DNA from: an uncultured Actinomycetes bacterium | GTDB lineage: Bacteria; Actinomycetota; UBA4738; HRBIN12 | Length of the DNA: 64,000 nucleotides | Assembly: GCA_963704885.1 (NCBI GenBank) | Contig: CAVPIB010000007.1 | Span: 160,001 to 224,000 of the forward strand | Reading direction: 5' to 3' | Part shown: positions 1 through 64,000 of the stretch, piece by piece | Position numbering within the stretch: the stretch's first letter is position 1 | Layout: every line of letters starts with the position of its first letter | Notes under the pieces: model-generated | What the model saw: only the letters and a program-made list of their open reading frames with translations | What the model was told of the DNA's origin: nothing | Databases searched by the model: none | Program-made: the position numbers and the translations under genes

Positions 1-1599
1 TTCCAGATGCTTCGGATCGAACCCCAGCACCCGGTCGGCCGACGGGCTCGCGTAACCCACCGTCGTGTCTAGCTCGATCACCGTCACGACGTCGGACGAG
101 TTCTTCACGAGCGACGCGAACCGCGCCTCGCTCTGCTTGGTCAGCAGGTCCTGGGTGAGCGCAGCGCTTTCGAGCGCCAGAGCGACCTGTGAGGACAGCG
201 CCCGGAGGCTGTCGATCACCGAGGCCGGCATCTGCGTAGGCGTTGCCACCACGATCATGCCTTGGAACTGGTCGCGCATGAACAGAGGTCCAGTGAGCAC
301 AGCACCCTCGGCTTCGGTGGACAGTGCCAGAGGTTCCCTCAGCATGCTCTCGGAGGAATGGACGATGTAGGCGTCGCGCTCGAGCAGCCGCTGTCGCTTC
401 CACTCCTGCAGGATCGACAGCGAGAACCGCATGCCCAACACGTCGCCGGCCCCGCCGGCGGCGGCCACGACGACGAGCTCGTCGGCATCATCATCGGCTT
501 CCTCGCAGAGGCGCACCGCGGCGTCTTGTCCCGCGAGCGTCCGTGCGGCCTGGATCGCCGCCTCGTGGATCGCGGCTCGGTTCGTGGCGGTCACGAGCGC
601 AAGACCAGCCTCGCGCAACGCCCGTTCGCGCGCGGCCGACTGCTCCTGGGTCCTCACGAGTCCCGCCATCCGTGCGATCACCAGCAGGAACAAGACGATG
701 GAGGCGGCGACGACCACGAGCTCGTCCGTCCGTGCCAAGCTCGCCTGGGGCGAATCGCCGAACCGCGAGAGCAGCACAGCCCCCGTGATCGGCGCGATCA
801 GCGACACGATCGCCAGAACCGCGAGCCTCACGCCGGAAAGTGGACGCCGTACCTCGGTCTGTCGCTGCGAGAACAACCGTGCCTCCGGATGAAGGGCAGC
901 CGCGCCGATCAAGAGATAGAACGCCGCCCACCCACCCTCTAGGTAGCCCGTCTGGTTGTCGTATCCGCCGTGTAGGCCTGCCCAGCCGTACGCGGCGTCC
1001 GTTACGAAGAGCGTGATCACAGCGGTGAGCAGCAGGTAGAAGGCGGCGTTCTTCCGCCCACCGCCCACGACCAATCTGATGGCGCCGGTGATCAGCATCA
1101 GGTCGACGACCGGGTAGCCGATCGCCACCAGTTTCTGCAGCGATGTCAGCGAGGAGTCATGGGTGTACGGCGCGATCAGGAATACCCAGGACAGGACACC
1201 AACCCCGACCGCGACGATCATGGAGTCGATCGCGCTATCGCGGTCTCGTCCTGGGGTTCGCCTTCGGATCAGTAGGAACAGTCCACCTAGGACGCAGGGG
1301 TAGACCGCTAGATACAGCACGTCGCCGATCGACGGGAAGGGCAACTCCTTCATGAAGAGCCGGTCGTAGTTGTACGTGATCACGTCGCCGGCCACGAAGA
1401 ACACCTGTCCGAGCGCGATCAGCATCCACGGCAACCTGTACTCCAACCGGTTGGTCCGAAGCGCCACCAGGATCACGACCGGCGACGACAGCGCGATGAG
1501 GTTCAGCACGACGCCGATCCGGAGTCCGGGAACGAACAGGAACATCAGCGTCGCGGCGACCCCCGCGGCGACGTACACGAGCCACGCCCGGCCTCTCAT
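1..1599 (-). CDS. Multi-TM membrane sensor with GAF-like and PAS domains; 3' part runs off the window, output domain not visible
   Basis: Absent from the ORF track because there is no stop in the window. ATG at 1599 reads MRGRAWLVYVAAGVAA..., with TM segments paralogous to 3111-5258 (FPSIGDVLYL, AIGYPVVDL), and ends in PAS-like SEARFASLVKNSSDVVTVIELDTTVGYASPSADRVLGF. Confidence 0.85.
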   Translation of the reverse strand, partial: MRGRAWLVYVAAGVAATLMFLFVPGLRIGVVLNLIALSSPVVILVALRTNRLEYRLPWMLIALGQVFFVAGDVITYNYDRLFMKELPFPSIGDVLYLAVYPCVLGGLFLLIRRRTPGRDRDSAIDSMIVAVGVGVLSWVFLIAPYTHDSSLTSLQKLVAIGYPVVDLMLITGAIRLVVGGGRKNAAFYLLLTAVITLFVTDAAYGWAGLHGGYDNQTGYLEGGWAAFYLLIGAAALHPEARLFSQRQTEVRRPLSGVRLAVLAIVSLIAPITGAVLLSRFGDSPQASLARTDELVVVAASIVLFLLVIARMAGLVRTQEQSAARERALREAGLALVTATNRAAIHEAAIQAARTLAGQDAAVRLCEEADDDADELVVVAAAGGAGDVLGMRFSLSILQEWKRQRLLERDAYIVHSSESMLREPLALSTEAEGAVLTGPLFMRDQFQGMIVVATPTQMPASVIDSLRALSSQVALALESAALTQDLLTKQSEARFASLVKNSSDVVTVIELDTTVGYASPSADRVLGFDPKHLE

Positions 1600-1606
1600 G
1601 GACCTT

Positions 1607-1634
1607 GTATCGACATGGAGCGGGAGGAGCCTTA
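1607..1634 (-). promoter_or_regulatory. sigma28/WhiG-like promoter TAAGG-N15-GTCGATAC
   Basis: Lies just upstream of ATG 1599; the same spaced motif precedes the three neighbouring genes. Confidence 0.5.
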
Positions 1635-1645
1635 GACCGTACGGC

Positions 1646-2998
1646 TCATCTGGTGATGTCGGCCGGATGGGGGATGGCGAATGCCTCGGTTCCGGCGGAT
1701 CCCTCTTCGTCCCCGGCTTCTTCGCCGGTCCGCTCGACATCGCGCATCCCGGGGAGGAACAGGAAGGAGAACGTGACGACGGCTCCCAGAACTCCTGCGC
1801 CGATCAGGGTGGCACGGGTGCCGATCAGCGCGGCCACTGGGGCCGTGAGCGCGAACGACAGTGGAAGCAACCCGATGGAGACGAACCAGTCGAGGCTGGA
1901 GACCCTGCCGAGCAGGTGACGGGGAACCAGCCGCTGCTTCGTGGTCGCCCACACGATCGTTCCGGCCGTCTCCAGTGCGTTGAACACGAAGCAGGCGAGC
2001 ATCGCCTCCCACGGCAGGTGGGCCAAGCCGTATCCGGCCACGGCGAGCGTCGAACCTGTCCAGGCCAGGTACATGAACGTCATGAACCGGCGAGGTGTGC
2101 CCTTCTGCCCCAGGAAGAGCGCCGCTCCGACCGCACCGACGCCGCCCATGGCCAGGATCGCCCCGAGGTAGAGGGGGCTGCCGCCCAGTTCGTTCTTCAC
2201 CAGGAGCGGCAAGAGCACCTCCTGAGGTCCGATGAAGAGCAGATATGAGAAAGCCGCGGCGACCAGCGTTCCCCACAACCACACACGCTGACGGACGAAC
2301 CGGAACCCCTCTCGTACGTCGGCGAACGCGGACATGCTGGTCGGGCTCTGCGGGCGTTCCAGCGGATGCGGGTGCATCGCCAGGATCGCGCCGATCGACA
2401 CGGCGAACGTGGCGGCGTCGACCAGGAAGGCACCACCCACGCTCCATGACGCCAGCCAGCCGCCGATGAGCGGACCCACCATGCGCCACGCCGCTGGCCG
2501 AACGAACTGCTCCACGGAGTTCGCCTGCGTGAGCAGGTCCGTAGCCACCAGATCGGGAACGATCGCGTCGAACGCAGGACCGAAGAAGGCCGTTCCGCCT
2601 CCGTAGAAGGCCGCCAGGACCATGATGTGCCAGACCTCGATCTGCTGGGTCAGGGATAGTAGGCCCATCGCCGCTACGGCGAGACCTCTGACGACGTCCG
2701 CCCCTATCAGCACGCGTCTTCGATCGAACCGGTCGCTAACCACTCCGCCTATCAGCAGGAACAAGACGTTGGGAACCGTCATGGACAACCCGACGAGTGA
2801 GAACGCCGTGGCGGCGTCCGACAGCTCGTAGACCTGCCAGGCCAGGGTGATCAGGAAGATCCCGTCTCCGATGAGGGACACGGTCATGCCGGACCAGAGC
2901 AGCCGGAAATCCCGCTGCCGGAGCGGTTCGAGGATGATGGGGATCCGCCGGCGTGACGGGTCCCCGCTCCCCCTTGGCTCGGGTGTCGTTGACCCCAT
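1646..2998 (-). CDS. MFS transporter (MFS_3/EntS-like exporter)
   Basis: About 12 hydrophobic segments, motif A GGVVSDRFDRRRVL, N-terminal PLRQRDFRLLWSG. Confidence 0.9.
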   Translation of the reverse strand: MGSTTPEPRGSGDPSRRRIPIILEPLRQRDFRLLWSGMTVSLIGDGIFLITLAWQVYELSDAATAFSLVGLSMTVPNVLFLLIGGVVSDRFDRRRVLIGADVVRGLAVAAMGLLSLTQQIEVWHIMVLAAFYGGGTAFFGPAFDAIVPDLVATDLLTQANSVEQFVRPAAWRMVGPLIGGWLASWSVGGAFLVDAATFAVSIGAILAMHPHPLERPQSPTSMSAFADVREGFRFVRQRVWLWGTLVAAAFSYLLFIGPQEVLLPLLVKNELGGSPLYLGAILAMGGVGAVGAALFLGQKGTPRRFMTFMYLAWTGSTLAVAGYGLAHLPWEAMLACFVFNALETAGTIVWATTKQRLVPRHLLGRVSSLDWFVSIGLLPLSFALTAPVAALIGTRATLIGAGVLGAVVTFSFLFLPGMRDVERTGEEAGDEEGSAGTEAFAIPHPADITR

Positions 2999-3008
2999 CG
3001 CTTCTTCC

Positions 3009-3035
3009 GTATCGGCCGTTCGGCGAGGCTCTTGA
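3009..3035 (-). promoter_or_regulatory. sigma28-like promoter TCAAG-N14-GCCGATAC
   Basis: Close match to the FliA/WhiG -10 GCCGATA, 10 nt upstream of the MFS ATG. Confidence 0.55.
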
Positions 3036-3110
3036 CCCGGAGCGGTGTCGGCGTCTAAAGGCGGCGTGCCGCAGGAGTCGGTTCGTAGCCGTGCGTCGGA
3101 TCCGTGTGCT

Positions 3111-5258
3111 TCAGGCCGATAGGGAGGCTTCGCCCGACTGAGCGACCAGCGACCCGGTCCCTTCGTCGTCGAGCTTTTCGGGCGTTCCGAATGGCAGGTA
3201 GACGCGGAAGGAGGCTCCGCCTCCGTCGCGATCCTCCACCCAAGCTCGCCCGCCGTGCAGCTCCGCGAACCGGGTCACGAGCGAGAGGCCGATCCCCACA
3301 CCCGGGTTGTGAGAGATGATCTCGTCGCCCTGACGGAACGGCTCGAAGATGGAGTCGCGCAGCTCCATCGGGACCCCGTGACCCGCATCCTCTACGACGA
3401 GGAGGACGCTCTCGCCGTCGGTGGTTGCCTTGACCCATATCGGGGTGCCGTTCGGCGTGTAGCGGATGGCGTTCGCTACCAGGTTCTCCACTATGCGCTC
3501 CACCTGTGCGGCATCGACGCGTCCGGGGACGGGCTCGGTGGTCGTGAGCTCGATCGGGTGCGTATCCGTTGTGCTCTCCTGTACGACCCGAGTGAGGATG
3601 TCCAGCACGTCCACGTCATCCCTGTTAGGGGCGACGATGCCGCGCGACATGCGGTCCAGGTCGAGCAGGTTGGTCAGCAGGCGGTGGAGCTTGCGGGAGT
3701 TGGCGGCGATCCGTCCGATGAGGTCATGCTCGTCCTCCCGGGACAGGGATTCCTGCGTCAGGCTCCCCTCCAGCGTGAGCGCGCAGCCGAGGATGCTCGT
3801 CAGAGGCGTCCGAAGGTCGTGGGAGACCGCCTGGAGGAAGGAGTTCTGCATCTCCTGCAAGATCCGCAGTCCCGCGGCGGCTTCCTTCTCCGCGTCGAGG
3901 GCTTTGATCAGCTGTGTTTCGGCGAGCTTCTGCTCGGTCACGTCGTACATCACGCCCTGCAGGTTCACCGGGTGTCCGTCATCGCCCTCCAGAGCCTCTG
4001 CTTCCTCGTGGATCCAGACGACGCTGCCATCCTTGCCGACGATCCGGTACTCGCACTGCATGCGACTCTCGCCGCTCAGCAGTCGGAGCTCGGCGTCAAG
4101 CGCCCGTTCACGATCCTCCGGGAGGATGCGCTCGCGCCATAGTTCGGCCTGCCCCATCCACTCCTCGGGGGTGAACCCCAGGATCGATTCGATCTTCGGG
4201 CTTAGGTAGCGCCAAGCGCCGTCCTTACCGAACTCCGCGATGTAGACGACCGCCGGGAGCCCCTCGACCAAGGAGCGGTACTTGGCCTCGGCCTCTCGTA
4301 ACTGTCTCTCCGCCCTTCGGTACGCGCCGATATCCACCATCAGACCGTTCAAGCGAACCAGAACCAGGATGAATAAGAGCGCCGAGCACGTAGCCAGAAC
4401 AGGCCTGTCGACCGGTTCCCCGCGGGCCGCCTGAAGGATCTGGACGGCAGGGGCCATCAGTGAGGCTCCGGCCAGGATCACCAACCTGCGGCGCGGGTGC
4501 CGCAGGTCGGCCTCCGCCGTCGGCTCGTCCAGGTAGACCATGGAGCCGTGCAGGGCGGCGGCACCCCACAGCAGGTAGAAGAACCCCCAACCCAGCTCGA
4601 GCAGGCCGGTGGTGTTGTCGTAGGTCCCGTGCAGGAGGATGTACGTGTAGATCGAGTCCGTCGTGAACAAGACGGCGATCGAGCCGATCAGCAGGTAGAA
4701 GGCCGGAGTACGCCGACCGCGGTCGACCGCCAGTCGAACGGCCACGCCGAACAGGATCAGATCCATGATCGGATACGCCATCGCCGTGAGCTTCTCGACG
4801 AGGGTTAGCGACGGGTCGTGTGCGTAAGGCGCGAGCAGGAATACCCATGAGAGCGTGCCGACGCCAACCGCGATGATCAGCGAGTCGATCAGACTTGCGC
4901 GGTCGCGTCCCGGGCTGCGCTGGCGGACCAGCATCAGCACGCCCGCGATGAGGAACGGGTAGACGCTCAGGTACAGCACGTCGCCGATCGACGGGAACGG
5001 AGGCTCGGTCCCGAAGAACCGCTCGTAGTTGTAGGTGATCACGTCGCCGGCGACGAACAGGGCCTGACCGATGGCGACCAGGTACCAAGGGAGCCGCTGG
5101 CGAGGGGTGTGCATCCGAACTGCGATGAGGATCGCGATCGGCGCCGAGAGCCCGATGACGTTGAAGATCGGACCCACGCGGATGGGATGGACGAACACGA
5201 ACGCGGTCAACACCGCGCCGCCGATCGAGAGGTAGAGAGCCCACGCTCGAGCTTTCAT
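3111..5258 (-). CDS. Membrane-bound PAS sensor histidine kinase
   Basis: Multi-TM N-terminus, PAS/PAC, H-box SHDLRTPLTSI, N-box NLVANAIRY, G boxes DAGHGV and GVGIGL. Confidence 0.93.
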   Translation of the reverse strand: MKARAWALYLSIGGAVLTAFVFVHPIRVGPIFNVIGLSAPIAILIAVRMHTPRQRLPWYLVAIGQALFVAGDVITYNYERFFGTEPPFPSIGDVLYLSVYPFLIAGVLMLVRQRSPGRDRASLIDSLIIAVGVGTLSWVFLLAPYAHDPSLTLVEKLTAMAYPIMDLILFGVAVRLAVDRGRRTPAFYLLIGSIAVLFTTDSIYTYILLHGTYDNTTGLLELGWGFFYLLWGAAALHGSMVYLDEPTAEADLRHPRRRLVILAGASLMAPAVQILQAARGEPVDRPVLATCSALLFILVLVRLNGLMVDIGAYRRAERQLREAEAKYRSLVEGLPAVVYIAEFGKDGAWRYLSPKIESILGFTPEEWMGQAELWRERILPEDRERALDAELRLLSGESRMQCEYRIVGKDGSVVWIHEEAEALEGDDGHPVNLQGVMYDVTEQKLAETQLIKALDAEKEAAAGLRILQEMQNSFLQAVSHDLRTPLTSILGCALTLEGSLTQESLSREDEHDLIGRIAANSRKLHRLLTNLLDLDRMSRGIVAPNRDDVDVLDILTRVVQESTTDTHPIELTTTEPVPGRVDAAQVERIVENLVANAIRYTPNGTPIWVKATTDGESVLLVVEDAGHGVPMELRDSIFEPFRQGDEIISHNPGVGIGLSLVTRFAELHGGRAWVEDRDGGGASFRVYLPFGTPEKLDDEGTGSLVAQSGEASLSA

Positions 5259-5268
5259 CGCATCCTTC

Positions 5269-5296
5269 GTATCGGGAGGCTTCGAGGGAGACCTTA
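5269..5296 (-). promoter_or_regulatory. sigma28/WhiG-like promoter TAAGG-N15-CCCGATAC
   Basis: Lies 10 nt upstream of the kinase ATG, same architecture as the neighbours. Confidence 0.5.
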
Positions 5297-6667
5297 GGCA
5301 GTGGAGACTGATGTGCCGGCTGTCTGCTTGAGTTGGAATCGATCCCGGAGCGACCCGAGGACCGCGATGAGCTGATCGATCTCCTCATCCGTGTTGGCGG
5401 CGGTGATCTGTATCCGGAAGCCAACCTCGTCCTTGGGCACCAACGGGTACGCGGCCATCGTGGCGTAGACCCCTTCGTCGAACAGGTATCGGCCGACGTC
5501 GTCTATCTCGTGGTGGTCTGTGAGCGACACCTCGATGATGGGGAACCCGCTCACGTTCGGGGTGCGGATACCCAGCCGGTCGAGAGCATCCAGCGTGCGG
5601 TGCGTCCGCTGCCACATGGCGAACCGGGCCTGGTCTCCGCGTGCGCGGTTGATCTCCAGTCCGGCGATCGTCGTGGCGAGGGATGCTACCGGCGAGGGAC
5701 CGGAGTACAGGTAGGGCGGAGCGAGCACCTTGAGGGCGTCCTTCAGCCTGGTCGGCAGCGCCAGGAACGCCAGCAGGGACGAGTAGGATTTCGAGAACCC
5801 GGCGACCAGGATCACGTTCTCGTAGCCCACGCCCTGGTGGCGGAAGAGGCTGTTCCCCTTCGTACCGTAATCACAGAGCTCGTCCGGCGAGCGTTCGCCG
5901 ATGACACCGAACCCGTGCGCGTCGTCCAGGTAGAGAAGAGCATCGTGCTCGATCGCGATGCGGGACAAGGCGGCGACGTCGGGCGCGTTGCCCGTCATGG
6001 AGTTCACGCCGTCCATCGCTATCACGCGTGGCAGCCCCGGATCGCTGGCTACGAGCAGTTCCTCCAGATGCGCGGCGTCGTTGTGCCGGAATCGCACGAC
6101 CCGCGCGCCGTGGCCGGCCGCCACCATGGCTCCGTCGTAGATCGTCTTGTGCGCCCTCCCATCGAGGAACAAGGTGCCGTCTCCAACCAAGACGGGGATC
6201 ACGGACATGTGGATGTGCGTGATCGTGGGGAGAAGCAGCACGTCCTCGCAGGCGAGGAGCTCGGTCATCTCCTCCTCGATCTCCTGATACAGGCGAGGAC
6301 TGCCGAGAAGTCGCGACCAACTGGGGTGGGTGCCCCACGCCGCCAGGTACTCGGGCACGGCGCTCATGATCTCAGGATCCAGGTCGAAGCCCAGGTAGTT
6401 GCAGGAGGCGAAGTCGGTGAGCCAGTGATCGCCGATCCGGATCCGCCGGCCGATCTGCTCGTCGATCACGGCGTCCACCATCGGGTGCTCGTGCTTCAGC
6501 CGAGTGAGGTCGGCGGTGGTCGCGACCCAGCGGTCCAGCCAGCCGTCGCTCTTCCTGCGTCGAGGCTTGCCGTTCGGAGAGGGCTCCACGGCGAGGTCGG
6601 TCGCCCTGCGCCGCGTCGCGGGAACGGCCCGCGGCTGGGCCCCGTGGTCGGTCGATGGGAGTTCCAT
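5294..6667 (-). CDS. PLP-dependent alpha-oxoamine synthase family enzyme (BioF/Kbl/SPT/CqsA-like)
   Basis: FASCNYLG, SRLLG, FRHND, DGVNSMTG, DDAHGFGVIG, FSKS (PLP lysine), FRIQITAANT. ATG 6667 preferred over GTG 6733. Confidence 0.88.
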   Translation of the reverse strand: MELPSTDHGAQPRAVPATRRRATDLAVEPSPNGKPRRRKSDGWLDRWVATTADLTRLKHEHPMVDAVIDEQIGRRIRIGDHWLTDFASCNYLGFDLDPEIMSAVPEYLAAWGTHPSWSRLLGSPRLYQEIEEEMTELLACEDVLLLPTITHIHMSVIPVLVGDGTLFLDGRAHKTIYDGAMVAAGHGARVVRFRHNDAAHLEELLVASDPGLPRVIAMDGVNSMTGNAPDVAALSRIAIEHDALLYLDDAHGFGVIGERSPDELCDYGTKGNSLFRHQGVGYENVILVAGFSKSYSSLLAFLALPTRLKDALKVLAPPYLYSGPSPVASLATTIAGLEINRARGDQARFAMWQRTHRTLDALDRLGIRTPNVSGFPIIEVSLTDHHEIDDVGRYLFDEGVYATMAAYPLVPKDEVGFRIQITAANTDEEIDQLIAVLGSLRDRFQLKQTAGTSVSTA

Positions 6668-6678
6668 GGAGTACCCAC

Positions 6679-6704
6679 ATCGGCTCGTCTCGACCTCGAC
6701 TTTA
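6679..6704 (-). promoter_or_regulatory. sigma28/WhiG-like promoter TAAA-N16-GCCGAT
   Basis: TAAAG tcgaggtcgagacga GCCGAT on the minus strand, 11 nt before ATG 6667. Confidence 0.6.
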
Positions 6705-6779
6705 CGGGTTGCGCGGGGTGATGCCGGAACCACCCGTTCGAGGGGCCCGATAGAGTGAAGCCTCTGCCGTCCAGGAGGT

Positions 6780-8150
6780 TTGCGCGTGCGAACTATCGAC
6801 CGATCCAGGCTCCACGACCTGATGCAGCGTGAACGTCAGACGTTCCGCGAGCGACACCCCAGGAGTGGTGAGCTCTCGGATGAAGCCAAGGGTTCCTTAC
6901 TCTTCGGCGTTCCGATGACCTGGATGACCCGGTGGCCTGGAGACTGGCCGGTGTTCGTCGATCGAGCCGAGGGGGCTGGCTTCACCGACGTAGACGGCAA
7001 CCGATTCGTGGACTTCTGTCTGGGGGATACTGGTGGCATGGCCGGCCACGCCCCGAAGGTGGCGGTCGATGCCATCGCCGAGCAGGTGGCGAAGGGCATC
7101 ACCCTGATGCTTCCGACCCAAGACGCTGCTTGGGTCGGTCGAGAGATGGGGCGACGCTTCGGCGTTCCCTATTGGCAGTTCACGCTCACGGCAACCGACG
7201 CCAACCGATTCGTGCTCCGGTGGGCGCGCGAGCTCACAGGGCGCTCGAAGATCGTGGTCCATAACTGGAACTACCATGGCTCGGTCGACGAGACGTTCGC
7301 GACGCTGGACCCCGACGGGCGGGTGCGGGCTCGTGCGGGACTGGTAGGGGCGCCGGTTCCCCTGGACCTGACCACGCGCGTCGTGGAGTTCAACGACCTG
7401 GAGGGGCTCGAGGCGGTGCTCGCGCAAGGCGACGTGGCGTGTGCGCTGTTCGAGCCGGCGCTCACCAACATCGGCATCGTGCTCCCCGAACCCGGGTACC
7501 ACGACGGTGTCAGGGAGCTCTGCTCCCGGTACGGCACGCTCCTGGTGATCGATGAGACCCATACGATCTGCGCCGGTCCGGGGGGATGTACGCGCGCCTG
7601 GGGCCTTCACCCGGACATAGTCACGATCGGCAAGACGTTGGGGGCGGGGATCCCGAGCGCGGCCTACGGCGTGAGTGAGGAGGTCTCGCGGCGGATCGTG
7701 GGATGCACCGATCTGCCGCATATCGACGTGAACGGCACCGGGGGGACGCTCGCCGGCAACGCCCTCTCGCTCGCGGCTATGCGCGCGACGCTCGGTGGCG
7801 TGCTCACCGACCAGGCGTTCGACCGCATGATCTCGCTCGGCGAGCGGTTCGAGCTGGGCGTCGCCCAGGTGATCTCCTCACGGGAGCTGCCGTGGCACGT
7901 TACGCGACTGGGCTGCAGGGTCGAATACCTGTTCCGCCCAGACGCCGCCAGCGACGGAGCTGCCGCCGCGGCCGGGCAGGACGAGGAGCTGGACCCTTTC
8001 ATCCACCTGTACATGTTGAACCGCGGCATCCTTATGACGCCGTTCCACAACATGGCGTTGATGTCGCCTGCCACCACGGAAGAGGATGTCGATCGCCACA
8101 CCGAGGTCTACGCAGAGGCCGCCGACGAGCTGATCGGAGGGCATCGATGA
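6780..8150 (+). CDS. Class III aminotransferase (HemL/GSA-mutase-like)
   Basis: DVDGNRFVDFCLG, YHG, LVIDETHT, PDIVTIGK, GGTLAGN; GGAGG RBS upstream (start may be GTG 6786). Confidence 0.9.
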   Translation: MRVRTIDRSRLHDLMQRERQTFRERHPRSGELSDEAKGSLLFGVPMTWMTRWPGDWPVFVDRAEGAGFTDVDGNRFVDFCLGDTGGMAGHAPKVAVDAIAEQVAKGITLMLPTQDAAWVGREMGRRFGVPYWQFTLTATDANRFVLRWARELTGRSKIVVHNWNYHGSVDETFATLDPDGRVRARAGLVGAPVPLDLTTRVVEFNDLEGLEAVLAQGDVACALFEPALTNIGIVLPEPGYHDGVRELCSRYGTLLVIDETHTICAGPGGCTRAWGLHPDIVTIGKTLGAGIPSAAYGVSEEVSRRIVGCTDLPHIDVNGTGGTLAGNALSLAAMRATLGGVLTDQAFDRMISLGERFELGVAQVISSRELPWHVTRLGCRVEYLFRPDAASDGAAAAAGQDEELDPFIHLYMLNRGILMTPFHNMALMSPATTEEDVDRHTEVYAEAADELIGGHR

Positions 8151-8515
8151 GGAACGCGAGGATGGTGTTCGTATTGATGGACACCGTCGACCCGGAGCAG
8201 ATCTCTTCGTTCTGGAGCGACCTGTTGGGCGTGGGGGTCGCCGCGACGGTGAGCGCCGGAGACTTCGTGGTGCTGGAGCCAGGCGGCGAAGGGATACCCG
8301 CGCTCGCGTTCCAGAAGGTCCCGGAGGCCAAGGTCGTCAAGAACCGCATGCACCTCGACCTGATGGTCGACGATCTGGAGGCGGCCACCCAGCAGATCAC
8401 GGAGCTGGGCGGCGTCTGGCTGGACGGCGAGACCCGCGAGGTCGAGGGCTACCGCTGGCGCTGCATGGCAGATCCCCAGGGGAACGAGTTCGATATCGTC
8501 CCGGCCGATAACTAG
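8147..8515 (+). CDS. VOC/glyoxalase family protein
   Basis: LAFQKVPEAKVVKNRMHLDL and MADPQGNEF; ATGA overlap with the upstream stop. Confidence 0.88.
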   Translation: MRNARMVFVLMDTVDPEQISSFWSDLLGVGVAATVSAGDFVVLEPGGEGIPALAFQKVPEAKVVKNRMHLDLMVDDLEAATQQITELGGVWLDGETREVEGYRWRCMADPQGNEFDIVPADN

Positions 8516-8599
8516 TCTGGGGCAGACTAGTTGCGGGTACAGCGAGGGCGCCTATGAAGCGCCCGGGGTATCGTGGCGCCCGCATCCGGAGGGCTAGAC

Positions 8600-9610
8600 A
8601 TGGCGTACAAACGGATCTTGTTCGGTACCGACGGCTCTGCGGCTGCCCGGGCAGCCGGGGCAGTGGCCGCTGCGCTCGCGAAGGCGGGTGCCGCGCAGCT
8701 GATCGTCGCGTGCGCGTTCGACCGGCCGACGGATGCTGAGCGAACGGTCGGCGCGGCCGTCGAGCACGCCAAGGTGGCCGGCGTTCGTCGGGTCACCAGC
8801 GAGATCCGTGCGGGAGTGCCGGCCGATGTGCTGATCGCGCTGGCGGAGGAACATGACGTGGGTTTGGTCGTCGTCTCCGGGGGCAGCGGTCAGAAGTTCG
8901 GCCTTGGGCAGGTGGCGCACAGATTGGCGGTCAGGTCTACGCGCGACGTACTGCTCGTGGCGGGATCGGCGTCGCCGGACGGTTCCGAAGAGCCGGTCTA
9001 CCGCAGGGTCGCGATCGCCACCGACGGATCATCCACGGCCGATCGCGCGGCGCGGAAGGGGTTCGAGCTGGCCGAGACGCTCGGCGCGCCCGTCACGATC
9101 GTCTTCGTGGGTCATCCGAAGACCGGTGAGCTGATCTCTCAGGACACGATCGCCACATACGCAGGCGAGATCCCAACGGAAGTGATGCTCCGTGAAGGGG
9201 ACCCGTCGGCGCAGATCCTGGCCGCGGCCGACGAGGTGAACGCAGGCGTGATCATCGTCGGCAACAAAGGGATGACCGGCGCCAAGGGTTTCCTCCTAGG
9301 CTCGGTCCCGCACGAGGTCAGCGAGCGCTCCACGCGCGACGTGCTGATCGCGCGCACGGTGACCCAGGTGGTGTCCGAGCTCGGCCGCGGCGAAGGCGGC
9401 ATCATCGAACGAGCGAGCGAGAAGCTCGCGGTGAGCGTCGACGAGCGGGGCGAGCTCCACGTGATGAGCGCGCGCTGCACTCACATGGGGTGTACCGTCG
9501 CCTGGAACCCCGGGGAGCACACCTTCGACTGTCCGTGTCACGGTTCGCGGTTCGCTCCGACCGGCGAGGTCGTCAATGGTCCCGCCGCGCGCCCGCTGCC
9601 TCCGGCCTGA
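8600..9610 (+). CDS. Tandem universal stress protein fused to a C-terminal Rieske [2Fe-2S] domain
   Basis: Two USP repeats (ILFGTDGS; VAIATDGS...VGNKGMTG..LLGSV), then CTHMGC...CPCHGSRF. Confidence 0.88.
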   Translation: MAYKRILFGTDGSAAARAAGAVAAALAKAGAAQLIVACAFDRPTDAERTVGAAVEHAKVAGVRRVTSEIRAGVPADVLIALAEEHDVGLVVVSGGSGQKFGLGQVAHRLAVRSTRDVLLVAGSASPDGSEEPVYRRVAIATDGSSTADRAARKGFELAETLGAPVTIVFVGHPKTGELISQDTIATYAGEIPTEVMLREGDPSAQILAAADEVNAGVIIVGNKGMTGAKGFLLGSVPHEVSERSTRDVLIARTVTQVVSELGRGEGGIIERASEKLAVSVDERGELHVMSARCTHMGCTVAWNPGEHTFDCPCHGSRFAPTGEVVNGPAARPLPPA

Positions 9611-9663
9611 CGCGCGCCGCCGGGAGAAGATACTCGTCCCGCAGTGCCCGCAGGTCGCGGACC

Positions 9664-10134
9664 TCAGAACGGCTTGAACATCATGAGGTAGAGGATCACG
9701 AGCAGGCCGATACCGCCGATCGCGGTGATCATGTGAGCGTCACCCGAACGCAGCAGTTGTTCCAGCTCTTCGTCTGATACGCGCGGGACCCCGCTCGGAC
9801 GGACCTCGCACGCCGCCGTGATCTTGCGGAAGTAAGGGGAGGCCAACCCGGACATCAGTCCGATCGTGGTGAGCAGGATCACGATCGAGGTCCAGAGCCA
9901 CCAGGCGGTGAACAGGTTCAGCGTGACCCCCGCCCCGATCCCGCCGATCGTGAGGACGCCGAGCGCGATGTACATGGGGCGGGTTGTCGTTCCACTGAAC
10001 GCGATCAGCCCGGCGATCCGCTGCCGGTCGTGCTCGCCGCGCACCTTGTACAGCACGAACAGCGAGATGCCGTGGGCGCCGACGAACGCCAGCACCCCCA
10101 CGATGTGTAAGAACAGCCACCACTGCCATGCCAC
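9664..10134 (-). CDS. DUF2269-like membrane protein
   Basis: LFLHIVG N-terminal helix, four TM segments, C-terminal LMMFKPF; start estimated at GTG 10134. Confidence 0.75.
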   Translation of the reverse strand: MAWQWWLFLHIVGVLAFVGAHGISLFVLYKVRGEHDRQRIAGLIAFSGTTTRPMYIALGVLTIGGIGAGVTLNLFTAWWLWTSIVILLTTIGLMSGLASPYFRKITAACEVRPSGVPRVSDEELEQLLRSGDAHMITAIGGIGLLVILYLMMFKPF

Positions 10135-10166
10135 GGCGTGGAAGATACCTGAGACGACGGGCCGCC

Positions 10167-10340
10167 TCAGCGAGTCTGCTGCCCGCGGTGGTGGTGGATC
10201 CGCAGGATGTGACCCTTGCGCCGGTCCCCCCGTCGTAGGTGCGAGCGGTTGGGGAGGACGCCCCACCGTTGCCCACGCGGGCGATCCGGGTCGTGGTACC
10301 CGAACCGGCGGATGAGCTCCGTAAGCGAGCGGGTCCTCAT
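10167..10340 (-). CDS. Small Arg/His-rich hypothetical protein (57 aa)
   Basis: GGAGGT RBS 7 nt before ATG 10340; fills the gap between two minus-strand genes. Confidence 0.5.
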   Translation of the reverse strand: MRTRSLTELIRRFGYHDPDRPRGQRWGVLPNRSHLRRGDRRKGHILRIHHHRGQQTR

Positions 10341-10419
10341 GAGCTTCACCTCCATCTTTGACGGTAGCCGACCCCGCGCGGCGCAGCCGGTGCCGGAGGT
10401 CCCTGCCATCTGGGGTCGC

Positions 10420-11268
10420 TCAGCCGCGTTCGAGCGGCCGCGTGAGACAGGTCGGTCCCCCGTCGCCCTTGCGGGAGATCTCATCACCTCGGTAGGACCG
10501 CACATCCACCCCGGCCGCCTCCATGCGTCGCCGGGTCTGCGGGTTGCCCTCCAACGCCAACGCGATCCGCGGCCCGAGCGCCAGGACGTTCGGGCCCATG
10601 GAATCGAATTCCTGATCTGGCACCTCGATCAGCCGGACGCCGCGATCTCTGAGTAGATCCAGCAGTCGAACCGGCATCATAGGCGGGTAGGCGACGGCCA
10701 GATCCACATCGAGCGGTGAGATGAACGACATCAGATGCAGGCACTCGTTGGGACCGTGGAAGTGCGGCAGGTCGAAGTCTACGACCGCCACATCGGGACC
10801 GAGCATCTCGCGGAGCTGGGTGATGCCGGCATCGTTCGTGCGATAGCCGCGACCCACCAGCAGCGTCGAGGCGTCGAGCCAGAACATGTCGCCCCCTTCG
10901 GCGATCCCGGGAGGGGTGAGGCGAGCCCTGATCGGGATCCCGGCGGCGGTTAGGTCGGCCTCGAAAGCGGCCGGCTCCCCGCGGCGCCCCTCCTTCCCGG
11001 GGCGCAGGGAGATGGCTCCCGCGTCGGTCATCAAGATGGGGTCGTAGGCGTAGATCGCGTCGGGATCGCCCACGGTAGGCGTCCGGCCGACGACCACCGT
11101 GGCGCCCGATCCCTCCAGCTGGGCACGGAACGCTGCGTGCTCGTCGGCGGCCCGGGCCGGGTCCGGGGCATCGTGCCAGCCGTAGGTCTTCCAGGCGAGC
11201 AGATCGTCTCGGTTGGGCTCGCGGACCAGCACGCGGGTGAGGGAGGACGTCTGATCTTGGATCGGCAC
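10420..11268 (-). CDS. Amidinotransferase / dimethylarginine dimethylaminohydrolase family protein
   Basis: DAIYAYD, EGGD, GYRTN, LHL, C-terminal GGPTCLTRPL with catalytic Cys. Confidence 0.9.
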   Translation of the reverse strand: MPIQDQTSSLTRVLVREPNRDDLLAWKTYGWHDAPDPARAADEHAAFRAQLEGSGATVVVGRTPTVGDPDAIYAYDPILMTDAGAISLRPGKEGRRGEPAAFEADLTAAGIPIRARLTPPGIAEGGDMFWLDASTLLVGRGYRTNDAGITQLREMLGPDVAVVDFDLPHFHGPNECLHLMSFISPLDVDLAVAYPPMMPVRLLDLLRDRGVRLIEVPDQEFDSMGPNVLALGPRIALALEGNPQTRRRMEAAGVDVRSYRGDEISRKGDGGPTCLTRPLERG

Positions 11269-11295
11269 GTCGACAGTATGGTCAACGCGGGGGCG

Positions 11296-11874
11296 TCACG
11301 GCTGCGGTTCGCGCTCTATCACGGGCGTAACCGGCAGTATCAGGATCGGGGCGGGATCCCGATCGACCACGATGGGCTCATCTCCCCGCACGCCCCGCCG
11401 CGCCACGCCGGGCCCCGGGAGGACGTCTCCCATCCCCGCGCTCGGACGCTGGTGCCCGGACGGAGCCGTCCGCACGGGGAGCTTCCTGATGGCGGCGGTC
11501 GTCGGCTCGGGGTCGGGGATCCCGCAGGCGAGCTGCACGGCGGGGCCGAGCTCCCGGAGTACCTCCGTCGGATCCACGGTCGCGTCACCGTTGATCGGGT
11601 GTACGTCCGGCGGCCAGACCAGGACGATCTTGGCTTCGGGCCGCATCTCACGGGCGATCACGATCGCCGTCGTACCGATGGCATCGTCCAACACCACGGC
11701 GTCGGGTCGATGGACCGAGAGCGCCTGAACGAGTTCTACGGTCGTCGCCGCATCGCTCAACACCAGGAAGCCCTCGCCCTCGAGGACGAATCGGAGCAAG
11801 CCTCGGCGCATCGGATGTCCTTCGCCGACGACCACGCCGATGCGCGGACGCTCAGGGATTGCGTCCCGTTCCAC
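11296..11874 (-). CDS. Atypical receiver-domain protein with Pro-rich tail
   Basis: VVVGEG..RRGLLRFVLEGEGF...HRPDAVVLDD; paralogous to the N-terminus of the next gene. Confidence 0.65.
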   Translation of the reverse strand: MERDAIPERPRIGVVVGEGHPMRRGLLRFVLEGEGFLVLSDAATTVELVQALSVHRPDAVVLDDAIGTTAIVIAREMRPEAKIVLVWPPDVHPINGDATVDPTEVLRELGPAVQLACGIPDPEPTTAAIRKLPVRTAPSGHQRPSAGMGDVLPGPGVARRGVRGDEPIVVDRDPAPILILPVTPVIEREPQP

Positions 11875-11989
11875 GGCTCGGAGCCTACTCCAGCGTCCCG
11901 GAACGGGCGACGGACCAAGGAACGAGTGGGTGGCCGGGGGACCTAGGGCGAACGGCGATCTCGCTGGTCAACGCGTTCACCGACGCGCA

Positions 11990-13138
11990 TCAGATCGGCG
12001 TGTGATGGATCAAGAAGCGTCCGCTGCCAGAGATCTTCACTACACCCTCGCTCCGTCCTACCAGGGACCCCTGGATGCGCAGTTGCACCCGGCCGTCCTC
12101 GACGGTGATGCGGATCGTGCCGTTGCCACGCACCCGAACCGCGCGCGAGGAGATGTCCTTCACCACGCCGTCACCGCGCACCTTCACGTCACCGTATGCG
12201 ATCAGATGGACGAGCCCGTCCAGACGGAGTCGGGTGTTACCTGTCGCCGCCAGGCGCAGCGTGCCGTCGGCCTGCATCCGAACCATACCCACGAAGGTGC
12301 CCGGCTGATCGGTGACGCCGCCAGTGCCGGTGTCCCCCCCATCGTCGGGGAGCTCGAACTCGCCCACCGTTCCGGAGATGCTCCGCAGGACCACGACTCG
12401 GTCGTTCAGCGCGACGGTGCCGAGAGCGATCGCCAACACGGCGACCAACACGGCGAGCACAGCGATGATCCCCCGAAGCCGGTGTCTGTCGGGACTCGTG
12501 TTCTGGCCGGAGGCGGAGTACGTCCAGGAGGGGGCCTCCAGGGGAGTCGGCTCCATCACGACGTCAGAGAGTGCCTCCGGCACAACGATGATGGGCACGT
12601 CCTCGACGCGCGGGGCCTCCACGGCCACGGTCGCCGTGGAGGGTTGCTCCTGGGGTGCGGCGCCCGTGGGGGAGGCGGCAGCCGTCGCGGCGCCCTTTCC
12701 GGCTGCGTCGCCCGCGAGGGATGTCTCCGGCTCCGGCTCCGGCACGACGATCACGTCGGGTACCGGCAACCTCGGCCTGAGGGGCGGGATCGATACCCCG
12801 CCGCGCCGAACCCGCTCCACCGTGGAGCCGAGCGAGGTCATGACCTCGGATGGCTCCAGCCTCGCGTCGGCCCCTATCGCTGCGACACCGCGTGGCCAGA
12901 CCAGGACCACCTTCGCCGAGGGCAGGACCTCGCGCATCATGCCCACGGCGCTCGCATCGATCCCGTCGTCCAGCACCACGACGTCGGGCCGGTGGACCGC
13001 CAGCTGCTGCGCGAGCTCGAGCGTGGACCGTGCCTCGGCTACCACGTCGTAGCCCTCGTTCTCGAGGACGAAACGAAGCAAGCCCTTCCTGGCCGATCGG
13101 CCTTCGCCGACCAACACGCGTACGCGGCGCTCGCTCAT
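11990..13138 (-). CDS. Atypical receiver domain + Pro/Ala linker + single TM + beta-rich C-terminal domain
   Basis: MSERRVRVLVGEG...HRPDVVVLDD; TM GIIAVLAVLVAVLAIALGTVAL; start set at ATG 13138. Confidence 0.65.
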   Translation of the reverse strand: MSERRVRVLVGEGRSARKGLLRFVLENEGYDVVAEARSTLELAQQLAVHRPDVVVLDDGIDASAVGMMREVLPSAKVVLVWPRGVAAIGADARLEPSEVMTSLGSTVERVRRGGVSIPPLRPRLPVPDVIVVPEPEPETSLAGDAAGKGAATAAASPTGAAPQEQPSTATVAVEAPRVEDVPIIVVPEALSDVVMEPTPLEAPSWTYSASGQNTSPDRHRLRGIIAVLAVLVAVLAIALGTVALNDRVVVLRSISGTVGEFELPDDGGDTGTGGVTDQPGTFVGMVRMQADGTLRLAATGNTRLRLDGLVHLIAYGDVKVRGDGVVKDISSRAVRVRGNGTIRITVEDGRVQLRIQGSLVGRSEGVVKISGSGRFLIHHTPI

Positions 13139-13234
13139 GTCCGTCGGCCAGCCTACTTCCGCGCCCCAGGCGGAACGACGGACGAAAGTCGCGAGGCACT
13201 GCCGAACGTCGGGGGTCGATAGACTGCCCCTGAC

Positions 13235-13642
13235 GTGGGAGAACAGCGATTGATCTGGAGCGGAACGGGGCTCCAGTTCGAAGGCGTCACCAGCTACGGT
13301 GAGCCCGTCCTCGTCGGCGGTGATGACGAAGGACCGGGAGCCAAGCCCTCGGACCTCATGCCGGTATCGCTGGCTGCCTGCACCGCCTACGACGTCGTCG
13401 TGATCCTCCGCAAGCAACGTCAGGACCTGCGTGGGCTGGAGGTCCAGATCACCACCGTTCAGGACCCCGATCCCCCGTGGACCTTCCGGTCCATCCATTG
13501 CCACTTCGTCCTGACGGGAGCGGTCGACCACGCCAAAGCGGGGCGGGCCATCGAGCTGGCCGAATCTAAGTACTGCGCCGTGGCGGCCACGCTTCGTTCG
13601 AGCGTCGAGATCTCGCACTCGCACGAAGTGGTTCTCGCCTGA
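13235..13642 (+). CDS. OsmC family protein
   Basis: PSDL..SLAACTAYDVVVIL and KYCAVAATL, the two conserved Cys. Confidence 0.9.
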   Translation: MGEQRLIWSGTGLQFEGVTSYGEPVLVGGDDEGPGAKPSDLMPVSLAACTAYDVVVILRKQRQDLRGLEVQITTVQDPDPPWTFRSIHCHFVLTGAVDHAKAGRAIELAESKYCAVAATLRSSVEISHSHEVVLA

Positions 13643-13694
13643 AGTGCCAGACCCACGACGGTAACGCAGTCGGTAGCCCCAGACGTCTGGCAGA

Positions 13695-16600
13695 ATGGCG
13701 GCCTTAGGCCATCGACGCAGAGGCTACGTGTCGAACGCGGCAGAACACGCAGAGGCGACAGACTCCACCACGCGCGCGGGCGACCGACGCGCCGCCCAAG
13801 CGACCTCCGAGGGCCGGCCCTCCCTGGCGCCGGTACTCGCGCTGATCGAGGAGCGAACCCCGGTCGAGCGGAGGGACGTCGTCACGGCGTTCGCCAAGGC
13901 ATACCTGCGAAGGCTGGGTGACGACGAGATAGACGCCGCTCCACCCGAGCAGTTCTTCGGCCTTATCCGATCAACGTTCGACTTCGTGGACTCCCGCGGG
14001 TCGCAGTCATCGGTGGTTCGCGTCTTCAACCCCGACCCCGCGACCGATGGGTTCGAATGCCCAACCACGGTGCTCGAATCGAACGTGGACGACTCGCCGT
14101 TCCTGGTGGACTCCGTGAGGGAGGAGCTGACGGCGCGCTCCATAGCCGTGCGCCGGGTACTTCACCCGGTGATCGGAACGTCTCGCGACGAGGACGGGCG
14201 GCTGGAGCGCATCTCGTCGGCGCGCGACGCCTCACGTCGAGAGTCCGTCATGCACTTCGAGCTCGACCGTCGCCTCGCCGGCGACGAGCGAGCCGACCTG
14301 CAGGATCGCGTCCAGACGATCTTGCGCGACGTGCATCTGGTCGTGCGCGACTTCGAGCCCATGCAGGATCGCGCGCACCACATGCTGGACATGGCGAGGC
14401 AGGCCGCCGTCCGTTACTCCCCTCAGGAGGTCGGCGAGACGGTGGACTTCCTGAACTGGCTGCTAGAGCTGAACTTCGTATTCCTGGGGTATCGCGACTA
14501 CGAGCTTGTGGACACACCGGATGGGCGTGCCATCCATGTGGTGCCCGGCAGCGGGCTGGGGATCCTGTCCGACGTGGGGCGGTCCACCTTCGCCGAGATG
14601 ACACCGCTCGATTCGTTGGAGCTCAGCCTGCGTCGTCGCATCGAGGATGGCGACCTGCTCGTCTTCTCCAAGACCAACGCCTACTCCACCGTGCACCGAC
14701 GGGCGCGGATGGACTACATCGGGGTTCGCCGTGTGAACGCGGAGGGCGAGATCGTGGGCGAGGCTCGGATGATCGGCCTGTTCACCTCGAAGGCCTACAT
14801 GGAGCCGGCTGCCAAGACCCCACTCCTGCACCACAAGCTGGAGCAGGTCCTCACCGCGGAAGACATGATCCCCGGATCGCACGACTACAAGGCCGCCACG
14901 GCCCTCTTCGAGTCCTTCCCGAAGGACGAACTGTTCCAGGCGTCGGCGAGTGAGCTCCGGAGGCTCATCACCGGGCTGCTGCAGCTCGAACGCCATGGTG
15001 GCATCCGCGTGTTGGTCCGTCGAGACCTGTACGGCAGGAGCGTCTCCATAGTGGTGGCGCTACCTCGCGACCGCTTCAACGCCGATCTGCGCAAGAGCCT
15101 CCAGAAGCTCTTCGTGGAGCGCTTCCATGGTTCGACGGTCGACTACCACTTGTCGCTGGGTGAAACCGAGAGCGCGAAGATCTTCTTCACCGTCCACGTC
15201 GATCCCGGCGTGCAGATCCCCGAAGTGCCTTACGAGACGCTCGAGGAGGAGGTCGAACGTCTCGCCCGCACATGGGACGACGATCTCCATGACGCTCTGG
15301 TCGATCGGGTCGGTGCCCAACGAGGCGCCGCTCTCGCCGAGGCGTACGCACCCCGCTTCCCCGACTACTTCAAGTCGAACCGGGACTGGACGCTGATCGT
15401 CGACGATGTGTTGTGCCTCGATGAGCTGGAGCGAGGTACGGAGGGGTTCCTGGTCGGGCTCGGCAACGAGTCCGCAGGCGAGCGCCTCACCCGCGTCAAG
15501 CTCTACAAGACGGGTGGCAAGGTCGACCTCTCGGCGTTCATGCCCATCCTGGAGGCGCTCGGCCTGCGCGTGGTCGAGGAGGTCCCTACCGGACTCCTGG
15601 GCGAAGGCAAGGCCTACATCCACGACTTCGGCGTGTTGGACTCCCGTGGCGCCGTGCTCGACCTGGAGCACAGCTCGGATCGGGTCGAAGAGTGCATCAG
15701 CGCGGTGTGGCGGGGCCGTGCCGAATCGGATCCCCTCAACCGGCTGGTGGTTTCCGGTGGCCTCACATGGAAGCAGGTGGGCGTCCTGCGGGCCTATCGC
15801 AAGTACCGCCAGCGCATCTCGCCGCAGTTCACCGAGGAGTATCGCAACGACGCGCTAGCCGAGAACGCGACGATAGCCGCCAAGCTCGTGTCCTACTTCG
15901 AGGCCCGATTCGACCCCGATCGCGGGTCGACCGAGGAGGAGCTCGAGGCGATCCGGCGTGACATCGTGAACGATCTCCGTCAGGTAACGTCGCTCGACCA
16001 GGACCAGATCCTGCGTCATATGCTCGGGACCATCCGGGCCACCGTTCGAACGAACGCCTACCTACCCGGTCGTTCGACCCTCTCGTTCAAGCTCCGGTCG
16101 GCCGAGGTGCCGGACATGGTCAAGCCGTTCCCGCTCTTCGAGATCTTCGTGTACTCCGCCGAGATGGAAGCGATCCACCTCCGTGGCGGCTCGGTCGCGC
16201 GAGGGGGCATCCGCTGGTCCGACCGTAGGGAGGACTATCGGACCGAGGTACTGGGTCTGATGAAGGCTCAGAAGGTGAAGAACGCGGTGATCGTGCCCGA
16301 CGGTTCTAAGGGCGGTTTCATCCTGAAGCGCAGCCCTGCCACGCCCGACCTGTTGAGGGCGGAAGTGACGAAGCAGTACATCGCCTTCATCCGGGGCCTG
16401 CTCGATATCACGGACAACCTCGAGCAGGGGAAGATCGTGCATCCCGATCGGGTCCGGGTCCTGGACGACGACGACCCCTACCTGGTGGTGGCTGCGGACA
16501 AAGGAACGGCGACGTTCTCCGACACAGCCAACAGCGTGTCGGCCGAGTACGGGTTCTGGTTGGGCGATGCCTTCGCGTCCGGCGGCAGCGCGGGGTTCGA

Positions 16601-18593
16601 CCACAAGGGATTGGGCATCACGGCCCGCGGCGCATGGGAGTCCGTGAAGCGGCACTTCCGCGAGCTGGGTATCGACGTCATGTCGACGCCGTTCGCCGTG
16701 ATCGGCATCGGTGACATGTCGGGCGACGTCTTCGGCAACGGGATGTTGCTCTCGCCGTTCATCAAGCTGGTCGCCGCGTTCGATCATCGGCACGTGTTCG
16801 TGGATCCAGATCCCGACGTGACGGTCAGTTTCGAGGAACGCCGCCGCCTGTTCGCCATGTCCGGCTCATCTTGGGACGACTACGACCGCACCAAGATCTC
16901 GCCCACGGGGGCGGTGTTCGACCGCAAGGCCAAGAGCGTCACCCCGTCGCCTCAGGTCCGCGCGGTCCTGGGCATCTCCGACGAGGCGCCGGAGGAGATG
17001 ACGCCGAACGAGCTCATCAAGGCGATCCTGAAGGCACCCGTCGACCTGCTCTGGAACGGCGGGATCGGTACGTATATGAAGTCCTCCGGGGAGTCGAACT
17101 CCGACGCCGGCGACCGCACCAACGACCGCGTCCGTGTCAACGGGAACGAGGTCCGGGCCCGGGTGGTGGGGGAGGGCGGCAACCTGGGGTGTACTCAGCT
17201 CGGCCGGATCGAATACGCCCTCTCGGGCGGCCGGATCAACACAGACTTCATCGACAACTCCGCCGGCGTCGACACATCCGACCACGAGGTGAACTGGAAG
17301 ATCCTCCTCGGTCTCGCCGTGAGCCGTGGCGAACTTACCTGGGAGGGACGCAACGAGCTGTTGGAAGCGTGCGCCGGCGACGTGGTCGCGCACGTCCTTT
17401 ACGACAACTACCTTCAGGCGCAGATCCTGTCGCAGGAGATGGAGTTCTCGGCTTCGCGGATCGACGCGTACGAGGGACTGATGCAGCAGCTGGTCGTCGA
17501 CGGCGAGCTGGAGCGAGACGTGGAGTTCCTGCCCACGTCCGAAGAGATGCTCGAGCGTCGAGCGAACAAGCAAGGGATGGTGCGGCCGGAGCTGGCGGTC
17601 CTGCTCGCGTACGCGAAGCGCTCGATAGTCAAGGCGCTGCTCGCGTCGGACCTGCCTGACTCCGAGTACCTGCAGCAGGATGATCTTCAACGCTATTTCC
17701 CCCCGGCGATCGTGGATCGGTTCGGCCACCTGATCGCCGAGCATCCGCTCAAGCGCGAGCTGGTTGCCACCATCGTCGCGAACGACGTCGTCAACTCGTC
17801 GGGCATCACCTTCGTGTCGCGCATGGTGCGGGAGACGGGCTCACGCCCGGCCGATGTCGTCCGCGCCTATCGGATCGCGCGGGACGTGACGGGGGCTGTT
17901 CAAAGGTGGGAAGCGATCGAGGCGCTTGACGTCTCGATCGCCCCGAACGTCCAGAGTGAGCTCATGAACGGGGTGGACTACCTGGTCGAGACGGCCTCGC
18001 GCTGGTACCTGGCCCAGTCCCACGGCCAGCGTCTTTGGGATGCGATCGCCGGCCAACGGACGTCGTTCGCTGAGCTCTCGTCCTTGATCGGACGTATCGG
18101 ACCCGACGCGTGGCGTGAAGAACACGAAGAGCGGGTCCAGGGGATGACGTCTGAGGGCGTTCCGGAGGAGATCGCGCGACGCCATGCGTTCCAAGGCGAG
18201 CTGGTACACGGCCCCGACATCATCGCGGTGGCCCACGCGACCGGCTGGGAGGTGCTCGAGGTCGCACGCGCGTTCTTCGTGGTGGGCGAACGGGTGGGTC
18301 TGGATTGGCTCGAGCATCAGCTGGAGGCCCTGCCGGTTGGCACGCACTGGCAGCGATGGGCCGCGCAGTCCATGGAGGACGATCTGTTCTTGGTCCGACG
18401 TCAGTTGGTCGAACGCGTGATCGCCGAGGGTCCGAAGGTCACGGTCGACGAAGCGACCACAGCGTTCTTCGCGCAGCGGGTCGAGGCGGAGGATCGACTC
18501 CAAGGGTTCATGCAGAACCTGTCGGTGGAAGGCGTGACCGACCTGACGCAGTTCACGGTTGCCCTGAGACAGATCCGCGCGCTCGCCGGCTAG
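13695..18593 (+). CDS. gdhB: Large NAD-specific glutamate dehydrogenase
   Basis: 1632 aa; ARGGIRWSDRREDYRTEVLGLMKAQKVKNAVIVP, DPYLVVAADKGTATFSD, GIGDMSGDVFGNGML. Confidence 0.96.
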   Translation: MAALGHRRRGYVSNAAEHAEATDSTTRAGDRRAAQATSEGRPSLAPVLALIEERTPVERRDVVTAFAKAYLRRLGDDEIDAAPPEQFFGLIRSTFDFVDSRGSQSSVVRVFNPDPATDGFECPTTVLESNVDDSPFLVDSVREELTARSIAVRRVLHPVIGTSRDEDGRLERISSARDASRRESVMHFELDRRLAGDERADLQDRVQTILRDVHLVVRDFEPMQDRAHHMLDMARQAAVRYSPQEVGETVDFLNWLLELNFVFLGYRDYELVDTPDGRAIHVVPGSGLGILSDVGRSTFAEMTPLDSLELSLRRRIEDGDLLVFSKTNAYSTVHRRARMDYIGVRRVNAEGEIVGEARMIGLFTSKAYMEPAAKTPLLHHKLEQVLTAEDMIPGSHDYKAATALFESFPKDELFQASASELRRLITGLLQLERHGGIRVLVRRDLYGRSVSIVVALPRDRFNADLRKSLQKLFVERFHGSTVDYHLSLGETESAKIFFTVHVDPGVQIPEVPYETLEEEVERLARTWDDDLHDALVDRVGAQRGAALAEAYAPRFPDYFKSNRDWTLIVDDVLCLDELERGTEGFLVGLGNESAGERLTRVKLYKTGGKVDLSAFMPILEALGLRVVEEVPTGLLGEGKAYIHDFGVLDSRGAVLDLEHSSDRVEECISAVWRGRAESDPLNRLVVSGGLTWKQVGVLRAYRKYRQRISPQFTEEYRNDALAENATIAAKLVSYFEARFDPDRGSTEEELEAIRRDIVNDLRQVTSLDQDQILRHMLGTIRATVRTNAYLPGRSTLSFKLRSAEVPDMVKPFPLFEIFVYSAEMEAIHLRGGSVARGGIRWSDRREDYRTEVLGLMKAQKVKNAVIVPDGSKGGFILKRSPATPDLLRAEVTKQYIAFIRGLLDITDNLEQGKIVHPDRVRVLDDDDPYLVVAADKGTATFSDTANSVSAEYGFWLGDAFASGGSAGFDHKGLGITARGAWESVKRHFRELGIDVMSTPFAVIGIGDMSGDVFGNGMLLSPFIKLVAAFDHRHVFVDPDPDVTVSFEERRRLFAMSGSSWDDYDRTKISPTGAVFDRKAKSVTPSPQVRAVLGISDEAPEEMTPNELIKAILKAPVDLLWNGGIGTYMKSSGESNSDAGDRTNDRVRVNGNEVRARVVGEGGNLGCTQLGRIEYALSGGRINTDFIDNSAGVDTSDHEVNWKILLGLAVSRGELTWEGRNELLEACAGDVVAHVLYDNYLQAQILSQEMEFSASRIDAYEGLMQQLVVDGELERDVEFLPTSEEMLERRANKQGMVRPELAVLLAYAKRSIVKALLASDLPDSEYLQQDDLQRYFPPAIVDRFGHLIAEHPLKRELVATIVANDVVNSSGITFVSRMVRETGSRPADVVRAYRIARDVTGAVQRWEAIEALDVSIAPNVQSELMNGVDYLVETASRWYLAQSHGQRLWDAIAGQRTSFAELSSLIGRIGPDAWREEHEERVQGMTSEGVPEEIARRHAFQGELVHGPDIIAVAHATGWEVLEVARAFFVVGERVGLDWLEHQLEALPVGTHWQRWAAQSMEDDLFLVRRQLVERVIAEGPKVTVDEATTAFFAQRVEAEDRLQGFMQNLSVEGVTDLTQFTVALRQIRALAG

Positions 18594-18621
18594 CGGCTAG
18601 GGAGCGACCGGCGACCGAGTC

Positions 18622-19104
18622 TCAGTTGAAGACCTGCAGCGTGACCCAGTAGAGGCCGTCCACGTGGACGACGCCCAAGCCCACGTGACGGAACCTGGGA
18701 TCGAGCAGGATGCGGCGGGTGCTCCGACCTCGGAGCCAGGCGTTGCGGATCCCACGGAGGCCACGCCCCTTGCCTATGTTCTCCCCGAAGGCGGTGCCGC
18801 CCACGGCGCTGATCAGCTCGGCGAGGTTCGGCGTGTGCGTCAGCTCGTTCCTACTTGCCATCCGTCGAGCGTGAGCGTGGGCCGCTCGGCTCAACCGGAC
18901 GCTGACCTCCAGGCGCGGTAGTCCCCTGATACCACGGGAGCGGTTGACCAACCTGAGCACCTTGTCGGCCAGCTCGGCATCGGACGGGCGTCTTTGAGAG
19001 ACGTTCGGTCGCGCCTCGACCGAGGGCGCTGCGAACGTAGCGGTCAGGGTCGCGCCGAGGGCAAGAAGCACGACTAAACGCGAACGCGTTCGGGGGGTGG
19101 TCAT
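18622..19104 (-). CDS. Secreted CAP (SCP/PR-1) domain protein
   Basis: Signal peptide; LVNRSR..GL, HARRMA, GENIG, ILLDPRFRHVGLGV. Confidence 0.85.
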   Translation of the reverse strand: MTTPRTRSRLVVLLALGATLTATFAAPSVEARPNVSQRRPSDAELADKVLRLVNRSRGIRGLPRLEVSVRLSRAAHAHARRMASRNELTHTPNLAELISAVGGTAFGENIGKGRGLRGIRNAWLRGRSTRRILLDPRFRHVGLGVVHVDGLYWVTLQVFN

Positions 19105-19150
19105 GTCAGCGGGAGCCTATCGCTTCGCCCGGCTCCGTGGCCAGGCGGGG

Positions 19151-19609
19151 TCAGCCGTACAGCTGGAGCGTGACCCAGAGCCATCCCGCCGACTTCACGA
19201 CGCCGATCGCGGCCCACCGGAACGAGGGGTTCAACAGGTTCACGCGGTGGTCGTGGCTGTTCATCCAGAGCCGCTCCACCCGGCGCAGGGTGTCGGCGTA
19301 CGCCACGTTCTCGCCCCACACCCTGGCGTCATACGGCTGCACCAGCGATCCGATGTTCGACGTGTGGAACAGCGCGTAACGCCGGCCCATCTCAACGCTG
19401 TGACGCCAGGCCTCGCGCGATAATTGGCCGTTCAACCGCAGGGTTTGAAGCCCATGTGAGCTGCGGGTCCCGTTGACCAACAGCAGCATCTCGGTGCGGA
19501 ATCGCTCCGATCGGCTGTCGGCCACGGCGGGTTGCGCCGTGAACGCCAGGAGGGTGATGAGTAGGAGGGAGGCGGCCAGGAACCGCAGGAGCCGCCGACC
19601 GTCGATCAT
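19151..19609 (-). CDS. Secreted CAP domain protein (tandem paralogue)
   Basis: Signal peptide; HSVEM, GENVA, WMNSHDHRVNLLNP. Confidence 0.88.
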   Translation of the reverse strand: MIDGRRLLRFLAASLLLITLLAFTAQPAVADSRSERFRTEMLLLVNGTRSSHGLQTLRLNGQLSREAWRHSVEMGRRYALFHTSNIGSLVQPYDARVWGENVAYADTLRRVERLWMNSHDHRVNLLNPSFRWAAIGVVKSAGWLWVTLQLYG

Positions 19610-19655
19610 GCCGAAGGAGCCTATCGACGGAGCTCCGAGGTCGCAAACGCCCCGG

Positions 19656-19967
19656 TCAGGCTGGTGTTCGGGACTTCGAACGCCTCTTGCGAGGCGTGAG
19701 CGAGCGCCCAACCAGGTGGACGGTGACGGCTATCAGGACCACGAACATCGAGGTCAGGAGCACGAACCCGACCACGATCGTGACCGGGTTCTGGCCCGCG
19801 CCGGGTCCGATCGCGCGAACGATCGCGTAGATGGTCATGAACAGGTAGAGCACCACGATGACGACGAAGGACAACGTCGTGAAGAACGTGACCAGCACGC
19901 CGGCAACCGCCAGGCCGACGCCCTTGGATCCCTCGGAAGCGGTAGATGCGGATCGTCGTTTCGGCAC
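19656..19967 (-). CDS. Small two-TM hypothetical membrane protein
   Basis: Two strongly hydrophobic segments with basic ends. Confidence 0.6.
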   Translation of the reverse strand: MPKRRSASTASEGSKGVGLAVAGVLVTFFTTLSFVVIVVLYLFMTIYAIVRAIGPGAGQNPVTIVVGFVLLTSMFVVLIAVTVHLVGRSLTPRKRRSKSRTPA

Positions 19968-20066
19968 GACGGCAGTCTAGCCTCGGATGCTCGTTGCAGC
20001 TGGTTCAAGTGGGGCCCGTACCAACCGATGTTCTATGGGTACGGATCTACCTCTAGGAGCGTTGCG

Positions 20067-20786
20067 ATGCAGGTCGAAGAGCGCAAGGCGTGTCCGTCGT
20101 GCGGCACAGAGAACCCCGGGACCGTCGACTTCTGCTGGAAGTGCTACACGGCGTTCGCTGCGCCGGCACCGGTGCGTCAAGGGATGACGGTGCGTCCGGG
20201 AACAGACATGCCTCTTCCTCCATCCGTGCCGCCTCCGTCGCGGATCCCAGGTCCCACGAAGACGACCGGGGCTCCGCTGATCGCGCGCGTCGTGGTTGGC
20301 CTGTTCGCGGCCCTCCTGGGCATGTACGGGGTGCGCCTCCTGTTCGACAGGGGACCTTCGCTCCCGGATCGGATGGCTGGCCAACCGCGTTTGTCCACGC
20401 AGGAGATCCGGGACTTCGAGGAGCAGATGGCGGAGGAAGCCGAGGGCTACGACCTTAAGGTGGCCGCGGCCGCCTACGGGACCGGCGCTACGCCTGCGTT
20501 CCTGGTGATGCTGGTGGAGGGTCGCGCGATAGAGACTACGGACCAGCTGTTCGACTCGCTCGTCCAGGGGATGGCGCAGGGCGGAGCCACCGTGAACGAG
20601 AGCGCGACCGACAGCGGCGAGCGCGACGGGACCGAGTACCGGTGCGTTCCGTTCTCCGGCCAGGGCGTCACCGCCGCAGCGTGTATGTGGCGTGACGATG
20701 GCACGGTTGGGATCGTTGTCGACCTGAGCGCCGGTCTCGATGAGACGCGAGAGCTCCTGTTCACCGTGCACGCCACCGTCACCTGA
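20067..20786 (+). CDS. Zinc-ribbon membrane protein
   Basis: CPSCGTEN...FCWKC, Pro-rich linker, one TM, extracytoplasmic domain. Confidence 0.75.
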   Translation: MQVEERKACPSCGTENPGTVDFCWKCYTAFAAPAPVRQGMTVRPGTDMPLPPSVPPPSRIPGPTKTTGAPLIARVVVGLFAALLGMYGVRLLFDRGPSLPDRMAGQPRLSTQEIRDFEEQMAEEAEGYDLKVAAAAYGTGATPAFLVMLVEGRAIETTDQLFDSLVQGMAQGGATVNESATDSGERDGTEYRCVPFSGQGVTAAACMWRDDGTVGIVVDLSAGLDETRELLFTVHATVT

Positions 20787-20862
20787 GACGCACTCGCTCA
20801 GGGCGACCGGATCAGCCTGCTCTTCGGCGTTCGAGGATCCAGCCGCGCGATACATTCACCGG

Positions 20863-21228
20863 ATGCCTGTCGTGCATGTCCGTGCGCTACGGCCCCCCGG
20901 CGGGGGCAAGCAGATCGATCGCACCCTCCGCGGGATATCGGTCGACGTGTCCCACGCCCTGGACGCCGATACGAGCGGCACCTGGTGCACGTTCGCCGCG
21001 CTCGACCGGCAGTCGATCGGTGAAGAGGTCGTAGGGCTCGATCGACAGATCGTCTACCTCGACCTGTGGATCCGGTCGCGGGGTCCGGAGCTCGACGGCC
21101 GAGTGTTGGCGGCCGCCTGTGCCGCCGCGGCGCGGGAGCTCGCGGCTCCGCTGGAGGATGTGTGGGGAACCCTTCGTCACGCGGAACCCGGCCGGGTGTT
21201 CGCCGGTGGTGGGTCGCTCGAGGATTGA
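20863..21228 (+). CDS. Hypothetical protein, possible tautomerase/MIF fold
   Basis: Starts MPVVHV (Pro-1 after Met removal), apparent two-fold beta-alpha-beta pattern. Confidence 0.55.
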   Translation: MPVVHVRALRPPGGGKQIDRTLRGISVDVSHALDADTSGTWCTFAALDRQSIGEEVVGLDRQIVYLDLWIRSRGPELDGRVLAAACAAAARELAAPLEDVWGTLRHAEPGRVFAGGGSLED

Positions 21229-21261
21229 CGGCGGAGGCGGCTGGCGTCAGGAGGCTGTCCA

Positions 21262-22434
21262 TTGAGTGGAGGTGGTTCGTCGGTGCAACGTCCGTCGCTC
21301 GCCGAGTGGCAGTTGGCGCCTTTCAATAGGTGGAGCTTCTGGCACGTCCGCGAGCTGATCCCGACCGAGCGGATCGCCCGAGGCGACGGGCCCGTGGTCG
21401 AACTACCGCCTGAGGACCGCGATGTGGTCTCCACGCCGTTCGAACACGCGGACCGCGCCCACACCATCGCGTCGATGTTGGAGGACACGTTCACAGATGC
21501 CTTCTTGGTGGTGCATCGGGGGGCGTTGGTGCACGAGTGGTACGCGCCCGGGGGCGGCCCCGACCAGCCACATCTGCTGATGAGCGTGTCGAAGTCGCTC
21601 ACGTCTGCGCTGGTGGGTGCGCTCGCCGACCAGGGTCGGTTGGATCCTGAGGCGGCGATCACTGATGTCGTCTCAGACCTGCAGGCAACATCGTTCGAAG
21701 GGGCAACCGTTCAGCAACTGCTCGATATGCGGACCGGAACCCGGTTCGCCGAGGACTACGACGACCCCACCTCGGACGCACCGGTGCTGGACCGGGTAGC
21801 GGGCTGGGCTCCGGCTAACGGGGAGGAGCCAGCCGAGCTCCACGGCTACATCGCGTCGCTGGAGAACGACCAGGAGCACGGGGGAGCGTTCCGGTACCGC
21901 TCGGTGCTGACGGACCTGCTGGGATGGGTGGTGGAGGAGGCCGGCCAGGCGCGGTTCGCCGAGCTCTTCTCGCGTGAGATCTGGTCCAAGCTCGGATGCG
22001 AGCAGGATGCTGACATCACCCTGGATCCGGGCGGCAACGCGTTCACCGATGGAGGGATCTGCACGACCGCCCGCGACCTGGCCCGATTCGGGTTGCTCTT
22101 CCTAGGGCGAGGTGAACTCGCCGACCGGCGCGTCCTGAGCGACGGTTGGGTGCAGAGGATCCTCACGCCCAACCCGGAGCTGGTGGATGCGTTCCGAGGG
22201 GCGCCCGACCTCGCCTACATGCCAGGCGGCTTCTACCACGACTGCTGGTGGATCCGCGATGACAAGGGCATCTACGCGGGGGAGGGGATCCACGGCCAGC
22301 TCGTGTACGTACACGCGCCGTCGGAGACGGTCGTGGTGAAGTTCTCCACCTGGCCCAGGGCCTGGATGGACGACATGGCGTCTCTCACGGAGGCTGGGGT
22401 CGCCGCCATGTGTCAGGCGCTCTCCGGCCGATAG
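21262..22434 (+). CDS. Beta-lactamase-family serine hydrolase (NylB/6-aminohexanoate-dimer hydrolase-like)
   Basis: WQLAPFNRWSF, HLLMSVSKS (SxxK), LLDMRTG, FRYRS, GIHGQ. Confidence 0.88.
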   Translation: MSGGGSSVQRPSLAEWQLAPFNRWSFWHVRELIPTERIARGDGPVVELPPEDRDVVSTPFEHADRAHTIASMLEDTFTDAFLVVHRGALVHEWYAPGGGPDQPHLLMSVSKSLTSALVGALADQGRLDPEAAITDVVSDLQATSFEGATVQQLLDMRTGTRFAEDYDDPTSDAPVLDRVAGWAPANGEEPAELHGYIASLENDQEHGGAFRYRSVLTDLLGWVVEEAGQARFAELFSREIWSKLGCEQDADITLDPGGNAFTDGGICTTARDLARFGLLFLGRGELADRRVLSDGWVQRILTPNPELVDAFRGAPDLAYMPGGFYHDCWWIRDDKGIYAGEGIHGQLVYVHAPSETVVVKFSTWPRAWMDDMASLTEAGVAAMCQALSGR

Positions 22435-22445
22435 GCTCGGGCACG

Positions 22446-22652
22446 ATGGAAGAGGTCGAGGCGGAGGTCGTAGAGGTCAAGCCGTTCGACCTGCACGGCG
22501 TGCGCTACCACGACGTGACCATCGCCTACCCGGACCGAACCGTCGACAACGCACGCCTGGGTCCAGAGGGCGTACCCGCGGAGCTCAGTGTCGGCGAGAC
22601 GGTGATCGCGACCAAAGTCATGAACATGGTTGTGTCCCTCCGACGCCCTTAG
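22446..22652 (+). CDS. Small hypothetical protein (OB-fold-like)
   Basis: 68 aa beta-rich ORF downstream of the hydrolase with typical codon use. Confidence 0.6.
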   Translation: MEEVEAEVVEVKPFDLHGVRYHDVTIAYPDRTVDNARLGPEGVPAELSVGETVIATKVMNMVVSLRRP

Positions 22653-22820
22653 TCGGCAGCGGCGATCCCGCGCGCAACCCGATCGCAGGTCGGCGGCACG
22701 CCGTGCGATAGGCTTCCGTGTTCTCGTGATCGGCATCGCACTCCTCCACACGTTCCCGAAGACGTTCTGATCGGGCGCCCAGGCGTCCGAGTGACCGGCA
22801 CTCGTCAGCTCCTCGACCCG

Positions 22821-23474
22821 CTAGTCGAGCCCCATGAGCCGACGGGCGATGGCGACCGCGTTCACCGCGTCCTCGCCGTAGGCGTCCGCTCCCACCTGCT
22901 CAGCCCAGGTCGGCGTCACGGGCGCGCCCCCAACCAGGATCTTCACCTGGGAGCGCAGGCCCGCGGCTTCCAGGGCCCGGATCGTTTCGCCCTGGGCGGG
23001 CATCGTCGTCGTGAGGAGTGCGGATAGTCCCACCAGGTCGGCGTGCACGTCGCGGACCGCCTCGACGATGGCTGCCGGGGCCACGTTGACGCCCAGGTCG
23101 ACCACGCGGAACCCGTGCGCGGACAGGATCGTCCCGACCAGGCTCTTGCCTATGTCGTGGACGTCGCCCCGGACGGTTGCGAGCACCACCGTGCCGTGTT
23201 GCTCTCGTGAGGTCCCGCTCTTCACCATCTCGGGCTCGAGCACCGCGATGGCGGTCTTCATGGCGCCGCCGGCCATGACCAGCTCCGGCAGGAACGCCAG
23301 TCCGGCCCCGAACGAGTCACCGACCTCGGTCATGCCCGGTAGGTAGCCCTCGTTGATCGCCTCGAGCGGGTCGATCCCCGCCTCCAGGGAACGCACCGCG
23401 AGCTCGGCTGCGACCTCCGCGTCTCCGTCCAGGATGCTCCGTGTCATGGACTCGAACAGCTCGTCAGCCTGCAT
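22821..23474 (-). CDS. Cobalamin-binding corrinoid protein (MttC/MtbC-like)
   Basis: Cap domain FLPELV, DVHDIG (DxHxxG), SALLTTTM, VGGAPV. Confidence 0.93.
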   Translation of the reverse strand: MQADELFESMTRSILDGDAEVAAELAVRSLEAGIDPLEAINEGYLPGMTEVGDSFGAGLAFLPELVMAGGAMKTAIAVLEPEMVKSGTSREQHGTVVLATVRGDVHDIGKSLVGTILSAHGFRVVDLGVNVAPAAIVEAVRDVHADLVGLSALLTTTMPAQGETIRALEAAGLRSQVKILVGGAPVTPTWAEQVGADAYGEDAVNAVAIARRLMGLD

Positions 23475-23578
23475 CCAACGACTCTGTGAGTGAGTGTCTG
23501 CCACTGATAGGACCCTTCGACCCTGCACGACAGGGCCCTCGGTCCCTGCTCATGCCAGCCTGCCGCGGTCAGCATCCG

Positions 23579-25024
23579 GTGGACGTGACGACGCTACGTC
23601 TGCTCGCCGACGGCGATCTCGACCGGGTTCACGACGCCGCCCTCCGCGTGCTATCCGAGGTCGGGGCCCGGATCATGACCGAGGAGGGGCGGGCGCTCCT
23701 CGTCGATCACGGCGGCACCCTTGAGAGTGATGTCGTCCGGATCCCGTCCGAGCTCGTCGAGCGGGCGCTGGAGACGGCGCCCTCCCGGTTCGCGATCTTC
23801 GACCGCGGCGGCGAGCCTGCGTTGCACCTGGGGGAGGGCAACGTCTACGTCGGAGCCGGCGTCACGAACCTGAACTACCTGGATCCGCGCACCGGCGAGG
23901 TCGAGGACTTCAGCCTCCGCGCGACGGCCGAGTCGACCCGCCTGGCCGACGCGCTCGCCCACATCGACTTCGTCGCGACGCCCGGCGTGACCCGGCCCTC
24001 GGACGAGCTGCCGCTCCACATCGTGAACCAATGCGAGTTCGTGGAGATGGTGACGAACACGACGAAGCCGCTCATGGTGCTGATCGCGGGTGGCCCCGAG
24101 CTCAGCGACATCTACGACATGGCCGAGCTGGTTGCCGGCGGCCCCGACGCCTTGCGGGAGCGGCCGTTCGTCGTGCCCTACCTGAACTCCGTCTCCCCGT
24201 TGACCTTCAACCCGGAGACCGTGGACAAGCTGTTCGTGGCGGCCGACCGGGGGCTGCCCGTGTGCTGCCAGGCGGCTCCACAGGTGGGCGCCACCGGCCC
24301 GGCGACGATCGCCGGCACGCTGGTGATCTCCGCGGCCGAGACGCTGTTAGGACTGGTGCTCGCCCAGCTCCGCGCGCCCGGCGTCCCGTTCATCAGCGGA
24401 ACGGTTCCGTTCCTGATGGACATGCGCAGCGGCAGCGTCACGACGGGGGGTCCCGACGGCTTCCGGTTCATGGTCGCGATGGGACAGCTCTGCCGCCGTT
24501 GGGGGCTCCCGTCGGTCGGCATGAGTTTCGGTGGCGACTCGAAGCAGATGGACGAGCAGGCAGCGCTCGAGGCAGCCTTCTACGGGCTCGGGGCTACGCT
24601 CGGCGGTGTCGACCTCGTCTTCGACGCGGGGTGCATCGAGGGGGGATTGCTCTTCTCGCCCGAGCTGCTCGTGATCGCCGACGAGCTCGTCGACATGTCC
24701 CGGAAGGCGACGACGCCCTTCGAGGTGAGCGGGGAGGCGATCGCCCTCGACACGATCGCCGCGGTCGGGCCGGGAGGGCAGTTCCTGGGCGAACGCCACA
24801 CGCGCGAGCGCTTCCGAGATCTCTGGCTACCCTCCGTGCTGTCGTGGGAGTCACGAGTGACTTGGACGGCCGCCGGCTCGACGACGCTGCGCGAGCGAGC
24901 CAGGGCGAAGGTCTTCGAGGTCTGGGAAGGGCACTTCGTTGAGCCGCTGCCCGAAGACGTGCTTCAGGGGATGCAGGCCATAGTCGAAGCTCGCCGCGCA
25001 GCGCCACCCGAGGTCGAGCTTTAG
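23579..25024 (+). CDS. Trimethylamine:corrinoid methyltransferase (MttB) superfamily protein, non-pyrrolysine
   Basis: HDAALRVLSEVG, SPL, GATGPATIAGTL...AE, MDMRSG, DSKQMDEQA, VGPGGQFL..HT; no in-frame TAG; start approximate. Confidence 0.9.
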   Translation: MDVTTLRLLADGDLDRVHDAALRVLSEVGARIMTEEGRALLVDHGGTLESDVVRIPSELVERALETAPSRFAIFDRGGEPALHLGEGNVYVGAGVTNLNYLDPRTGEVEDFSLRATAESTRLADALAHIDFVATPGVTRPSDELPLHIVNQCEFVEMVTNTTKPLMVLIAGGPELSDIYDMAELVAGGPDALRERPFVVPYLNSVSPLTFNPETVDKLFVAADRGLPVCCQAAPQVGATGPATIAGTLVISAAETLLGLVLAQLRAPGVPFISGTVPFLMDMRSGSVTTGGPDGFRFMVAMGQLCRRWGLPSVGMSFGGDSKQMDEQAALEAAFYGLGATLGGVDLVFDAGCIEGGLLFSPELLVIADELVDMSRKATTPFEVSGEAIALDTIAAVGPGGQFLGERHTRERFRDLWLPSVLSWESRVTWTAAGSTTLRERARAKVFEVWEGHFVEPLPEDVLQGMQAIVEARRAAPPEVEL

Positions 25025-25153
25025 GCGGACCCCGGACCTCGACCATCACCGGTCTACGGAGGTGTGCAGTCGGTCGGGTGAGGGTGGCCGCTTCCGGCTC
25101 CGGGACCTCGTCCGGCCCTTGTCGTTGGCGCTGGCGCCCCGCAAGATGCCCCG

Positions 25154-26368
25154 ATGGCAGCCTCCAGTGACCGTCAGCGCTTAGCGACCTCTCGGTTCCT
25201 GCATGCGCCAGAGGGGCAGTCCGTCGCATTCGTCGAGCTGTTCTTCGACCTCGTGTTCGTGTTCGCCGTCACTCGGGTGACGACCGTCACGGCGGAACAC
25301 CTCGACCTGCCACAGGTCGGTAGGGCGGTGTTGATCTTCTGGCTGATCTGGTGGGCGTGGACGCAGTTCACTTGGACGCTGAACCCCGCTGACACGACGC
25401 ATGTCGTGGTGCAGGTGGTCACCTTGCTGGCGACGGCCGCCGCGTTCGTGATGGCCTCCTCGGTATCGCTGGCCTTCGGTGACGAAGCGTTGTGGTTCGC
25501 GATCCCCTACGTCGTGGTCCGCGCACTGGGACTGGGGCTCCAGGTGCGCATCGCCGCCGAAGACGAACAGGGCACGGTCGGCGGGGCTCCGCGGTCGTCT
25601 CGACAGGTCATGCGGTGGGTGGGCCTGTCTTTCCTCGGTCTGGTCGCGGTCCTCGCGGGCGCGTTCGTCCAACCGCCCGGGCGAACATGGATCTGGGTGC
25701 TTGCGATCGCACTCGACCTGCTGGCCGCCACGATCGGTGCCAGGTCCGAAGACCCGTGGGACATCGGCGCCGCGCACCTTTCGGAGCGCCATGGATTGTT
25801 CGTCATCATCGCGCTCGGCGAGTCGTTGATCATCGCTGGCACGGCCGCCGCGAACGAATCGCGATCGCTCGACCTCGTGGGCTTGGCCGGGGCAGGGCTG
25901 GCCGTCGTGGGGCTGCTCTGGTGGAGCTATTTCGCCTGGTTCAAGGACGACCTCGAGGCCGCCTTCGAAGCTGTCGCGCCCGCCGACCGTGGGGCCGCTG
26001 CTCGCGACGCATACAGCCTGGCGCACTTCCCGCTGGTGGGGGGCATCGTGGGCTTCGCGATCGCCGCCGATCTGATGGTGTTGCACCCCGCCGACCCCGT
26101 GGAAGCCTCGGTGATGGCCGCGCTCGGGATCGGCACCACCCTGTTCATGAGCGCCACGGTCCTGTCCTACTGGCGCCTGCACCGACGGGTGCTGGTGCCG
26201 CGGCTGGTCATCACCCTGGTGGCCGCTGGCGCGCTCGCGTTGGTCGTCGGCGCTTCACCGGTCTGGCCACTCACGATCGTGGCCGTGGGCCTCGCCGCGG
26301 TTGCATTCGCCGAACGGGGTCGGTTGCCAGGGCGTCGCTCTGCCTCGGATCCGCCCCACGCCGCGTAG
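25154..26368 (+). CDS. ltrA: Low temperature requirement protein A family
   Basis: ELFFDLVFVFAV, WWAW, HLSERHGLFVIIALGES, LWWSYF. Confidence 0.9.
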   Translation: MAASSDRQRLATSRFLHAPEGQSVAFVELFFDLVFVFAVTRVTTVTAEHLDLPQVGRAVLIFWLIWWAWTQFTWTLNPADTTHVVVQVVTLLATAAAFVMASSVSLAFGDEALWFAIPYVVVRALGLGLQVRIAAEDEQGTVGGAPRSSRQVMRWVGLSFLGLVAVLAGAFVQPPGRTWIWVLAIALDLLAATIGARSEDPWDIGAAHLSERHGLFVIIALGESLIIAGTAAANESRSLDLVGLAGAGLAVVGLLWWSYFAWFKDDLEAAFEAVAPADRGAAARDAYSLAHFPLVGGIVGFAIAADLMVLHPADPVEASVMAALGIGTTLFMSATVLSYWRLHRRVLVPRLVITLVAAGALALVVGASPVWPLTIVAVGLAAVAFAERGRLPGRRSASDPPHAA

Positions 26369-26431
26369 GCCGTCGACGGGTCACCGCCGATGGAGCCACG
26401 TCTCCGACCTTGGATCAGGCTGTGGTCCGGA

Positions 26432-26704
26432 TCACTTCTGGTGCCAGATGAACGTGTCCCACTGGACGCCTTCTGTGCCAGCAGCAGCGTTCATCTCGTC
26501 ACCGTACTTCTCCGAGGCCGCATGCATCGCGTCGTGCGAATCCCACTCGCTGATCAGCGACATCTGGGATGGATCGGCCTCGCTTTGGAGCGTGCGCCGG
26601 TTCCGCGCCCCCATCTCATCCATCAAAGGCCCGAACTTCTCCGCCGCTGCGATGAAGCGATCCACGTCGGGAACCTTCACCGACATCTGAACTAGAACTG
26701 CCAT
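26432..26704 (-). CDS. Small dimeric alpha-beta barrel (ABM-like) protein
   Basis: GGAGG/GGAG RBS before ATG 26704; LISEWDSHDA pattern. Confidence 0.7.
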   Translation of the reverse strand: MAVLVQMSVKVPDVDRFIAAAEKFGPLMDEMGARNRRTLQSEADPSQMSLISEWDSHDAMHAASEKYGDEMNAAAGTEGVQWDTFIWHQK

Positions 26705-26835
26705 TTCTCCACCTCCTGTTCCACCCATGATGAACCTATACCGCGATCTGCGACAGCCTCCTTCGGAGCGGAAACGCCGGAAAAGGGGCGACTCGGTCAG
26801 CCGCACCCTTCCGGGTCGTACGCGAACCTCGCCGC

Positions 26836-29148
26836 TCAGCTGCTCGGCTCGCTCGCCTCCACCAGCTCGGGTACCATCACCGCATCGCCGTGTCCTTCCA
26901 CGTCGATCTTCGGCAACCACTGCAGCCACTTCGGCAGGTACCAGTTGCGATCCCCGAGCAGCTTCATCGCCGACGGCACGAGGATCGACCGAACGATGGT
27001 CGCATCCAAGAACACCGCCACAGCCAGGCCGAAGCCCATCTGCTCGAGCCCGGCGATCCGTCCCGCGGAGAAGGCGGCGAACACGGCCACCATGATGATG
27101 GCGGCGCCGGTGATGATCCCACCGGTGGTTCGCAGCCCATACGCCACGGCCTCGGCGTTGTCGCCCGTCTTGTCGTACTCCTCACGGATCCGAGTTAGCA
27201 AGAAGACCTGGTAGTCCATCGAGAGCCCGAACAATATCGAGAACAGGAACAGGGGCAGCCACGACTCGATCGCATCTACCTGGATGAACCCGAATCCGTC
27301 CGCGATCGACTTCGCGAAGGCCGGACCGCCCTTCTGGAAGATCATCACGATCAGTCCGTACGCCGCCCCCACCGAAAGCAGGTTCATCACGATCGCTTTC
27401 GCCGGCACCACGATCGATCGGAACACGACCGTGAGCAGCAGGAACGAGAGCAGGAGTACGAGCACGATGATGATGGGCGTGTACTCCTCCGAGATGTCGA
27501 AGAAGTCTTTGACGATCGCGGTGTCGCCGCCGACGAGAACGCCCGCGTCTTGCCCGAACGCCTCCGGCACGTACACGTCGCGCAGCTCCGTGAGCGCCGC
27601 GACCGCGACCTCGCTTGACGCGTCGGCCGCCGCGCCGGCCATCGGGATCCGGACCAGGATCACCGCGCCGTCCTCGCTGGTGAGCGGAGGGTGCGGCTCG
27701 CCGAAGGCTGGGTTCTCGGCGACCGAATCGGTCAGCGCCTGGATGCCCTGCTCCACCGATCCGTCGGGTGCGGGGATGACCACCTCTGCCGTAGCCTGCT
27801 GACCGGCCTCGGGGAACTTCGCGATAAGGATGTTGAAGGCATCCTTCGTCTGGATCCCGTCGGGGATGGTGCTGATGCCGGAGAACCCGGTCTTGATGCC
27901 CCGCCCGTCGTCCTCGGGGTGACCCTGCGCCCAGTACGGTATGGACAGCGCGATCATGAAGGCCGAGGTCAGCACGAGCCACATGACCGGTCGCGCCATA
28001 ACGGCGCGACTCATCTTGTCCCAGAACCCGCCCACACGCCCGTGTTCCAGCGTGCGGCCGCGACCGAACACCCGACCCGGCTTGACTATCTTGTCTCCGA
28101 ACAAGGCCATGATCGCCGGGAGCATCGTCATCGACAGCGCGATCGAAACCAGAACCACGAGGATCGCGCCTCCACCGAGTGCCTTGAAGATCGTGGTCGG
28201 GACGATGAGCATCCCCGCGAGGGCAAGCACGACCGTCACACCGCTGAAGAACACCGCGCGGTTCGCGGTGGCCCCCGATCGACCGATCGCCTCGAGCGTG
28301 TCACGACCTCGCGCTCGCTCCTCTCGGAACCGAGACACGATGAACAACGAGTAGTCGATCCCGACCGCCAAGCCCATCATCGAGATCAGGTTCGTGACGA
28401 AGAAGCTGAAGTTCCAGATCTGGCCGATCAACGCTACGAGTCCCAGGGCAGTCGTGATCGCCAGGATGCCGATAGCGATAGGGGTCATACCCGCGAGCAG
28501 CGAGCCGAACACGACGAGCAGCACGATGATCGCTGCGAAGATGCCGATGGCGTCGCCCTTCTTGAAGTCCTCCTCGGAGATCTTCTTGAAGTCCTCGGTG
28601 GACGTGGGCTCCCCGAGCGCGTACATCTGCGTCGTGTCGCTGGAGTAGTGTTCGCGGATCGTCTCCAGATCCGCGACGTGCGATGCGGTTTGATCCGTGT
28701 CCCCGGAGAGTACGACGGTGAACAAGACGGCGGTGCCGTCCTCGGATGCGATCGGGCCGAGCGCGGCCACCTCAGGGTCGGCTTGCTGATCGTCGGGAAG
28801 CGGGTACATCGAGGGCACGGTCGTGACCACCTCGGAGCCCAGGGCGCGAAGATCGTCCAGAGCCGCGTTGACCGTCGTGGAGAACTCCGGATCCTGTACG
28901 GCGCCGTCGGCGCCCACCAGCACGAAGGTCTCCAGGATCAGGTCCTGTTTGAGGTCGCTCGCTGAAAGGACCTGTGCAGCCCGCTTGGCCTCAGGGTTGT
29001 TCGTGAAATCGAAGTCCGTGGTCAGGACCGGTCCAAGAAGCGTGGCTGCCGCGACGATGCCCGCCACGAGGACCGCGCCCCAGATACCCACGGTGCGCCA
29101 TGGATGCCGGCTGCTCGCTCGTGCCAATGACTCAGGATTGATCTTCAT
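26836..29148 (-). CDS. MmpL/RND family transporter
   Basis: GLAVGIDYSLFIVSRFREE, LFGLSMDYQVFLLTRIREE, DATIVRSILVP. Confidence 0.95.
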   Translation of the reverse strand: MKINPESLARASSRHPWRTVGIWGAVLVAGIVAAATLLGPVLTTDFDFTNNPEAKRAAQVLSASDLKQDLILETFVLVGADGAVQDPEFSTTVNAALDDLRALGSEVVTTVPSMYPLPDDQQADPEVAALGPIASEDGTAVLFTVVLSGDTDQTASHVADLETIREHYSSDTTQMYALGEPTSTEDFKKISEEDFKKGDAIGIFAAIIVLLVVFGSLLAGMTPIAIGILAITTALGLVALIGQIWNFSFFVTNLISMMGLAVGIDYSLFIVSRFREERARGRDTLEAIGRSGATANRAVFFSGVTVVLALAGMLIVPTTIFKALGGGAILVVLVSIALSMTMLPAIMALFGDKIVKPGRVFGRGRTLEHGRVGGFWDKMSRAVMARPVMWLVLTSAFMIALSIPYWAQGHPEDDGRGIKTGFSGISTIPDGIQTKDAFNILIAKFPEAGQQATAEVVIPAPDGSVEQGIQALTDSVAENPAFGEPHPPLTSEDGAVILVRIPMAGAAADASSEVAVAALTELRDVYVPEAFGQDAGVLVGGDTAIVKDFFDISEEYTPIIIVLVLLLSFLLLTVVFRSIVVPAKAIVMNLLSVGAAYGLIVMIFQKGGPAFAKSIADGFGFIQVDAIESWLPLFLFSILFGLSMDYQVFLLTRIREEYDKTGDNAEAVAYGLRTTGGIITGAAIIMVAVFAAFSAGRIAGLEQMGFGLAVAVFLDATIVRSILVPSAMKLLGDRNWYLPKWLQWLPKIDVEGHGDAVMVPELVEASEPSS

Positions 29149-29194
29149 GTGTGCCCCCCTCGGCCCGCCAGTCCGCCTTGGCTGACGGTGTATG

Positions 29195-29237
29195 CTTACA
29201 GTGTACGGAGGGTATGCATACGGCGTAAGTGTGTCAA
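29195..29237. promoter_or_regulatory. Two imperfect palindromic TetR operators overlapping a TTGACA-N17-TACCCT promoter for mmpL
   Basis: CTTACAGTGTACG (29195-29207) and CATACGGCGTAAG (29217-29229); minus-strand TTGACA at 29237-29232. Confidence 0.65.
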
Positions 29238-29265
29238 CCCTTCCGGAGAGGAAGCCTCCAACAAC

Positions 29266-29928
29266 ATGCCTCGAACGCCAGCACCAGCCAAGCAACGTGT
29301 TCCGCTCACCCGCGAGCGGATCGCTGGCGCAGCCCTCCACATCATGGACACCGAAGGCCTGGACGCCGTCTCCATGAGGCACGTCGCCCGCGAGGTCGGA
29401 GTCGAAGCGATGTCGCTTTACAACCACGTACAGGACAAGGACGACCTGCTTGGGTGTGTCCTCGAACAAGTGATGAAGGAGTTCTCGTACCCGCCCGCGA
29501 TCGATGGCGAGGACTGGCTACATCAAGCCCGGGCGCTCGCCCATGCCTGGCGGCATTTGTTGCACGATCACCCGGGCGCGCTCCAACTGTTCGCGGAACA
29601 CAAGACACCCATGGACTCCGTCGGCGGCCTGCGCCCGATGGACGCGGCCCTGACGACGCTTCGCAGCGCCGGCCTGTCTGACTCCGACGCCGTGCAGGCC
29701 TTCCACGCGATGGGTGGGTACATCTTCGGCTTCGTGATGATGGAGTCCGGTCGGCTCTTCGGCGCCGGCGAGGCCGACCCGAGGGTTTTCCCGCAGATCC
29801 CGGCCGGACAATTGCAGAGCGTCTCTGCGTGCCTGCCTTACCTCGCGGAGTGCGACATCGACGAGCAGTTCGAGTTCGGACTCGAGCTGATGCTGGAGGG
29901 ACTTCGCGCCAAGGTCAGCAGCGGCTGA
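29266..29928 (+). CDS. TetR/AcrR family regulator (TetR_C type)
   Basis: LTRERI..AAL...GLDAVSMRHVAREVGVEAMSLYNHV; C-terminal FEFGLELMLEGL. Confidence 0.93.
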   Translation: MPRTPAPAKQRVPLTRERIAGAALHIMDTEGLDAVSMRHVAREVGVEAMSLYNHVQDKDDLLGCVLEQVMKEFSYPPAIDGEDWLHQARALAHAWRHLLHDHPGALQLFAEHKTPMDSVGGLRPMDAALTTLRSAGLSDSDAVQAFHAMGGYIFGFVMMESGRLFGAGEADPRVFPQIPAGQLQSVSACLPYLAECDIDEQFEFGLELMLEGLRAKVSSG

Positions 29929-30391
29929 TCGCGGTCGAGGCGTCGCTGGCGGACTCCGTGCAGGCGTCGAAACGGCATGCTCGTAGCCAGGTCAGGAGCT
30001 TGAGATGGGTGCCCAACGGGGGGGGCGAGCGCTTCCAGCGGTCGAGTGACGCTTGTAGCGCTGGGAGGAAGGCAGGCGGTTCATGTCCAGGCGAGGATCC
30101 GCACACGCTGAGGTGCTCACTGGATGCGCCGGCCGGTCGGCGCGATGCCCGTGGAGAACCATCGACGAGGGTAGAGCTGGCGCGAGATCCCGTAATAGCG
30201 GCACGTCCGGGGACGTGCCGGTCACCTCCTCGGCATGGCGAAGGATCGCCAGCCGCCTGAGCAGCTGCCGTGAGAGCTCTCAACTACAACCGGCCGCACG
30301 GCGGCCTCGGGGGTCAGACCCCGTATGAGAGGCTGAGGCAGAAGACGACGAGCCCGGTGTGAACGAACACCGTCAGTCGCACAGAGATGGG

Positions 30392-30464
30392 TGCCCTCGG
30401 CAGGAATCGGACCTGCGACACCCGGTTTAGGAAACCGGTGCTCTATCCACTGAGCTACGAGGGC
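30392..30464 (-). tRNA. tRNA-Arg(CCT)
   Basis: GCCCTCG acceptor stem, GCTC/GAGC D arm, CCGGT-TTCCTAA-ACCGG anticodon arm, GCAGG-TCCGATT-CCTGC T arm. Confidence 0.93.
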
Positions 30465-30540
30465 GCTGACCTGCGAGCTTACCGTCCGAATCATCCGAGT
30501 TCCTGTTCCGGAACGGACGGCGATCGGACGACGTTCGGCC

Positions 30541-32936
30541 TCACTCGCTCAGCGACCACTCGACGGTCGTGCCCGGCGCGAGTTCGGCGACCTCGTCGCG
30601 GAATCCCACCTCGATCGTCGCTACATCGTTCGGCGGCGTGCTCAGTTTCAGGACGTCGGGAGCGACGTAAACGTGGAGAAGGTGACCCCGGTAGTGGACG
30701 TCGAACTCTAGCGCTCGGATCTCCTCGGGGATCGCTGGGTTGAACCACAAGACGTCTCCCCGTGCCTCCATACCCGTGTACCCGCGTTGGAGCAGGTCGA
30801 CGGTGCCCGCCATCGCGCCCAGGTGGATCCCTTCGGACGTCGTGCCGCCCTGCACGTCAGCGACGTCGCTCTCGAGGGCCTCGGAGAACAGCCCCCAGGA
30901 GAGCTCGCGGTCCGAACGAGCCACGACCCACGCATGGACGACACGGGACAGGGTGGAGCCGTGCGATGTGCGCGAGAGGTAGTAGTCGATGGTCCTCGGG
31001 ATCGCCTCGGGCGGCAGCTCGTAGCCGAGTCGCTCGAGGAGCTCCCGCAGCTCGTCGGCGGACAGCAGGTAGAAGAGCATGAGCACATCGGCCTGCTTCG
31101 AGACCTTGTACCGGTTCGGAGTGTCGCCCTCGGCTTCGAGGATCCGGTCCAGACGCGTGATGTCCCCGTATCGCTCCCGGTACCCGCCCAGTCGAATTCC
31201 TCCAGGAGCTCCTCGTACCCGTCGAACTGACTGATGACGCCGTCGTGGAAGGGGACGAACATCTTCCGGCTGATGTCCTCCCATCGTTCGAGCTCCTCAA
31301 GGGTGAGGCGGAGCGTCGCGGAGAGCGCCTCGCGATCGTGGACCGCCAGTCCGTCGATCAGCTCCAGCGTGCGGCAGAACAGCCAAACGGCCATGACGTT
31401 GGTGTACGCGTTGTTGTTCAAGCCGGGCTCGTCGCGGTCGGGGTACGCATCGTGATACTCGTCAGGCCCCATCACACCGCAGATCTCGTATCGATCGGAC
31501 GCAGGATCGAAGGTGGCGGCGCTCGCGAAGAACCGGGCGATCTCGATCAGCAGCGGAGCCCCACGGTAGCGCAGGAACTCGGCGTCCCCGCTGATCTGGT
31601 GGTACTGCCAGACGTTGTAAGCCACGGCGAGACCGATATGCCGCTGGAGGTAGGAGTGGTCGGGGAGCCACCGTCCCGAATGGGGGTTCAGATGCAGGGA
31701 TTGGCTCTCCTCCCTCCCGCTGCTCCCCGATTGCCAGGGGAAGAGCGCGCCCTCGAAGCCGGCCCTGCGTGCGGCCGACCTCGCCTCCGGGAGCCGTCGG
31801 AACCGGTAGTTCAGCAGGCTCCTCGTGAGGACCGGGAGCCGGAAGCTCAACAGGGGGAAGATGAACAGCTCGTCCCAGAAGATATGCCCGCGGTACGCCT
31901 CGCCATGCAGTCCGCGCGCCGGGACGCTCACGTCCAGCCCGATGATGTTCGGCGAGACGGTCTGCAGCAAGTGGAAGACGTGCAGGCGCAGGATCATCTG
32001 CGCGCGCTCGGATCCTTCGATCTGGATGTCGAAGCGCCTCCACAGCTGATGCCAGGCCAGCTCGTGGGGTGAGCGGAGCTCGTCGAACCCACCCGCGCGC
32101 ACCACCAGCCGGGCGGCGTCGGCGCCCGGCTCGTAGATCGCGTCCGTCCTCGAAGTGACGAGGCACGCCACCTTCTCGACGGTCAGGGCCTCGCCGGCCC
32201 GCATGTCGACCGTCATCTCCTGGGCGATGAAGCCCTCTTCGCCGACCGTCCTCCGCTCGACATCGAGCGGCGCCTCGCCGTGAAACAGCCGCGTGCGCAC
32301 GGCCTCCCCGATCCGGACGTGGGAGTCGCGGGTCTCCACCACCAGCCCGATCACGTCACCGGCGACCACATCGGTCGAGAGCGGGACGAGGTGATCGCCG
32401 CGGAGGTTCCGGTAACGGGCCACGCCGGAGTTCGTGACCGTCCCGTCGAGCGCGGATCTGACAACGAGACGTCCGGACCAGTCTTCGGGGACGACGGTGA
32501 CCTCTATCGCGGCGAGCCGCGGGTCGGCCATGCTCACGAGGCGGCGCTCGGTCACGGCGGTGGTCCGGCCGGCGGCATCCCGGTATCGGAACGAGCGGGT
32601 CAGGACACCTGCGCGAAGATCGAGCTCCTGCCGGTACCTGAGGATCTCGGTACGGGCGAGGTCGAGCCAGTCGCCATCTTCCGGGCGGAACGTCAGGGGG
32701 AGCCAGTTCGGGAGGTTCACGAGGTCCTCGTTCTCGACGACGCGCCCGGCGACCTCGGTCCGAAGGCGGTCGTAGAGGCCGGCGGCGTAGGTGCCCGGGT
32801 AGTGGACGTCGTCGGCGACGGCCTCCGGCGCGGCGCCGCGCGTGGCGAAGACGCCGTTGCCCAGGGTGCAAAGGGCCTCGCGGAGCCCCTCTTCCTCCGG
32901 GACGAAGTCGTCGAAGACGAGCGCCCACGCGCTCAC
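30541..32936 (-). pseudogene. GH65 glycoside phosphorylase/hydrolase (trehalose/maltose type) with a one-base frameshift near 31185; may be a sequencing error
   Basis: REALCTLGNG, ARGLHGEAYRGHIFWDE, VMGPDEYH in one frame; YRERYGDI..KQADVLML, SHGSTLS, GIHLGAMAG in another. Confidence 0.85.
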
Positions 32937-34531
32937 GCGGGATCGCCTTCCGACACCGCGTCGGCTATGAGTTCGAGGAACGCGCGTGCCTCCTCGGTGT
33001 CGCGAAGCGCGAGGCGCGCGACCGTCGGGCGATCGTCGTTCTCTCCACGAACCACGACTCCCAGGCCGTCGATCCGGACCGCCCTGAACGCGTCTTCGTC
33101 GGTCTCATCGTCGCCGACGTAGACGGGCAGGACGTCCGCGCCCGCGAGCCCCATCACCTCGAGGAGCCATCGCAAGGCTTCCCCTTTGTTCCAGTCGATG
33201 CCTGGCCGCAGCTCGAAGATCTTCTTCCCGCCGGTCCTTCGCAGGCGCGGGTGGGCGGTGGCGACCTCCTCCAACCTCGCCTCGACCTCGGTCACCCGTT
33301 CCGGATCAACCTGCCTGAAGTGCACGGCGATCGCGAACGCCTTCCTCTCGACCCGCGCTCCCGTGACGGACCTGAGCCGCGACTCGAGCTCTGCCTCGGC
33401 AGCGTCTAGCTCTGGGATGGACTCCCGTCCCTTCTGATGGGAGGCGCCGTCGGGAAGCACGAGGTCGAACCCGTGGCTCCCCGCGTAGGCGATCCGCTCC
33501 ACGCCGACCATCCGCCGCACGTCCCTGAGATCACGGCCGCTCAGGACCGCCACCGGGACGAGCCCGGCCAGCCGTTGGATCGCGGCTCTCGCCCCCGGCG
33601 ACAGCACCGCGTCCTCGGGCCGCTCCACGATCGGCGTGAGCGTTCCGTCATAGTCGAGGAAGACCGCGGGCGCCCGCCCGGCGAGCATCGCGCGGAGCTC
33701 CGCCACATGGTCGAGCGCCAAGGGGAGGCCGCCGACGCTCGGGAGGGGATCGTCGGGTGGCTGGAGTTGGATCTCGGCGAGGTCGTCAACGACGACGTCG
33801 GCGCCGGCTGCGACGAGCGCGTCCGGGTGTCCGGTGCGATCGACGCCGACGACCAATCCGAACCCACTGCGCCTGCCGGCCGCTACGCCTGCGAGCGCAT
33901 CCTCGAAGATCGCCGCGCGAGACGGGTCCACGCGCAGGCGGCGGGCGGCCTCCTCGAACATGGCGGGGTCGGGCTTCCCCCGCAGACCGAGCTCATCCGC
34001 GACCACACCATCGACCGTGGTATCGAACAGGTCGGCCACGCCGGCGGCGTCAAGCACGGCCGACATGTTCCTGCTCGCCGAGATCGCGGCGATCTTGATC
34101 CCGCGTCTGCGGAGCTCGCGCACGAGCTTGACCGTCGAGGGATAGGGTTTCGCCCCATGCTCCAGGAGGTGTTGCTGGTACTGGGCATTCTTCTGGTTCC
34201 CGAGACCGCACACCGACGGCCGGTCGGGAGGGTCAGTCGGATCGCCCCGCGGCAGCCGGATGTTCCGGGAAGCGAGGAAGCTCTGGACGCCGTCGTAGCG
34301 GGCCTTGCCGTCGACGTAGAGGCGGTAGTCACGGTCGATATCGAACGGGTCGAAAGGCTGGCCGATCCGGTCTGCTCGCTCGCGCAGGAACCCGTCGAAG
34401 ACCTTCTTCCAGACCGCCGCATGCACGGAAGCGGTATCTGTGATCACCCCATCCATGTCGAGGATCACGGCTTCGATGTGGGTCCCTTGCAGATCCAGAC
34501 CCTGGGGCCGCCGGCCCGCCGGGCCGGTCAC
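32933..34531 (-). CDS. otsB: Beta-phosphoglucomutase-like HAD fused to trehalose-6-phosphate phosphatase
   Basis: DMDGVITDT...GKPDP..FED, then FLDYDGTLTPIV, GSHG, ELRP..WNKG, GDDETDEDAF; GTG 34531 preferred. Confidence 0.9.
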   Translation of the reverse strand: MTGPAGRRPQGLDLQGTHIEAVILDMDGVITDTASVHAAVWKKVFDGFLRERADRIGQPFDPFDIDRDYRLYVDGKARYDGVQSFLASRNIRLPRGDPTDPPDRPSVCGLGNQKNAQYQQHLLEHGAKPYPSTVKLVRELRRRGIKIAAISASRNMSAVLDAAGVADLFDTTVDGVVADELGLRGKPDPAMFEEAARRLRVDPSRAAIFEDALAGVAAGRRSGFGLVVGVDRTGHPDALVAAGADVVVDDLAEIQLQPPDDPLPSVGGLPLALDHVAELRAMLAGRAPAVFLDYDGTLTPIVERPEDAVLSPGARAAIQRLAGLVPVAVLSGRDLRDVRRMVGVERIAYAGSHGFDLVLPDGASHQKGRESIPELDAAEAELESRLRSVTGARVERKAFAIAVHFRQVDPERVTEVEARLEEVATAHPRLRRTGGKKIFELRPGIDWNKGEALRWLLEVMGLAGADVLPVYVGDDETDEDAFRAVRIDGLGVVVRGENDDRPTVARLALRDTEEARAFLELIADAVSEGDPA

Positions 34532-34822
34532 TTCACCGCGTGGAGCGTGAGCAGCACGAACCCCTCCTCGAACGTTGCCGGCACGGTCGTCGCTCCGGCG
34601 ATCGCCTCGGACATCGTCACCGACACCACGACCCGACCGCAAGCCATCTTCGGTCGGAGGTCTGGCGCCAGCAACTCGGGCGCTTGATCGGGGGGTGCTC
34701 CGACGCCCCTGCAGGGGAGTAGAACCCCAAGCACCCAGCGTCGAACGTCTCGTGATGGCCCCGGTGGCTGAGGTCCGGTCCTAGCCGTTCAGCTCCCGCC
34801 CTGGGTGAATGCGCCCTATAGG

Positions 34823-35416
34823 ATGTGGTCGTTGTCCGCCTATCTCGCGCTCTTCGCATCCTCGATCGGACCCGTGTCGCTGTTCCTGGCGTTGCTAGCC
34901 GTGCTCGCGCAGGTGAGCGTGCTCGTCGCCGTCGTGTTATGGGTGGCGGCGAGGTTCTCGGACGGTGCGGCCCGAACCAAGGCACGTCTCCTGGGCGCGA
35001 TCGGTCCATCGGCATCGTGGCTCGCCTGGGGGGTGGCACTCGTTTGCACCCTTGGCAGCCTCTACTACTCCGAGGTTGCCCACTTCGTTCCGTGCAAGCT
35101 CTGTTGGTACCAGCGGATCGCTATGTATCCGCTGGTGGTGGTGCTTGGCGTGGCGGCATGGCGCCAGCGAACCGAGATCGCTCGTGCCACCTTGCCTCTC
35201 GTCGCCATCGGCGCGGCGATCTCGACCTACCACTACCTGCTGGAGCGGTTCCCTTCGTTGGAGAGCGCTGCCAGTTGTGACCCCTCCGCGCCATGCACGG
35301 TGGTGTGGGTGTGGCGGTTCCACTACCTGTCGATCCCGGCCATGGCCCTGAGCGGCTTCGCGTTGATCGCCGTCCTCATCCTCATCGCGACCGACCCCGA
35401 CCCCGGAACGGAGTGA
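34823..35416 (+). CDS. dsbB: Disulfide bond formation protein B (BdbC/DsbB family)
   Basis: GSLYYSE...[14 protein letters not shown] and second Cys pair SCDPSAPC. Confidence 0.9.
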
Positions 35417-36075
35417 CCACGATGCCGTCAGCCAGCAAACGTCGAGCGATGGAGCGGGAGCACCGGCGACGTCAGATGCGCACCGTCGGTATCGCGGTGG
35501 CGGCTGTCGCCGCGGTCGCGATCGCGGCGATCGTGGTGAGCGCGCTCGGGGGTGAGGAGTCAACCGACCCCCGGGTCAGTCAGACAAGGCCCGTCACCGT
35601 AGCGGGCGAGCCGCTCCCGGCCTTCGGCGCGGAGCCAGATCCCGCCGTCGGGATGGCGGCGCCGGGCCTCGAAGGAGAGACGTTCGACGGTTCGCCGATC
35701 TCGATCACGCCAGGCCAGGGGCCGATGGCGATCTGGTTCGTGGCGCACTGGTGTCCGCACTGCCAAGCCGAGGTGCCCCGTATCGTCGCGCTCGCGGAAC
35801 AGGGCAAGCTCCCTGACGGTGTCCAGATCGCCGCGGTGTCCACGGGCGAAGATCCCGCCGGGCCCAACTACCCCCCGTCGGCCTGGCTCGAGGTCGAAGG
35901 GTGGCCCTTCCCCGTGCTGGCCGACGACGAGAACGGCACGGCCGCCACCGCATACGGGTTGGGGGGGTTCCCGTTCCTCGTACTGGTCGATGCCGACGGG
36001 AACGTCACGGCTCGCGCCTCAGGCGAATTGGGGGACGATGGCATCGTCGCCGCCCTGAACAGCCTGGCGGGCTAG
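35413..36075 (+). CDS. Membrane-anchored thioredoxin-fold oxidoreductase (CPHC, DsbA-like motif on a TlpA scaffold)
   Basis: N-terminal TM; WFVAHWCPHCQAEVP; cis-Pro loop GFP; GTGA overlap with dsbB. Confidence 0.88.
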   Translation: MTTMPSASKRRAMEREHRRRQMRTVGIAVAAVAAVAIAAIVVSALGGEESTDPRVSQTRPVTVAGEPLPAFGAEPDPAVGMAAPGLEGETFDGSPISITPGQGPMAIWFVAHWCPHCQAEVPRIVALAEQGKLPDGVQIAAVSTGEDPAGPNYPPSAWLEVEGWPFPVLADDENGTAATAYGLGGFPFLVLVDADGNVTARASGELGDDGIVAALNSLAG

Positions 36076-36125
36076 ACCGGATGACGCAGCCTTCAGGCGT
36101 CGTCGGTGTGTGTGGGGAAGCTTGC

Positions 36126-36151
36126 GGAATAGACCCGGGCTTTCCGGTGTC
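36126..36151 (+). promoter_or_regulatory. ECF-type promoter GGAATA-N16-TGTC
   Basis: Ends 9 nt before GTG 36161; variant of the local GGAATC-N16-CGTC motif. Confidence 0.55.
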
Positions 36152-36160
36152 CACACTGTT

Positions 36161-36733
36161 GTGAAGTCACCGCGGGCCTTCGCTGGCCTATCCTTGCTCG
36201 TCGGAGCCTTGGCCATGCTCGCGGCCGCGTGCTCGTCAGCGGCCGCTCCTATCGCCGATACGCCTTCGGCCACGAGAAGCACGCCGTCTCCTAGCGTAGC
36301 GGCCTCCGTCGCAGGTCCCGCCACGGTCCCCGAGGTGCTGGACTTCGAGGCTCCCGCTCTGGCCGGCGGGACCCTGAAGGGAGCCGACTACTCGGGCAAG
36401 GACCTCGCCATATGGTTCTGGGCGCCGTGGTGAACGACTTGTCAGGGGGAAGCCCCTGAAGTCGCGCGGGTCTCGCGCGCCTACGCAGGTCAGGTCGAGT
36501 TCCTCGGCATGGCGGGACGCGACTCGACCGACGCCATGCAGAGGTTCGTCGACAACTTCTCCCTGACGTTCCCGCAGGCTGTTTCCGAAGACGGCTCCTT
36601 ATGGGCGCGCTTCGGTGTCCCTTACCAGCCTGCCTGGGTCTTCGTGAACGACGACGGCCACGCTCAGGTCGTCTCCGGTGCGATCCCCGAGGACGATCTG
36701 AAGAAGATCCTCGATCAGCTGATCGCGGCTTAG
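36161..36733 (+). CDS. Selenocysteine-containing TlpA/redoxin lipoprotein (UxxC); TGA 36431-36433 read as Sec
   Basis: Lipobox LAAAC; IWFWAPW-TGA-TTCQGEAPEV continues in frame into ORF 36509-36733 (FGVPYQPAWVFVN); hairpin directly 3' of the TGA. Confidence 0.88.
36435..36464 (+). promoter_or_regulatory. Bacterial SECIS-like hairpin
   Basis: CGACT-(TG bulge)-TCAGGGG-[GAAG loop]-CCCCTGA-AGTCG, starting at the second base after the TGA. Confidence 0.8.
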
Positions 36734-36737
36734 CGTC

Positions 36738-37100
36738 CTACTCGGTCGACCCTCGGAACTCCAGGGCATAGGTCCACCGGGCTGGGTCTTCTGCGTGCTC
36801 GAAGCGCAGGAGCCTGCCCTCCTCGCCGCCGGGCAGGACGACGGGCAGTCCGACGTGCTCGTCCGTCGGCCACAACTCCTGCCTGACATCGTCCTCCAGC
36901 ACCAGGAGGGTCATCGGGTGTTCTCCATCTCGTTCGAGAGGTGGGTGCCAATCGTCGTCCTCGAGCCGCCGGACCCGGACGAAGCGGGGTACCGCGTGCA
37001 GGAGCACCGGCTCACCGGGAGACTTCCAGGCCTTACCGAAGAATCGCCAGCGCTCCCCATCCTTGGACGTCTCGATCACCCAACATTCCTCCGCACCCAT
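36738..37100 (-). CDS. Hypothetical protein, last gene of the tlpA-ccdA operon
   Basis: GGAGG RBS; Trp-rich 120 aa ORF directly after ccdA. Confidence 0.6.
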   Translation of the reverse strand: MGAEECWVIETSKDGERWRFFGKAWKSPGEPVLLHAVPRFVRVRRLEDDDWHPPLERDGEHPMTLLVLEDDVRQELWPTDEHVGLPVVLPGGEEGRLLRFEHAEDPARWTYALEFRGSTE

Positions 37101-37120
37101 GGGCCGCGGTCCTCCCTTCA

Positions 37121-37873
37121 TCACAGCGGGGGCTCGAAGTTGTTGACCAACCGAAGCACCGGCCCCATGACCTGGGTCCATAGACCAGAGATGAGCAACA
37201 CGCCGATCGAGACCATGATGACACCCGATACCAAGGAGATCGCCTCGTGGTGCCGCTTGAGTACGTCGAGGGCTCCCATCAGCCGGCCGACGCCCAGGCC
37301 GAGCAGGATGAACGGCAAGCCGAGGCCCATCGAGTACACGAACAGCAGCAACGATCCCCTTGCAGAGTTGCCCTGAACCGTGGCGAGCGCCAGCGTTCCG
37401 GCCAGGACCGGACCGATGCAAGGGGTCCATCCCGCGGCGAAGGCCATCCCCAAGGGATAGGCCGATGCGCGACCCGGGCGTAGCTTGGTCAGGAAGGGGC
37501 GCCTATCCGCATACAGCGCCGCCGTTCCGGCTCGGAGTCCCTGCAGGATCAAGATCATCCCGACGCCCGCCACCACGACTCCCGCGATCCGCTGCCCCGT
37601 CTGCGACCGAACGATGGGCACGAGCGTTCCCGCGAACGCACCCAGCGCGGTGAACACGGTGGCGAACCCCGCCACGAAGAACAGCATGGGTGCGATGTCG
37701 GGTCGCGTCGTCACACCGCTCGTTCCACCTACCGCCGCACGCGCTTGCGTGCCGGAGACGAACGAGAGATAGCCGGGCACGAGCGGCAACACGCATGGTG
37801 AGGCGAAAGAGACCACGCCCGCTGCGAACGCTATGAGTGGCGCCCACCAAGCCGTGAGATCGAAGACCGACAT
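37121..37873 (-). CDS. ccdA: Cytochrome c biogenesis / thiol-disulfide transporter CcdA
   Basis: AGVVSFASPCVLPLVPGYL and FAAGWTPCIGPVL; six TM segments. Confidence 0.93.
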   Translation of the reverse strand: MSVFDLTAWWAPLIAFAAGVVSFASPCVLPLVPGYLSFVSGTQARAAVGGTSGVTTRPDIAPMLFFVAGFATVFTALGAFAGTLVPIVRSQTGQRIAGVVVAGVGMILILQGLRAGTAALYADRRPFLTKLRPGRASAYPLGMAFAAGWTPCIGPVLAGTLALATVQGNSARGSLLLFVYSMGLGLPFILLGLGVGRLMGALDVLKRHHEAISLVSGVIMVSIGVLLISGLWTQVMGPVLRLVNNFEPPL

Positions 37874-37876
37874 CGG

Positions 37877-38500
37877 TCAGGCTGTGACGCCGAGATCGGT
37901 TTCGATCAGCTGCTCCAGGGACGCGGCGTCCAACCCACCGACCCAGACCTCGGCGATCTCCCCTCCGGGACGGATGAAGATCGTGGTCGGCATCCCCACC
38001 CCACCTGAGGCATTGAAGAAGACCCCGCTGCGGTCGATCGCTGTCGGATAGGTGATCCCGGTCTCCTTGGCGAGCGCGATGCTGGCGCTCGCGGCATCGC
38101 TCTGTGAGATCCCAAGGAAGGCGACCTGGTCACCAAGCTTCTTATGTACCTGCTCGAAGTCCGGCATCTCACCGATGCAGTTGGGGCACCACGACGCGAA
38201 GAAGTTGATAACGAGCGGCTTGTCGGCCAGCGTCGAGTACTCGACCGTGCCGCCCCCTTCGAGCGCCGGCAACTCCAAACTCTCCAGGGTCCCGCCGGTC
38301 CGGATATCCCCCGCGTAGGCGACTCCGCCGGCGCCGTTGCGGATCAGGAGGAAACCGATCCCCACGACGGCGATCAAGACCACGGCTGCGATACCCGCCG
38401 AGCGCAGTCGGGCCTTGTGACGGGCGTGCTTCGCTCGCCTCTCACGAGCTGCTCGCGCCTGTACATTCCTCTCGCCTTTGCTCGCGGCGCGCTCAGCCAC
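37877..38500 (-). CDS. TlpA/ResA-like membrane-anchored disulfide reductase
   Basis: PLVINFFASWCPNCIGEMP, GMPTTIFI; AGGAGG RBS before GTG 38500. Confidence 0.9.
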   Translation of the reverse strand: MAERAASKGERNVQARAARERRAKHARHKARLRSAGIAAVVLIAVVGIGFLLIRNGAGGVAYAGDIRTGGTLESLELPALEGGGTVEYSTLADKPLVINFFASWCPNCIGEMPDFEQVHKKLGDQVAFLGISQSDAASASIALAKETGITYPTAIDRSGVFFNASGGVGMPTTIFIRPGGEIAEVWVGGLDAASLEQLIETDLGVTA

Positions 38501-38564
38501 CCGTCCTCCTGTCGGTCGGGGTTTCCTCGCATGGCCGCGGTCACCCCGCGGCCTCAGCATGTCC

Positions 38565-38626
38565 GACGCCCGTGGACACCGCGCGATTCCGCACCTAGGG
38601 GGAATCTTCGAACAGGGAGCGGCGTC
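38565..38626. promoter_or_regulatory. Back-to-back ECF-type promoters, both GGAATC-N16-CGTC
   Basis: Minus strand 38590->38565 toward tlpA-ccdA; plus strand 38601->38626 toward DUF3179. Confidence 0.75.
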
Positions 38627-38663
38627 CCAAGAGAAAGATGTTCATGCCAGGGAGTCAGCGCCG

Positions 38664-39815
38664 ATGAGGATCGGGCGCATCGCCGCGCTGATAGCGGCGC
38701 TCGCGGTCTTCGCCGCAGCTTGCAGCGGCGGAGCCACCCGCTCGCCGGATGCCGGTGAAAGCGCCTCCGCATCCGATAGCTCGTCGGAGGGAGTGACGCC
38801 ACCGCTCATCGATCTCGACGACATCATCTCCGGCGGTCCTCCGCCCGACGGCATCCCGCCGATCGACGACCCGAAGTTCCTGGCGCCTGAAGACGTCACG
38901 TTCCTGGTTCCCCAGGAACCAGTGATCGCGGTCGAGGTCGAGGGTGTGGCGAAGGCGTACCCGATCCGCATCCTGATGTGGCACGAGATCGTGAACGACG
39001 TCTTCGACGGCACGCCCGTCGTAGTGACGTACTGCCCTCTATGTAACACGGGGATCGCATACCTCCGCCCAACCATCGACGGAGAGCTCCTCGACTTCGG
39101 GACCAGCGGAAAGCTCTACAACTCGAACCTGATCATGTACGACCGCCAGACCAACTCTTACTGGCCCCAGGCGATGGGTAAGGCGGTCGTCGGGCCACTC
39201 ACGGGTGAGGAGTTGGAGTTCGTGCCGGCTCGGATCCTGTCGTGGGGGGACTGGTTGCTGGCCTACCCCGACGGGTTCGTGCTCTCGACCGACACGGGGG
39301 TGTCTCGGACGTACGGGAGCAATCCGTACGCCGGGTACGACCACGAATCGGTCCCATTCCTGTTCGCCGGCGAAACCGACCCACGGCTTCGCGCTAAGGA
39401 GCACATCCTGGGGATCGCCGGCGAGGGCGGCGCGATCGCGTTCCCGTTTTCCGAGCTCGCGAGTCGGGCGACGGGTGGCGCGACCGTGGTTCAAGGTTCG
39501 TTCGGCGGCCCGCGCCTGGTGGTCTTCTGGCAGGCGGGAACGGTGTCCGCTCTTGACGCGGCAGAGATCCCCGAGTCAGAGGATGTGGGTGCCGCCGCTG
39601 CGTACGTCCCCGTCGTCGATGGGCAGCGCCTGACTTTCGAGGTGCAAGGCGGGCGCTTCGTAGACCAGCAGACGGGGTCGGTGTGGTCGATCGACGGCCG
39701 CGCGCTCACCGGTCAGCTGGCGGGTTCCCGGCTCGAGGTGGCCTTGGCTATCGATAGCTTCTGGTTCGACTGGGCAGCCTTCCATCCTGAAACGGAGATA
39801 TTCGGACAGGCGTGA
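38664..39815 (+). CDS. DUF3179 domain lipoprotein (CxxC form)
   Basis: Lipobox FAAAC; GGPPPDGIPPIDDP, WHEIVND, TYCPLCNTG, SGKLYNSNLIMYDRQT, FWFDWAAFHP. Confidence 0.88.
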   Translation: MRIGRIAALIAALAVFAAACSGGATRSPDAGESASASDSSSEGVTPPLIDLDDIISGGPPPDGIPPIDDPKFLAPEDVTFLVPQEPVIAVEVEGVAKAYPIRILMWHEIVNDVFDGTPVVVTYCPLCNTGIAYLRPTIDGELLDFGTSGKLYNSNLIMYDRQTNSYWPQAMGKAVVGPLTGEELEFVPARILSWGDWLLAYPDGFVLSTDTGVSRTYGSNPYAGYDHESVPFLFAGETDPRLRAKEHILGIAGEGGAIAFPFSELASRATGGATVVQGSFGGPRLVVFWQAGTVSALDAAEIPESEDVGAAAAYVPVVDGQRLTFEVQGGRFVDQQTGSVWSIDGRALTGQLAGSRLEVALAIDSFWFDWAAFHPETEIFGQA

Positions 39816-39872
39816 ATGCGGTCATCCGGTTCGATGGTGGCGAGGTCACTCGCGTGGTTGTCGGCTCGCCCC

Positions 39873-40541
39873 TCAGCCGTCGATATCCAGGATCTGGTCG
39901 ACGACTTCGTCGAGATCGCGGCCGACCACGTCGGGGGGACCGACGAGAGGCGCCCACGTCTGGCCTGGGCGTGCGACGAACGCTGCCGCCCACCCCGCAC
40001 TCTTCGCCCCGATAACGTCCCAGTCGTGCGCCGCCACGAGCCGAAGCGCCTCCGGCGCGACACCCAACCGCTCCGAGGCCATCAGGTAGGCCTCGGGCGC
40101 CGGCTTGAATCGCCCAACGGTCTCTACGGAGAGCACGGGATCGAGCAGATCCTCCAGACCTGCGTGCGAGAGTTGAGCGTCGGCGACCGCGGCGGTGGAG
40201 TTCGTCAGAGCACAGGTGTGGAACCCGGCGCTCCGCAGCCGCCGGATGGCTGCGGGCACTTCGGGATGCGCGGGCAGCTCGCGCATCTTGCCGAGCAGCC
40301 GCTCCAGCGCGGGCCCGTCCAGATGTCGGCCGCGGCGGTCGGCGACCGCCAGGAGCGCGGCCCGACCCACCTGCCCGAAGTCGCTGTCCAGGCCCGTGAG
40401 CGTGGCCACGAGCGACAGGTGGAGCATGCGAGCGAACCACTCACGGAGTGCGTCGTCATCGCCGAGGGCTTCGGCGAACGGCTCTCGCATGACAGATAGG
40501 TCCAGCAGCGTCTGGTTCACGTCGAACACGATCGTCCTCAT
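39873..40541 (-). CDS. Haloacid dehalogenase type II
   Basis: IVFDVNQTLLD, LTNS, FKP, VAAHDWDVIGA. Confidence 0.9.
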   Translation of the reverse strand: MRTIVFDVNQTLLDLSVMREPFAEALGDDDALREWFARMLHLSLVATLTGLDSDFGQVGRAALLAVADRRGRHLDGPALERLLGKMRELPAHPEVPAAIRRLRSAGFHTCALTNSTAAVADAQLSHAGLEDLLDPVLSVETVGRFKPAPEAYLMASERLGVAPEALRLVAAHDWDVIGAKSAGWAAAFVARPGQTWAPLVGPPDVVGRDLDEVVDQILDIDG

Positions 40542-40585
40542 GGGATGCCTCCCGTGCGCTTCCTTCCAGACGATATGCAGGTCGG

Positions 40586-41794
40586 TCAGGCGCCGACCGC
40601 GGCGTCCGCCTTGTCCATGAAAGCCCGGATCTGCAGCGCCACCGCCGCACCTTCTCCAACCGCCGATGCGAGCTGCTTCGTCGATCCCGCTCGGACGTCG
40701 CCGGCCGCGAACACACCCCGCGCGGAAGTCATCAGCGTGGATGGATCGGTGACGACGAATCCCCACTGGTCGAGCTCGATCTGACCTCGCAGGAACTCGG
40801 TGTTCGGATCCAGCCCGACGAAGATGAACGCGGCAGCCGGATCGAACTCCTTGAGCGCTCCCGTCGCGCGATCTTCGACGATCACGGTCCCGAGCTTGCC
40901 TCCGTCCGTCGCCTTGAACTCCTTGACCGCGTGCGAAGTGAGGACGTCCATCCTCGGATGAGACCGCACCCGGTCCTGCAGGATCTTGGAAGCCTTCAGC
41001 GTGTCGGCGAACTCGATCACTGTCACGTGATCGGTGAACTGCGTGAGGAAGAGCCCCTCTTCTAGGCCCGAGTTACCGCCGCCGACCACCATCAGCTCCT
41101 TCGAGCCCTTGTAGAACGGCCCGTCACACGTCGAGCAGAAGTGGATGCCCCCGCCGATCAACTCTTCTTCTCCGGGGGCGCCTGTGCGCCGGTACGACGA
41201 CCCGGTCGCGACCAGCACGGCACGGGCTTCGTAGTGGTCGCCGGTAGCGGTCATCACAGCGAGGCAGGTCTCGTCGAGATGCGAGATCGACGTAACGCTC
41301 ACGGCCTGCAGCATCTCCACGCCGTAGCGCTCCGCCTGCTCGACGAACCGATCGGCGAGCTCCGCCCCCCCGATGCCCTCGGGGAAGCCCGGGTAGTTGT
41401 CCAGGCGCTCCGTTACGCCGGCCTGTCCGCCCAGGCCCTTGGAGTCGATGACCAGGGTCTCGAGGTCCTCGCGCGCCGAGTAGATGGAGGTGGTCAGGCC
41501 GGTCGGGCCCCCGCCGATGATGATCAGGTCGTAGATGTGCATGCTCGCGACCCGGGAGATCCCGAGCTTGTCCGCCAGCTCTTCGTTCGAAGGCTCTGAC
41601 AGATGGGACCCGTCCGGGAACACGATCGTTGGGATCACGTTGTTCCCGTCGTTGCGCTCCTGCACGATGCGCTGACCCTCGGGTTCGACGCCGATGTCGT
41701 GCCATTCGAACGGGACACGCTGGTCGGCCAGGAACTTCTTCGAACGCTTGCAGTCGGGGCACCAGTCGGCGCCGTAGAGCTTGATGTCGGCCAT
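40586..41794 (-). CDS. trxB: Glutaredoxin/mycoredoxin-like domain fused to thioredoxin reductase
   Basis: YGADWCPDC...IPTIVFPDG, then IIGGGPTG, HFCSTCDG, VGGGNSG, GVFAAGD. Confidence 0.9.
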   Translation of the reverse strand: MADIKLYGADWCPDCKRSKKFLADQRVPFEWHDIGVEPEGQRIVQERNDGNNVIPTIVFPDGSHLSEPSNEELADKLGISRVASMHIYDLIIIGGGPTGLTTSIYSAREDLETLVIDSKGLGGQAGVTERLDNYPGFPEGIGGAELADRFVEQAERYGVEMLQAVSVTSISHLDETCLAVMTATGDHYEARAVLVATGSSYRRTGAPGEEELIGGGIHFCSTCDGPFYKGSKELMVVGGGNSGLEEGLFLTQFTDHVTVIEFADTLKASKILQDRVRSHPRMDVLTSHAVKEFKATDGGKLGTVIVEDRATGALKEFDPAAAFIFVGLDPNTEFLRGQIELDQWGFVVTDPSTLMTSARGVFAAGDVRAGSTKQLASAVGEGAAVALQIRAFMDKADAAVGA

Positions 41795-41849
41795 CGATGG
41801 ACTCCTTACCGTGGATGCGAGTGGGCGCGTCCGGTCTCGTACCTAGGGG

Positions 41850-41875
41850 AACGCTCAGCGATCACGTGCGATTCC
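41850..41875 (-). promoter_or_regulatory. ECF-type promoter GGAATC-N16-CGTT (SigH/SigR-like GGAAT-N18-GTT)
   Basis: Located 55 nt upstream of the Grx-TrxB start. Confidence 0.65.
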
Positions 41876-42460
41876 ATCGACGCGCCCCCGGCGTTGTGCC
41901 ATCTTCTCGGCCGACATCTGCAGGCCAGCCAGGGAGGTCTCCACGGTGCGCTCCCAGTGTCGGGCAACGACCCGTCCCCAAAGAGCGCCGATCGCCCAGC
42001 CGTCGGTTCCCATCTCACCCGTGTATTCGAGCTGCGTGCCGCTGCCGTCGTCGACCTCCGTCAGGACGAACCGCTCGGTCACGGACGGAACGGGGCCGCG
42101 GACCAGCCGGAACCCGATGCGCTCGGGGCGGTCGAACGAAACCGTCTCGACCGTGACCGCCGTCAGCCCGCCGGCCTTCGTGCGATGCGCGGCAAGCACC
42201 AGATCCGCGCCGGCGTCTAGGACCTCGACCTTCTCCCGTAGCGCTCGAGGCGGGTTCTTCGATAGATAGGGAACGGCGACGAGGTCGAAGACCGTCTCTC
42301 TCGGCGCTCCGATCTTCACGACCTGGGGCCCGAGCGGGCGGGTCCGTCGTCCGAGGCCCGTATCGAGCGTGAGCCTGCCTGTGGCAACGAGCACGAAGGT
42401 CACTCCGGCGGCGATCACCGCCAGGACGCCCAACAGGACGAGCGCGATGACCCAGCTCAT
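41855..42460 (-). CDS. SRPBCC (polyketide cyclase/dehydrase-like) protein with N-terminal TM
   Basis: VKIGAPRETVFD, ETVSFDRPERIGFRLVRGP, TQLEYTGE. Confidence 0.75.
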   Translation of the reverse strand: MSWVIALVLLGVLAVIAAGVTFVLVATGRLTLDTGLGRRTRPLGPQVVKIGAPRETVFDLVAVPYLSKNPPRALREKVEVLDAGADLVLAAHRTKAGGLTAVTVETVSFDRPERIGFRLVRGPVPSVTERFVLTEVDDGSGTQLEYTGEMGTDGWAIGALWGRVVARHWERTVETSLAGLQMSAEKMAQRRGRVDGIARDR

Positions 42461-42636
42461 CGGCCCCTCACGATGAACCAGATCCACAAGGGGACCGTGA
42501 GCAGCTGGAGCTTCTGTGCCCAACAGGTGTCACGCCACCAGGCCCGGAGCCCAGGCTCCCGCTCGGAAGTCGAGCACGACGAGGAACGGCGATCGTCGCG
42601 CGCCCGCGTTGCTCGGTCAGGTTCTTCGAGAGTCAT
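42457..42636 (-). CDS. Small Trp-rich membrane peptide (59 aa), below the ORF-track cutoff
   Basis: MTLEEPDR...AWWRDTCWAQKLQLLTVPLWIWFIVRGR*; ATGA overlap with the SRPBCC start. Confidence 0.55.
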   Translation of the reverse strand: MTLEEPDRATRARDDRRSSSCSTSEREPGLRAWWRDTCWAQKLQLLTVPLWIWFIVRGR

Positions 42637-42714
42637 GAGTTCAGCCTAAGGGACGCCGGGAGGTCGCCCGGATCTCCCACGTGATCACCATGCCCGGTTG
42701 ATCGGATGATGAAG

Positions 42715-42740
42715 GGAATCATCGCTGCCTTCGCTGCGTC
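42715..42740 (+). promoter_or_regulatory. ECF autoregulatory promoter GGAATC-N16-CGTC
   Basis: Directly upstream of the GGAGG RBS and ATG of the ECF sigma gene. Confidence 0.75.
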
Positions 42741-42759
42741 TTGTTGATGGAGGAGGCAG

Positions 42760-43287
42760 ATGGGTACCGAACACGACGCATTCCTGCGAGCCACGATGGG
42801 TTGTATGGACCTGGTCTACAACATCGCCAGGCGCATGGTCTTCTCGGCCGAGGATGCTGAGGACCTGGTGCAGGAGACCTATCTGGCGGCCTTCCGCGCC
42901 TGGGAGGACGAGCGCCGTCCGGACAAGGTGGAGCCGTGGATGGCGACGATCTGCCTGAATCTAGGGCGGTCTCTCTATCGGCGGCGTGCTCGTCGGCCCC
43001 AGGAGGTGCCCCTGGAAGCTCGCCTGCTGGTGTTGCCCGACCAGGCCGACCCGGAGCGCGAGGCGCTGGCGTCGCTCGATCGCGACGCGCTGCACAGAGC
43101 GATGTGGCAGCTCCCCGAGGAGCAGTGCACCGCGCTCACCCTGGTGGACCTCGGAGGTCTCAGCACGGCCGAGGCCGCGTCGGTGATGGCGACGCCCCGG
43201 GGAACCGTGCTCTCGCGCCTGCACCGAGGGCGCCGGGCCCTCGCGCTGCTATTGGCTGACGAAGTACCTGACCGGGAGGTGACGTGA
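42760..43287 (+). CDS. ECF RNA polymerase sigma factor
   Basis: DAEDLVQETYLAAFRAW (region 2), EAASVMATPRGTVLSRLHRGR (region 4). Confidence 0.93.
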   Translation: MGTEHDAFLRATMGCMDLVYNIARRMVFSAEDAEDLVQETYLAAFRAWEDERRPDKVEPWMATICLNLGRSLYRRRARRPQEVPLEARLLVLPDQADPEREALASLDRDALHRAMWQLPEEQCTALTLVDLGGLSTAEAASVMATPRGTVLSRLHRGRRALALLLADEVPDREVT

Positions 43288-43610
43288 TGAGCCGAGACCG
43301 ATCCGACACCGAGGTCGACATCCGGCGTGCGCACGACCCTGACGTGAACGCCTCGGTCTACGTGGCAGGAGAACTGTCCCGCCGTGTCGCTCGATGGTTC
43401 GAGCATCATCTCCTCGAGTGCGACGACTGCTGGCGAGAGGTCTGGCTCGCTCGAAGAGGCCGGTTCGTCGCCGAGCACGCCCGCGAGCTCGCGCCCGCCT
43501 CGCTGAGGGACGCGGTGCGTGGAGCGATCCAGCTCTCGTCCGTAGCCTCCGAGGGAACGGGCCGTCGACGCTGGGCCTGGTTCCGTAGGCGCCCGACGGG
43601 ACGAGGATGA
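43284..43610 (+). CDS. Zinc-binding (zf-HC2/ZAS) anti-sigma factor, soluble
   Basis: YVAGEL...FEHHLLECDDC (HxxxCxxC); overlaps the sigma stop; no TM. Confidence 0.85.
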   Translation: MMSRDRSDTEVDIRRAHDPDVNASVYVAGELSRRVARWFEHHLLECDDCWREVWLARRGRFVAEHARELAPASLRDAVRGAIQLSSVASEGTGRRRWAWFRRRPTGRG

Positions 43611-43999
43611 CCCCGCCGGACGGCACCATGGGGATCGGATCGAGCGACGCGGTCGGCCACCAGATCGACGGTGGTCGCCCTCCGGTGATCGCCGGTCTCC
43701 TCGGCGGGGCGATCGGGGCGGTGTGCTGCATAGGTCCAGCCGTAGGGGTGGCCATCGGGGCGAGCTCAGGGTCCTTCCTGATAGGGCTGAGCCGGTATCG
43801 TCCGGCGACGTTCGCTCTGGGGGCGGTGTTCGCCGCAGGAGCGGTGTGGCTCCAACTCCGCAGGCGCAGGGCCTCGTGTCCGACGCCTCAGTCGTTCCGA
43901 GTGCTCAGGAGTCGCTGGATCGACGTTTCCTTACTGGCGTTCGTGCTGACCTATGCGATCGGCCGGTTCGTGGTGCCGCCGCTCATCGAGCGTCTGTGA
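43607..43999 (+). CDS. MerT-like three-TM metal-transport protein
   Basis: AVCCIGP vicinal Cys in TM1, YRP before TM2, RRRASC loop. Confidence 0.65.
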   Translation: MTPPDGTMGIGSSDAVGHQIDGGRPPVIAGLLGGAIGAVCCIGPAVGVAIGASSGSFLIGLSRYRPATFALGAVFAAGAVWLQLRRRRASCPTPQSFRVLRSRWIDVSLLAFVLTYAIGRFVVPPLIERL

Positions 44000-44067
44000 A
44001 ACTCCGAGGCCGAGCGATCTCTTCGCCTTGGTTCCGCTACTTGGAGGTGACCGCGACTGCCATCGGT

Positions 44068-44103
44068 CGGGCAACAGCAGGGCATAGGGCAACAGCAGGG
44101 CAT
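44068..44103. repeat. Perfect 18-bp tandem duplication GGGCAACAGCAGGGCATA x2
   Basis: Seen directly in the intergenic region. Confidence 0.85.
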
Positions 44104-44220
44104 AGAAGGACGAGCGCTATGGCGGCGGCTGCGACCAGCGAGCCCCGCGCAGCAGGCGATGATCGGCGCCATCGAACATGAGATCGCTGCGTCCTCGCGG
44201 GCTGCTCAGCAGCATGCAGG

Positions 44221-45351
44221 TCAGCCGGTGATTGCGACGCCGAGCAGACTACCGATGCCGTAGGTGAGCCCGGCGGCGGCGAGCCCGAGCACCGCCTGAC
44301 GGAGCCCCGAACGCCATGGGCCCCGGCCGGTCACGAGGGTGATGGCCGCCCCGGTTCCGAACAGGGCGAGGCTCGCCAGGGAGAGGCTGGTGAGCACCGC
44401 GGTGGCCCCGCTCGTGAATAGGAACGGGATCACGGGGATGATGGCGCCGAGGGCGAAGAGGACGAACGAGGCAGTGGCGGCTTCCCACGGGGAACCGCCC
44501 AGCTCGTCGGGGTCGATGCCGAGCTCCTCCCGTGCCAGGGTGTCGAGCGCCGTGTCGTGGTCGGCCATGACCCGGGCCGCCAACTGGCGGGCCTGGGCCT
44601 CGGGCAGCCCCTTGGCCTGGTAGATCAGGGCGAGCTCCTCTTCCTCCTCCTCGGGGAACTCCTCGATCTCGCGAGCTTCGATGTCGATCTGGCGTTGGTA
44701 CAGCTCGCGGGAGGATTGCACCGAGAGCCATTCGCCGAGGGCCATGGACGACGCCCCGGCGAGGAGGCCGGCGAACCCGGCGATCAGCACCGCCTGGTTC
44801 GAGATGTCGGCGCCGGCCACACCCATCACCAGAGCGAGGTTCGACACGAGCCCGTCGTTGGCGCCCAGCACGGCGGCACGTAGCGCGTTGCCGCCGATCG
44901 TCCGGTGGCGTCCCTCGAGCCTTGCCAACGCACCGCCCTCGACGCCGCCGTTACCGCTCGTGAGCGTGCGCAACAGTCGGGCGTGAGACCGTTCGTCGGC
45001 AGGCATCGAGGTGCCGTCGGTCTCGGGCTGGTCGTCGTACATGAACTGGCCCGTCTGCTCCTCCCTCGCCAACGTGGACGCCAGCACGCCCGGTCCGAGC
45101 CGGCGCGCGGACCAGGCCAGGATGCGGGCGCGTCGGGTCGGCGTCCGGGGCGGAACCGGTTGGCCTGCGGCGCGGATCTTGTCCTCCCAGAACGAGGCGT
45201 GTCGTTCTTCCGTGGCCGCGAGGCGCTCGTACAGCTCGGCCAGCTGCGGCTGGTCCTCGAGCTCGGCCAGCGCCCGGTACTGGAACGCCCCGTCGGTCTC
45301 TTCCTGGATGTTCTCGCGGTAGCGGGCGATGTCGTCGCGATCCGCCTTCAT
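44221..45351 (-). CDS. VIT1/CCC1 family transporter with ferritin/rubrerythrin-like N-terminal domain
   Basis: EERH and DERSH motifs; LRAAVLGANDGLVS, AGASSMALGEWLSV, REELG. Confidence 0.9.
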   Translation of the reverse strand: MKADRDDIARYRENIQEETDGAFQYRALAELEDQPQLAELYERLAATEERHASFWEDKIRAAGQPVPPRTPTRRARILAWSARRLGPGVLASTLAREEQTGQFMYDDQPETDGTSMPADERSHARLLRTLTSGNGGVEGGALARLEGRHRTIGGNALRAAVLGANDGLVSNLALVMGVAGADISNQAVLIAGFAGLLAGASSMALGEWLSVQSSRELYQRQIDIEAREIEEFPEEEEEELALIYQAKGLPEAQARQLAARVMADHDTALDTLAREELGIDPDELGGSPWEAATASFVLFALGAIIPVIPFLFTSGATAVLTSLSLASLALFGTGAAITLVTGRGPWRSGLRQAVLGLAAAGLTYGIGSLLGVAITG

Positions 45352-45989
45352 CCCGTCGGTTCCTTCCTTCTGGTCGGGCGCCGGGCGGGTTGGGCCTGCC
45401 CGAACCCTCTTTCGAGGAGTCCCAAGCCCTCTTCCACCGTCGTGCGGGGGTCCGAGGCGCCGCCGGATCCCACCCACAGGCGCATCGCAGCGCGCAGCGC
45501 CCCGAGTGCGGCCCCGGCCACGACGCGAGGTCGTGGATCGAGGTCGGCGTCCACACCGAGACGTGTGGCGACCTCGCGGGCTATGGCGTCCTCGTAGGCC
45601 GCTTGCAGTTCGAGGCTCCTCGCCAACACCGAGGGCTCCGTGGAGACGATCCGGGCGCGAACCGATCCCTCGGCGGGGTCGGCCGCGACCTCACCCACCA
45701 TCGCCAACACCGCGCGGCGGACAGGTGCGGTGACCGGCTCGTCGGGTGGACCGGCTGCGAGCGCGTCGCGGATCGCCGCGAGGCGGCGCTCGTGGTCGGC
45801 TAGGGCCGCGTCCTCCTTCGTCGCGAAGTATCGGAAGAACGTGCGCGGTGAGACGTCGGCGGCCGCCGCGATCTCGTCGACCGTCGTCTCGCGGAAGCCG
45901 CGCTCGGCGAACAGACGGAGCGCGGCGGACGCGATCGCCTTGCGCGTTCGGAGCTTCTTCCGCTCCCGCAAGCCCTGCTCCGCGACCAT
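45348..45989 (-). CDS. TetR family regulator (MftR-like)
   Basis: GLRERKKLRTR..AALRLFAERGF..TTVDEIAAAADVSPRTFFRYF. Confidence 0.93.
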   Translation of the reverse strand: MVAEQGLRERKKLRTRKAIASAALRLFAERGFRETTVDEIAAAADVSPRTFFRYFATKEDAALADHERRLAAIRDALAAGPPDEPVTAPVRRAVLAMVGEVAADPAEGSVRARIVSTEPSVLARSLELQAAYEDAIAREVATRLGVDADLDPRPRVVAGAALGALRAAMRLWVGSGGASDPRTTVEEGLGLLERGFGQAQPARRPTRRKEPTG

Positions 45990-46035
45990 GTGTCAAGCCT
46001 AGCAGTGAGTGGCGTCCAGTGTCAGATGGCGGAGG

Positions 46036-46065
46036 TTGTCAAATGACAGAAGCTGTCAGTATGCT
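46036..46065 (+). promoter_or_regulatory. TetR operator TGACAG-AAG-CTGTCA within a TTGTCA-N18-TATGCT promoter
   Basis: Perfect 6-3-6 inverted repeat at 46044-46058 between divergent tetR and mmpL. Confidence 0.7.
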
Positions 46066-46109
46066 GATCCCAAGTGACCCGAGTGGCCGCGAGAAGAAGG
46101 GAGCGCCAC

Positions 46110-48320
46110 ATGTCGTTGTCAGGGGCCCTTTACCGCCTGGGGCGAGGGTCGGTGCGTCGGCGTCGGCTCGTCGTGGCCGTCTGGATAGTGTCGGCGGTGG
46201 GGATGCTGCTTACCGGGCGTGCCCTGGGCGCGAGCTCGGTGGACGACTTCCGGGTGCCCGGGACTGAATCCCAGCAGGCGCTTGACCTGTTGAGGGAGCG
46301 GTTCCCCGCGGCCTCCGGCACCGAGGCCACCGTGGTGTTCCATATAGCCACGGGCACGGCACGCGACGCCCAGAACGTCGTGCTGATCGGCGAGACGCTC
46401 AGCCAGGTCGCGCGACTTCCGCACGTGCTTGGTGTGGAGAGCCCCGTGGCCGACTCCACCCCATCGGGTCGGGCGGGTGTGTCCGCAGACGGGACGATCG
46501 CCTTCGCGACGGTCCACTACGACTCCGACGCGTCGGCACTCGGTATCCGGGCCGTCGATGCGCTCGAGGAGGCCGTTGGCCCGGCTCGCGAAGCCGGGAT
46601 GCAGACGGAGCTCGGTGGCGCGCTGCTGCAATCGGTCGACCGGGCGGAACCGAAATCCTCAGAGCTGTTCGGCTTGGTGGCCGCGGTGCTGGTGTTGCTG
46701 CTGGCGTTCGGGTCAGTGGTCGCGATGGGGCTGCCGATCGGCACCGCGATCCTCGGCCTGCTCACCGGCATGTCGGTCGTGAAGCTCGTGAGCCTGTTCG
46801 TCGACATGCCCACTGTGGCGCCGACGCTCGCGACGATGATCGGGTTGGGCGTGGGGATCGACTACGCCCTGTTCATCGTCACACGACACCGCGAGTACCT
46901 CCATGCAGGACTCACGGTCGAGGAGGCCGCCGGTCGCGCGATCGCGACCTCGGGCCAGGCGGTCGTGGTCGCCGGTGCCACCGTTGTGATCGCGATCTTG
47001 GGCCTATGGATCTCGGGGATCCCGTTCGTCGGCCTCCTCGGAACCGCATCGGCGATCGTCGTGACCGTGGCGGTGCTCGCCGCCATCACGGCGCTGCCCG
47101 CGCTGCTCGGGTTCGCCGGGCAGGCGATCGATCGTCTCCGCGTCCCGCGGTTCGGCCGTCGGTCCTCCAACGCCGAAGCGTCGCCGGGTTGGCGGCGGTT
47201 CGGTCGCCACGTGGTCGACCAACCTTGGCGTCACCTGGCGCTCAGCCTCGCGATCCTCGGCGCGCTGGCGGTTCCCCTGTTCTCGATGCGGCTAGGCCAG
47301 GTGGACGCGGGGACGGCCTCGGCCGAGACTACCCAGCGCCGCGCCTTCGACCTCATGACGCAGGGCTTCGGACCGGGCTTCAACGGTCCACTGCTGTTGA
47401 CCGTCGAGGGCGCCGACGCGGCAACCCTGGGATCGATCGGCGTTGCTGTGGCTGCCGACCCCGACGTCGTCGCGGTGAAGCCGCCGATGGCGAGCCCCGA
47501 CGGAACGACCGCCGTCATCACCGTCGTCCCGGGGTCCTCGCCGCAGAGCGAGGCAACTACCGAGTTGGTGTCGCGCCTCCGCGATCAGGTGCTGCCCGGC
47601 GTCGTCGAGGGAACCGACGCGCAGGTCTTCGTCGGCGGCCAGACCGCCACCTATGTCGACCTGGCGGCGAAGGTCGGTGACGCCCTTCCGCTGTTCATCG
47701 GCGCGGTCGTGCTGCTTTCGTTCGTGTTGCTGACCGTGGTCTTCCGCTCGATCCTCGTGCCGCTCAAGGCCGCCCTGATGAACCTGCTGTCGATCGGCGC
47801 CGCATACGGCGTGGTCGTCGCTATCTTCCAGTGGGGGTGGGGCAAAGGTCTCGTCGGCCTCGAGGAGACGGTCCCGATCGTCTCGTTCGTGCCGATGATG
47901 ATGTTCGCGATCCTGTTCGGCCTCTCGATGGACTACGAGGTGTTCCTGCTCTCGCGGATCCGCGAGGAGTACGTGCAACGGCGCGACAACGCGGAGAGCA
48001 TCGTGACCGGGTTGGCATCGACAGCGAGGGTTATCACCTCGGCCGCCCTCATCATGATCGCCGTGTTCCTCTCCTTCCTGTTGAACGACGACCCGACCGT
48101 GAAGATGGTGGGCATCGGACTGGCGACCGCGGTGGCCGTGGATGCCACGATCGTCAGGATGATCTTGGTGCCCTCGACGATGGCGTTGCTCGGTGACGCG
48201 AACTGGTGGCTGCCCCGGTGGCTCGACCGCCTGCTACCGAGGATCGACATCGAGGGCGAGGCCGGACTTCCTCTTGGAAGCGAGGCACGGGTAACCGGAG
48301 CTACAGTCGAGGTCGTTTGA
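46110..48320 (+). CDS. MmpL/RND family transporter
   Basis: GLGVGIDYALFIVTRHRE, GFGPGFNGPL, LFGLSMDYEVFLLSRIREE. Confidence 0.95.
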   Translation: MSLSGALYRLGRGSVRRRRLVVAVWIVSAVGMLLTGRALGASSVDDFRVPGTESQQALDLLRERFPAASGTEATVVFHIATGTARDAQNVVLIGETLSQVARLPHVLGVESPVADSTPSGRAGVSADGTIAFATVHYDSDASALGIRAVDALEEAVGPAREAGMQTELGGALLQSVDRAEPKSSELFGLVAAVLVLLLAFGSVVAMGLPIGTAILGLLTGMSVVKLVSLFVDMPTVAPTLATMIGLGVGIDYALFIVTRHREYLHAGLTVEEAAGRAIATSGQAVVVAGATVVIAILGLWISGIPFVGLLGTASAIVVTVAVLAAITALPALLGFAGQAIDRLRVPRFGRRSSNAEASPGWRRFGRHVVDQPWRHLALSLAILGALAVPLFSMRLGQVDAGTASAETTQRRAFDLMTQGFGPGFNGPLLLTVEGADAATLGSIGVAVAADPDVVAVKPPMASPDGTTAVITVVPGSSPQSEATTELVSRLRDQVLPGVVEGTDAQVFVGGQTATYVDLAAKVGDALPLFIGAVVLLSFVLLTVVFRSILVPLKAALMNLLSIGAAYGVVVAIFQWGWGKGLVGLEETVPIVSFVPMMMFAILFGLSMDYEVFLLSRIREEYVQRRDNAESIVTGLASTARVITSAALIMIAVFLSFLLNDDPTVKMVGIGLATAVAVDATIVRMILVPSTMALLGDANWWLPRWLDRLLPRIDIEGEAGLPLGSEARVTGATVEVV

Positions 48321-48346
48321 CCTCTCGGCGTGAGGAGGTATGAGGG

Positions 48347-48751
48347 ATGGACCGACGGAACCGGGTGTTATGGATCATCCAATGGGTGTTCGGTGTCATA
48401 TTCATCTTGGTTGGCGTGATGCACTTCATCGTTCCGGACGGCCTTCCTGGACCGATGAGCTGGATGTACGACCTCAGCGATCCTCTCCACACGGTGGCCG
48501 GCATCGCGGAGATCCTCGGAGGACTCGGTCTGATCCTGCCGGGGCTCACCAAGATCAGCCCCGGACTGACCGTGTTCGCTGCCGTCGGCTTGATCTTCGT
48601 GATGGTGGGAGCCGCAGCCTGGCACCTGTCGCGCGGCGAGGTGCAAAACGTCGTGCAGAACCTGATCATCGCCGGCGCCCTGGCCTACCTGGCGTACGGC
48701 AGGTGGAAGCTGAGCCCGCTTCCGGCCAAGGGGGCGGGCAACGTCGCCTAG
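48347..48751 (+). CDS. DoxX family membrane protein
   Basis: LWIIQ, GIAEILGGLGLILP, MVGAAAWH; GAGGAGG RBS. Confidence 0.88.
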   Translation: MDRRNRVLWIIQWVFGVIFILVGVMHFIVPDGLPGPMSWMYDLSDPLHTVAGIAEILGGLGLILPGLTKISPGLTVFAAVGLIFVMVGAAAWHLSRGEVQNVVQNLIIAGALAYLAYGRWKLSPLPAKGAGNVA

Positions 48752-48776
48752 CGCTCAGCGGAGGGATGCGGCCGCG

Positions 48777-49181
48777 TCAGACGAGCTTCTCGACGGCGAG
48801 CTTGCCGTACTTGTGCCTGGCGTGCGCCCCGTGGCGGACGAGGATCTCGTCGGCGGCCGTGGTGAGTTCCTGGGTGGGGGCGTGCACGGCCAGCAGAGTG
48901 GCCCCCGCTTCGGCGGCTGACAGGTACTCGGCCTCGCGTTGACCCTCTTCGGAGGGGAGCTGCCGGAGCACCCGCCCCACCGGGCCGAGGCCCTCGGCGA
49001 TGCCGCGCGAGAGACGAACCGCCTCGTCGCCGGTCAGCACCTCGAGCTCGTCGAACCCCTCGTCGCGCAGCTCCGAGGCGGCGGCGTCGGCTTCGGCTCG
49101 CGCATGGAACCACGCTACGACGTACCCCGTGGGGTACGGTCGCCCAGCCAGCTTCCCAGGGAACGAGCTCTCGTCGGTCAT
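48777..49181 (-). CDS. Hypothetical protein
   Basis: YPTGYVVAWF..A..A..EL..GF and YL...AG..LLAV..L..HGA; typical codon use. Confidence 0.65.
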   Translation of the reverse strand: MTDESSFPGKLAGRPYPTGYVVAWFHARAEADAAASELRDEGFDELEVLTGDEAVRLSRGIAEGLGPVGRVLRQLPSEEGQREAEYLSAAEAGATLLAVHAPTQELTTAADEILVRHGAHARHKYGKLAVEKLV

Positions 49182-49270
49182 GGCAGCATCATATGGCCTC
49201 GTCCTCCGCCGTCGCCAGCCTGCCGCCCGAGGCGTCCGTGGCGAGAACCGATGAAGCAGGAGATAGGTGA

Positions 49271-50116
49271 CTACGGGAGCCGTCGGCCGACCAGCGTGGC
49301 GCGCGCGTGCCTGGCCACGCGGTCGCTCACTGATCCCAGGAGCGTCCGACTCACCGGACCGAGACCTCTCGAGCCGACGACCACCAGGTCGGCCTCCCCG
49401 GACTCCGCCTCCTGGAGGAGAGAGGCTGCCGGCGTTCCGACGACCACCGTAGGCTCCGCCTGGAACCCGGTCGATGACAGACGCTCGGCGGCGTGCTCGG
49501 CGACGCCCCACGTGAGCTCCTTCAGCTTGCGCAGGAGTTCCGGGTTGGGCGACAGGGTTCCCCCGAACGGGTTGAGGACCGAAGCCGGCGTCGGCACCTC
49601 CTCGACGCAGAGGATCTTGAGGACGGCGCGCGCGGGATCGGCGAACGCTACCAGCGTCTCCACGGCGAACTTCGCGTCGTCGGAGCCATCCACACCCACC
49701 AGGATCGGTGCGGGCACCCGGCTACCGGGTGGCTCGTGTGCCACCAGGACCGAGCTGGGCGCCGAATGGAGGACACGCATGCTGACGCTGCCGAGGAGTA
49801 GCCGACCGAGCCACCTCGTGCTCCCGGCGCCGACGGCTGTGAGGTCGTATCCGTCCTGCTCGACGATGCGCAGGATCTCCATCGCGGGGTGTCCTCGTTC
49901 GACCCGTGTCGCCACCTCGAACCCGGCATCAGCAAGGATCCTCGCGCCCAGTCCGGCGATCTCCTCCGTGGCGGAGCCGTCGGCTGCACCCGAACGGACG
50001 GGGGCGTCGATCGAGACGACCGTCACCTCGGTGCGCGTCGGATCGGCGATCTTCGCGATGATCTGACCGGCGGCATCGGCGGACGGTGACCCATCGGTGG
50101 CCCAGAGGATCCTCAT
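49271..50116 (-). CDS. Tandem universal stress protein
   Basis: ILWATDGS...LLGSVS; ILVGVDGS...VVGSRGLG..LLGSVSDRV. Confidence 0.92.
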   Translation of the reverse strand: MRILWATDGSPSADAAGQIIAKIADPTRTEVTVVSIDAPVRSGAADGSATEEIAGLGARILADAGFEVATRVERGHPAMEILRIVEQDGYDLTAVGAGSTRWLGRLLLGSVSMRVLHSAPSSVLVAHEPPGSRVPAPILVGVDGSDDAKFAVETLVAFADPARAVLKILCVEEVPTPASVLNPFGGTLSPNPELLRKLKELTWGVAEHAAERLSSTGFQAEPTVVVGTPAASLLQEAESGEADLVVVGSRGLGPVSRTLLGSVSDRVARHARATLVGRRLP

Positions 50117-50318
50117 CACCTGCAGCTCCTTCCGTCTTGTCCATAGTGACACTACGTAACGGCATCCAAGCAGGCCCGTGACGTTCAGCTCGTTATGGGA
50201 AGGCCATCCGGTCCCGTCCTCGCTAGCGGCTCCTAGGCGCCTCTGGAACTACGCGGTTCCGAGGACCCTCTGGCCGATCTCCTGATCGAGCTGTCGGGTC
50301 CTCGGGCTGCGAAGCGCC

Positions 50319-50915
50319 TCAGACGAGACCAAGGAGACGCCAGACAGCGATGCCGATCGTCACGAGGATGAGGATCCCGATCGCGTCGAGGGGCGCGCCG
50401 ATACGGAAGATCTCGCGGACCGAGTACATCTTCGTCGAGTAGGCGAGCATCGTGGGCGGCGTCCCGATCACGAGGGCGAAGTCGATCGAGGAAGCGATCG
50501 CCACGACCACGACTAGGAGGACGGGATCCACGCCGATCACCGCCGCCAAGGGGATCGCCAGCGGGATCATCATCGCAGCCGAGGCCGTGTTCGACGCGAC
50601 GGCTGTTAGCAGCAGCGTCACCACAGCCATCACGGTCACGGCGAGCGGTGCAGGAACATCGGCGAGCCCACCGAGGCGCGTGGCCAGCCAATCGGCCGTT
50701 CCCGATCTGACCAGGAACACGCCGAGTGCGAGGCCGCCCCCGAAGATGATCAATACCGTCCAAGAGATCCGGCCGAGATCGGACGGGATCACCTTGCCGA
50801 GGACCGCCAGGACGACGACGCCGCCGATGGCGACGATCCCCGTATCGAGGCCGGTCGACACACACCCATAGGGCGGCGACGATCACGAGCTTCTGCGTCG
50901 ACGTCACCGAGCAAG
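50319..50915 (-). pseudogene. 5'-truncated SLC13/DASS anion transporter remnant
   Basis: Only the C-terminal ~180 aa: ISWTVLIIFGGGLALG, SNTASA, IGTPPTMLAY; the upstream space is occupied by a divergent gene. Confidence 0.75.
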
Positions 50916-51057
50916 GTTGGTCGAGGGCATCCGCGGGCGCCTGCGGCCGTCCGCCCCGTCGCCGCAGAGGCGTGTGACCTCCCCACGGGCGCCGCTCTCG
51001 CCCGAGACTGTCGGGGCTTGGGTTAGGTTGGTTCGTCTCGATCGAGGGGTGGGGCGG

Positions 51058-52095
51058 TTGACGGAGGGCTTCGGGTTGTGGCACTGGATCGCGATCTTCC
51101 TCGTCTCGGCGGCAGCCCTCGTCTGGGCTGGCATCACGCTGGCGCGGGCCGGCGACGAGATCGCAACTCGGACCGGACTCGGCGGCCTTGTCGTCGGCAT
51201 GTTCCTCATGGCAGTAGCCACTTCCTTGCCGGAGATCGTGACCGACGTGAGCGCGGCTATCGCTCACGCGCCGGACCTCGCCGTCGGTGACCTCTTTGGG
51301 AGCAACATGGCGAACATGGCGATCTTGGCGGTCATCGACCTGATCGCGCAGCGGAAGGTCTGGCCTTCCGTGGAACTCGGGCACGCGCGTGTCGCTTCCG
51401 TCGCGATCGCCCTGACGACGCTCGCCGTCCTCGGGATCGTCACACCGGTAGGGGTCTCGATCGGCTGGGTGGGCCTCGACACGATCGGGATCGTCGCGGC
51501 CTACCTGCTCGCGGTGGCGTGGGTGCGGCGAACCCGGACCCACGCTCCAGCAAGCAGGATCGATCTGGGGGAGCTGCCGGTTGCCACAGGGTGGACCCGA
51601 TCGTCGCGCGCGCCCCGGCTGTTCCGAAGCGCCGCGGCGAGGTTCGGGCTGGCGGCCGCCGTCGTATTCGTGACCGGCCCGTTCGTGGCGATCGCGGGGA
51701 AGGGGATCGCCGATACCTCCGGTCTCGGTCAGACGTTCGTGGGGGTGGCGATGCTCGCGGTCGCGACGTCCCTCCCGGAACTCGTGGCCTCCGTGGCCGC
51801 GGTGCGGATCGGGGCGTTCGACTTGGCGGTCGGGAACTTGTTCGGGAGCAACGCGATCAACATGGCGATGCTCGTGGTCGTCGACGTGGCCTTCGCGCGC
51901 GGGCCCCTGTTGTCGGCCGTGACGGGTTCCGGCGTGGTCGTTGCGGGCGTCGGGGCCATCTTGCTCATGTCGATCGCCCTGGCGGCGGTCGTGCACGGTC
52001 AGGAGACCCGTATCAAGCGGCTCGAGCCCGATGCCGTCGTCCTGTTGCTTGCCTACATCGGCGCGCTGGCGGCGGTCGCAGCCGCCGCCATGTAG
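51058..52095 (+). CDS. Na+/Ca2+ (CaCA, YrbG-like) cation antiporter
   Basis: Two alpha repeats ATSLPE...GDLFGSN and ATSLPE...GNLFGSN; start approximate. Confidence 0.88.
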   Translation: MTEGFGLWHWIAIFLVSAAALVWAGITLARAGDEIATRTGLGGLVVGMFLMAVATSLPEIVTDVSAAIAHAPDLAVGDLFGSNMANMAILAVIDLIAQRKVWPSVELGHARVASVAIALTTLAVLGIVTPVGVSIGWVGLDTIGIVAAYLLAVAWVRRTRTHAPASRIDLGELPVATGWTRSSRAPRLFRSAAARFGLAAAVVFVTGPFVAIAGKGIADTSGLGQTFVGVAMLAVATSLPELVASVAAVRIGAFDLAVGNLFGSNAINMAMLVVVDVAFARGPLLSAVTGSGVVVAGVGAILLMSIALAAVVHGQETRIKRLEPDAVVLLLAYIGALAAVAAAAM

Positions 52096-52197
52096 CAGGG
52101 ACGAGCACCACCCGGCTCGGGGGGAGCGGGTCTTTCGGCCGGGCGAGACGCGGGATGACGGCGCCTAGGGTTGCTTCCAGGGCTGATGGGAGGTGCG

Positions 52198-52810
52198 GTG
52201 AAGATCTGTGTTCCCAGGGAGCGTGCTGCGGGTGAGCGGCGCGTTGCTCTGACGCCGCAGGGCGCCTCCGCCCTCGTCGTGCGCGGCTTCTCCGTGCTCG
52301 TCGAGCAGGGGCCGGGCTCGGAGCCGGCTTCACCGACGACGGATATGTGACGTCGGGCGCGTACGTCGTACCGGGTGCAGCGTCTGCATCTGCCGTCGAC
52401 ATCGTGCTGCGAGTGGGGCCCCCGCGACCCGAGGAGCTCGACCCGATCCCTCCGGGGACCGTCCTCGTCGGCTTCCTGGCTCTGTTCACCGACGGACCGC
52501 TTGTCCGACGCGTGGTCGAGCGGAGCTTGACCGCGCTCGCCCTCGAGGCGATGCCACGGAAGATGCTGGCCCAGAGTCTCGACGCCCTTTCCTCGCAGGC
52601 GAGCGCAGCGGGCAACGCGGCCGCCGTCTCGGCCGCGCGTGCATCTGGGCGGATCGTCCCGATGCTCACCACCGCTGCCGGCACGGTGCGGCCCGTGAAG
52701 GTGCTAGTTCGTCTCGGCCTACGACATCCGTCCGGAAACCAGGTTGAGATCGAGAGCCTCGGAGCCCGATTCGTCGAAGCGTCGGAGGCGGAGCGATCGG
52801 ACCTTCCCGA
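52198..52810 (+). pseudogene. pntA: Degraded NAD(P) transhydrogenase alpha subunit
   Basis: MKICVPRERAAGERRVALTP; frameshift near 52310; AQSLDALSSQA..PMLTTAAGTVRPVKVLV; GAGVAG loop missing; IESLGARFV; no C-terminus and no pntB. Confidence 0.8.
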
Positions 52811-53040
52811 CGGCGCCGAGGAGGTCACGGGCTGGATGGTTCGCAGTCGATCACCACGGCCCACTGCCAGAACTCGAACCCCTCCGTCAACGGGCGACCC
52901 CCGATCCGGTCGAGCCAACCTACCCGAGCCCTCACGGCGGTCTCCGCGCCGGGGTGTACCCCTTCCAGGGGCCACTCGCCTCATCCGTGGCGGGGCGGAC
53001 GGCCGAGGGCGCTGCGGTTAGTTCCGTCTAACCTAGCTCT

Positions 53041-53655
53041 ATGACGACGACACAGACGCTCGGGATCATCGCCGCCCTGTGGGTGCTGATCGGTGTGACC
53101 GCCTCGATCGTGATGGGTCGGCGCGGACACAGCTCGTTCACCTGGCTGCTCCTCGGAGCGCTGCTCGGACCGCTGGTGATCCCCCTGGGACTGAGTGCCG
53201 TCAGGGCCGAGCGACGGGACCCCGGGACGCGGTCCAGGATCCTGCGCGAGGGCACGGCGCGTACCGGGACCGTGGATCTGCTCGTTGGGATCGACGGGTC
53301 GGTGCAGTCCGCCGCCGCGCTCCGTGCCGTGCTCAGCCTTTTCGCGGATCGCATCGGCCGCCTCACGCTTGCGAGCGTCATCGACTACGACAGCGCCATC
53401 TCGTCCCGGCCCTGGGATTCCGAGCGGCTGGCCGCGGAGCAACTCGGAAGTCTCGCGGCCACCGTGGAGGGCGCCCGGCCTACCACGATGGTGCTGGTGG
53501 GGCAGCCTTCTGCCGCGCTCGCGAAGCACGCGGCGGAGGACGGCTATGAACTGATCGTGGTCGGGCGTCGAGGCCACGGAGCGAGCAAGGCCCTGATCGG
53601 CAGCACGGCGATGCGTCTCGGGCACGGGGATGGTGCCCCGGTCCTCATCGTCTGA
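53041..53655 (+). CDS. Membrane-anchored universal stress protein
   Basis: Two TM (MGRRGH..W..LG..LGPL) plus USP LLVGIDGS...VGRRGHG..LIGST. Confidence 0.85.
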   Translation: MTTTQTLGIIAALWVLIGVTASIVMGRRGHSSFTWLLLGALLGPLVIPLGLSAVRAERRDPGTRSRILREGTARTGTVDLLVGIDGSVQSAAALRAVLSLFADRIGRLTLASVIDYDSAISSRPWDSERLAAEQLGSLAATVEGARPTTMVLVGQPSAALAKHAAEDGYELIVVGRRGHGASKALIGSTAMRLGHGDGAPVLIV

Positions 53656-53675
53656 TCGCAGAGAGGGGGATGACC

Positions 53676-54281
53676 ATGAACAGCACGCAGGTCGGGATCC
53701 TCATCGTGGCCGCATGGGTGTCGGTGGGCCTGGTCATCGGGCTCGTGATGGGCCGACGTGGACACAACACGCTCACATGGATGATCTTGGGTGTGGTGCT
53801 CGGTCCCTTGACCGTTCCCCTGACGTGGCGAGCGGTCCGCGACGAACGAACGTCGAGGTCCCACGAGCTGTCACAGGGCTCGCCCGGACCCGGAACCGCC
53901 GACGTGCTCGTCGGGATCGACGGCTCCGCTCAGTCCGAAGCCGCGCTCCGAACCGTCGTCGCACTCCTGGGCGGCCGGCTGGGCCGTCTCACATTGGCGG
54001 GCGTCGTCGACTTCGACAGCGTGGGATCAACGCCGCCGTGGGACAACGAGGCTCAGGTCCTTGAGGTCCTGGAGCGTCTACGAGGCTCCCTGCCGGACCT
54101 GAGCCCCGGGACCACGGTTCTCGGCGGGCATCCCGCGACCGCTCTCATGAAGGAAGCCGTGGAGGGTGGTTACGAGATGCTGGCTATCGGGCGACGGGGC
54201 CACGGAGCCGCGAAGGCCCTGATGGGGAGCACCGCGAACCGGCTCGCGCACGGCGCCAACATCCCCGTGCTCATCGTCTGA
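53676..54281 (+). CDS. Membrane-anchored universal stress protein (tandem paralogue)
   Basis: Same architecture and motifs as 53041-53655. Confidence 0.85.
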   Translation: MNSTQVGILIVAAWVSVGLVIGLVMGRRGHNTLTWMILGVVLGPLTVPLTWRAVRDERTSRSHELSQGSPGPGTADVLVGIDGSAQSEAALRTVVALLGGRLGRLTLAGVVDFDSVGSTPPWDNEAQVLEVLERLRGSLPDLSPGTTVLGGHPATALMKEAVEGGYEMLAIGRRGHGAAKALMGSTANRLAHGANIPVLIV

Positions 54282-54297
54282 TCGGGGTGCCCTGCTT

Positions 54298-57174
54298 GTG
54301 AGCCTGGCCGGGTCGACGTCGTCGGCCAGCCTGGGGGACAGACGAGTGGCGACACGCGGTCAGGATCGAGGTGACTCCCGGCGACCGACATCCGGGCTCA
54401 CTCCGCATGTGTGCACGGTCGCCGAGATCGCGGCGGAGCTGGCCTGTGATCTGGATCGCGGCCTGACATCCGACGAGGCGCTGCGGAGGATCGCGCGTCA
54501 CGGGCCGAACGAACTCCCGGCCCCGGCCCCCCCTCTCCGCTGGCGCCGGTTCCTCGAGCAGTTCCGCGATCCACTGGTGTTGCTGCTGCTTGCGGCCACG
54601 GTCATCTCCTTCGCCGTCTGGCTCCTCGAGGGGGCCCACGGCATCCCGGTGGAGGCCCTCGTCATCGTGGGGATCGTGGTCTTCAACGCGACCCTGGGCT
54701 TCCTGCAGGAGGAACGCGCCGAACGAGCCGTCGCGGCCCTCCGGGTGATGACCGTCCCTACCGCGACCGTGATCCGTGATGGTGCGCGCTCACGTATCGC
54801 ATCTCGCGATGTGGTGCCCGGCGACCTGATGCTGATCGAGGAAGGGGATGCCGTCGCCGCCGACGGACGACTGTTCGAAATCACCTCGCTTCAACTCGCC
54901 GAAGCGGCTCTCACGGGCGAGAGCGAGGCGGTCGCGAAGAAGCTCGAGCCTGTCGACATCGATGCCGCTCTCGGCGACCGCACGAACATGGTGTTCACCG
55001 GGACGGTCGCGACGTTCGGGCGCGGTCGGGCGATCGTGACTGGGACCGGTGCGGACACGGAGATCGGGCGGATCGCCTCGATGCTCGTATCCACCCCCGA
55101 ACGACAGACGCCCCTGCAGCGCGAGATCGAACGGGTAGGACGCGCGCTCGGGATCGCGGTGCTCGTGGTCGCTGTGGTCGTCGTCGGCTCGAGCCTGCTC
55201 ACGAGTGAGATCCGAACGACGGCCGATGTCGTCGAGGTGCTCTTGTTGGGGGTCTCCCTCGCCGTGGCCGCCGTGCCCGAGGGCCTCGCGGCGGTCCTGA
55301 CCGTGGTGCTGGCTCTCGGAGTGGAGCGGATGGCGAAGCGGAACGCGATCGTGAAGAAACTGTCGGCGGTCGAGACGCTGGGGTCCGCGTCGGTGATCGG
55401 GTCGGACAAGACCGGCACGCTGACCAAGAACGAGATGGCGGTCCGAGCGGTGCTGAGCGCGAGCGGAAGATGCGAGCTATCGGGCGACGGTCGCGTGCGG
55501 CCGGATCCGGCTGTGTCGAACGAAGCTCCGTCGGACGACCGAACCCTGCGGGCTGAACTGGCGGCGCTTCTCGCCGCCGCTGCCACGGCGACGAACGCGG
55601 TCGTGGAGGAGGGCAAGGGCGGGCGGGTCATCCACGGCGACCCGACCGAGGCGGCGCTCATCGTCGCCGCCCGGAGCATCGATGCGCCGATCGAGGATCG
55701 TGCGGAACGGGTCGGCGAGGTGCCGTTCTCGTCGGAGCGCAAGCTGATGAGCGTCGTGCACGCCGACCCCCGGGACGCCGAGCACATGACGGTGTTCGTG
55801 AAGGGCGCGCCCGACGTCTTGTTGGAGCGGTGCACGCACGAGGTCGTCGGCTCGGCTGCCCGTCCGCTGACGGAGAGGCGCCGGTCGGAGATCGAGTCGA
55901 GCGTGGAGCAGATGGCGGCGACCGGTCTCCGAACGATCGGCGTGGCGCGGCGGTCCGTCATGAGGGACTCTTACACCGAGGCGACCGAAGACCTGGAGAG
56001 GGACCTCGCGTTCCTCGGCGTCGCCGGGATGAACGATCCGCCGCGGTCGGAGTCGCGCGAAGCGGCCGGGACGGCGCGTGCCGCCGGGATCAGGGTGATC
56101 ATGATCACCGGAGACCATCCCGCGACCGCTGCTGCGATCGCGTCCGAGATCGGCATCTCACAGGCCGGCGTCTCCGCGGCGGCGACGGGACAGGAGCTCG
56201 CGCGCCTGGACGACGACGGGTTCCTGGCGGTCGTGCGAAACACGGACGTCTTCGCCCGTGTTTCCCCCGAGCACAAGCTGCGGATCGTGGAGAGCCTTGA
56301 GCTCGACGGCCACGTGGTGGCGATGACCGGAGACGGGGTGAACGACGCGCCGGCGCTGAAGACGGCCGACATCGGCATCGCCATGGGGATCACAGGTACG
56401 GAGGTGGCGAAGCAGGCGGCGGACGTGATCCTGACGGATGACAACTTCGCCACCATCGTCGCCGCGGTCGAGGAGGGCCGCACGATCTACTCGAACATCA
56501 GGAAGTTCATCCGCTACCTGCTCTCGTCGAACGTAGGTGAGGTCTTCACGGTGTTCTTCGGAGTCGCCCTGGCGGACGTGATCGGTCTGACCGCCGTGGA
56601 CGGATCGTTCGTCGCGCCGCTCCTCGCTACTCAGATCCTTTGGATCAACCTGCTCACAGACGCGGCACCCGCGTTGGCGCTCGGGGTCGACCCGGCCAGC
56701 CCAGGGCTGATGGCGCGTCCTCCGAGGTCTTCCAAGGACCGGCTGATCGATGTCGAGATGTGGCTCGGGATCTTGGTCGTGGGCTCTGCGATGGCCATCG
56801 GGACGCTGCTCACGCTGGACCTGGCACTAGTGGGTGGCCTCATCGAAGGGGATCGCTCGCTCGACGAGGCTCGGACGATGGCGTTCACCGTTCTCGTCCT
56901 GGCGCAACTGTTCAACGTATTCAACTCGCGTTCGGACCGGTCGAGCGCCTTCCGCTCCGGCCCCGTGAACCGAAGCGTATGGGGCGCGGTCGGCATCTCG
57001 GTTGGCCTCCAGGTCCTGGTGGTCTACGTCCCCGGACTCGGTCGGGCGTTCGGCACCGTCGCGATCGGCGCGGCCGACTGGGGCATCTGCATCGCCATGG
57101 CGAGCCTCGTCCTGTGGGCCGATGAGGCGTGGAAGCTGGTGAAGCGCGGCAAGAGCTCGCCACAGGAGTCCTGA
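54298..57174 (+). CDS. Cation-transporting P-type ATPase (type IIA, Ca2+-like)
   Basis: LTGES, VPEGL, DKTGTLT, KGAPD, MITGD, TGDGVNDAPAL, QILWINLLTD. Confidence 0.95.
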   Translation: MSLAGSTSSASLGDRRVATRGQDRGDSRRPTSGLTPHVCTVAEIAAELACDLDRGLTSDEALRRIARHGPNELPAPAPPLRWRRFLEQFRDPLVLLLLAATVISFAVWLLEGAHGIPVEALVIVGIVVFNATLGFLQEERAERAVAALRVMTVPTATVIRDGARSRIASRDVVPGDLMLIEEGDAVAADGRLFEITSLQLAEAALTGESEAVAKKLEPVDIDAALGDRTNMVFTGTVATFGRGRAIVTGTGADTEIGRIASMLVSTPERQTPLQREIERVGRALGIAVLVVAVVVVGSSLLTSEIRTTADVVEVLLLGVSLAVAAVPEGLAAVLTVVLALGVERMAKRNAIVKKLSAVETLGSASVIGSDKTGTLTKNEMAVRAVLSASGRCELSGDGRVRPDPAVSNEAPSDDRTLRAELAALLAAAATATNAVVEEGKGGRVIHGDPTEAALIVAARSIDAPIEDRAERVGEVPFSSERKLMSVVHADPRDAEHMTVFVKGAPDVLLERCTHEVVGSAARPLTERRRSEIESSVEQMAATGLRTIGVARRSVMRDSYTEATEDLERDLAFLGVAGMNDPPRSESREAAGTARAAGIRVIMITGDHPATAAAIASEIGISQAGVSAAATGQELARLDDDGFLAVVRNTDVFARVSPEHKLRIVESLELDGHVVAMTGDGVNDAPALKTADIGIAMGITGTEVAKQAADVILTDDNFATIVAAVEEGRTIYSNIRKFIRYLLSSNVGEVFTVFFGVALADVIGLTAVDGSFVAPLLATQILWINLLTDAAPALALGVDPASPGLMARPPRSSKDRLIDVEMWLGILVVGSAMAIGTLLTLDLALVGGLIEGDRSLDEARTMAFTVLVLAQLFNVFNSRSDRSSAFRSGPVNRSVWGAVGISVGLQVLVVYVPGLGRAFGTVAIGAADWGICIAMASLVLWADEAWKLVKRGKSSPQES

Positions 57175-57184
57175 GTTGGGTACC

Positions 57185-57223
57185 TGGGCCGAACTGCCCT
57201 CTGCGGCAGGGACGTTCGGCCCG
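57185..57223 (+). promoter_or_regulatory. Two DosR/OsdR-like palindromic boxes
   Basis: TGGGCCGAACTGCCCT (57185-57200) and AGGGACGTTCGGCCCG (57208-57223), pattern GGGnCnnnnGnCCC (first copy has one mismatch). Confidence 0.5.
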
Positions 57224-57276
57224 TCCAGATGTGTGCGAGTAGAGGGCTAGACTCCGTCCAGAAAGGGGGGATCGGG

Positions 57277-57846
57277 ATGTATGACCTCTCGAACCGCGAG
57301 TTCTGGACGGTGGTCCATGGGCTCGTTCTGGGAACGGTCTTCCTGCTCCTGTTCGGCGGGGGGCTCGCGGGATTATGGAGTCTTCGCCCCGGGTTCCTGA
57401 CGACCAAGGGCGTGCAAGAGCGCATGCGCCGTCTCTACGTGGGGATGTGGGCGATGGCGCTCACCGCCTGGGCGACGGTGATAACGGGCACGTGGATCGT
57501 CTATCCCTGGTACCGCGCTGCGTTGGCGGGCGACGACTACTCCGGCTGCGCCGGGGCGGTCGTGCCGACGTCGGGCTGCTCCCCACGTGACTTCTTGAAG
57601 TCCAACGTCTCGGGCAACACCGAGAGCTGGCATGGCTTCGGGATGGAGTGGAAGGAGCACATCACGTGGGCGGCGCCGATCCTGGCCACCGCGGCCGCGT
57701 TCATCGTTGCCTACTACGGGGCACGTCTGATCCAACGACCCTGGTTGCGGGTGGCAACCCTCGTGATGATCGTGGGGGCGTTCGGAGCGGCCGTCATCGG
57801 CGGCTTCTACGGGGCGTTCCTGAACAAGATCGCGCCGATCGTGTGA
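57277..57846 (+). CDS. Uncharacterised four-TM membrane protein (HG...WHGFGMEWKEH)
   Basis: Four hydrophobic segments, three His near TM ends, one Cys pair in a loop. Confidence 0.75.
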   Translation: MYDLSNREFWTVVHGLVLGTVFLLLFGGGLAGLWSLRPGFLTTKGVQERMRRLYVGMWAMALTAWATVITGTWIVYPWYRAALAGDDYSGCAGAVVPTSGCSPRDFLKSNVSGNTESWHGFGMEWKEHITWAAPILATAAAFIVAYYGARLIQRPWLRVATLVMIVGAFGAAVIGGFYGAFLNKIAPIV

Positions 57847-57857
57847 GGTGATATGAG

Positions 57858-58259
57858 ATGGCAACCAAGGAATGGAGCACGAAGGGCGATCCGATCGTGG
57901 ATGCGCCCGAATTGGAGCCCCTGAACCTGGAGGCTAAGCCCGACGGGCCGGGGGCGGCGGTGATGCTTTCGGCCGGCGTAGGGATCTTCATCCTGGGTCT
58001 CTTCACGGTCCTGTCTGAGGCCTCCGCCGGGATCCACGACTGGCTCGAGACGCTCGACTTCGACAAGGGTGTCGGGCCGCTGGCCGGCAAGACGATCCTG
58101 GCCTCGGTTGGCTTCTTCGCGAGCTGGCTGATCTTCGGGATCGCCCTCCGCGACAAGGAGGTCAACCTCCCGAAGTGGTTCTGGTGGAGCCTGGGCCTGG
58201 GCGTGCTGGGAGCGATCATGATGTTCCCGCCTGTCTTCACGGCCTTCGCGGCGGAGTAG
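57858..58259 (+). CDS. Uncharacterised three-TM membrane protein
   Basis: KPDGPGAAVMLSAGVG, GVGPLAGK, FPPVF; GAGGTG RBS. Confidence 0.75.
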   Translation: MATKEWSTKGDPIVDAPELEPLNLEAKPDGPGAAVMLSAGVGIFILGLFTVLSEASAGIHDWLETLDFDKGVGPLAGKTILASVGFFASWLIFGIALRDKEVNLPKWFWWSLGLGVLGAIMMFPPVFTAFAAE

Positions 58260-58264
58260 GTGCG

Positions 58265-58510
58265 GTGAGGAGGATCATCGAGGCGACGACGGCCGATCGG
58301 GTGGCCGCCCGGGTCGTGGGCCTGGGAGTGGGCCTGATAGCCCTGATGGTGACCTGGCTCGTGGGCAACCGAGTGGCCGGGCTCATCTGGGCTGCGCCCG
58401 TCGGGCCCAAGGTTGCATTCGGGGCTGCGATCGCCGTCGGGGTCGTCGTGGCCGTCATCGCGGGGATCCGGTTGGATCGCTCTTTGAGGACCAACGCCTC
58501 CAAGGAGTAG
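58265..58510 (+). CDS. Small two-TM membrane protein
   Basis: GTG 5 nt after the upstream stop; two hydrophobic helices. Confidence 0.65.
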   Translation: MRRIIEATTADRVAARVVGLGVGLIALMVTWLVGNRVAGLIWAAPVGPKVAFGAAIAVGVVVAVIAGIRLDRSLRTNASKE

Positions 58511-58534
58511 CAAGGGAGCAGCACCACCCTGGAA

Positions 58535-58567
58535 CGCAGGGTTCGGACCGCAGGTCCGAACCCTGCG
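58535..58567. terminator. Perfect 15-bp hairpin, probable terminator
   Basis: CGCAGGGTTCGGACC-GCA-GGTCCGAACCCTGCG, 24 nt after the operon stop; no U tail. Confidence 0.65.
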
Positions 58568-58583
58568 CTAGGCTCTGCGCCTA

Positions 58584-58712
58584 GACATCCACGACGCGTA
58601 CGACCTGGCAGACCGGATCAGCGTGATGCTCCAGGGGAAGCTGGGCGGCACGGTCAAGCAGGAAGACGTGACCGTGGACGAGGTCCTTGCCATGATCATC
58701 ATGGGGAAGGCC
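58584..58712 (+). pseudogene. C-terminal remnant of a sugar ABC transporter ATPase
   Basis: [42 protein letters not shown] resembles the post-H-loop end of XylG-type ATPases; no Walker motifs upstream. Confidence 0.65.
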
Positions 58713-58879
58713 CGGCGAGCTGACTCCGACCGACATCGCCCAGCTCCACTGAAGCGCTCTCGCCGTGTTGGCCTGACGCCTCTGGATAGTTTCGGGTTTG
58801 GCAAGGATCGCGTTATCGGTCCGCAACCCGCCGCTCGTTAGCGTCATCGGCGTCCGGTATGTCGAGCTAAGGAGGATCC

Positions 58880-59239
58880 ATGCGGCGACGGGGGATCACT
58901 GTGATCGCGATGTCGGCGGTCTTGACGCTGTTCGGTGGGAGCGCCGCGCTGGCCGCGGTTCCCAGCACCATCTCGATCGGGTTCAACCAGGAAACCGAGC
59001 ACTTCCACGGCAAGGTGCGTTCCTCAGATGACGAATGCTCGGCAGGGCGGACCGTGAAGCTCTTCGAGAAGACGGCCGACGGGCGAACGCTCCAAGGCAA
59101 GGCCACCACCAACGCTAACGGCAAGTGGGACATCGAGCTCATGCAGGCTGAGGGCTTCTACTTCGCAGTGACGCCCAAGCAGAAGGCCATGCACGCCAAG
59201 TGCGGGCGAGCGGTCTCGCGCATGGTCGACGTGATGTAG
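58880..59239 (+). CDS. Secreted hypothetical protein (beta-rich, one Cys pair)
   Basis: AAGGAGG RBS; signal peptide ending AALA. Confidence 0.75.
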   Translation: MRRRGITVIAMSAVLTLFGGSAALAAVPSTISIGFNQETEHFHGKVRSSDDECSAGRTVKLFEKTADGRTLQGKATTNANGKWDIELMQAEGFYFAVTPKQKAMHAKCGRAVSRMVDVM

Positions 59240-59256
59240 GGATCTGTCTCACGGAG

Positions 59257-59292
59257 ACGCCGGGCCGCCGCAGCGGGGCCCGGCGTTCTTCT
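59257..59292 (+). terminator. Probable intrinsic terminator
   Basis: ACGCCGGGCC...GGCCCGGCGT stem followed by TCTTCT, 17 nt after the stop. Confidence 0.55.
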
Positions 59293-59393
59293 GTCACGGG
59301 GTGACCGGTCGGACAGCGTCCGTGGAGAACAGCGCCATCGGAGCCCCCGCGTGGTCGAAGCGAGCGAGGAGACCGATCCGAACCAGGAGTACC

Positions 59394-60116
59394 GTGGCTC
59401 TGGTGTCGCCGCAACGACAGGAGCACGAGGTCTATCTGGAGGTGGCGACGAAGCGCGCCTTCGCCGGGGCGATCGGTTGGCCGGGGTGGTGTCGGAGCGG
59501 TCGTGACGCGGACGCCGCACTCGAGGCGCTGTTGGCGTATGGGTCCCGCTACGCGAATATCGTCCGTGGTCTGCGGCCTGCATTTCACTCGCCGATCGCC
59601 CTTGGGGACCTACGTGTGGTGGAGCGGCTGACCGGCGACGCCACCACCGAGTTCGGTGCGCCCTCCATCGCGCCATCCGCCGACGCACGCCCGATGGACG
59701 CGAAAGAGTTCGACCGGTCGCTGTCGGTGCTGCGATCGTGCTGGTCGGCCTTCGACCGAGCCGTCGCGACCGCTCGAGGTGTGGAACTCACGAAGGGTCC
59801 GCGTGGCGGGGGTCGTGGGCTAGACGCGATCGTCTCGCACGTGGTCAGCGCGGAAGCTAGCTATGTAGGCAAGCTAGGTATGAAGCGCCCGAGGGTCGAC
59901 GCTGACGAGACGGCACACGCTCGCGACGACGTCCGCATGGTGGTCCTTGAGGCCCTGTCGCGCGCGCTGACCGATGGGCTTCCCGAGGCCGGGCCTCGCG
60001 GCGGGAAGATGTGGACGCCGTCGTACTTCGTTCGCCGAGCCTCGTGGCACGTGACCGATCACCTGTGGGAGATACAGGACCGGTCCGGGACCGAAGCGTC
60101 AGCCGGTTCCTGCTGA
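59394..60116 (+). CDS. Hypothetical protein with DinB-like C-terminus
   Basis: WPGWCRSG, TTEFGAP, KGPRGGGR..HV..AE, W...YFVRRASWH..DH.WEI; AGGAG RBS. Confidence 0.75.
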   Translation: MALVSPQRQEHEVYLEVATKRAFAGAIGWPGWCRSGRDADAALEALLAYGSRYANIVRGLRPAFHSPIALGDLRVVERLTGDATTEFGAPSIAPSADARPMDAKEFDRSLSVLRSCWSAFDRAVATARGVELTKGPRGGGRGLDAIVSHVVSAEASYVGKLGMKRPRVDADETAHARDDVRMVVLEALSRALTDGLPEAGPRGGKMWTPSYFVRRASWHVTDHLWEIQDRSGTEASAGSC

Positions 60117-60818
60117 AGTCGTCGCCCCGCCAACGATCGCTTCGTCCGCGAACGCCACCACCTGATCCATCAGTCCCGGGTTATCTCTGAACATCCCTGT
60201 CCCGTGTCCATCGCCGCTTACGACCACGGGCTCGATCCCAAGCGCATCGGCCAGCTGTCGAGCGTCTGAGTCGTAGGGTTCATTACCCTCGGCCACCGCC
60301 AGCATCACGGGCGTGGTGCGGGGCAGTTCGCCCGCGACCTGGAGCGCATCGAAGGAACTCGCCGGTGCAGAAAGGCCGACCACAGCGTCCACGGCCAGCT
60401 CTCGTGCCATCGCGATGGACAAAGAGCCGCCGAGGGACCCACCGACGAGCACGATCGCCGAGGCGCCGGAGTCGCGCGCATATCCCACAACTGCCCGCAG
60501 ATCCTCCTGGCGATCCAGGCCGCTTCCAGTGGAATCTCCGACCCCACGCGCGTCGTAGGCGATCACCCGCCAGCCGTGATCGGCGAACACTGTGGCCAGA
60601 TCGTAGAAGCCCTCCTTGGTGCCGGTGGCGCCGTGAGAGAGCACGGCGACCTGTTCGCCGTTCCCGAGCTCGATCGCATCGAGCTCGACGCCATCCGTCG
60701 TGCTGATCCGGATGCGCGACGCGCCCGTTGGGGGATCGGGCTGGTCGGCCTCGCATGCCGAGAGGACTACTCCGGCCAGAACCACGACGGTGAGGATAGG
60801 AAGGAGGTCTCGCCGCAT
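60099..60818 (-). CDS. Alpha/beta hydrolase lipoprotein
   Basis: Lipobox LSAC; HG, YDARGVGDS, GGSLGG nucleophile elbow, GHGT. Confidence 0.85.
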   Translation of the reverse strand: MRRDLLPILTVVVLAGVVLSACEADQPDPPTGASRIRISTTDGVELDAIELGNGEQVAVLSHGATGTKEGFYDLATVFADHGWRVIAYDARGVGDSTGSGLDRQEDLRAVVGYARDSGASAIVLVGGSLGGSLSIAMARELAVDAVVGLSAPASSFDALQVAGELPRTTPVMLAVAEGNEPYDSDARQLADALGIEPVVVSGDGHGTGMFRDNPGLMDQVVAFADEAIVGGATTSAGTG

Positions 60819-60925
60819 GGTACGACCGACGATAGGACCAGGGGGTGCTCCTGGTGTGGCGTGGGTGTGCTGATCCGGTGACGGTCGGGCACCCGTGGCT
60901 CCGATGGACGGTGTCGAACTCGGCC

Positions 60926-61372
60926 CTACGCGATCCGGATCTCACCGCGCATGCCGTATGCATAGTGGCCCGGCAGATGACATCCGAAGATGAGTCCGCC
61001 GACCTGTTCGGGGAACGGATAGGTCGTGACGACCGTCTCCCCGGCCGCGATCGAGATCTCCCCGGGCCTCGGCGTGTGGTGAGCCTCACTCCCGGTCTCG
61101 TGGACCTGCTGCATGTACTCGTCGCCTACGACGAATTCGTGGTCGATGGGATCGGCGTTCTCCACCACGAACCGGATCGTCTGGCCCGGTTCGACGTCGA
61201 TCTCCTGCGGCTCGAAGAGGGAGAAGTGGATCCGGATCTGGATCGTGCGAGTAGGAGCCGAGGCTGTCGATCGCTCTAGCCAACCCGACGCGAGCGCCGC
61301 GGTGGCTCCGACGAGTAGGAGTGCCAGGATGAGCACACCGATCCCCGCCGTGCGCGTGCCGCTGGTTCTCAT
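60926..61372 (-). CDS. Exported cupredoxin (plastocyanin/azurin-like)
   Basis: NADPIDHEFVVG and FGCHLPGHYAYGM type-1 copper ligands; ATGA overlap with the upstream gene. Confidence 0.88.
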   Translation of the reverse strand: MRTSGTRTAGIGVLILALLLVGATAALASGWLERSTASAPTRTIQIRIHFSLFEPQEIDVEPGQTIRFVVENADPIDHEFVVGDEYMQQVHETGSEAHHTPRPGEISIAAGETVVTTYPFPEQVGGLIFGCHLPGHYAYGMRGEIRIA

Positions 61373-62463
61373 CGTGCCGTTGCGTGCGACGTGGAACGAC
61401 GGCTGGTCAAGATCCCCACGCCGCCCAGCACCACCACGGACGCCAGTGCGACCCAAAGGATCGGCCACAGCGACGCGTTCGAGATCGGCAGGTGCGATGG
61501 TCGCAGCCCCGCCGCCGCCGGGCTCGGCTGGCCGAACCCGCTCGCGTCCACGGCGAGGTCGTGGGTGAGCGTACCGGCGGTGGCGTTGACGTTGATCTTG
61601 GTCAGCCACATCTGATCGGTGGGCATCCACTTCATGCCGCGATCCGAACGCAGATCGGCGAGCAGCGATGTCGAAGCGGGCTCGCTCACCTCCTGGATCA
61701 AGCCGCGCTGGTCCGGGTCACCGTTGGGACGAACGGCCAAGGGAAGGGTGGCCGGGCGAACGTCGGTCAGCAGGTAGACGTCGGCCTGAACCAGCTCGGC
61801 TTCTTGACGTCCAAGCGCCAAGATCCGCAGAGGGACCCAGGGGTTCGGCGTGGGGATCACCACGTGGACCGGCGTGCCCTGCCCCTGCTGGACACCTTGC
61901 TCGTTCGCGCGGCCCACGTCGAACTTCACTGCCATGAAGATCGGACTGCGTTGCGCGTAGAACTCCAGCACCTCTGGAGCATCCGGTGGCAGGAAGAAGC
62001 CGTGATCGCTCGCCCAGGTCCCCACGGCGACCGCGCCACCCTCCAAGACCGTGATGTCGAGCGCGTCGATCTGAGTCTCCAGGAGCACCGTCGCGGAGTC
62101 GGCGGCTCCGGCTTCCGCCGCCAGGGCGAAGGTCCGTTGTTCAGGAGGTTGTGTCTCGAGGATCAAGCGCTGCAGGGTCCAGTCGCCGCCTTTGATCACC
62201 TTGGTTGGCACGCCAGGCAGGGGAACGATCGACCCGACCTCGGTGGCATCCACGCCCGCGAACTCGAACGAAGTCACGTAGTGCTCGACCCCCGCGTGGT
62301 AGGCGGCGAGGGTCGTGGTGCGGACAAGGTTGACGGTTCCGTTCGGGGTCACCAAGCCTCCACACGCGAGCGCGCTCGCCGCGGGAACAACTACGGCGAG
62401 CGAGACGGTTGCGGCGAAGATGGTCCTGCGGGCGAGGCGGCGATGGGCCTTGCGGTGGGCCAT
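61369..62463 (-). CDS. DUF2330-like exported protein with C-terminal TM; alternative in-frame start at 62646
   Basis: Signal peptide then ACGG, GSIVPLP, WASDHGF, PWVPLRILALG. Confidence 0.75.
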   Translation of the reverse strand: MAHRKAHRRLARRTIFAATVSLAVVVPAASALACGGLVTPNGTVNLVRTTTLAAYHAGVEHYVTSFEFAGVDATEVGSIVPLPGVPTKVIKGGDWTLQRLILETQPPEQRTFALAAEAGAADSATVLLETQIDALDITVLEGGAVAVGTWASDHGFFLPPDAPEVLEFYAQRSPIFMAVKFDVGRANEQGVQQGQGTPVHVVIPTPNPWVPLRILALGRQEAELVQADVYLLTDVRPATLPLAVRPNGDPDQRGLIQEVSEPASTSLLADLRSDRGMKWMPTDQMWLTKINVNATAGTLTHDLAVDASGFGQPSPAAAGLRPSHLPISNASLWPILWVALASVVVLGGVGILTSRRSTSHATAR

Positions 62464-62703
62464 GGGGGGCTCCTCCTTCGCGAGATCGCGGTTGGACGGA
62501 AGAACCCGAGCCTCGGTTCCCTCGTTCGGAGTCACCAGGCCTCCACACGCGAGCGCGCTCGCCGCGGGAACGAACACGGCGAGCGAGACGGTTGCGGCGA
62601 AGATCGTCCTGCGGGCGAGGCGGCGATGAGCCTTGCGGTGGGCCATGGGGCTCCTCCTTCGCGAGATCGCGGTTGGACGGAAGAACCCGAGCCTCGGTTC
62701 CCT
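62340..62703. repeat. Diverged ~182-bp tandem duplication of promoter, RBS and signal-peptide region
   Basis: 62340-62522 vs 62523-62703; several substitutions and a G6/G4 difference. Confidence 0.92.
62495..62701 (-). promoter_or_regulatory. Two copies of ECF-type promoter GGAACC-N16-CGTC
   Basis: 62520->62495 and 62701->62676, each upstream of AAGGAGGAG and an ATG. Confidence 0.65.
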
Positions 62704-63810
62704 TTAGGCGGAAGGACCTGCCGGCGCCGGCGCCGCTACGTCCGCCGGGTAGGCGATGCCGGCCCGCTCGGGCCAGCCGATCGACAGCCGCTCGCCTGGA
62801 GCCCGTGGCTCCCGCAGTCGCAGTCGGCAGGATCCGATAGTGGTTGAGGTCAACACGTCGAAGTGCGAGCCGAAGAACGAACAGGTCTCCACGGAGCCCG
62901 TGAGCGCTCCTTCGCCATCGGCTCGGATCTCCAATTCCTCGGGGCGTAGAAGCACTTGCGCTCCGGCTCCGGGTCGTGCTCCGGCGTCGAGCGCTCTGAA
63001 CCGTCGTCCTGCCACTTCCACCTCCACGTTGCCCTCACCGGCGGATATGACGGTCGCCGGGAAGAACGAGCCGGCACCGATGAATCGCGCGGTGAACAAC
63101 GTCGCGGGCGAACGGTAGATGGTTTGCGGGTCGGCCATCTGTTCCAAGCGGCCCTGGTTCATCACGCCGACAAGCTGAGAGATGCTTAGGGCCTCGTCCT
63201 GGTCATGCGTCACGAACACGAAGGTAGTCCCGAGCTCCTGATGGATCCGGAGCAGCTCCTCTCGGAGCGCGAACCGAACGTTGCGGTCGAGCGCGCTGAG
63301 CGGCTCGTCCAAGAGCAACACGCGAGGACGGTTGATCAACGCACGCGCGACCGCCACCCGCTGCGCCTGCCCGCCCGAGAGCTCCGACGGGTAGCGTGCG
63401 CCCAATCCCTCCAGTCCTACTAGCTGAAGCATGTCGGCCACGCGCTGCGAACGCTCCGCCGCAGATGGTCGCGAGTTCTTCGACTGAGTGGTCAAACCGA
63501 ACCCGACGTTCTCGGTGATCGTCATGTGGGGGAAGAGTGCGTAGTGCTGGAACACCATGTTGAAGGGACGGCGCTCGGGCGGCCTCCGTGTGATGTCGGT
63601 CCCGTCGGTGAGGACCAGCCCACTATCCGGCGACTCCAGCCCAGCGACGATCCGCAGAAGCGTCGTCTTCCCACACCCGCTCGGCCCGAGCAGGCTGAAG
63701 AACGAGCCGGCCGGGATATCCAGATCGAGCGCGTGCAGCGCCACCACATCGCCGAACCGCTTCGACACCCCTTCGATCGAGATAGCGCCCTTAGGGCCGG
63801 CGCCCGTCAT
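62704..63810 (-). CDS. PotA-like polyamine/amine ABC transporter ATP-binding protein
   Basis: GPSGCGKTT, LSGGQAQR, LLLDEP, VTHDQDEA, C-terminal TOBE. Confidence 0.92.
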   Translation of the reverse strand: MTGAGPKGAISIEGVSKRFGDVVALHALDLDIPAGSFFSLLGPSGCGKTTLLRIVAGLESPDSGLVLTDGTDITRRPPERRPFNMVFQHYALFPHMTITENVGFGLTTQSKNSRPSAAERSQRVADMLQLVGLEGLGARYPSELSGGQAQRVAVARALINRPRVLLLDEPLSALDRNVRFALREELLRIHQELGTTFVFVTHDQDEALSISQLVGVMNQGRLEQMADPQTIYRSPATLFTARFIGAGSFFPATVISAGEGNVEVEVAGRRFRALDAGARPGAGAQVLLRPEELEIRADGEGALTGSVETCSFFGSHFDVLTSTTIGSCRLRLREPRAPGERLSIGWPERAGIAYPADVAAPAPAGPSA

Positions 63811-64000
63811 GCCACCCTCGCGAGCGCCTCGGCTTGGGAGCGCAAAGCGGATCGGGACGACCGTCGCCGCTGAATGGCGAACGACAACGCAACCGCCACC
63901 CATGGCACCACTAATAGGATCGTCGCGACCGCGTTGATGGACGGGTCGATCGTGCGTCGCAGGCGGGACAGAACGAAGAGCGGCAGCGTCACCCGCGTCC
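63807..64000 (-). CDS. PotC-like ABC permease, 3' end only
   Basis: TLPLFVLSRLRRTIDPSINAVATI; overlaps the ATPase start. Confidence 0.8.
   Translation of the reverse strand, partial: TRVTLPLFVLSRLRRTIDPSINAVATILLVVPWVAVALSFAIQRRRSSRSALRSQAEALARVA

Follow-up and report, generated by a model that had tools for sequence, protein, structure and literature searches.

In RsrA, an N-terminal cysteine (C11) pairs with the CxxC. ZAS proteins with a single CxxC pair are not all redox sensors, ChrR being an example, and the zinc anti-sigmas ChrR and RslA carry a His-His-Cys-Cys ligand set. Small ECF regulons with a zinc anti-sigma, such as sigmaE-MseR and RpoE2, control the repair of oxidised envelope proteins (msrAB), while CcdA-TlpA, ResA and Etrx constitute extracytoplasmic reducing pathways. 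In the accessible portions of the published accounts, the SigH consensus is given as GGAAT-N18-19-GTT (PMC10012870), Corynebacterium is described as having related ECF sigmas with overlapping recognition (PMC10012870, PMC6338062), SigM of Corynebacterium glutamicum is a disulfide-stress ECF under SigH control (PMC6338062), and ECF regulons with msrAB are described for sigmaE-MseR of Neisseria meningitidis and RpoE2 of Haemophilus (PMC2893595, PMC3240639, PMC7907618).

Here we examine a related locus within a window of 64,000 nucleotides, the whole stretch of DNA analysed, from an uncultured Actinomycetes bacterium. A previous examination of the sequence by a model (hereafter the sequence-only reading) had proposed that a local ECF sigma wires a redox and metal island through a bipartite motif with a fixed 16-nt spacer. 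Taken as a whole, the combination of a local sigma, a regulon of G(G/C)AATC-N16-(G)CGTC(C) promoters and a thiol relay is, in our view, probably correct. The features concerned are listed below; genes were predicted with a crude GC3-based caller, so that distances to start codons are approximate.

36126..36151, +, candidate weak promoter before the selenoprotein gene, GGAATA-N16-TGTC, matrix 13.5
36161..36733, +, TlpA-like lipoprotein with an in-frame UGA (36431-36433) in W-U-T-T-C; read-through translation, thioredoxin-family matches
36738..37079, -, DUF7712 small protein, last gene of the tlpA2-ccdA unit; PF24822, 52.4 bits
37121..37873, -, CcdA (DsbD transmembrane domain); PF02683, 45.3 bits, cut-off 27.1
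37877..38560, -, TlpA/ResA-like membrane-anchored thioredoxin (WCPNC), tlpA2; AhpC-TSA, Redoxin and Thioredoxin families
38565..38590, -, putative tlpA2-ccdA promoter, GGAATC-N16-(G)CGTC, exact match, matrix 23.0
38601..38626, +, putative DUF3179 promoter, GGGAATC-N16-(G)CGTCC, exact match, matrix 23.0, tied first genome-wide
38664..39815, +, DUF3179 lipoprotein, invariant C124-P-L-C127; PF11376, 338.9 bits, cut-off 27
39873..40556, -, haloacid dehalogenase type II (HAD-II), downstream of grx-trxB; TIGR01428, 166.4 bits, cut-off 125.4
40586..41794, -, glutaredoxin/mycoredoxin-like domain fused to a thioredoxin-reductase-like flavoprotein (Grx-TrxB); Glutaredoxin and Pyr_redox_2
41850..41875, -, putative grx-trxB promoter, GGAATC-N16-CGTT, exact match, matrix 17.9
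41855..42523, -, membrane-anchored SRPBCC protein, conserved neighbour; Polyketide_cyc2, 34.1 bits
42652..42677, -, GGAGAT-N16-CGTC before a small ORF, rejected as a site, matrix 8.1
42715..42740, +, putative autoregulatory promoter of the sigma operon, GGGAATC-N16-(G)CGTC, exact match, matrix 21.7, rank 4
42760..43287, +, ECF sigma factor, 175 aa, of a clade paralogous to SigH; Sigma70_r2, r4_2, TIGR02937
43284..43610, +, short anti-sigma, 108 aa, HxxxCxxC, without a hydrophobic stretch; zf-HC2, 27.0 bits, cut-off 22.2
43607..43999, +, MerT-like membrane protein (CC pair), closing the three-gene sigma operon; PF02411, 25.0 bits, cut-off 32.9

The sigma factor comprises regions 2 and 4 only (54.4 bits for Sigma70_r2, 48.8 bits for r4_2), exceeds the TIGR02937 cut-off in profile searches (73.1 against 42.9 bits) and is an ECF (group 4) sigma-70 factor. 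Orthology with SigH/SigR was rejected, because it scores 93.6-97.4 bits against TIGR02947 (SigH), far below the cut-off of 251.55, and a separate SigH/RshA pair occurs elsewhere in the genome. This SigH (C4:668719-669279; 269.8 bits against TIGR02947) is 37% identical to the local sigma and is accompanied by a canonical RshA with an N-terminal cysteine. The second-best match of the local sigma was the NCBIfam SigM model, at 88.7 bits below its cut-off of 190. Its relatives split into two groups, at 51-82% and 36-42% identity. The proposed assignment to an ECF group could be refined to a clade paralogous to SigH, with members in 29 of the 150 genomes examined from the order, which are related and hence not independent and many of which are incomplete assemblies; it was found in none of five congeners, and only among Acidimicrobiales-type genomes.

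The promoters of the DUF3179 gene and of tlpA2-ccdA stand back to back. That both are of the type found before the sigma gene, as the sequence-only reading had held, was confirmed and recurs in related genomes; the expected synteny was also recovered, with the sigma lying near DUF3179, TlpA2, CcdA, SRPBCC, Grx-TrxB, HAD-II and DUF7712 in 20 loci from 17 genomes. Orthologues of tlpA2 adjoin the sigma in 10 of 20 loci, ccdA orthologues bear the promoter in two (L039, L042), and homologues of DUF7712 (L033, L039) and SRPBCC (L033, L039, L041, L042, L047) were identified. Among 19 sites in promoter position before non-sigma genes, 17 end in CGTC and two in CGTT. The ATG of tlpA2 at 38560 lies only 5 nt past the -10 element, and its true start is likely the GTG at 38500, preceded by GGAGGA.

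DUF3179 occurs in 24 of 29 sigma-bearing genomes (it was not found in the other five) versus 15 of 121 sigma-lacking ones, or 18/23 versus 13/114 once unpublished genomes are dropped. The sigma-type promoter also precedes it in other sigma-bearing genomes, two of the 13 DUF3179 loci adjoining the sigma (L038, L050) being without a site. Its predicted model (mean pLDDT 84.9) suggests two Rieske-like beta domains, with VIA Z of 4.7-7.8, values below 8 being common for unrelated folds; nearly all of the best 40 VIA rows were Rieske proteins, matching residues ~93-194 or 252-375, and Foldseek with the same model returned nothing at E<=0.001. The protein has H107 and C124xxC127, not the Rieske-ligand pattern CxH...CxxH. 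Reviews, in the portions available, tabulate selenoprotein forms of DUF3179 with UxxC/T (PMC9312934, PMC13188914), and these, together with the invariant CPLC, are reported here as support for a putative redox function.

In the sigma operon, the GTG start of the anti-sigma overlaps the stop codon of the sigma, and the ATG of the MerT-like gene overlaps that of the anti-sigma. With its HHLLECDDC motif and its position directly downstream of the sigma, the anti-sigma has the attributes of a ZAS domain. Its assignment to the RsrA/RshA type, made in the sequence-only reading, had to be abandoned, since it reaches 23.9 bits against TIGR03988 (cut-off 62.5) and has a histidine in place of the N-terminal cysteine. 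An alignment of 16 family members shows a conserved His (HDPE) and HxxxCxxCW; none of the 16 has a cysteine before HxxxCxxC, the conserved His being there wherever the N-terminus is present. The two His and the CxxC are candidate zinc ligands. Seven of the 16 are long forms (up to 256 aa; the shortest, at 206 aa, is truncated by the end of its contig). All seven contain a hydrophobic stretch, and their C-terminal portions matched no Pfam family; more distant loci also encode long anti-sigmas of 225-276 aa. Identity of the third gene with the MerT mercury transporter was likewise rejected, as both PF02411 and NF010314 (26.8 bits, cut-off 150) fall below their cut-offs and the likeness is confined to the CC-bearing first helix; its homologue in locus L045 has a promoter of the sigma type of its own.

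These observations bear on the nature of the signal. With the wiring unchanged, the zinc site could be structural and the sigma released not by thiol oxidation but by another cue, such as a metal, a partner protein or damage to the envelope, which we consider possible but less likely than not. It would accord with the long, membrane-spanning anti-sigmas of relatives and with the local MerT-like gene, with the family-wide lack of an RsrA-kind N-terminal cysteine, and with the cupredoxin-like, MerT-like and molybdopterin-oxidoreductase proteins among regulon members in other genomes. Conversely, the present anti-sigma is short and has no hydrophobic stretch, so that it must sense something cytoplasmic; the CxxC is invariant in 16/16 aligned members, and the core targets are thiol-disulfide proteins.

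The sequence bears out a local ECF sigma that is autoregulated and paired with a zinc-finger anti-sigma: G[GC]AATC-N15-17-NGTC occurs at most 150 nt upstream in 27 of 30 sigma-orthologue loci (21 of 24 counting published genomes only), and the GTT form in none of the 30 within that distance. Promoters of the SigH type have the same -35 element and spacing with a GTT ending; the promoter of trxA reads GGGAATC-N16-GGTT in all five sigma-lacking congeners, and its -10 is GTT in four of five sigma-bearing genomes, while in the present genome it is CGTT, as at grx-trxB. A single -10 base would thus be the main distinction between the two regulons. Given the common -35 and spacing, cross-recognition with SigH is possible.

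It could be argued that all these sites are ordinary SigH promoters, so that SigH/RshA drives the island, including the local sigma gene, and the targets of the local sigma lie elsewhere. We regard this as unlikely, although the GGGAATC element and 16-nt spacer match the trxA promoters of genomes without the sigma, grx-trxB has the CGTT of the local trxA, and SigH transcribing another ECF gene has a precedent, in the accessible text, in SigH and sigM of Corynebacterium (PMC6338062). The GTC -10 is retained across the sigma-orthologue loci, and orthologues at 42-56% identity carry GCAATCA-N15/16-GCGTC, departing from the SigH -35 yet keeping GCGTC. Exact GGAATC-N15-GCGTC clusters at the sigma locus only in sigma-bearing genomes: in whole-genome searches, 12 of the 16 matches in five such genomes, and three of the four in the present one, are at the locus, whereas five congeners without the sigma have three scattered matches. 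Furthermore, DUF3179 is preceded by a promoter-like site in only one genome without the sigma (G025), and there the -10 is GGTT. A separate SigH, which the sequence-only reading had weighed as sole reader of the promoters, was found, and the CGTC promoters differ from its GTT -10, but the grx-trxB promoter does not: with its CGTT ending it is SigH-type or dual, and its clear inclusion in the local regulon could not be upheld. Grx-TrxB itself scores 292.4 bits against TIGR01292 (TrxB), below the cut-off of 343.45, and has an added N-terminal glutaredoxin/mycoredoxin-like domain; in L039 and L042 the sigma operon has a HAD-II homologue after tlpA.

All six proposed instances of the motif are present at the positions given for them, four as exact GGAATC-N16-CGT(C/T). 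Their raw number in the window is within the chance range: GGAAT-N17-CGT has four matches against a shuffle mean of 1.59 (at least four in 9 of 100 shuffles), and with one mismatch permitted 11 against 9.79 expected (at least 11 in 39 of 100). What exceeds chance is the placement and conservation of the motif. Both strands of the 3.0-Mb genome hold 13 occurrences of GGAATC-N16-CGT[CT], four of them inside 4.2 kb of the locus, all intergenic and facing gene starts, where simple arithmetic on a uniform spread gives ~0.02 per 4.2-kb span. A weight matrix trained on 27 sites, all from other genomes (lowest training score 15.3), ranks the sites before DUF3179, tlpA2-ccdA, the sigma and grx-trxB 1, 2, 4 and 6 genome-wide; ranks 3 and 5 lie inside predicted genes, the former in an ORF that by eye is membrane-transporter-like. 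The expected excess over background was hence missing from the raw count and present in clustering, ranking and conservation. Coincidence in G+C-rich intergenic DNA marking no promoters, which the unremarkable window count would allow, is highly improbable, being contradicted by the independent matrix ranking, the conservation upstream of sigma orthologues, the concentration of sites around the sigma in other genomes and the intergenic position of the sites facing gene starts. On sequence grounds we take the four sites to be real signals, and infer from them the transcript starts and sigma dependence of these promoters.

The other two proposed sites, before the selenoprotein and the small ORF, are by sequence indistinguishable from background. 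The selenoprotein site is present, near rank 25 genome-wide and with a score lower than any in the training set; this borderline value, in the noise zone, is only suggestive of regulation by the sigma. An in-frame GTG at 36161, exactly 10 nt past the -10 C, fits a leaderless start. W-U-T-T-C aligns with the WCxxC of TlpA proteins, a hairpin at 36436-36463 follows the UGA (-26.4 kcal/mol, z -2.5; 5 of 200 shuffles as good), and the genome has tRNA-Sec and SelB (321.3 bits, cut-off 242.25), which together mark a predicted bacterial selenoprotein (Sec-TlpA); in locus L071 a Cys homologue follows the anti-sigma. The small-ORF/SRPBCC site was rejected as a promoter, its 8.1 being at noise level in a genome with 122 positions scoring at least 10, and no promoter of the SRPBCC gene was identified. 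Between 30 and 50 kb, the only matches scoring at least 7 were the six sites named above and three places within coding ORFs (7.5-8.1):

37515-37539, within ccdA
43525-43549, within the anti-sigma gene
44169-44193, +, score 7.8, below the 3' end of VIT1

As VIT1 is on the minus strand and the last of these points into it, that site cannot serve as its promoter. In the same scan neither dsbB-tlpA1 nor the genes for TetR and MMPL had an upstream site scoring at least 7, and a wider wiring of the metal island thus finds no support there.

Under the reading that we favour, the sigma operon (42760-43999), encoding the ECF sigma, a cytoplasmic zinc-finger anti-sigma and the MerT-like membrane protein, would supply a sigma reading G(G/C)AATC-N16-(G)CGTC(C) and acting on three transcription units, namely the sigma operon itself, the gene for DUF3179 and, divergent from the latter, tlpA2-ccdA-DUF7712. 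It might also drive the selenocysteine TlpA-like gene through the weak, leaderless-type promoter, whereas housekeeping SigH, with the same -35 and spacing and a GTT -10, would read the grx-trxB/HAD unit alone or jointly with it. Thiol-oxidising or thiophilic stress may disturb the His/His/Cys/Cys zinc site and free the sigma, which would amplify itself and raise a relay in which CcdA passes electrons from a cytoplasmic reductase outward to TlpA, keeping the CxxC of DUF3179, and perhaps that of the selenoprotein, reduced. The full chain, NADPH to Grx-TrxB to CcdA to TlpA to DUF3179, is a reasonable inference from knowledge of these families. A second SigH-related stress sigma and its zinc anti-sigma would then adjoin their likely targets, a putative redox lipoprotein and a thiol-reducing pathway that faces outward; this constitutes a solid, fairly ordinary kind of bacterial regulon.

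Like SigR-RsrA of Streptomyces and SigH-RshA of Mycobacterium and Corynebacterium, the system pairs an ECF sigma, under an autoregulated promoter, with an HxxxCxxC anti-sigma transcribed along with it, and has a GGAAT -35, an 18-nt gap to GT(T/C) and thiol-redox targets. It differs in a sigma far below the TIGR02947 cut-off in a genome with its own SigH/RshA, in a GTC rather than GTT -10, in an anti-sigma without the N-terminal cysteine and below the RsrA model cut-off, and in a regulon that is small, local and mostly extracytoplasmic. C. glutamicum SigM is similarly a second SigH-related ECF serving a subset of disulfide-stress genes from near-identical promoters, but the present sigma falls below the SigM cut-off and, instead of cytoplasmic trx genes, has TlpA, CcdA and DUF3179 as its likely targets. 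The likeness to sigmaE-MseR and RpoE2, drawn by description only, crosses phylum and ECF group, with DUF3179 and not MsrAB as target. In its candidate ligand set, the anti-sigma resembles ChrR and RslA by its N-terminal His and HxxxCxxC without a third Cys, and differs in having no cupin or other C-terminal domain. Finally, as in the CcdA-TlpA/ResA/Etrx pathways, CcdA adjoins membrane-anchored TlpA-like thioredoxins, although here DUF3179 takes the place of cytochrome c maturation or Msr as the suggested client, and the pathway appears to be placed under a dedicated ECF sigma.

An ORF listing and family scans of the window's proteins (G000:C7:160001-224000, that is, contig C7 of the genome carrying the window; G+C about 66-70%) gave the following genes around the local ECF sigma factor, the last being named by eye:

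34805-35416, plus strand, DsbB-like protein
35419-36075, plus strand, TlpA-like protein (WCPHC)
36161-36733, plus strand, TlpA-like lipoprotein with an in-frame UGA at 36431-36433 (W-U-T-T-C)
36738-37079, minus strand, DUF7712 protein
37121-37873, minus strand, CcdA
37877-38560, minus strand, TlpA2 (WCPNC)
38664-39815, plus strand, DUF3179 lipoprotein
39873-40556, minus strand, haloacid dehalogenase type II (HAD-II)
40586-41794, minus strand, glutaredoxin-like domain fused to a TrxR-like flavoprotein (Grx-TrxB)
41855-42523, minus strand, membrane-anchored SRPBCC protein
42760-43287, plus strand, ECF sigma factor
43284-43610, plus strand, HxxxCxxC anti-sigma factor
43607-43999, plus strand, MerT-like membrane protein
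44221-45477, minus strand, VIT1
45348-45989, minus strand, TetR-family regulator
46074-48320, plus strand, MMPL protein

The start-on-stop overlaps (GTGA, ATGA) joining the sigma, anti-sigma and MerT-like genes indicate a single operon. The sigma-70/ECF superfamily model found 22 matches above cut-off in the genome. True SigH is encoded at C4:668719-669279 (269.8 bits against TIGR02947, cut-off 251.55) and is followed by RshA, which has an N-terminal Cys and HxxxCxxC; a plus-strand motif at C4:668663 lies antisense within rshA, mirrors coding sequence and was rejected. The local sigma is the second-best SigH match in the genome and, with 93.6 bits and 37% identity to the genome's SigH, must be regarded as a relative of SigH and not its orthologue. 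When it was used as a query against 150 genomes of the same order, 29 had a best match of 51-82% identity (E <= 1e-47), the remainder giving a SigH-level best match (36-42% identity, E about 1e-17 to 1e-27), and none of the five congeners held an orthologue. Relatives of at least 45% identity, among the matches listed from public species genomes, came only from records titled Acidimicrobiales, Acidimicrobiaceae, Actinomycetes or Actinomycetota. One genome (G119) codes for three copies (L034, L035, L036) that share 66-72% identity with the window's sigma, and long anti-sigmas accompany at least two of them.

The strongest argument for autoregulation by this factor comes from the DNA in front of its orthologues. 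A match to G[GC]AATC-N15-17-NGTC was found at most 150 nt upstream of sigma in 27 of 30 orthologue loci, and a GTT version in none; without the unpublished genomes, which contribute L017, L024, L026, L027, L028 and L030 to the 27, the figure becomes 21 of 24. At two of the three loci that lack such a match, sigma is preceded by another gene, which in L004 itself bears the motif. Orthologues at 42-56% identity are preceded by GCAATCA-N15/16-GCGTC. This conservation across diverged genomes is our chief reason to regard the element as a functional promoter through which sigma regulates itself, and it bears out the autoregulation proposed when the sequence was first read.

That sequence-only reading had also placed a motif, GGAATC-N16-CGTC or a variant of it, before six units of the window, and each of the six instances is present where it was reported. 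By raw count the motif is not enriched in the window over background: GGAAT-N17-CGT occurs 4 times vs 1.59 expected, a number equalled in 9 of 100 shuffles, and 11 times vs 9.79 expected when one mismatch is allowed. Placement in the genome and matrix ranking do set four of the sites apart. On both strands of the 3.0-Mb genome GGAATC-N16-CGT[CT] occurs 13 times, four of them inside one 4.2-kb stretch of the window and, judged against gene calls from our own crude GC3-based caller (2770 genes, 89% coverage), only these four and C1:186490, before a thioredoxin gene, are in promoter position. Six of the other eight lie within gene calls; C7:1481 overlaps a gene-call start, and the last two are intergenic, the next gene call being 5.7 kb away from C19:74759 and 533 nt from C4:675132. 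A weight matrix built from 27 promoter-position sites of other genomes only (lowest training score 15.3), scanned over both strands of G000, ranked the four local sites 1, 2, 4 and 6 (23.0, 23.0, 21.7 and 17.9), ranks 3 and 5 lying inside gene calls, that of rank 3 resembling a membrane transporter by eye. Among the candidates set aside, the high-scoring C4:423849 falls within a membrane-transporter-like ORF (named by eye) and was taken as chance, and C1:416198 has a GCATCC -10 and no gene call downstream.

The four high-ranking sites stand before sigma, DUF3179, tlpA2-ccdA and grx-trxB. The selenoprotein site is borderline (13.5, about rank 25, the same as the trxA site and below the lowest training score), and the GGAGAT site before the small ORF/SRPBCC unit, at 8.1, is well within noise. 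Scores of at least 7 between 30 and 50 kb were confined to these six and to three places inside coding ORFs (7.5-8.1), namely 37515-37539 (ccdA), 43525-43549 (the anti-sigma gene) and 44169-44193. In the same scan no site of at least 7 was found upstream of dsbB-tlpA1, the TetR gene or the MMPL gene, and no promoter-like site for VIT1; the match at 44169-44193 (plus strand, 7.8) lies below the 3' end of the minus-strand VIT1 and points inward, so that it cannot be its promoter. A wiring of the wider metal island into the regulon is accordingly not supported.

The C of the GTC element of ECF promoters sits near -10, and the predicted transcript starts would fall at about 42750, 38636, 38555 and 41840. 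The ATG at 38560 is only 5 nt past the tlpA2 -10, which makes the GTG at 38500, preceded by GGAGGA, the more likely start of TlpA2. The in-frame GTG at 36161, candidate start of the selenoprotein, lies exactly 10 nt beyond the -10 C at 36151, a position that fits a putative leaderless message, and at locus L071 a Cys-containing homologue (40% identity) immediately follows the anti-sigma gene; together these make the weak selenoprotein site plausible, not established. A 9-mer, CCCCTAGGT, occurs twice in the window (38593-38601, and 41841-41849 on the minus strand) vs 0.15 expected, one copy between two divergent -35 elements and the other right behind the grx-trxB -10. It was rejected as an operator, the seven genome copies (six intergenic) having no common context, and the repeats are probably due to chance or to avoidance of CTAG in coding DNA.

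In -35 and spacing, SigH-type promoters of this lineage do not differ from the sites of the local sigma. The SigH consensus given in PMC10012870 is GGAAT-N18-19-GTT. The trxA promoter reads GGGAATC-N16-GGTT in all five congeners, which lack the local sigma, and in sigma-bearing genomes its -10 is GTT in four of five, the fifth having no motif; a TGA inside trxA of one genome (G017) is a plain stop codon. In G000, GGAATG-N16-NGGTT precedes dnaK and two further genes (pirin-like and DUF385-like, by eye). A SigH-type promoter is also found in two identical copies outside the window (G000:C15:18083-18108 and G000:C7:240572-240597), at equal distance from the same 137-aa gene, which is a duplication or assembly redundancy. 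Exact GGAATC-N15-GCGTC behaves differently, with three scattered occurrences in the five congeners without sigma, 16 in five sigma-bearing genomes (12 at the sigma locus) and four in G000 (three local), vs 0 or 1 match per genome and strand for the reversed pattern used as a control in the congeners and sigma-bearing genomes. Nor was a CGTC-type site found upstream of DUF3179 at any of eight loci examined in genomes without sigma, one of which (G025) has GGAATC-N16-GGTT and another a weak GGAAGC...CGTT (13.3). Most simply, these sequences can be read as GTC being the mark of the local sigma and GTT that of SigH. By this rule the sigma, DUF3179 and tlpA2-ccdA promoters are assigned to the local sigma, and that of grx-trxB, which has CGTT like trxA, to SigH or to both, so that the single regulon first proposed would hold for the three CGTC units and would not clearly extend to grx-trxB. 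The only other Grx-TrxB operon with the motif, in L045, also has CGTT, and the motif is absent from the orthologues in L033 and L042.

The expectation of synteny across genomes was confirmed by 20 loci (up to 20 kb) from 17 genomes, in which sigma and anti-sigma recur in variable order beside the same seven families, DUF3179, TlpA2, CcdA, SRPBCC, Grx-TrxB, HAD-II and DUF7712; an apparent anti-sigma/SRPBCC fusion in L033 proved, by eye, to be a gene-caller artefact in differing reading frames. Promoter-position sites before genes other than sigma (n=19) have CGTC in 17 cases and CGTT in two. A DUF3179 sharing 50% identity or more with that of the window was found at 13 loci, with a site directly upstream in seven and a probable one in four further loci (inside an over-long gene call, via the tlpA operon, or about 330 nt upstream), none being seen in two (L038, L050); L044 and L045, close relatives, were counted as one event. 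DUF3179 occurs in 24 of 29 genomes with sigma vs 15 of 121 others (18 of 23 vs 13 of 114 without the unpublished genomes), counts given without a test statistic because related genomes are not independent. Unpublished genomes (G028, G032, G050, G053, G074, G076, G015, G040) enter part of these co-occurrence counts; the matrix, synteny loci L031-L050 and control scans are free of them.

Elsewhere such promoters precede genes for DUF1684, a cupredoxin-like protein, DUF7482, a radical-SAM protein with a methyltransferase, a MerT-like protein, a protein with a molybdopterin oxidoreductase domain, and DUF6789/DUF1440 membrane proteins. Divergent units with this promoter type occur at L039:2617-7716, L042:2601-7733 and L045:14737-18263, one arm coding for DUF1684, the cupredoxin-like protein and DUF7482, and the other for a radical-SAM protein (HMPTM zinc ribbon), a SAM methyltransferase and a small protein, led once by a MerT-like gene; none of these families was found among the scanned island genes at 34.8-46 kb. 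HAD-II also recurs in the regulon (39873-40556; L039:11329-12006; L042:11321-12019), behind grx-trxB in the window and behind tlpA in the sigma operon of L039 and L042. Haloacetates alkylate thiols, and we therefore speculate that the regulon may also answer electrophiles.

DNA-level similarity between congeners and 30-50 kb of the window is limited to the MMPL gene, to CcdA paralogues and, in a single genome, to a homologue of Grx-TrxB, so that the region is accessory. A fragmented congener (G033; contigs C127, C140, C190, C219), in which no sigma orthologue was detected, also has fragments that match the selenoprotein and CcdA genes at about 80-82% identity, and one of its small contigs bears an exact GGAATC-N15-GCGTC site; it may hold a partly assembled copy of the island. 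About 4 kb to the left of the accessory region lies a tRNA-Arg(CCT) gene (30390-30464, minus strand), 100% conserved among congeners, yet distant there from the MMPL homologue. At the edges of the island, the DsbB-like and TlpA-like (WCPHC) genes (34805-36075) adjoin the selenoprotein gene on its left and resemble an oxidising pair beside a reducing module, and VIT1 (44221-45477, minus strand), of an iron/manganese transporter family, has an N-terminal rubrerythrin/ferritin-like domain.

The anti-sigma had been taken for an RsrA/RshA type, an assignment that its 23.9 bits against the RsrA model (cut-off 62.5) and the absence of a Cys before the motif contradict. In an alignment of the window protein with 15 neighbours of sigma orthologues, HxxxCxxCW is kept in all 16, a His (HDPE) is conserved wherever the N-terminus is present, and none has a Cys ahead of HxxxCxxC, which makes His-His-Cys-Cys the candidate ligand set, presumably resembling ChrR or RslA rather than RsrA. 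Seven of the 16 are long forms, ranging from 206 aa, in a protein truncated by the end of its contig, to 256 aa; all seven contain a hydrophobic segment, and their C-terminal portion matches no Pfam family. More distant loci also have long anti-sigmas (225-276 aa); the window's, at 108 aa, is a short form that lacks such a segment. The CxxC may serve in redox sensing, though family membership does not imply it.

In the TlpA-like lipoprotein the in-frame UGA stands where the thioredoxin motif would have its first Cys. A hairpin begins 3 nt further on (-26.4 kcal/mol, z -2.5; as good a fold in 5 of 200 shuffles), and the genome holds a tRNA-Sec (C1:490473-490567) and a SelB above cut-off, all of which agree with a predicted selenoprotein. 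In DUF3179, C124-P-L-C127 is invariant, with H107 nearby, and selenoprotein forms with UxxC/T appear in tables of two reviews (PMC9312934 and PMC13188914), which speaks for redox activity of the motif. When the AlphaFold model of DUF3179 (mean pLDDT 84.9, pTM 0.82) was searched with Foldseek there was no match at E<=0.001, and a sequence search of solved structures gave only a chance match (E 0.72). The best 40 rows of a wide VIA search were almost only Rieske proteins (Z 4.7-7.8; residues ~93-194 or ~252-375), and two Rieske-like beta domains are thus a lead only, Z<8 being common without relationship. None of the papers found on DUF3179 dealt with its regulation.

A mechanism fitting the sites, their ranking and conservation, the gene linkage and the GTC/GTT contrast can be proposed. 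Stress would inactivate the anti-sigma, and the freed sigma would raise its own operon, including the MerT-like protein, together with DUF3179 and tlpA2-ccdA-DUF7712. CcdA would pass reducing power outward to TlpA2, which would keep the CxxC of DUF3179, and perhaps the CxxC position of the selenoprotein, reduced; the cytoplasmic Grx-TrxB fusion, behind a SigH-type promoter, may feed CcdA. More tentatively, and in our view rather improbably, a duplicate of SigH could have split the thiol-stress response into a cytoplasmic branch (SigH, GTT) and an extracytoplasmic one (the new sigma, GTC), separated by one -10 base and, in distant relatives, a shifted GCAATC -35. The lipoprotein DUF3179, carrying two Rieske-like domains and a CxxC that some organisms have as UxxC, would then be the main effector of the new branch and represent a new class of envelope redox enzyme, with a dedicated CcdA-TlpA relay to reduce it.

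For an ECF sigma from Acidimicrobiales-type bacteria that are uncultured, these results supply a promoter code in concrete terms and a short list of targets. They tie DUF3179, a widespread family with selenoprotein forms, to a CcdA-TlpA reducing pathway and a stress regulator, making its function testable, and they offer a natural case of two related sigmas with a common -35 and differing -10 (GTC vs GTT), relevant to the design of orthogonal ECF switches. A published link of an ECF sigma to DUF3179, TlpA and CcdA was not found in the literature searched, and the sigma clade may already carry a number in the ECF group catalogues. The regulation is not of a new kind. Among known systems, the local one comes nearest to SigR-RsrA/SigH-RshA and to the SigH-related SigM of Corynebacterium, with which it shares an autoregulated ECF factor, a zinc anti-sigma and thiol-redox targets. 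It differs from SigH and RsrA in that neither protein falls within the respective family and that the -10 of the local sigma is GTC, and its predicted gene set is small, local and mainly extracytoplasmic.

What the first reader, a model, noticed from the sequence alone, without database searches (positions are those of the whole stretch)
36161..36733. Hidden exported selenoprotein: UxxC redoxin lipoprotein with SECIS hairpin
Seen: ORF 36110-36433 stops exactly at the first Cys position of a thioredoxin motif (WFWAPW-TGA-ACG-ACT-TGT), and the same frame continues without stops through ORF 36509-36733 to finish the fold. A hairpin with 5+7 bp stems, a UG bulge and a G-initiated GAAG loop follows the TGA. 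The N-terminus has a lipobox (LAAAC). Known: bacterial Sec insertion uses UGA plus an immediately 3' SECIS read by SelB, and UxxC is the typical Sec redox motif. Inferred: a 190-aa surface-anchored selenoenzyme that standard pipelines would split or call a pseudogene; it implies selA/B/C/D in this genome.
Basis: partly seen in the sequence, partly recalled or inferred. Interest (0 to 1): 0.9.

Follow-up and report, generated by a model that had tools for sequence, protein, structure and literature searches.

The report
Selenocysteine DsbF-like lipoprotein gene
This is a real but unannotated gene for an exported, membrane-anchored redox enzyme that uses selenocysteine in place of its first active-site cysteine; it is a new member of a known class, with an unusual two-hairpin recoding signal.

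Summary
Window 36161-36733 (+) is one 190-codon gene with an in-frame TGA (36431-36433) at the first position of a thioredoxin-type WFWAPW-U-xx-C motif.

- **Conservation:** all 43 family genomes that hold an ortholog keep TGA at this codon. More distant homologues read Cys there.
- **Machinery:** selA, selB, selD and tRNA-Sec are present. Two other selenoprotein genes, fdhA and an AhpD-like gene, were also found.
- **Closest solved relatives:** mycobacterial DsbF and DsbE/Mpt53.
- **Export signal:** a lipoprotein signal peptide is conserved in 41 of 43 orthologs.
its hairpin is real, and its upper stem covaries. The likelier SelB-binding SECIS is a second hairpin at 36463-36479. Its GGUCU loop is identical to the fdhA and AhpD-like SECIS loops of this genome, and it fits the published bacterial SECIS model. 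The first hairpin does not.

Sec-containing TlpA/Prx-like oxidoreductases are already catalogued, so this is a new member of a known kind. Selenium incorporation and the direction of catalysis remain untested.

The parts
36161..36733 (+). Complete coding sequence of the selenoprotein: GTG start, 190 codons including Sec91, TAG stop at 36731-36733. It is a DsbF/DsbE-like, TlpA/redoxin-family thioredoxin-fold protein.
   Evidence: Pfam AhpC-TSA 46.8 bits, Redoxin 39.7, Thioredoxin 38.1, all above cut-off. (DsbF 3IOS E 1.8e-34; Mpt53 1LU4 E 1.3e-27).
36161..36232 (+). Lipoprotein signal peptide: n-region with K and R, hydrophobic core, lipobox AAAC with Cys24 at 36230-36232.
   Evidence: A lipobox-like signal plus Cys is present in 41 of 43 orthologs; the two without have no N-terminal region in the frame read. 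The Cys is at least 90% conserved in Cys-form homologues. lspA is present, and lgt-like genes score just below cut-off.
36431..36433 (+). UGA codon read as selenocysteine (residue 91), the N-terminal attacking position of the UxxC motif.
   Evidence: It aligns with the invariant first Cys of 27 Cys-form homologues and of DsbF/Mpt53. TGA is invariant in 43 of 43 orthologs (columns 13-15).
36440..36442 (+). TGT codon for Cys94, the resolving residue of UxxC.
   Evidence: columns 22-23 are invariant TG. The third base is C or T in 39 of 41 distinct sequences and A in 2, which makes a second TGA (the UxxU forms).
36442..36459 (+). Conserved with compensatory changes; probably an accessory or spacer helix.
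   Evidence: pair 26-39 is AU 24 / GC 13; pair 29-36 is GC 25 / CG 11 / AU 2. At least 5 of 6 core pairs form in 39 of 41 Sec sequences against 4 of 80 Cys sequences. The lower stem 36435-36439/36460-36464 is not conserved.
36463..36479 (+). Hairpin 2, the proposed SelB-binding SECIS: 6-bp CGCGCG stem with GGUCU loop (36469-36473). The loop starts 35 nt after UGA.
   Evidence: At least 5 of 6 pairs form in 41 of 41 Sec sequences against 9 of 80 Cys sequences. Synonymous sites in the stem are invariant while the loop's third-position site varies. The loop is identical to the fdhA and AhpD-like SECIS loops of this genome. It fits the published bSECIS constraints; -9.8 kcal/mol on its own.
34805..36075 (+). 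Context only, same strand upstream: a DsbB/BdbC-like membrane disulfide oxidoreductase (34805-35416) and a CxxC TlpA-like protein (ORF from 35293; likelier start at 35422, ending at 36075).
   Evidence: NF002849, 127 bits, above cut-off. Not conserved next to the orthologs: 0 of 41 loci for BdbC and 1 of 41 for the TlpA-like protein.
36738..38560 (-). Context only, opposite strand downstream: DUF7712 protein (36738-37112), CcdA/DsbD-type membrane thiol reductase (37121-37873) and a second CxxC TlpA-like protein (37877-38560).
   Evidence: CcdA and DUF7712 are found beside 0 of 41 orthologs.

Best explanation
The gene encodes a genuine selenoprotein. It is a Sec-exported, lipid-anchored, thioredoxin-fold thiol-disulfide oxidoreductase of the actinobacterial DsbE/DsbF (TlpA/ResA-like) type. 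[quoted passage not shown]

Recoding (inferred): when the ribosome reaches UGA 36431-36433, SelB carrying Sec-tRNA(Sec) is recruited by an mRNA signal inside the coding sequence. That signal has two adjacent hairpins. The distal one (36463-36479, loop GGUCU) is most likely the SelB-binding SECIS proper. The proximal one (36442-36459) is a conserved, covarying helix that may hold the distal hairpin at a workable distance from the ribosome.

Catalysis (inferred): after export and lipidation at Cys24, the selenol/selenylsulfide pair U91-C94 exchanges with cysteine pairs of envelope proteins.

My sub-probabilities:
- Sec is really inserted: 0.93.
- Hairpin 2 is the SelB site: 0.7.
- Direction of catalysis is open: oxidant like mycobacterial DsbE/DsbF about 0.5, reductant fed by a CcdA-type protein about 0.4, other about 0.1.

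What is shown is the gene structure, its conservation, the RNA covariation and the presence of the machinery. Selenium insertion, SelB binding, lipidation and the redox role are inferred.
For: **One gene, not two**
- One frame gives a complete redoxin domain only if TGA is read through.
- The part downstream of TGA is conserved in frame in 41 of 41 other loci.

**TGA conservation**
- 43 of 223 genomes of the family (9 of 33 genera) hold an ortholog at E <= 1e-28. Every one has TGA at the site: 40 with one TGA and 3 with UxxU.
- Five metagenome proteins stop exactly at WFWAPW.
- Cys occupies the site in 27 of 27 aligned Cys forms and in DsbF/Mpt53.
- Contigs from three independent studies cover the codon with no difference listed there.

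**Machinery**
- selA and selB are adjacent; selD and tRNA-Sec (tca) are present.
- selA is found in 203 of 223 family genomes, and in 41 of the 43 genomes that carry this gene.

**RNA signal**
- A hairpin of at least 6 bp with a G[G/U]U loop occurs in 41 of 41 distinct Sec sequences and in 0 of 80 Cys sequences.
- Hairpin 1 forms in 39 of 41 Sec against 4 of 80 Cys sequences; hairpin 2 in 41 of 41 against 9 of 80.
- Hairpin 1 has three pairs with changes on both sides (34 cells against a shuffled mean of 13.4; 0 of 500 shuffles reach it). 85.5% of cells pair, against 34-65% when the partner is slid.
- In hairpin 2 the synonymous sites in the stem are invariant, while the loop's third-position site varies between C, G and T.

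**Which hairpin binds SelB**
- fdhA in 30 of 30 relatives, and the AhpD-like gene here, use UGA + 12 nt + a 6-7-bp stem + loop GGUCU.
- In this gene only hairpin 2 has that loop. Its 35-nt spacing lies inside the published 16-37 nt window.
- In the UxxU forms both UGAs lie 25 and 34 nt from the hairpin-2 loop, while hairpin 1 starts at the second UGA.

**Fold and location**
- DsbF E 1.8e-34 over residues 54-184.
- Lipobox in 41 of 43 orthologs; lspA present.
Against: - No experiment here shows selenium in the protein. No RNA run holds the locus.
- The single-sequence fold is not significant (z = -1.61).
- Rfam has no matching SECIS model.
- Hairpin 2 shows conservation but no compensatory change (0 pairs changed on both sides). 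Part of its invariance could therefore reflect selection on the encoded VA(Q/R)VAR peptide.
- Outside genus g1 its loop is RGGUN or AGUUG, not the GGUCU that fdhA keeps in the same genomes.
- Hairpin 1 is as specific to the Sec forms as hairpin 2, and it does covary, so it may be the real or a joint SelB site.
- The unpaired spacer is not constant. L1+L2 is 10-13 nt in 28 of 38 sequences evaluated, 5-8 nt in 8 and 14-17 nt in 2; five of the 43 were not evaluated by the script.
- The redox neighbours seen in this genome are not conserved beside the orthologs (0 of 41), so they say little about a partner.
- lgt scores below its curated cut-off (111 against 118.9 bits).
- The 43 genomes are relatives, not independent samples. 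The counts include unpublished genomes G120 and G220.
Confidence: 0.85

Rival explanations
1. The gene is a selenoprotein, but the SelB-binding SECIS is hairpin 1 (36442-36459). Hairpin 2 would then be a by-product of the conserved peptide or a secondary stabiliser.
For: - Hairpin 1 sits where a SECIS normally sits. Its stem starts 8-9 nt after UGA, against 12 nt in fdhA.
- It shows true compensatory changes.
- It is present in 39 of 41 Sec sequences against 4 of 80 Cys sequences.
- In 29 of 43 orthologs its loop begins with G.
Against: - Its loop starts 15 nt after UGA, below the published 16-37 nt window.
- It bears no likeness to the invariant GGUCU loop of fdhA (30 of 30) or of the AhpD-like gene.
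- In the UxxU forms it begins directly at the second UGA.
Confidence: 0.17
2. The TGA is a true stop. The locus would then be a pseudogene, or two separate genes: a 90-residue lipoprotein stub plus an independently started C-terminal piece.
For: Gene callers predict exactly this (ORFs 36110-36433 and 36509-36733; truncated database proteins). TGA is a common stop codon in G+C-rich genomes (stated in PMC13449736).
Against: - A nonsense mutation would not be kept at one codon in 43 of 43 orthologs across 9 genera, with the downstream frame conserved in 41 of 41.
- The resolving Cys codon three codons later is invariant.
- Neither piece alone contains a complete thioredoxin fold, because the break is at the active site.
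- RNA hairpins specific to the TGA forms follow the codon.
Confidence: 0.02
3. The UGA is read through, but not as selenocysteine. It might be read by near-cognate Trp or Cys tRNA, or as Cys carried on tRNA-Sec when selenium is scarce.
For: Nothing here measures the residue inserted.
Against: The genome holds a complete Sec pathway and two other Sec genes with the same loop motif. The codon aligns with a redox-active Cys, which is the classical Sec/Cys pairing.
Confidence: 0.03

Closest known systems
Mycobacterium tuberculosis DsbF (Rv1677, PDB 3IOS) and DsbE/Mpt53 (Rv2878c, PDB 1LU4)
   Same: These are the best solved relatives by sequence (E 1.8e-34 and 1.3e-27). The alignment runs through the same WFWAPW-C-xx-C-x-x-EAP active-site segment and the QPA loop. 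All are single thioredoxin-like domains with an N-terminal extension, located outside the cytoplasm (PMC3853704, passages).
   Different: They carry Cys, not Sec, at the first active-site position, and CPTC/CPFC rather than UTTC. They are reported as oxidants in vitro: they fold hirudin and show no insulin reduction or RNase isomerase activity. No activity is known for the protein here. Their proposed membrane partners are DsbD-like proteins; no partner is conserved next to this gene.
[quoted passage not shown]
   Same: Same Pfam families, same UxxC motif, and UxxU variants also occur here. All are 'predicted with high confidence' only, as this one is.
   Different: I could not compare sequences with the listed reference accessions, so I cannot say whether this DsbF-like actinobacterial clade is one of those families or a separate Cys-to-Sec conversion. 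No NCBIfam selenoprotein model fits it (WAxxUGC model: 25 bits against a cut-off of 300).
ResA (Bacillus subtilis) and TlpA/CycY (Bradyrhizobium): membrane-anchored reductants of cytochrome c and copper-protein maturation
   Same: Same fold family and extracytoplasmic anchoring. The best NCBIfam hit is the ResA subfamily, and there are PDB hits to ResA, CycY and TlpA. A CcdA gene lies nearby in this genome.
   Different: The similarity is much weaker (E 1e-10 and worse). The ResA model score of 60 is below its cut-off of 170. CcdA is not conserved beside the orthologs.
Consensus bacterial SECIS model (Zhang and Gladyshev model as summarised in PMC13188914, Fig. 2 legend)
   Same: Hairpin 2 meets all four constraints: loop 3-9 nt, stem 4-16 bp, G in the first two loop positions followed by G or U, 16-37 nt from UGA, and energy at or below -7.5 kcal/mol.
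   Different: The spacing lies at the far end of the range (35 nt, against 18 nt in fdhA and the AhpD-like gene of the same genome). The gap is filled by a second, covarying hairpin. Such a two-hairpin layout is not part of the model as quoted.
Selenoprotein L type UxxU motifs
   Same: Three orthologs (G145, G146, G148) have two TGA codons spaced as U-x-x-U in a Prx/Trx-like fold.
   Different: These are close orthologs of a UxxC protein in one genus, not a separate family. A diselenide has not been shown.

Membership tests
Bacterial selenoprotein gene (Sec-decoded UGA) | In-frame UGA that aligns with Cys in homologues | tested here: met
   the site is the invariant first Cys (C96 of P0004) in 27 of 27 Cys forms and in DsbF/Mpt53.
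Bacterial selenoprotein gene (Sec-decoded UGA) | UGA and the downstream frame conserved among orthologs | tested here: met
   43 of 43 sequences have TGA. The C-terminal half is found in frame in 41 of 41 other loci.
Bacterial selenoprotein gene (Sec-decoded UGA) | A bSECIS stem-loop fitting the consensus model within 16-37 nt of UGA | tested here: met
   Hairpin 2: 6-bp stem, loop GGUCU, 35 nt from UGA, -9.8 kcal/mol. It is present in 41 of 41 distinct Sec sequences and 0 of 80 Cys sequences. bSECISearch itself was not available.
Bacterial selenoprotein gene (Sec-decoded UGA) | [quoted passage not shown] | tested here: met
   All protein models score above their curated cut-offs. tRNA-Sec scores 70.9 bits with anticodon tca.
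Bacterial selenoprotein gene (Sec-decoded UGA) | Selenium shown in the protein | not testable with these tools
   Needs 75Se labelling or mass spectrometry.
TlpA-like / redoxin thioredoxin-fold oxidoreductases (Pfam PF00578, PF08534) | Domain model matched above the curated cut-off | tested here: met
   AhpC-TSA 46.8 bits (cut-off 26) and Redoxin 39.7 bits (cut-off 26.6).
TlpA-like / redoxin thioredoxin-fold oxidoreductases (Pfam PF00578, PF08534) | W-C-x-x-C type redox motif, with the loop that in thioredoxin folds holds the cis-proline | tested here: met
   W-U-T-T-C. The Q-P-A segment aligns with that of DsbF, and the Q is invariant in A1. The cis geometry itself was not modelled.
Peroxiredoxin proper (peroxidatic PxxxTxxC/U site) | Peroxidatic Cys or Sec in a PxxxTxxC/U motif (motif as quoted in PMC13188914) | tested here: not met
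   The only Sec or Cys pair lies in WFWAPW-U-xx-C, which has no T three residues upstream. It is therefore not filed as a peroxiredoxin, despite the Pfam name.
DsbE/DsbF clade of Actinomycetota | Close sequence relationship, including the WFWAPWCxxC..EAP segment | tested here: met
   alignments. One search finds the WFWAPWC pattern widely in Mycobacteriaceae, Pseudonocardiaceae and others. In the tree the Sec rows fall inside a clade (support 99) with four Cys forms.
DsbE/DsbF clade of Actinomycetota | Oxidant activity (oxidative folding of a reduced substrate) | not testable with these tools
   Known only for the mycobacterial proteins (PMC3853704).
NCBIfam ResA subfamily (NF002854) and the WAxxUGC ResA-like selenoprotein (NF041054) | Score above the curated cut-off | tested here: not met
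   60.1 bits against 170, and 25.3 bits against 300.
Bacterial lipoprotein | Signal peptide ending in a lipobox with an invariant Cys | tested here: met
   ...GALAMLAAA-C; 41 of 43 orthologs. The lipobox consensus I applied is recalled, not taken from a tool.
Bacterial lipoprotein | Lgt and LspA in the genome | tested here: inconclusive
   lspA scores 97.2 bits, above its cut-off. The two lgt-like genes score 111.4 and 99.3 bits, below the cut-off of 118.9.

The most novel reading that the evidence does not exclude
The recoding signal may be a composite, two-hairpin bacterial SECIS of a kind not covered by the current one-hairpin model. The conserved U-x-x-C-x-x-E-A-P active-site helix cannot encode this organism's GGUCU SelB loop at the usual 18 nt. 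The SelB hairpin has therefore been pushed out to 35 nt, and a covarying 'bridge' hairpin folds away the extra 16-18 nt. In most orthologs this leaves 10-13 unpaired nucleotides, about the 12 nt used by fdhA and the AhpD-like gene. In three genomes the same distal hairpin would serve two UGA codons (UxxU).

The protein would also be the first selenocysteine member of the DsbE/DsbF disulfide-oxidant clade. Because it usually has no membrane partner gene beside it, it could be a selenol-based folding catalyst that oxygen re-oxidises directly (speculative).
Probability: 0.3. Interest if true: 0.6.

Novelty: new member of a known kind. Interest (0 to 1): 0.45.

Why it matters
- **Annotation:** it corrects the annotation of a gene that callers split in at least 43 genomes of one actinobacterial family, and it adds a third selenoprotein to this genome.
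- **Biochemistry:** it places selenocysteine in the clade of the mycobacterial envelope proteins DsbE/DsbF, whose role in the cell is still unsettled. Closely related Cys, UxxC and UxxU forms give a natural series for asking what selenium buys a thiol-disulfide catalyst in an oxidising compartment.
- **Recoding:** three Sec genes in one genome share one loop motif at two very different distances from UGA. This gives a direct handle on how strictly SelB depends on spacing.

Tried and rejected
- **Rfam:** only two chance-level hits (E 4.7 and 6.2) and no SECIS family. A preprint notes that bacterial SECIS elements are poorly represented in Rfam (10.64898/2026.04.03.716425).
- **Genome-wide scans for in-frame TGA:** these used third-position G+C content, hairpins and nearby Cys. 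They were crude. One search missed the target gene itself. They did turn up fdhA and listed the AhpD-like site, which a Pfam search then confirmed. The other candidates were not followed up. This is not a complete selenoproteome.
- **PF10262 (SelW-like):** no match in the genome.
- **Neighbourhood as a clue to a partner:** BdbC, CcdA and DUF7712 lie beside 0 of 41 orthologs. Other orthologs lie beside what I read by eye as ABC-permease-like, epimerase-like and PPK2-like ORFs; I did not scan those. I therefore did not spend the complex-prediction job.
- **Expression:** no RNA holder is listed for the locus.
- **Contigs:** all were short, and none spans the whole gene.
- **Tree:** the careful search did not finish, so only the quick tree was read. 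The branch separating Sec rows from the rest has support 32, so a single origin is neither shown nor rejected.
- **Spacer-length counts:** two scripts failed on a bug. The repaired one evaluated 38 of 43 sequences; the other 5 were dropped by my own filter on where hairpin 1 ends.
- **Not done:** structure prediction, fold search, the protein atlas and the representative-protein search were not used, because the sequence match to solved structures was already strong. I did not search for 'shorter' database proteins that would correspond to the C-terminal pieces.
- **Supplements:** supplementary tables of PMC13188914 and PMC1088965, which may list members of the catalogued families, could not be seen. 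Whether this exact clade is already in print is therefore open.
- **Papers read, passages only:** PMC13188914, PMC1088965, PMC10778597, PMC13449736, PMC3853704 and 10.64898/2026.04.03.716425.
Full report
**The sequence.** ORF 36110-36433 ends in TGA (36431-36433) directly after W-F-W-A-P-W. It is followed by ACG ACT TGT, and the same frame runs open to TAG at 36731-36733. Read with TGA=U from the GTG at 36161, it gives a 190-residue protein. This has a signal peptide ending in ...MLAAA-C and a W-U-T-T-C motif. The read-through protein matches Pfam AhpC-TSA, Redoxin and Thioredoxin above their cut-offs. Neither fragment alone would hold a complete thioredoxin fold, because the break is at the active site.

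**Is the TGA real and conserved?**
- A database search found Cys-form homologues (WFWAPW-C-xx-C) and five predicted proteins of 105-123 residues that stop exactly at ...WFWAPW. That is the signature of the same TGA in other organisms.
- In whole genomes of the same family, 43 of 223 (9 of 33 genera; 19 of 85 high-quality genomes) hold an ortholog at E <= 1e-28. Every one has a TGA inside: 40 have one and 3 have two.
- At the sequence level, TGA is invariant at the site in all 43 (columns 13-15).
- The resolving-Cys codon three codons later is TG[C/T] in 39 of 41 distinct sequences. In the other two it is TGA, giving U-x-x-U.
- The part after the TGA is found in frame in 41 of 41 other loci.
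- In 27 of 27 aligned Cys forms, and in the two solved mycobacterial relatives, the position is the first active-site Cys.
- Short contigs from three independent studies (runs X1, X3, X7) cover the codon with no difference listed there.
- These counts include the unpublished genomes G120 and G220.

**Machinery.**
- The genome holds selA (493 bits) next to selB (321 bits), selD (373 bits, on two contigs) and a tRNA-Sec with anticodon tca.
- selA is found in 203 of 223 family genomes. That includes 41 of the 43 that carry this gene; the two without are 65% and 67% complete.
- The genome has at least two other Sec genes. One is a formate dehydrogenase alpha subunit with C-N-R-T-U-H-A-P-S (G000 contig C4). 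The other is an AhpD-like protein with C-H-Y-U (contig C1).

**The RNA signal.** On its own the fold is unremarkable (z = -1.61), so the evidence has to come from comparison. I aligned 43 orthologous segments, which needed no gaps (A2).
- *Hairpin 1, upper stem (36442-36459).* It is supported by compensatory changes: AU to GC at one pair (24 against 13), and GC to CG or AU at another (25, 11 and 2). 85.5% of cells pair, against 34-65% when the partner is slid. 0 of 500 shuffles reach the observed count of double changes.
- *Hairpin 2 (36463-36479 in this genome).* It follows 0-4 nt after hairpin 1 (6 nt in one sequence). It is paired in 96.7% of cells and is almost invariant. The synonymous third positions inside its stem never change (one differs in one sequence), while the third position that falls in its loop varies between C, G and T.
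- *Specificity to the Sec forms, tested on 80 Cys-form genes from named Actinomycetota.* Hairpin 1 forms in 39 of 41 Sec against 4 of 80 Cys sequences. Hairpin 2 forms in 41 of 41 against 9 of 80. A hairpin of at least 6 bp with a G[G/U]U loop occurs in 41 of 41 against 0 of 80. The mean folding energy of the 57 nt after the codon is -26.6 against -20.6 kcal/mol.

**Which hairpin binds SelB?**
- The published consensus for bacterial SECIS elements asks for four things: a 3-9 nt loop, a 4-16 bp stem, a G in the first two loop positions (mostly followed by G or U), and 16-37 nt between UGA and the loop (PMC13188914 Fig. 2 legend; also PMC10778597).
- Hairpin 2 meets all four: loop GGUCU, 6 bp, 35 nt, -9.8 kcal/mol.
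- Hairpin 1 has its loop 15 nt from UGA and no G[G/U] step. In 14 of 43 orthologs it has no G in the first two loop positions.
- The organism's own SECIS elements are the stronger argument. fdhA in 30 of 30 relatives reads UGA, 12 nt, a 6-7-bp covarying stem and the invariant loop GGUCU (the count includes unpublished G008). The AhpD-like gene has the same layout.
- In the present gene the only GGUCU loop is that of hairpin 2.
- In the UxxU orthologs both UGAs lie within range of hairpin 2 (34 and 25 nt), whereas hairpin 1 begins at the second UGA.
- I therefore assign SelB binding to hairpin 2 (about 0.7) and treat hairpin 1 as an accessory helix.
- *Caveats.* Hairpin 2 shows no compensatory change. 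Outside this genus its loop is RGGUN or AGUUG rather than GGUCU.
- *A possible rationale (inference).* The residues after U-x-x-C are the conserved ..E-A-P of the active-site helix, which cannot encode the loop at 18 nt. If hairpin 1 stays folded, the unpaired spacer is 10-13 nt in 28 of 38 sequences evaluated, most often 12, close to the 12 nt of fdhA. It is 5-8 nt in 8 sequences and 14-17 nt in 2.

**What the protein is.**
- The nearest solved structures by sequence are M. tuberculosis DsbF (E 1.8e-34 over residues 54-184) and DsbE/Mpt53 (E 1.3e-27). ResA, CycY and TlpA are far behind.
- No NCBIfam model reaches its cut-off, including the ResA-like WAxxUGC selenoprotein model.
- It lacks the peroxiredoxin PxxxTxxC/U site, so it is a thioredoxin-type thiol-disulfide oxidoreductase and not a peroxidase.
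- A lipobox-type signal peptide with the acylated-Cys position is present in 41 of 43 orthologs. The two exceptions have no N-terminal region in the frame read.
- lspA is present, and two lgt-like genes score just under the cut-off.
- The mycobacterial relatives are described as periplasmic oxidants that fold reduced hirudin and lack insulin-reductase and isomerase activity. DsbD-like proteins are their proposed partners (PMC3853704, passages).

**Neighbours.** In this genome the gene sits in a redox cluster. On the same strand upstream are a DsbB/BdbC-like protein and a CxxC TlpA-like protein. Convergent downstream are DUF7712, CcdA and another TlpA-like protein. Further on are DUF3179 and a glutaredoxin-flavoprotein fusion. 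None of BdbC, CcdA or DUF7712 is found beside any of 41 orthologs, so the cluster does not identify a partner. The direction of catalysis is therefore left open: oxidant about 0.5, reductant about 0.4.

**Evolution.** In a quick maximum-likelihood tree of 147 domain sequences, the 42 Sec rows lie on one side of a branch, though its support is only 32. They sit inside a well-supported clade (support 99) with four metagenomic Cys forms. One Cys/Sec switch is compatible with the data but is not shown. No ortholog at E <= 1e-28 was found in the 24 genomes of other families of the order that were searched.

[quoted passage not shown] The first of these date from 2004-2005 (PMC1088965). Exported selenoproteins are thus not new in kind.

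What is new is more specific: a DsbE/DsbF-type lipoprotein clade in one actinobacterial family, unannotated by current models, with UxxU variants and a two-hairpin signal. I could not compare it with the catalogued reference sequences or see the supplements, so it may already be counted under one of those names. For mycobacteria, formate dehydrogenase is reported as the sole selenoprotein (PMC13449736). A preprint reports about five predicted selenoproteins per genome in Actinomarina.

Noticed in passing
L079, L080 (G146, G145) and L164 (G148), at the active-site codons: Three orthologs in one genus have two in-frame TGA codons spaced as W-U-S-T-U-R or W-U-H-T-U-R. This is a possible diselenide UxxU form of the same protein.
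   Followed up: partly
G000 contig C1, TGA at 934393-934395 (minus strand); outside the window; locus L212: An AhpD/CMD-like gene has an in-frame TGA in a C-H-Y-U motif. The TGA is followed by 12 nt, a 6-bp stem and a GGUCU loop. It is probably a further selenoprotein of a known family.
   Followed up: partly
G000 contig C4 58792-60771 (+), TGA at 59077-59079; outside the window; loci L174/L175: The formate dehydrogenase alpha subunit has Sec in C-N-R-T-U-H-A-P-S. Its SECIS hairpin has an invariant GGUCU loop and a covarying stem in 30 of 30 relatives.
   Followed up: yes
G000 contigs C14 (8433-9356) and C20 (5731-6654): selD is found twice with the same score (372.7 bits) on two small contigs. 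This could be a duplicated contig in the assembly or a true second copy.
   Followed up: no
window 34805-41794: A dense redox island surrounds the gene: a DsbB/BdbC-like protein, two CxxC TlpA-like proteins, CcdA, DUF7712, DUF3179 and a glutaredoxin fused to a pyridine-nucleotide-disulfide oxidoreductase (40586-41794, minus strand). It is not conserved around the orthologs.
   Followed up: partly
L024 (G004), downstream half of the ortholog: A stretch of about 16 residues reads quite unlike all other orthologs and then returns to the conserved sequence. This looks like a pair of compensating frameshifts or an assembly error.
   Followed up: no
G020 contig C132 12812-13369 (locus L054): A more distant TlpA-like paralog (E 8.7e-18) also contains one in-frame TGA. 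I fetched it, but my motif pattern did not pick it up, and I did not examine it further.
   Followed up: no
window 36438, loose end of a contig of run X1: A related metagenome sequence diverges just after the TGA, yet it again spells a G+C-rich hairpin followed by the start of the conserved hairpin 2 stem. It is a further variant of hairpin 1 (table 7).
   Followed up: no

Follow-up and report, generated by a model that had tools for sequence, protein, structure and literature searches.

Among solved structures, the best matches to the protein described here are Mt-DsbF (Rv1677, 3IOS) and DsbE/MPT53 (Rv2878c, 1LU4). [quoted passage not shown] Selenoproteins with a UxxC motif and a thioredoxin fold of the TlpA/ResA/Prx-like kind have been reported with selenocysteine (Sec) at the first redox position, together with a UxxU variant, in PMC1794560 and PMC13188914. 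In the SAO system, selenoproteins with signal peptides or lipoprotein signal peptides are reported to function beyond the cytoplasm, and database entries for them are truncated or split at the TGA (bioRxiv 10.1101/2022.07.06.499078). UxxC redoxins, exported selenoproteins and lipoprotein selenoproteins are thus already known kinds. What is new at the present locus is a Sec-containing, DsbF-like branch of the UxxC selenoproteins of thioredoxin fold, and its SECIS region is unusual in having two hairpins. The locus lies in a stretch of 64,000 nucleotides, hereafter the window, and its features are collected in Table 1.

Table 1. Features of the selenoprotein locus and its surroundings (positions in the window; hairpin positions in the last column are counted from the U of the UGA)
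Feature	Position	Strand	Basis or detail
Predicted selenoprotein gene, whole	36161..36733	+	190 codons and TAG stop; Sec = codon 91
Redox motif U-T-T-C	36431..36442	+	TGA 36431-36433 read as Sec; TGT 36440-36442 = resolving Cys
Gln-Pro of presumed cis-Pro loop (YQPAW)	36626..36631	+	aligned with QQPAY (Mt-DsbF) and WQPAF (MPT53)
Lipoprotein signal peptide	36161..36232	+	MKSPR n-region, hydrophobic core, lipobox LAAAC; read from sequence
Ala/Pro/Ser/Thr-rich tether, lipid anchor to fold	36233..36379 (boundaries approximate)	+	composition
Hairpin 1 core, 6 bp, GAAG loop	36443..36458	+	positions 13-28; the hairpin proposed earlier
Hairpin 2, 6 bp, GGUCU loop	36463..36479	+	loop at positions 39-43; candidate SelB-binding loop
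DsbB-like membrane protein, upstream	34805-35416	+	Pfam DsbB, E 2.5e-12
Cys-type redoxin with WCPHC, upstream	within 35293-36075	+	Pfam AhpC-TSA, E 1.8e-13
CcdA/DsbD-type membrane electron transporter	37121..37873	-	Pfam DsbD_TM, E 8.4e-12
Third redoxin paralogue (WCPNC), upstream of CcdA	37877..38560	-	Pfam AhpC-TSA, E 2e-16

A redoxin reading frame with a conserved in-frame TGA

With TGA read as Sec (U), the gene forms a single reading frame whose sole break is the TGA at the redox motif. The two table-11 ORFs 36110-36433 and 36509-36733 share one frame, and reading 36110-36733 with TGA as U leaves one break only, which bears out the earlier note's joining of the two ORFs across a TGA at the first Cys. 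The TGA stands in the context WFWAPW-U-TTC, in a CxxC motif of thioredoxin type whose first Cys it replaces, and the U-T-T-C aligns to CPTC in Mt-DsbF and to CPFC in MPT53. From the sequence, GTG 36161 is the most sensible choice of start, giving an MKSPR n-region and a product of 190 aa, the length put forward before; no Shine-Dalgarno sequence or ribosome-binding site is visible upstream of this GTG, and a scan of 35950-36850 found no promoter or terminator. Pfam matches to AhpC-TSA, Redoxin and Thioredoxin, all above cut-off, cover residues 76-188 of the 207-aa read-through and cross the TGA. The structural matches, with the query numbered on the same read-through and U aligned to the first Cys, are to 3IOS (E 2.5e-34; query 71-201, chain 14-144 of 150) and 1LU4 (E 1.8e-27). 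We take Rv1677 to be a lipoprotein, and the Pro of YQPAW to be the cis-Pro of the thioredoxin fold.

We found the C-terminal 74-aa piece recorded as a separate protein in the protein collection, indicating that annotation pipelines split the gene, as had been anticipated. In that collection, searched at E<=1e-20 for proteins of 113-363 aa, there was no full-length Sec form, and only 11 Cys forms at up to 50% identity were retrieved. The two table-11 ORFs and the recorded fragment are also compatible with a pseudogene or a true stop, in which a redoxin has been cut in two by a nonsense mutation and yields fragments at most. However, when the 294 genomes of the class were searched at E<=1e-27, an in-frame TGA was present in 52 of the 53 close matches, which come from 51 genomes (including the four unpublished genomes G142, G242, G078 and G082) and 16 genera, the lone match without TGA being a contig-cut fragment that begins after the site. 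The TGA occupies the same codon in all 41 orthologue loci read and is carried by the six closest orthologues among 61 relatives (6/6). Orthologue matches span it at 45-65% identity with flanks that stay open in frame, and sequence conservation persists downstream. The TGA falls exactly on the catalytic Cys and, in three genomes, on both redox positions (UxxU), for which a reading as decay is impossible. Together with the Sec machinery found in the genome, these observations make a pseudogene extremely improbable.

Cys occupies the site in 12 more distant homologues (CTTC in 11/12), and 21 of 23 Cys forms fall in one well-supported clade of the tree. A search for homologues with either residue finds TGA in the close ones and Cys in the more distant ones. 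The earlier note had allowed that reads might show TGC or TGT, or that close homologues might never keep the TGA plus hairpin. Public contigs from three runs of three independent studies show no other letter at 36431-36433, whereas RNA runs containing the stretch are absent from the listing; the close matches that carry the TGA keep the hairpin too. From these comparisons and the evidence below we conclude that TGA 36431-36433 very probably encodes Sec, and that 36161-36733 is a real, so far unannotated selenoprotein gene.

A search of the genome finds the selA/B/C/D set that had been predicted: tRNA-Sec (70.9 bits; called SeC with anticodon tca by ARAGORN), SelB (321 bits), SelA (493 bits) and SelD (373 bits), all four above curated cut-offs. 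With this, each refuting condition set by the earlier note has been checked, and none of them holds. SelA is present in 59 of 61 related genomes, and finding the Sec trait alongside the TGA form therefore carries no information. A second selenoprotein gene in the same genome encodes FdhA (SCNRT-U-HAPSV, TGA at 59077 of G000:C4), whose SECIS is conserved in 6/6 genomes read. Genome-wide candidates for in-frame TGA chosen by GC3 or codon-usage score (904, 5 and 149) were unspecific. A hairpin filter left 20, of which FdhA and the DsbF-like redoxin were the only convincing ones in a hunt that is not exhaustive for the selenoproteome; another of the hairpin-filtered candidates, C1:812445, looked non-coding.

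Near-cognate decoding of UGA and loading of tRNASec with Cys both occur in other bacteria. By analogy, the UGA could be read without selenium, as Cys or Trp through a near-cognate tRNA or Cys-tRNASec, leaving a mature protein that is mostly CxxC or WxxC. This is very unlikely, given a dedicated and conserved RNA structure after the codon whose loop is common to the FdhA SECIS, given that TGC and TGT are one mutation away and used by none of the 52 TGA-bearing matches, and given the breadth of SelA among the relatives.

Predicted product, envelope location and neighbouring genes

The gene very probably specifies one product, a lipid-anchored extracytoplasmic thiol-disulfide oxidoreductase of thioredoxin fold and actinobacterial DsbE/DsbF (TlpA/ResA-like) type, whose nucleophilic Cys is Sec (U91-T-T-C94). 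The N-terminal lipobox LAAAC named in the earlier note is seen here as well, with the codon of the candidate lipidated Cys24 at 36230-36232, and of 35 orthologue loci screened with a pattern rule made for this analysis, 34 have a lipobox-like signal. The genome also encodes the lipidation enzymes Lgt (two matches) and LspA. The tether differs among orthologues in both length and sequence, and the DsbF alignment starts at residue 71 of the read-through. The precursor would be exported unfolded, then lipidated and cleaved at Cys24 by Lgt and LspA, placing the thioredoxin domain outside the membrane on a flexible tether of roughly 45 residues. There the selenolate/selenenylsulfide pair would react by exchange with envelope-protein disulfides (or sulfenates), at a higher rate than a thiol.

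Several redox genes surround the locus (Table 1). Within flanks of about 1.5 kb, however, none of the DsbB-like, redoxin A, DUF7712 and CcdA genes was found beside the orthologues (0/33 loci), and 24 neighbouring ORFs from 8 orthologue loci belong to unrelated families. The neighbours are not conserved beside the orthologues, and an operon argument for a redox partner is therefore absent; CcdA is a possible partner in this genome only. The protein could be a reductant recycled through the adjoining CcdA, or an oxidant like Mt-DsbE/F in vitro. Since nucleophilic, reductive sites are where Sec is typically found, we lean slightly towards a role in reduction or repair.

Two hairpins downstream of the TGA

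In canonical bacterial SECIS elements the apical loop carries a conserved GU some 20-25 nt after the U of the UGA, the limits applied by bSECISearch, and in E. coli the spacing between UGA and SECIS is critical. Two hairpins follow the TGA of the redoxin gene. The minimum free energy (MFE) fold of 36425-36500 reproduces exactly the hairpin proposed earlier (5 + 7 bp, UG bulge, GAAG loop), extending the hairpin 1 core by a U-A pair (36442/36459) and a 5-bp lower stem to a span of 36435-36464. Compared with dinucleotide shuffles this fold stands out little (z -1.72; matched by 13 of 200 shuffles), and the significance of hairpin 1 is drawn from comparison instead. G+C-rich coding sequence folds easily.

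When the peptide is recoded synonymously, 999 of 1000 versions are less stable than the hairpin 1 core (p = 0.001), and across sequences the recoding test gives p <= 0.035 in 10 of 13 and is weak in the other three (p 0.11-0.25). Among 30 public orthologues, 91.7% of its cells are paired, and the compensatory changes that the earlier note had suggested looking for do occur, with pair 14-27 being AU in 21 and GC in 5, and pair 17-24 being GC in 23, CG in 5, AU in 1 and GU in 1. Conservation of the lower stem is weak (about 21-22 of 30). The loop is variable (GAAG, GCGG, GCCG, ACCG, UCCG, CACCGC, AAGC) and has no conserved GU.

Hairpin 2 shows 95% of cells paired in the same 30 orthologues, pair 36-44 being GC in 28 and UA in 2, and G39 and U41 of its loop are invariant. 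Its recoding test is not significant for the sequence itself (p = 0.116) and reaches p <= 0.023 in 6 of 13 sequences. The genome's FdhA SECIS has the identical GGUCU loop. Hairpins with this loop are rare: there are 26 in 6.03 Mnt, and two of them are located after the two in-frame TGAs. Where an in-frame TGA is flanked on either side by coding sequence, such a hairpin occurs only at FdhA and at the redoxin.

Taking both hairpins together, 93.3% of cells are paired in the 30 public sequences, versus 29-59% when the partner strand is slid, and covariation is 0.143 versus 0.055 in shuffles, a value reached by 0/500 shuffles; pairing and covariation are unchanged with 33 sequences. Two-sided change is seen in just 3 of the 12 pairs, and the pair-count measures are reached by 43/500 and 54/500 shuffles, the covariation counts being raised by common descent and limited by the coding requirement. 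Both hairpins are retained, through different base pairs, in a distant Sec form (31% identity). Cys forms lose both: they keep 2.75 of 6 pairs of hairpin 1 versus 5.3 in Sec forms, and 2.08 of 6 pairs of hairpin 2 versus 5.67 (Mann-Whitney p 1e-5 and 3e-8, for sequences that are not phylogenetically independent). An Rfam scan of 36380-36540 at E<=10 returned no SECIS family, and its three matches were chance sRNA hits.

In the proposed mechanism, the structured RNA that directly follows the UGA would recruit SelB-GTP-Sec-tRNASec, and Sec would be inserted during translation. The two hairpins differ in how well they fit the SelB contact. FdhA has its GGUCU at positions 22-26; the redoxin hairpin at that distance is without GU, and the GGUCU lies at 39-43. 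The UGA-to-hairpin distance is 17 nt longer for hairpin 2 than for the FdhA SECIS. FdhA was not found at E<=1e-60 in five genomes of one family (f8; 73-89% complete).

Hairpin 1 alone (36443-36458 plus lower stem) could be the SECIS at canonical distance, hairpin 2 being accessory or fortuitous in G+C-rich Ala/Arg/Val codons. Its loop begins at position 19, near the 22 of FdhA, it has the strongest signal in the recoding test, it includes two pairs with two-sided change, and its loop opens with G in 23 of 30 public sequences. However, the loop is not conserved and has no GU, which is invariant in hairpin 2 and found in the FdhA loop, and in 4 of 33 sequences hairpin 1 forms only in a shifted register. 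In UxxU forms it begins directly after the second TGA and, from ribosome geometry, could not stay folded while that codon is decoded. Hairpin 2, moreover, is equally specific to the TGA forms. We consider a SECIS made of hairpin 1 alone somewhat doubtful. The earlier note's hairpin thus stands as a conserved structure specific to TGA forms, whereas the SelB contact assigned to it may belong to hairpin 2, with its FdhA-type loop.

The arrangement that we favour by a little is that hairpin 2 makes the SelB contact through its GGUCU loop, and that hairpin 1 keeps its fold at the mRNA entrance and serves as a conserved spacer or auxiliary helix. The single-stranded stretch between the UGA and hairpin 2 would then measure 12-13 nt, versus 12 nt in FdhA. 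A wider proposal, which we advance tentatively, is a bipartite Sec signal in which the spacer hairpin would hold hairpin 2 (a GGUCU or N-G-(G/U)-U-N loop, contacted by SelB) at the ribosome, so that a single distal element can serve two UGAs 9 nt apart and yield a diselenide-forming UxxU envelope lipoprotein in some Acidimicrobiia. Were such a bipartite signal true, the spacing rules of E. coli fdhF would not be general, and SECIS-based gene finders would miss such genes.

Comparison with described systems

The locus adds a conserved selenoprotein to abundant uncultured sediment and soil Actinomycetota (51/294 genomes), in which the gene is at present split or dropped at the TGA. As a Sec version of the DsbE/DsbF enzymes of the mycobacterial envelope, it offers a natural series of Sec and Cys (and UxxU) forms from which to ask what selenium gains an extracytoplasmic thiol-disulfide catalyst.

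Like Mt-DsbF and MPT53, the redoxin is predicted to be an extracytoplasmic single thioredoxin domain. Its active site reads WFWAPW-U-T-T-C-QGEAP against WFWAPW-C-P-T-C-QGEAP in DsbF, and the QP loop is common to both. Unlike the two mycobacterial enzymes, it is predicted to have Sec in place of the first Cys, it comes from the Acidimicrobiia and not the Mycobacteriales, and its identity to them is only moderate. Among the 12 papers listed of 1,286 loose literature matches, none joins selenocysteine with DsbE or DsbF, though the family may figure in a supplementary selenoprotein table.

The 'Thiol:disulfide interchange protein' selenoprotein family (Zhang et al. 2006, PF13098) shares the UxxC motif and the general fold. 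Its members among those listed come from three deltaproteobacteria (Syntrophus and two Geobacter), whereas the present branch is actinobacterial and DsbF-like, a separation drawn from the taxa listed. The PF13098 score of the redoxin is 23.2, below the cut-off of 27, and its NCBIfam scores are likewise below the cut-offs for ResA (NF002854, 59.7 of 170), TlpA (NF047696, 27.8 of 230), WAxxUGC_long (NF041054, 24.9 of 300) and DsbE (TIGR00385, 24.8 of 123). The SAO proteins differ further, with folds that are unrelated (ABC substrate-binding proteins among them), CU motifs, an origin in Firmicutes and a proposed organometal chemistry.

At the RNA level, the nearest counterpart is the FdhA SECIS, of the bacterial type of E. 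coli fdhF, which likewise has a 6-bp G+C-rich stem and a GGUCU loop 3' of an in-frame UGA. The FdhA loop lies at canonical distance, whereas in the redoxin the conserved hairpin at positions 13-28 comes between the codon and the loop. This two-hairpin region with a distal FdhA-type loop is a testable case for the maximum distance between SECIS and UGA in bacteria.

A reading frame across a thioredoxin-motif TGA

Translation of positions 36110-36733 (+) yields a single frame with one break, a TGA (36431-36433) set within WFWAPW-U-TTC-QGEAP, bearing out the earlier note's claim that one frame runs through a thioredoxin motif. As that note had anticipated, pipelines split the gene, and the 74-aa product of 36509-36730 stands as a separate protein in NCBI and ENA. 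For the N-terminal pieces, with two alternative starts tried, no database record was found, and the near-full-length entries in the protein collection are exclusively Cys forms (homologues with Cys at the site), at no more than 50% identity. From GTG 36161 the N-terminus reads MKSPR, a hydrophobic core and the expected lipobox LAAAC. Our own pattern rule detects a lipobox-type signal at 34 of the 35 orthologue loci, the upstream frame being interrupted in the remaining one, and the genome carries the lipoprotein-processing genes Lgt (two matches) and LspA. We consider it very probable that 36161-36733 is a real selenoprotein gene.

The domains extending across the TGA are Pfam AhpC-TSA, Redoxin and Thioredoxin. 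Of the solved structures, M. tuberculosis DsbF (3IOS) matches best, at E 2.5e-34 over the full thioredoxin domain, followed by DsbE/MPT53 (1LU4, E 1.8e-27), whereas ResA, TlpA and CycY match much more weakly. In both leading alignments the first Cys of CxxC corresponds to the TGA codon, and the downstream QP loop is also aligned. The protein reaches no cut-off among the curated NCBIfam models, scoring 59.7 for ResA (cut-off 170) and 24.9 for ResA-like WAxxUGC (cut-off 300).

The gene lies in an envelope thiol-disulfide cluster (34805-38560). The neighbours, namely the DsbB-like gene, two Cys-type redoxins, CcdA and the DUF7712 gene, were found beside orthologues in 0 of 33 loci, and the orthologues' neighbour genes are mutually unrelated; the Sec redoxin gene looks like a stand-alone unit. 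In the same-genus orthologue locus L024 (genome G004, contig C4), it adjoins a CMD/AhpD-like gene (L024:2241-2678; Pfam PF02627, E 3.2e-8), whose family has Sec members as well. At about residues 150-170 of this orthologue, SSGSHKRCLKTARSGS replaces the I/LGFPQAVxEDGSLW conserved in all others, after which the conserved frame resumes; the pattern looks like an assembly error or two frameshifts that compensate each other. In the same region, one public contig, from run X1, has a base inserted after window position 36564 and a base deleted at 36567.

Coordinates of the features discussed (window positions unless a contig or locus is named; hairpin positions numbered from the U of UGA)
Feature	Position	Strand	Remark
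Table-11 ORF	36110-36433	+	upstream piece, ends at TGA
Table-11 ORF	36509-36733	+	downstream piece, same frame as 36110-36433
DsbB-like gene	34805-35416		
Redoxin with WCPHC	within 35293-36075		
DUF7712 gene	within 36738-37430	-	
CcdA	37121-37873	-	
Redoxin with WCPNC	37877-38560	-	
Hairpin 1	13-18 paired with 23-28		orthologue alignment
Hairpin 2	32-37 paired with 43-48		orthologue alignment
Hairpin 2, window's own sequence	33-38 paired with 44-49		loop GGUCU at 39-43
UxxU orthologue L117	G168:C7:1479000-1480200		
UxxU orthologue L118	G167:C16:39800-40900		
UxxU orthologue L119	G170:C2:407200-408300		
FdhA, Sec-containing formate dehydrogenase alpha subunit (L102)	G000:C4:58831-60771		outside window; SCNRT-U-HAPSV, TGA at C4:59077

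Conservation of the TGA and the Sec machinery

Each of the six closest orthologues (46-68% identity, from 61 related genomes) has one TGA, at the same codon. Searching 294 genomes of the class at E<=1e-27, we found redoxin matches in 51 genomes of 16 genera, four of them unpublished (G142, G242, G078, G082). The TGA is kept in 52 of 53 match rows (one in 49, two in three), the exception being a contig-cut fragment that starts past the site, and the codon position was confirmed in 35 loci and six more. More distant homologues have Cys there, mostly as WFWAPW-CTTC, in other Acidimicrobiia, Iamiaceae, Pseudonocardiales, Mycobacterium, Mycobacteriales MAGs, Nocardioides and Actinoplanes. A maximum-likelihood tree covering 33 Sec and 23 Cys forms (four rows from unpublished genomes) places 21 of the Cys forms in a single well-supported clade and divides the Sec forms into groups of 28, 4 and 1, which would be compatible with a single origin of Sec. 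Public-run contigs from three studies carry no alternative letter at 36431-36433, neither TGC nor TGT; in a variant contig, four positions close by are changed, none of which is paired in hairpin 1. TGA occupies both redox positions (W-U-S-T-U-R, W-U-H-T-U-Q) in three genomes that share a genus, and a fourth genome of that genus (G152, L120) is UxxC. The UxxU orthologues are predicted to be diselenide-forming lipoproteins.

The Sec machinery that such a gene implies was found complete in the window's genome, G000 (3.0 Mb, 20 contigs, 97% complete), with tRNA-Sec (Rfam 70.9 bits; ARAGORN SeC, anticodon tca), SelA (493 bits), SelB (321 bits) and two copies of SelD (373 bits). The SelD copies, on the small contigs C14 and C20, score identically, and in TGA scans identical peptide windows recur across contigs C1/C6/C14, C12/C13 and C11/C16/C18, which suggests that parts of the assembly are duplicated; contamination is 4.5%. 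FdhA, a second selenoprotein of this genome, is preceded by an FdhD-like ORF and has a reading frame that terminates with TGA, and TGA is therefore an ordinary stop in this genome. SelA is present in 59 of the 61 related genomes, so that using Sec is the norm in this order. The Sec redoxin occurs in five genomes of family f8 (G064, G065, G071, G074, G075; 73-89% complete), and our FdhA query had no match in them at E<=1e-60; if FdhA is truly absent from the family, the redoxin may be among the proteins keeping the Sec trait there.

Two hairpins 3' of the TGA

The minimum free energy fold of 36425-36500 reproduced the hairpin described in the earlier note (5 + 7 bp, UG bulge, GAAG loop), with a z of only -1.72 against dinucleotide shuffles. 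We aligned, gap-free, the 60 nt from the TGA of 33 distinct orthologue sequences, and examined the core of this hairpin (hairpin 1) together with a second, downstream one (hairpin 2). Across the 30 public sequences, with which the full set of 33 agrees, 93.3% of cells are paired versus 29-59% with the 3' partner slid by 1-3 columns. The covariation score is 0.143, compared with 0.055 for shuffles, none of 500 shuffles attaining it; pair-count measures are weaker, since 43 and 54 of 500 shuffles attain them. Just three pairs vary on both sides, namely 14-27 (AU 21, GC 5) and 17-24 (GC 23, CG 5, AU 1, GU 1) in hairpin 1 and 36-44 (GC 28, UA 2) in hairpin 2. The core of the originally described hairpin is thus kept with compensatory changes, whereas its lower stem persists in no more than about 21-22 of the 30 sequences, and four of the five pairs in that stem lack compensatory change. 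Both hairpins are retained, via different base pairs, in a Sec form that belongs to another family and is 31% identical. In 12 Cys homologues, some encoding a peptide identical to that of Sec forms (CQGEAP, CRGEAP), hairpin 1 has 2.75 of 6 pairs versus 5.3 in Sec forms and hairpin 2 has 2.08 versus 5.67, the groups being phylogenetically non-independent. When 13 orthologues were each synonymously recoded 1000 times with G000 codon usage, 0.1% of recodings matched the window's hairpin 1 and 11.6% its hairpin 2 (p over the 13 sequences 0.001-0.25 and 0.000-0.25, respectively).

The FdhA SECIS of G000 has a 6-bp stem (16-21/27-32) and a GGUCU loop at 22-26; all 6 of the 6 genomes read share this loop unchanged, with compensatory changes in the stem. 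Loop GU and spacing matter for the SECIS in E. coli and Moorella. In G000 the loop of hairpin 2 is identical to that of FdhA, and in all orthologues it comprises 5 nt, N-G-(G/U)-U-N, with G39 and U41 invariant. The two strands of G000 together (6.03 Mnt) contain 26 hairpins that combine a GGUCU loop with a stem of 6 bp or more; of the in-frame TGAs that have coding signal to either side, only those of FdhA and the window gene have such a hairpin 3'. Hairpin 1 lies at an FdhA-like distance from the UGA, but its loop varies across orthologues. The UxxU forms retain both hairpins, with hairpin 1 beginning immediately 3' of the second TGA and therefore presumably unfolded while that codon is decoded. 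Folding of hairpin 1 would leave 12-13 nt unpaired between the UGA and hairpin 2, compared with 12 nt in FdhA. Because of the loop common to FdhA, the variable loop of hairpin 1, the path length and the UxxU geometry, we lean slightly towards hairpin 2 as the putative SelB contact, with hairpin 1 as a spacer or auxiliary element; hairpin 1 as the SECIS is a reading with perhaps one chance in three.

Relation to known selenoproteins

The SECIS arrangement of this gene is unusual. Some known selenoprotein genes deviate from the consensus bSECIS model, according to PMC9312934. Among the matches listed in a literature search, none connected DsbE or DsbF with selenocysteine. Formate dehydrogenase is reported to be the sole selenoprotein of mycobacteria (PMC13449736), bioRxiv 10.1101/2022.07.06.499078 proposes selenoproteins that are exported or lipid-anchored, and UxxC thioredoxin-fold selenoproteins, known since PMC1794560 and tabulated in PMC13188914, include a 'thiol:disulfide interchange protein' and a Prx-like family with UxxC/UxxU. 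The window gene represents a new Sec branch, Acidimicrobiia-wide, within the DsbE/DsbF-type redoxins, of a kind that is already known.
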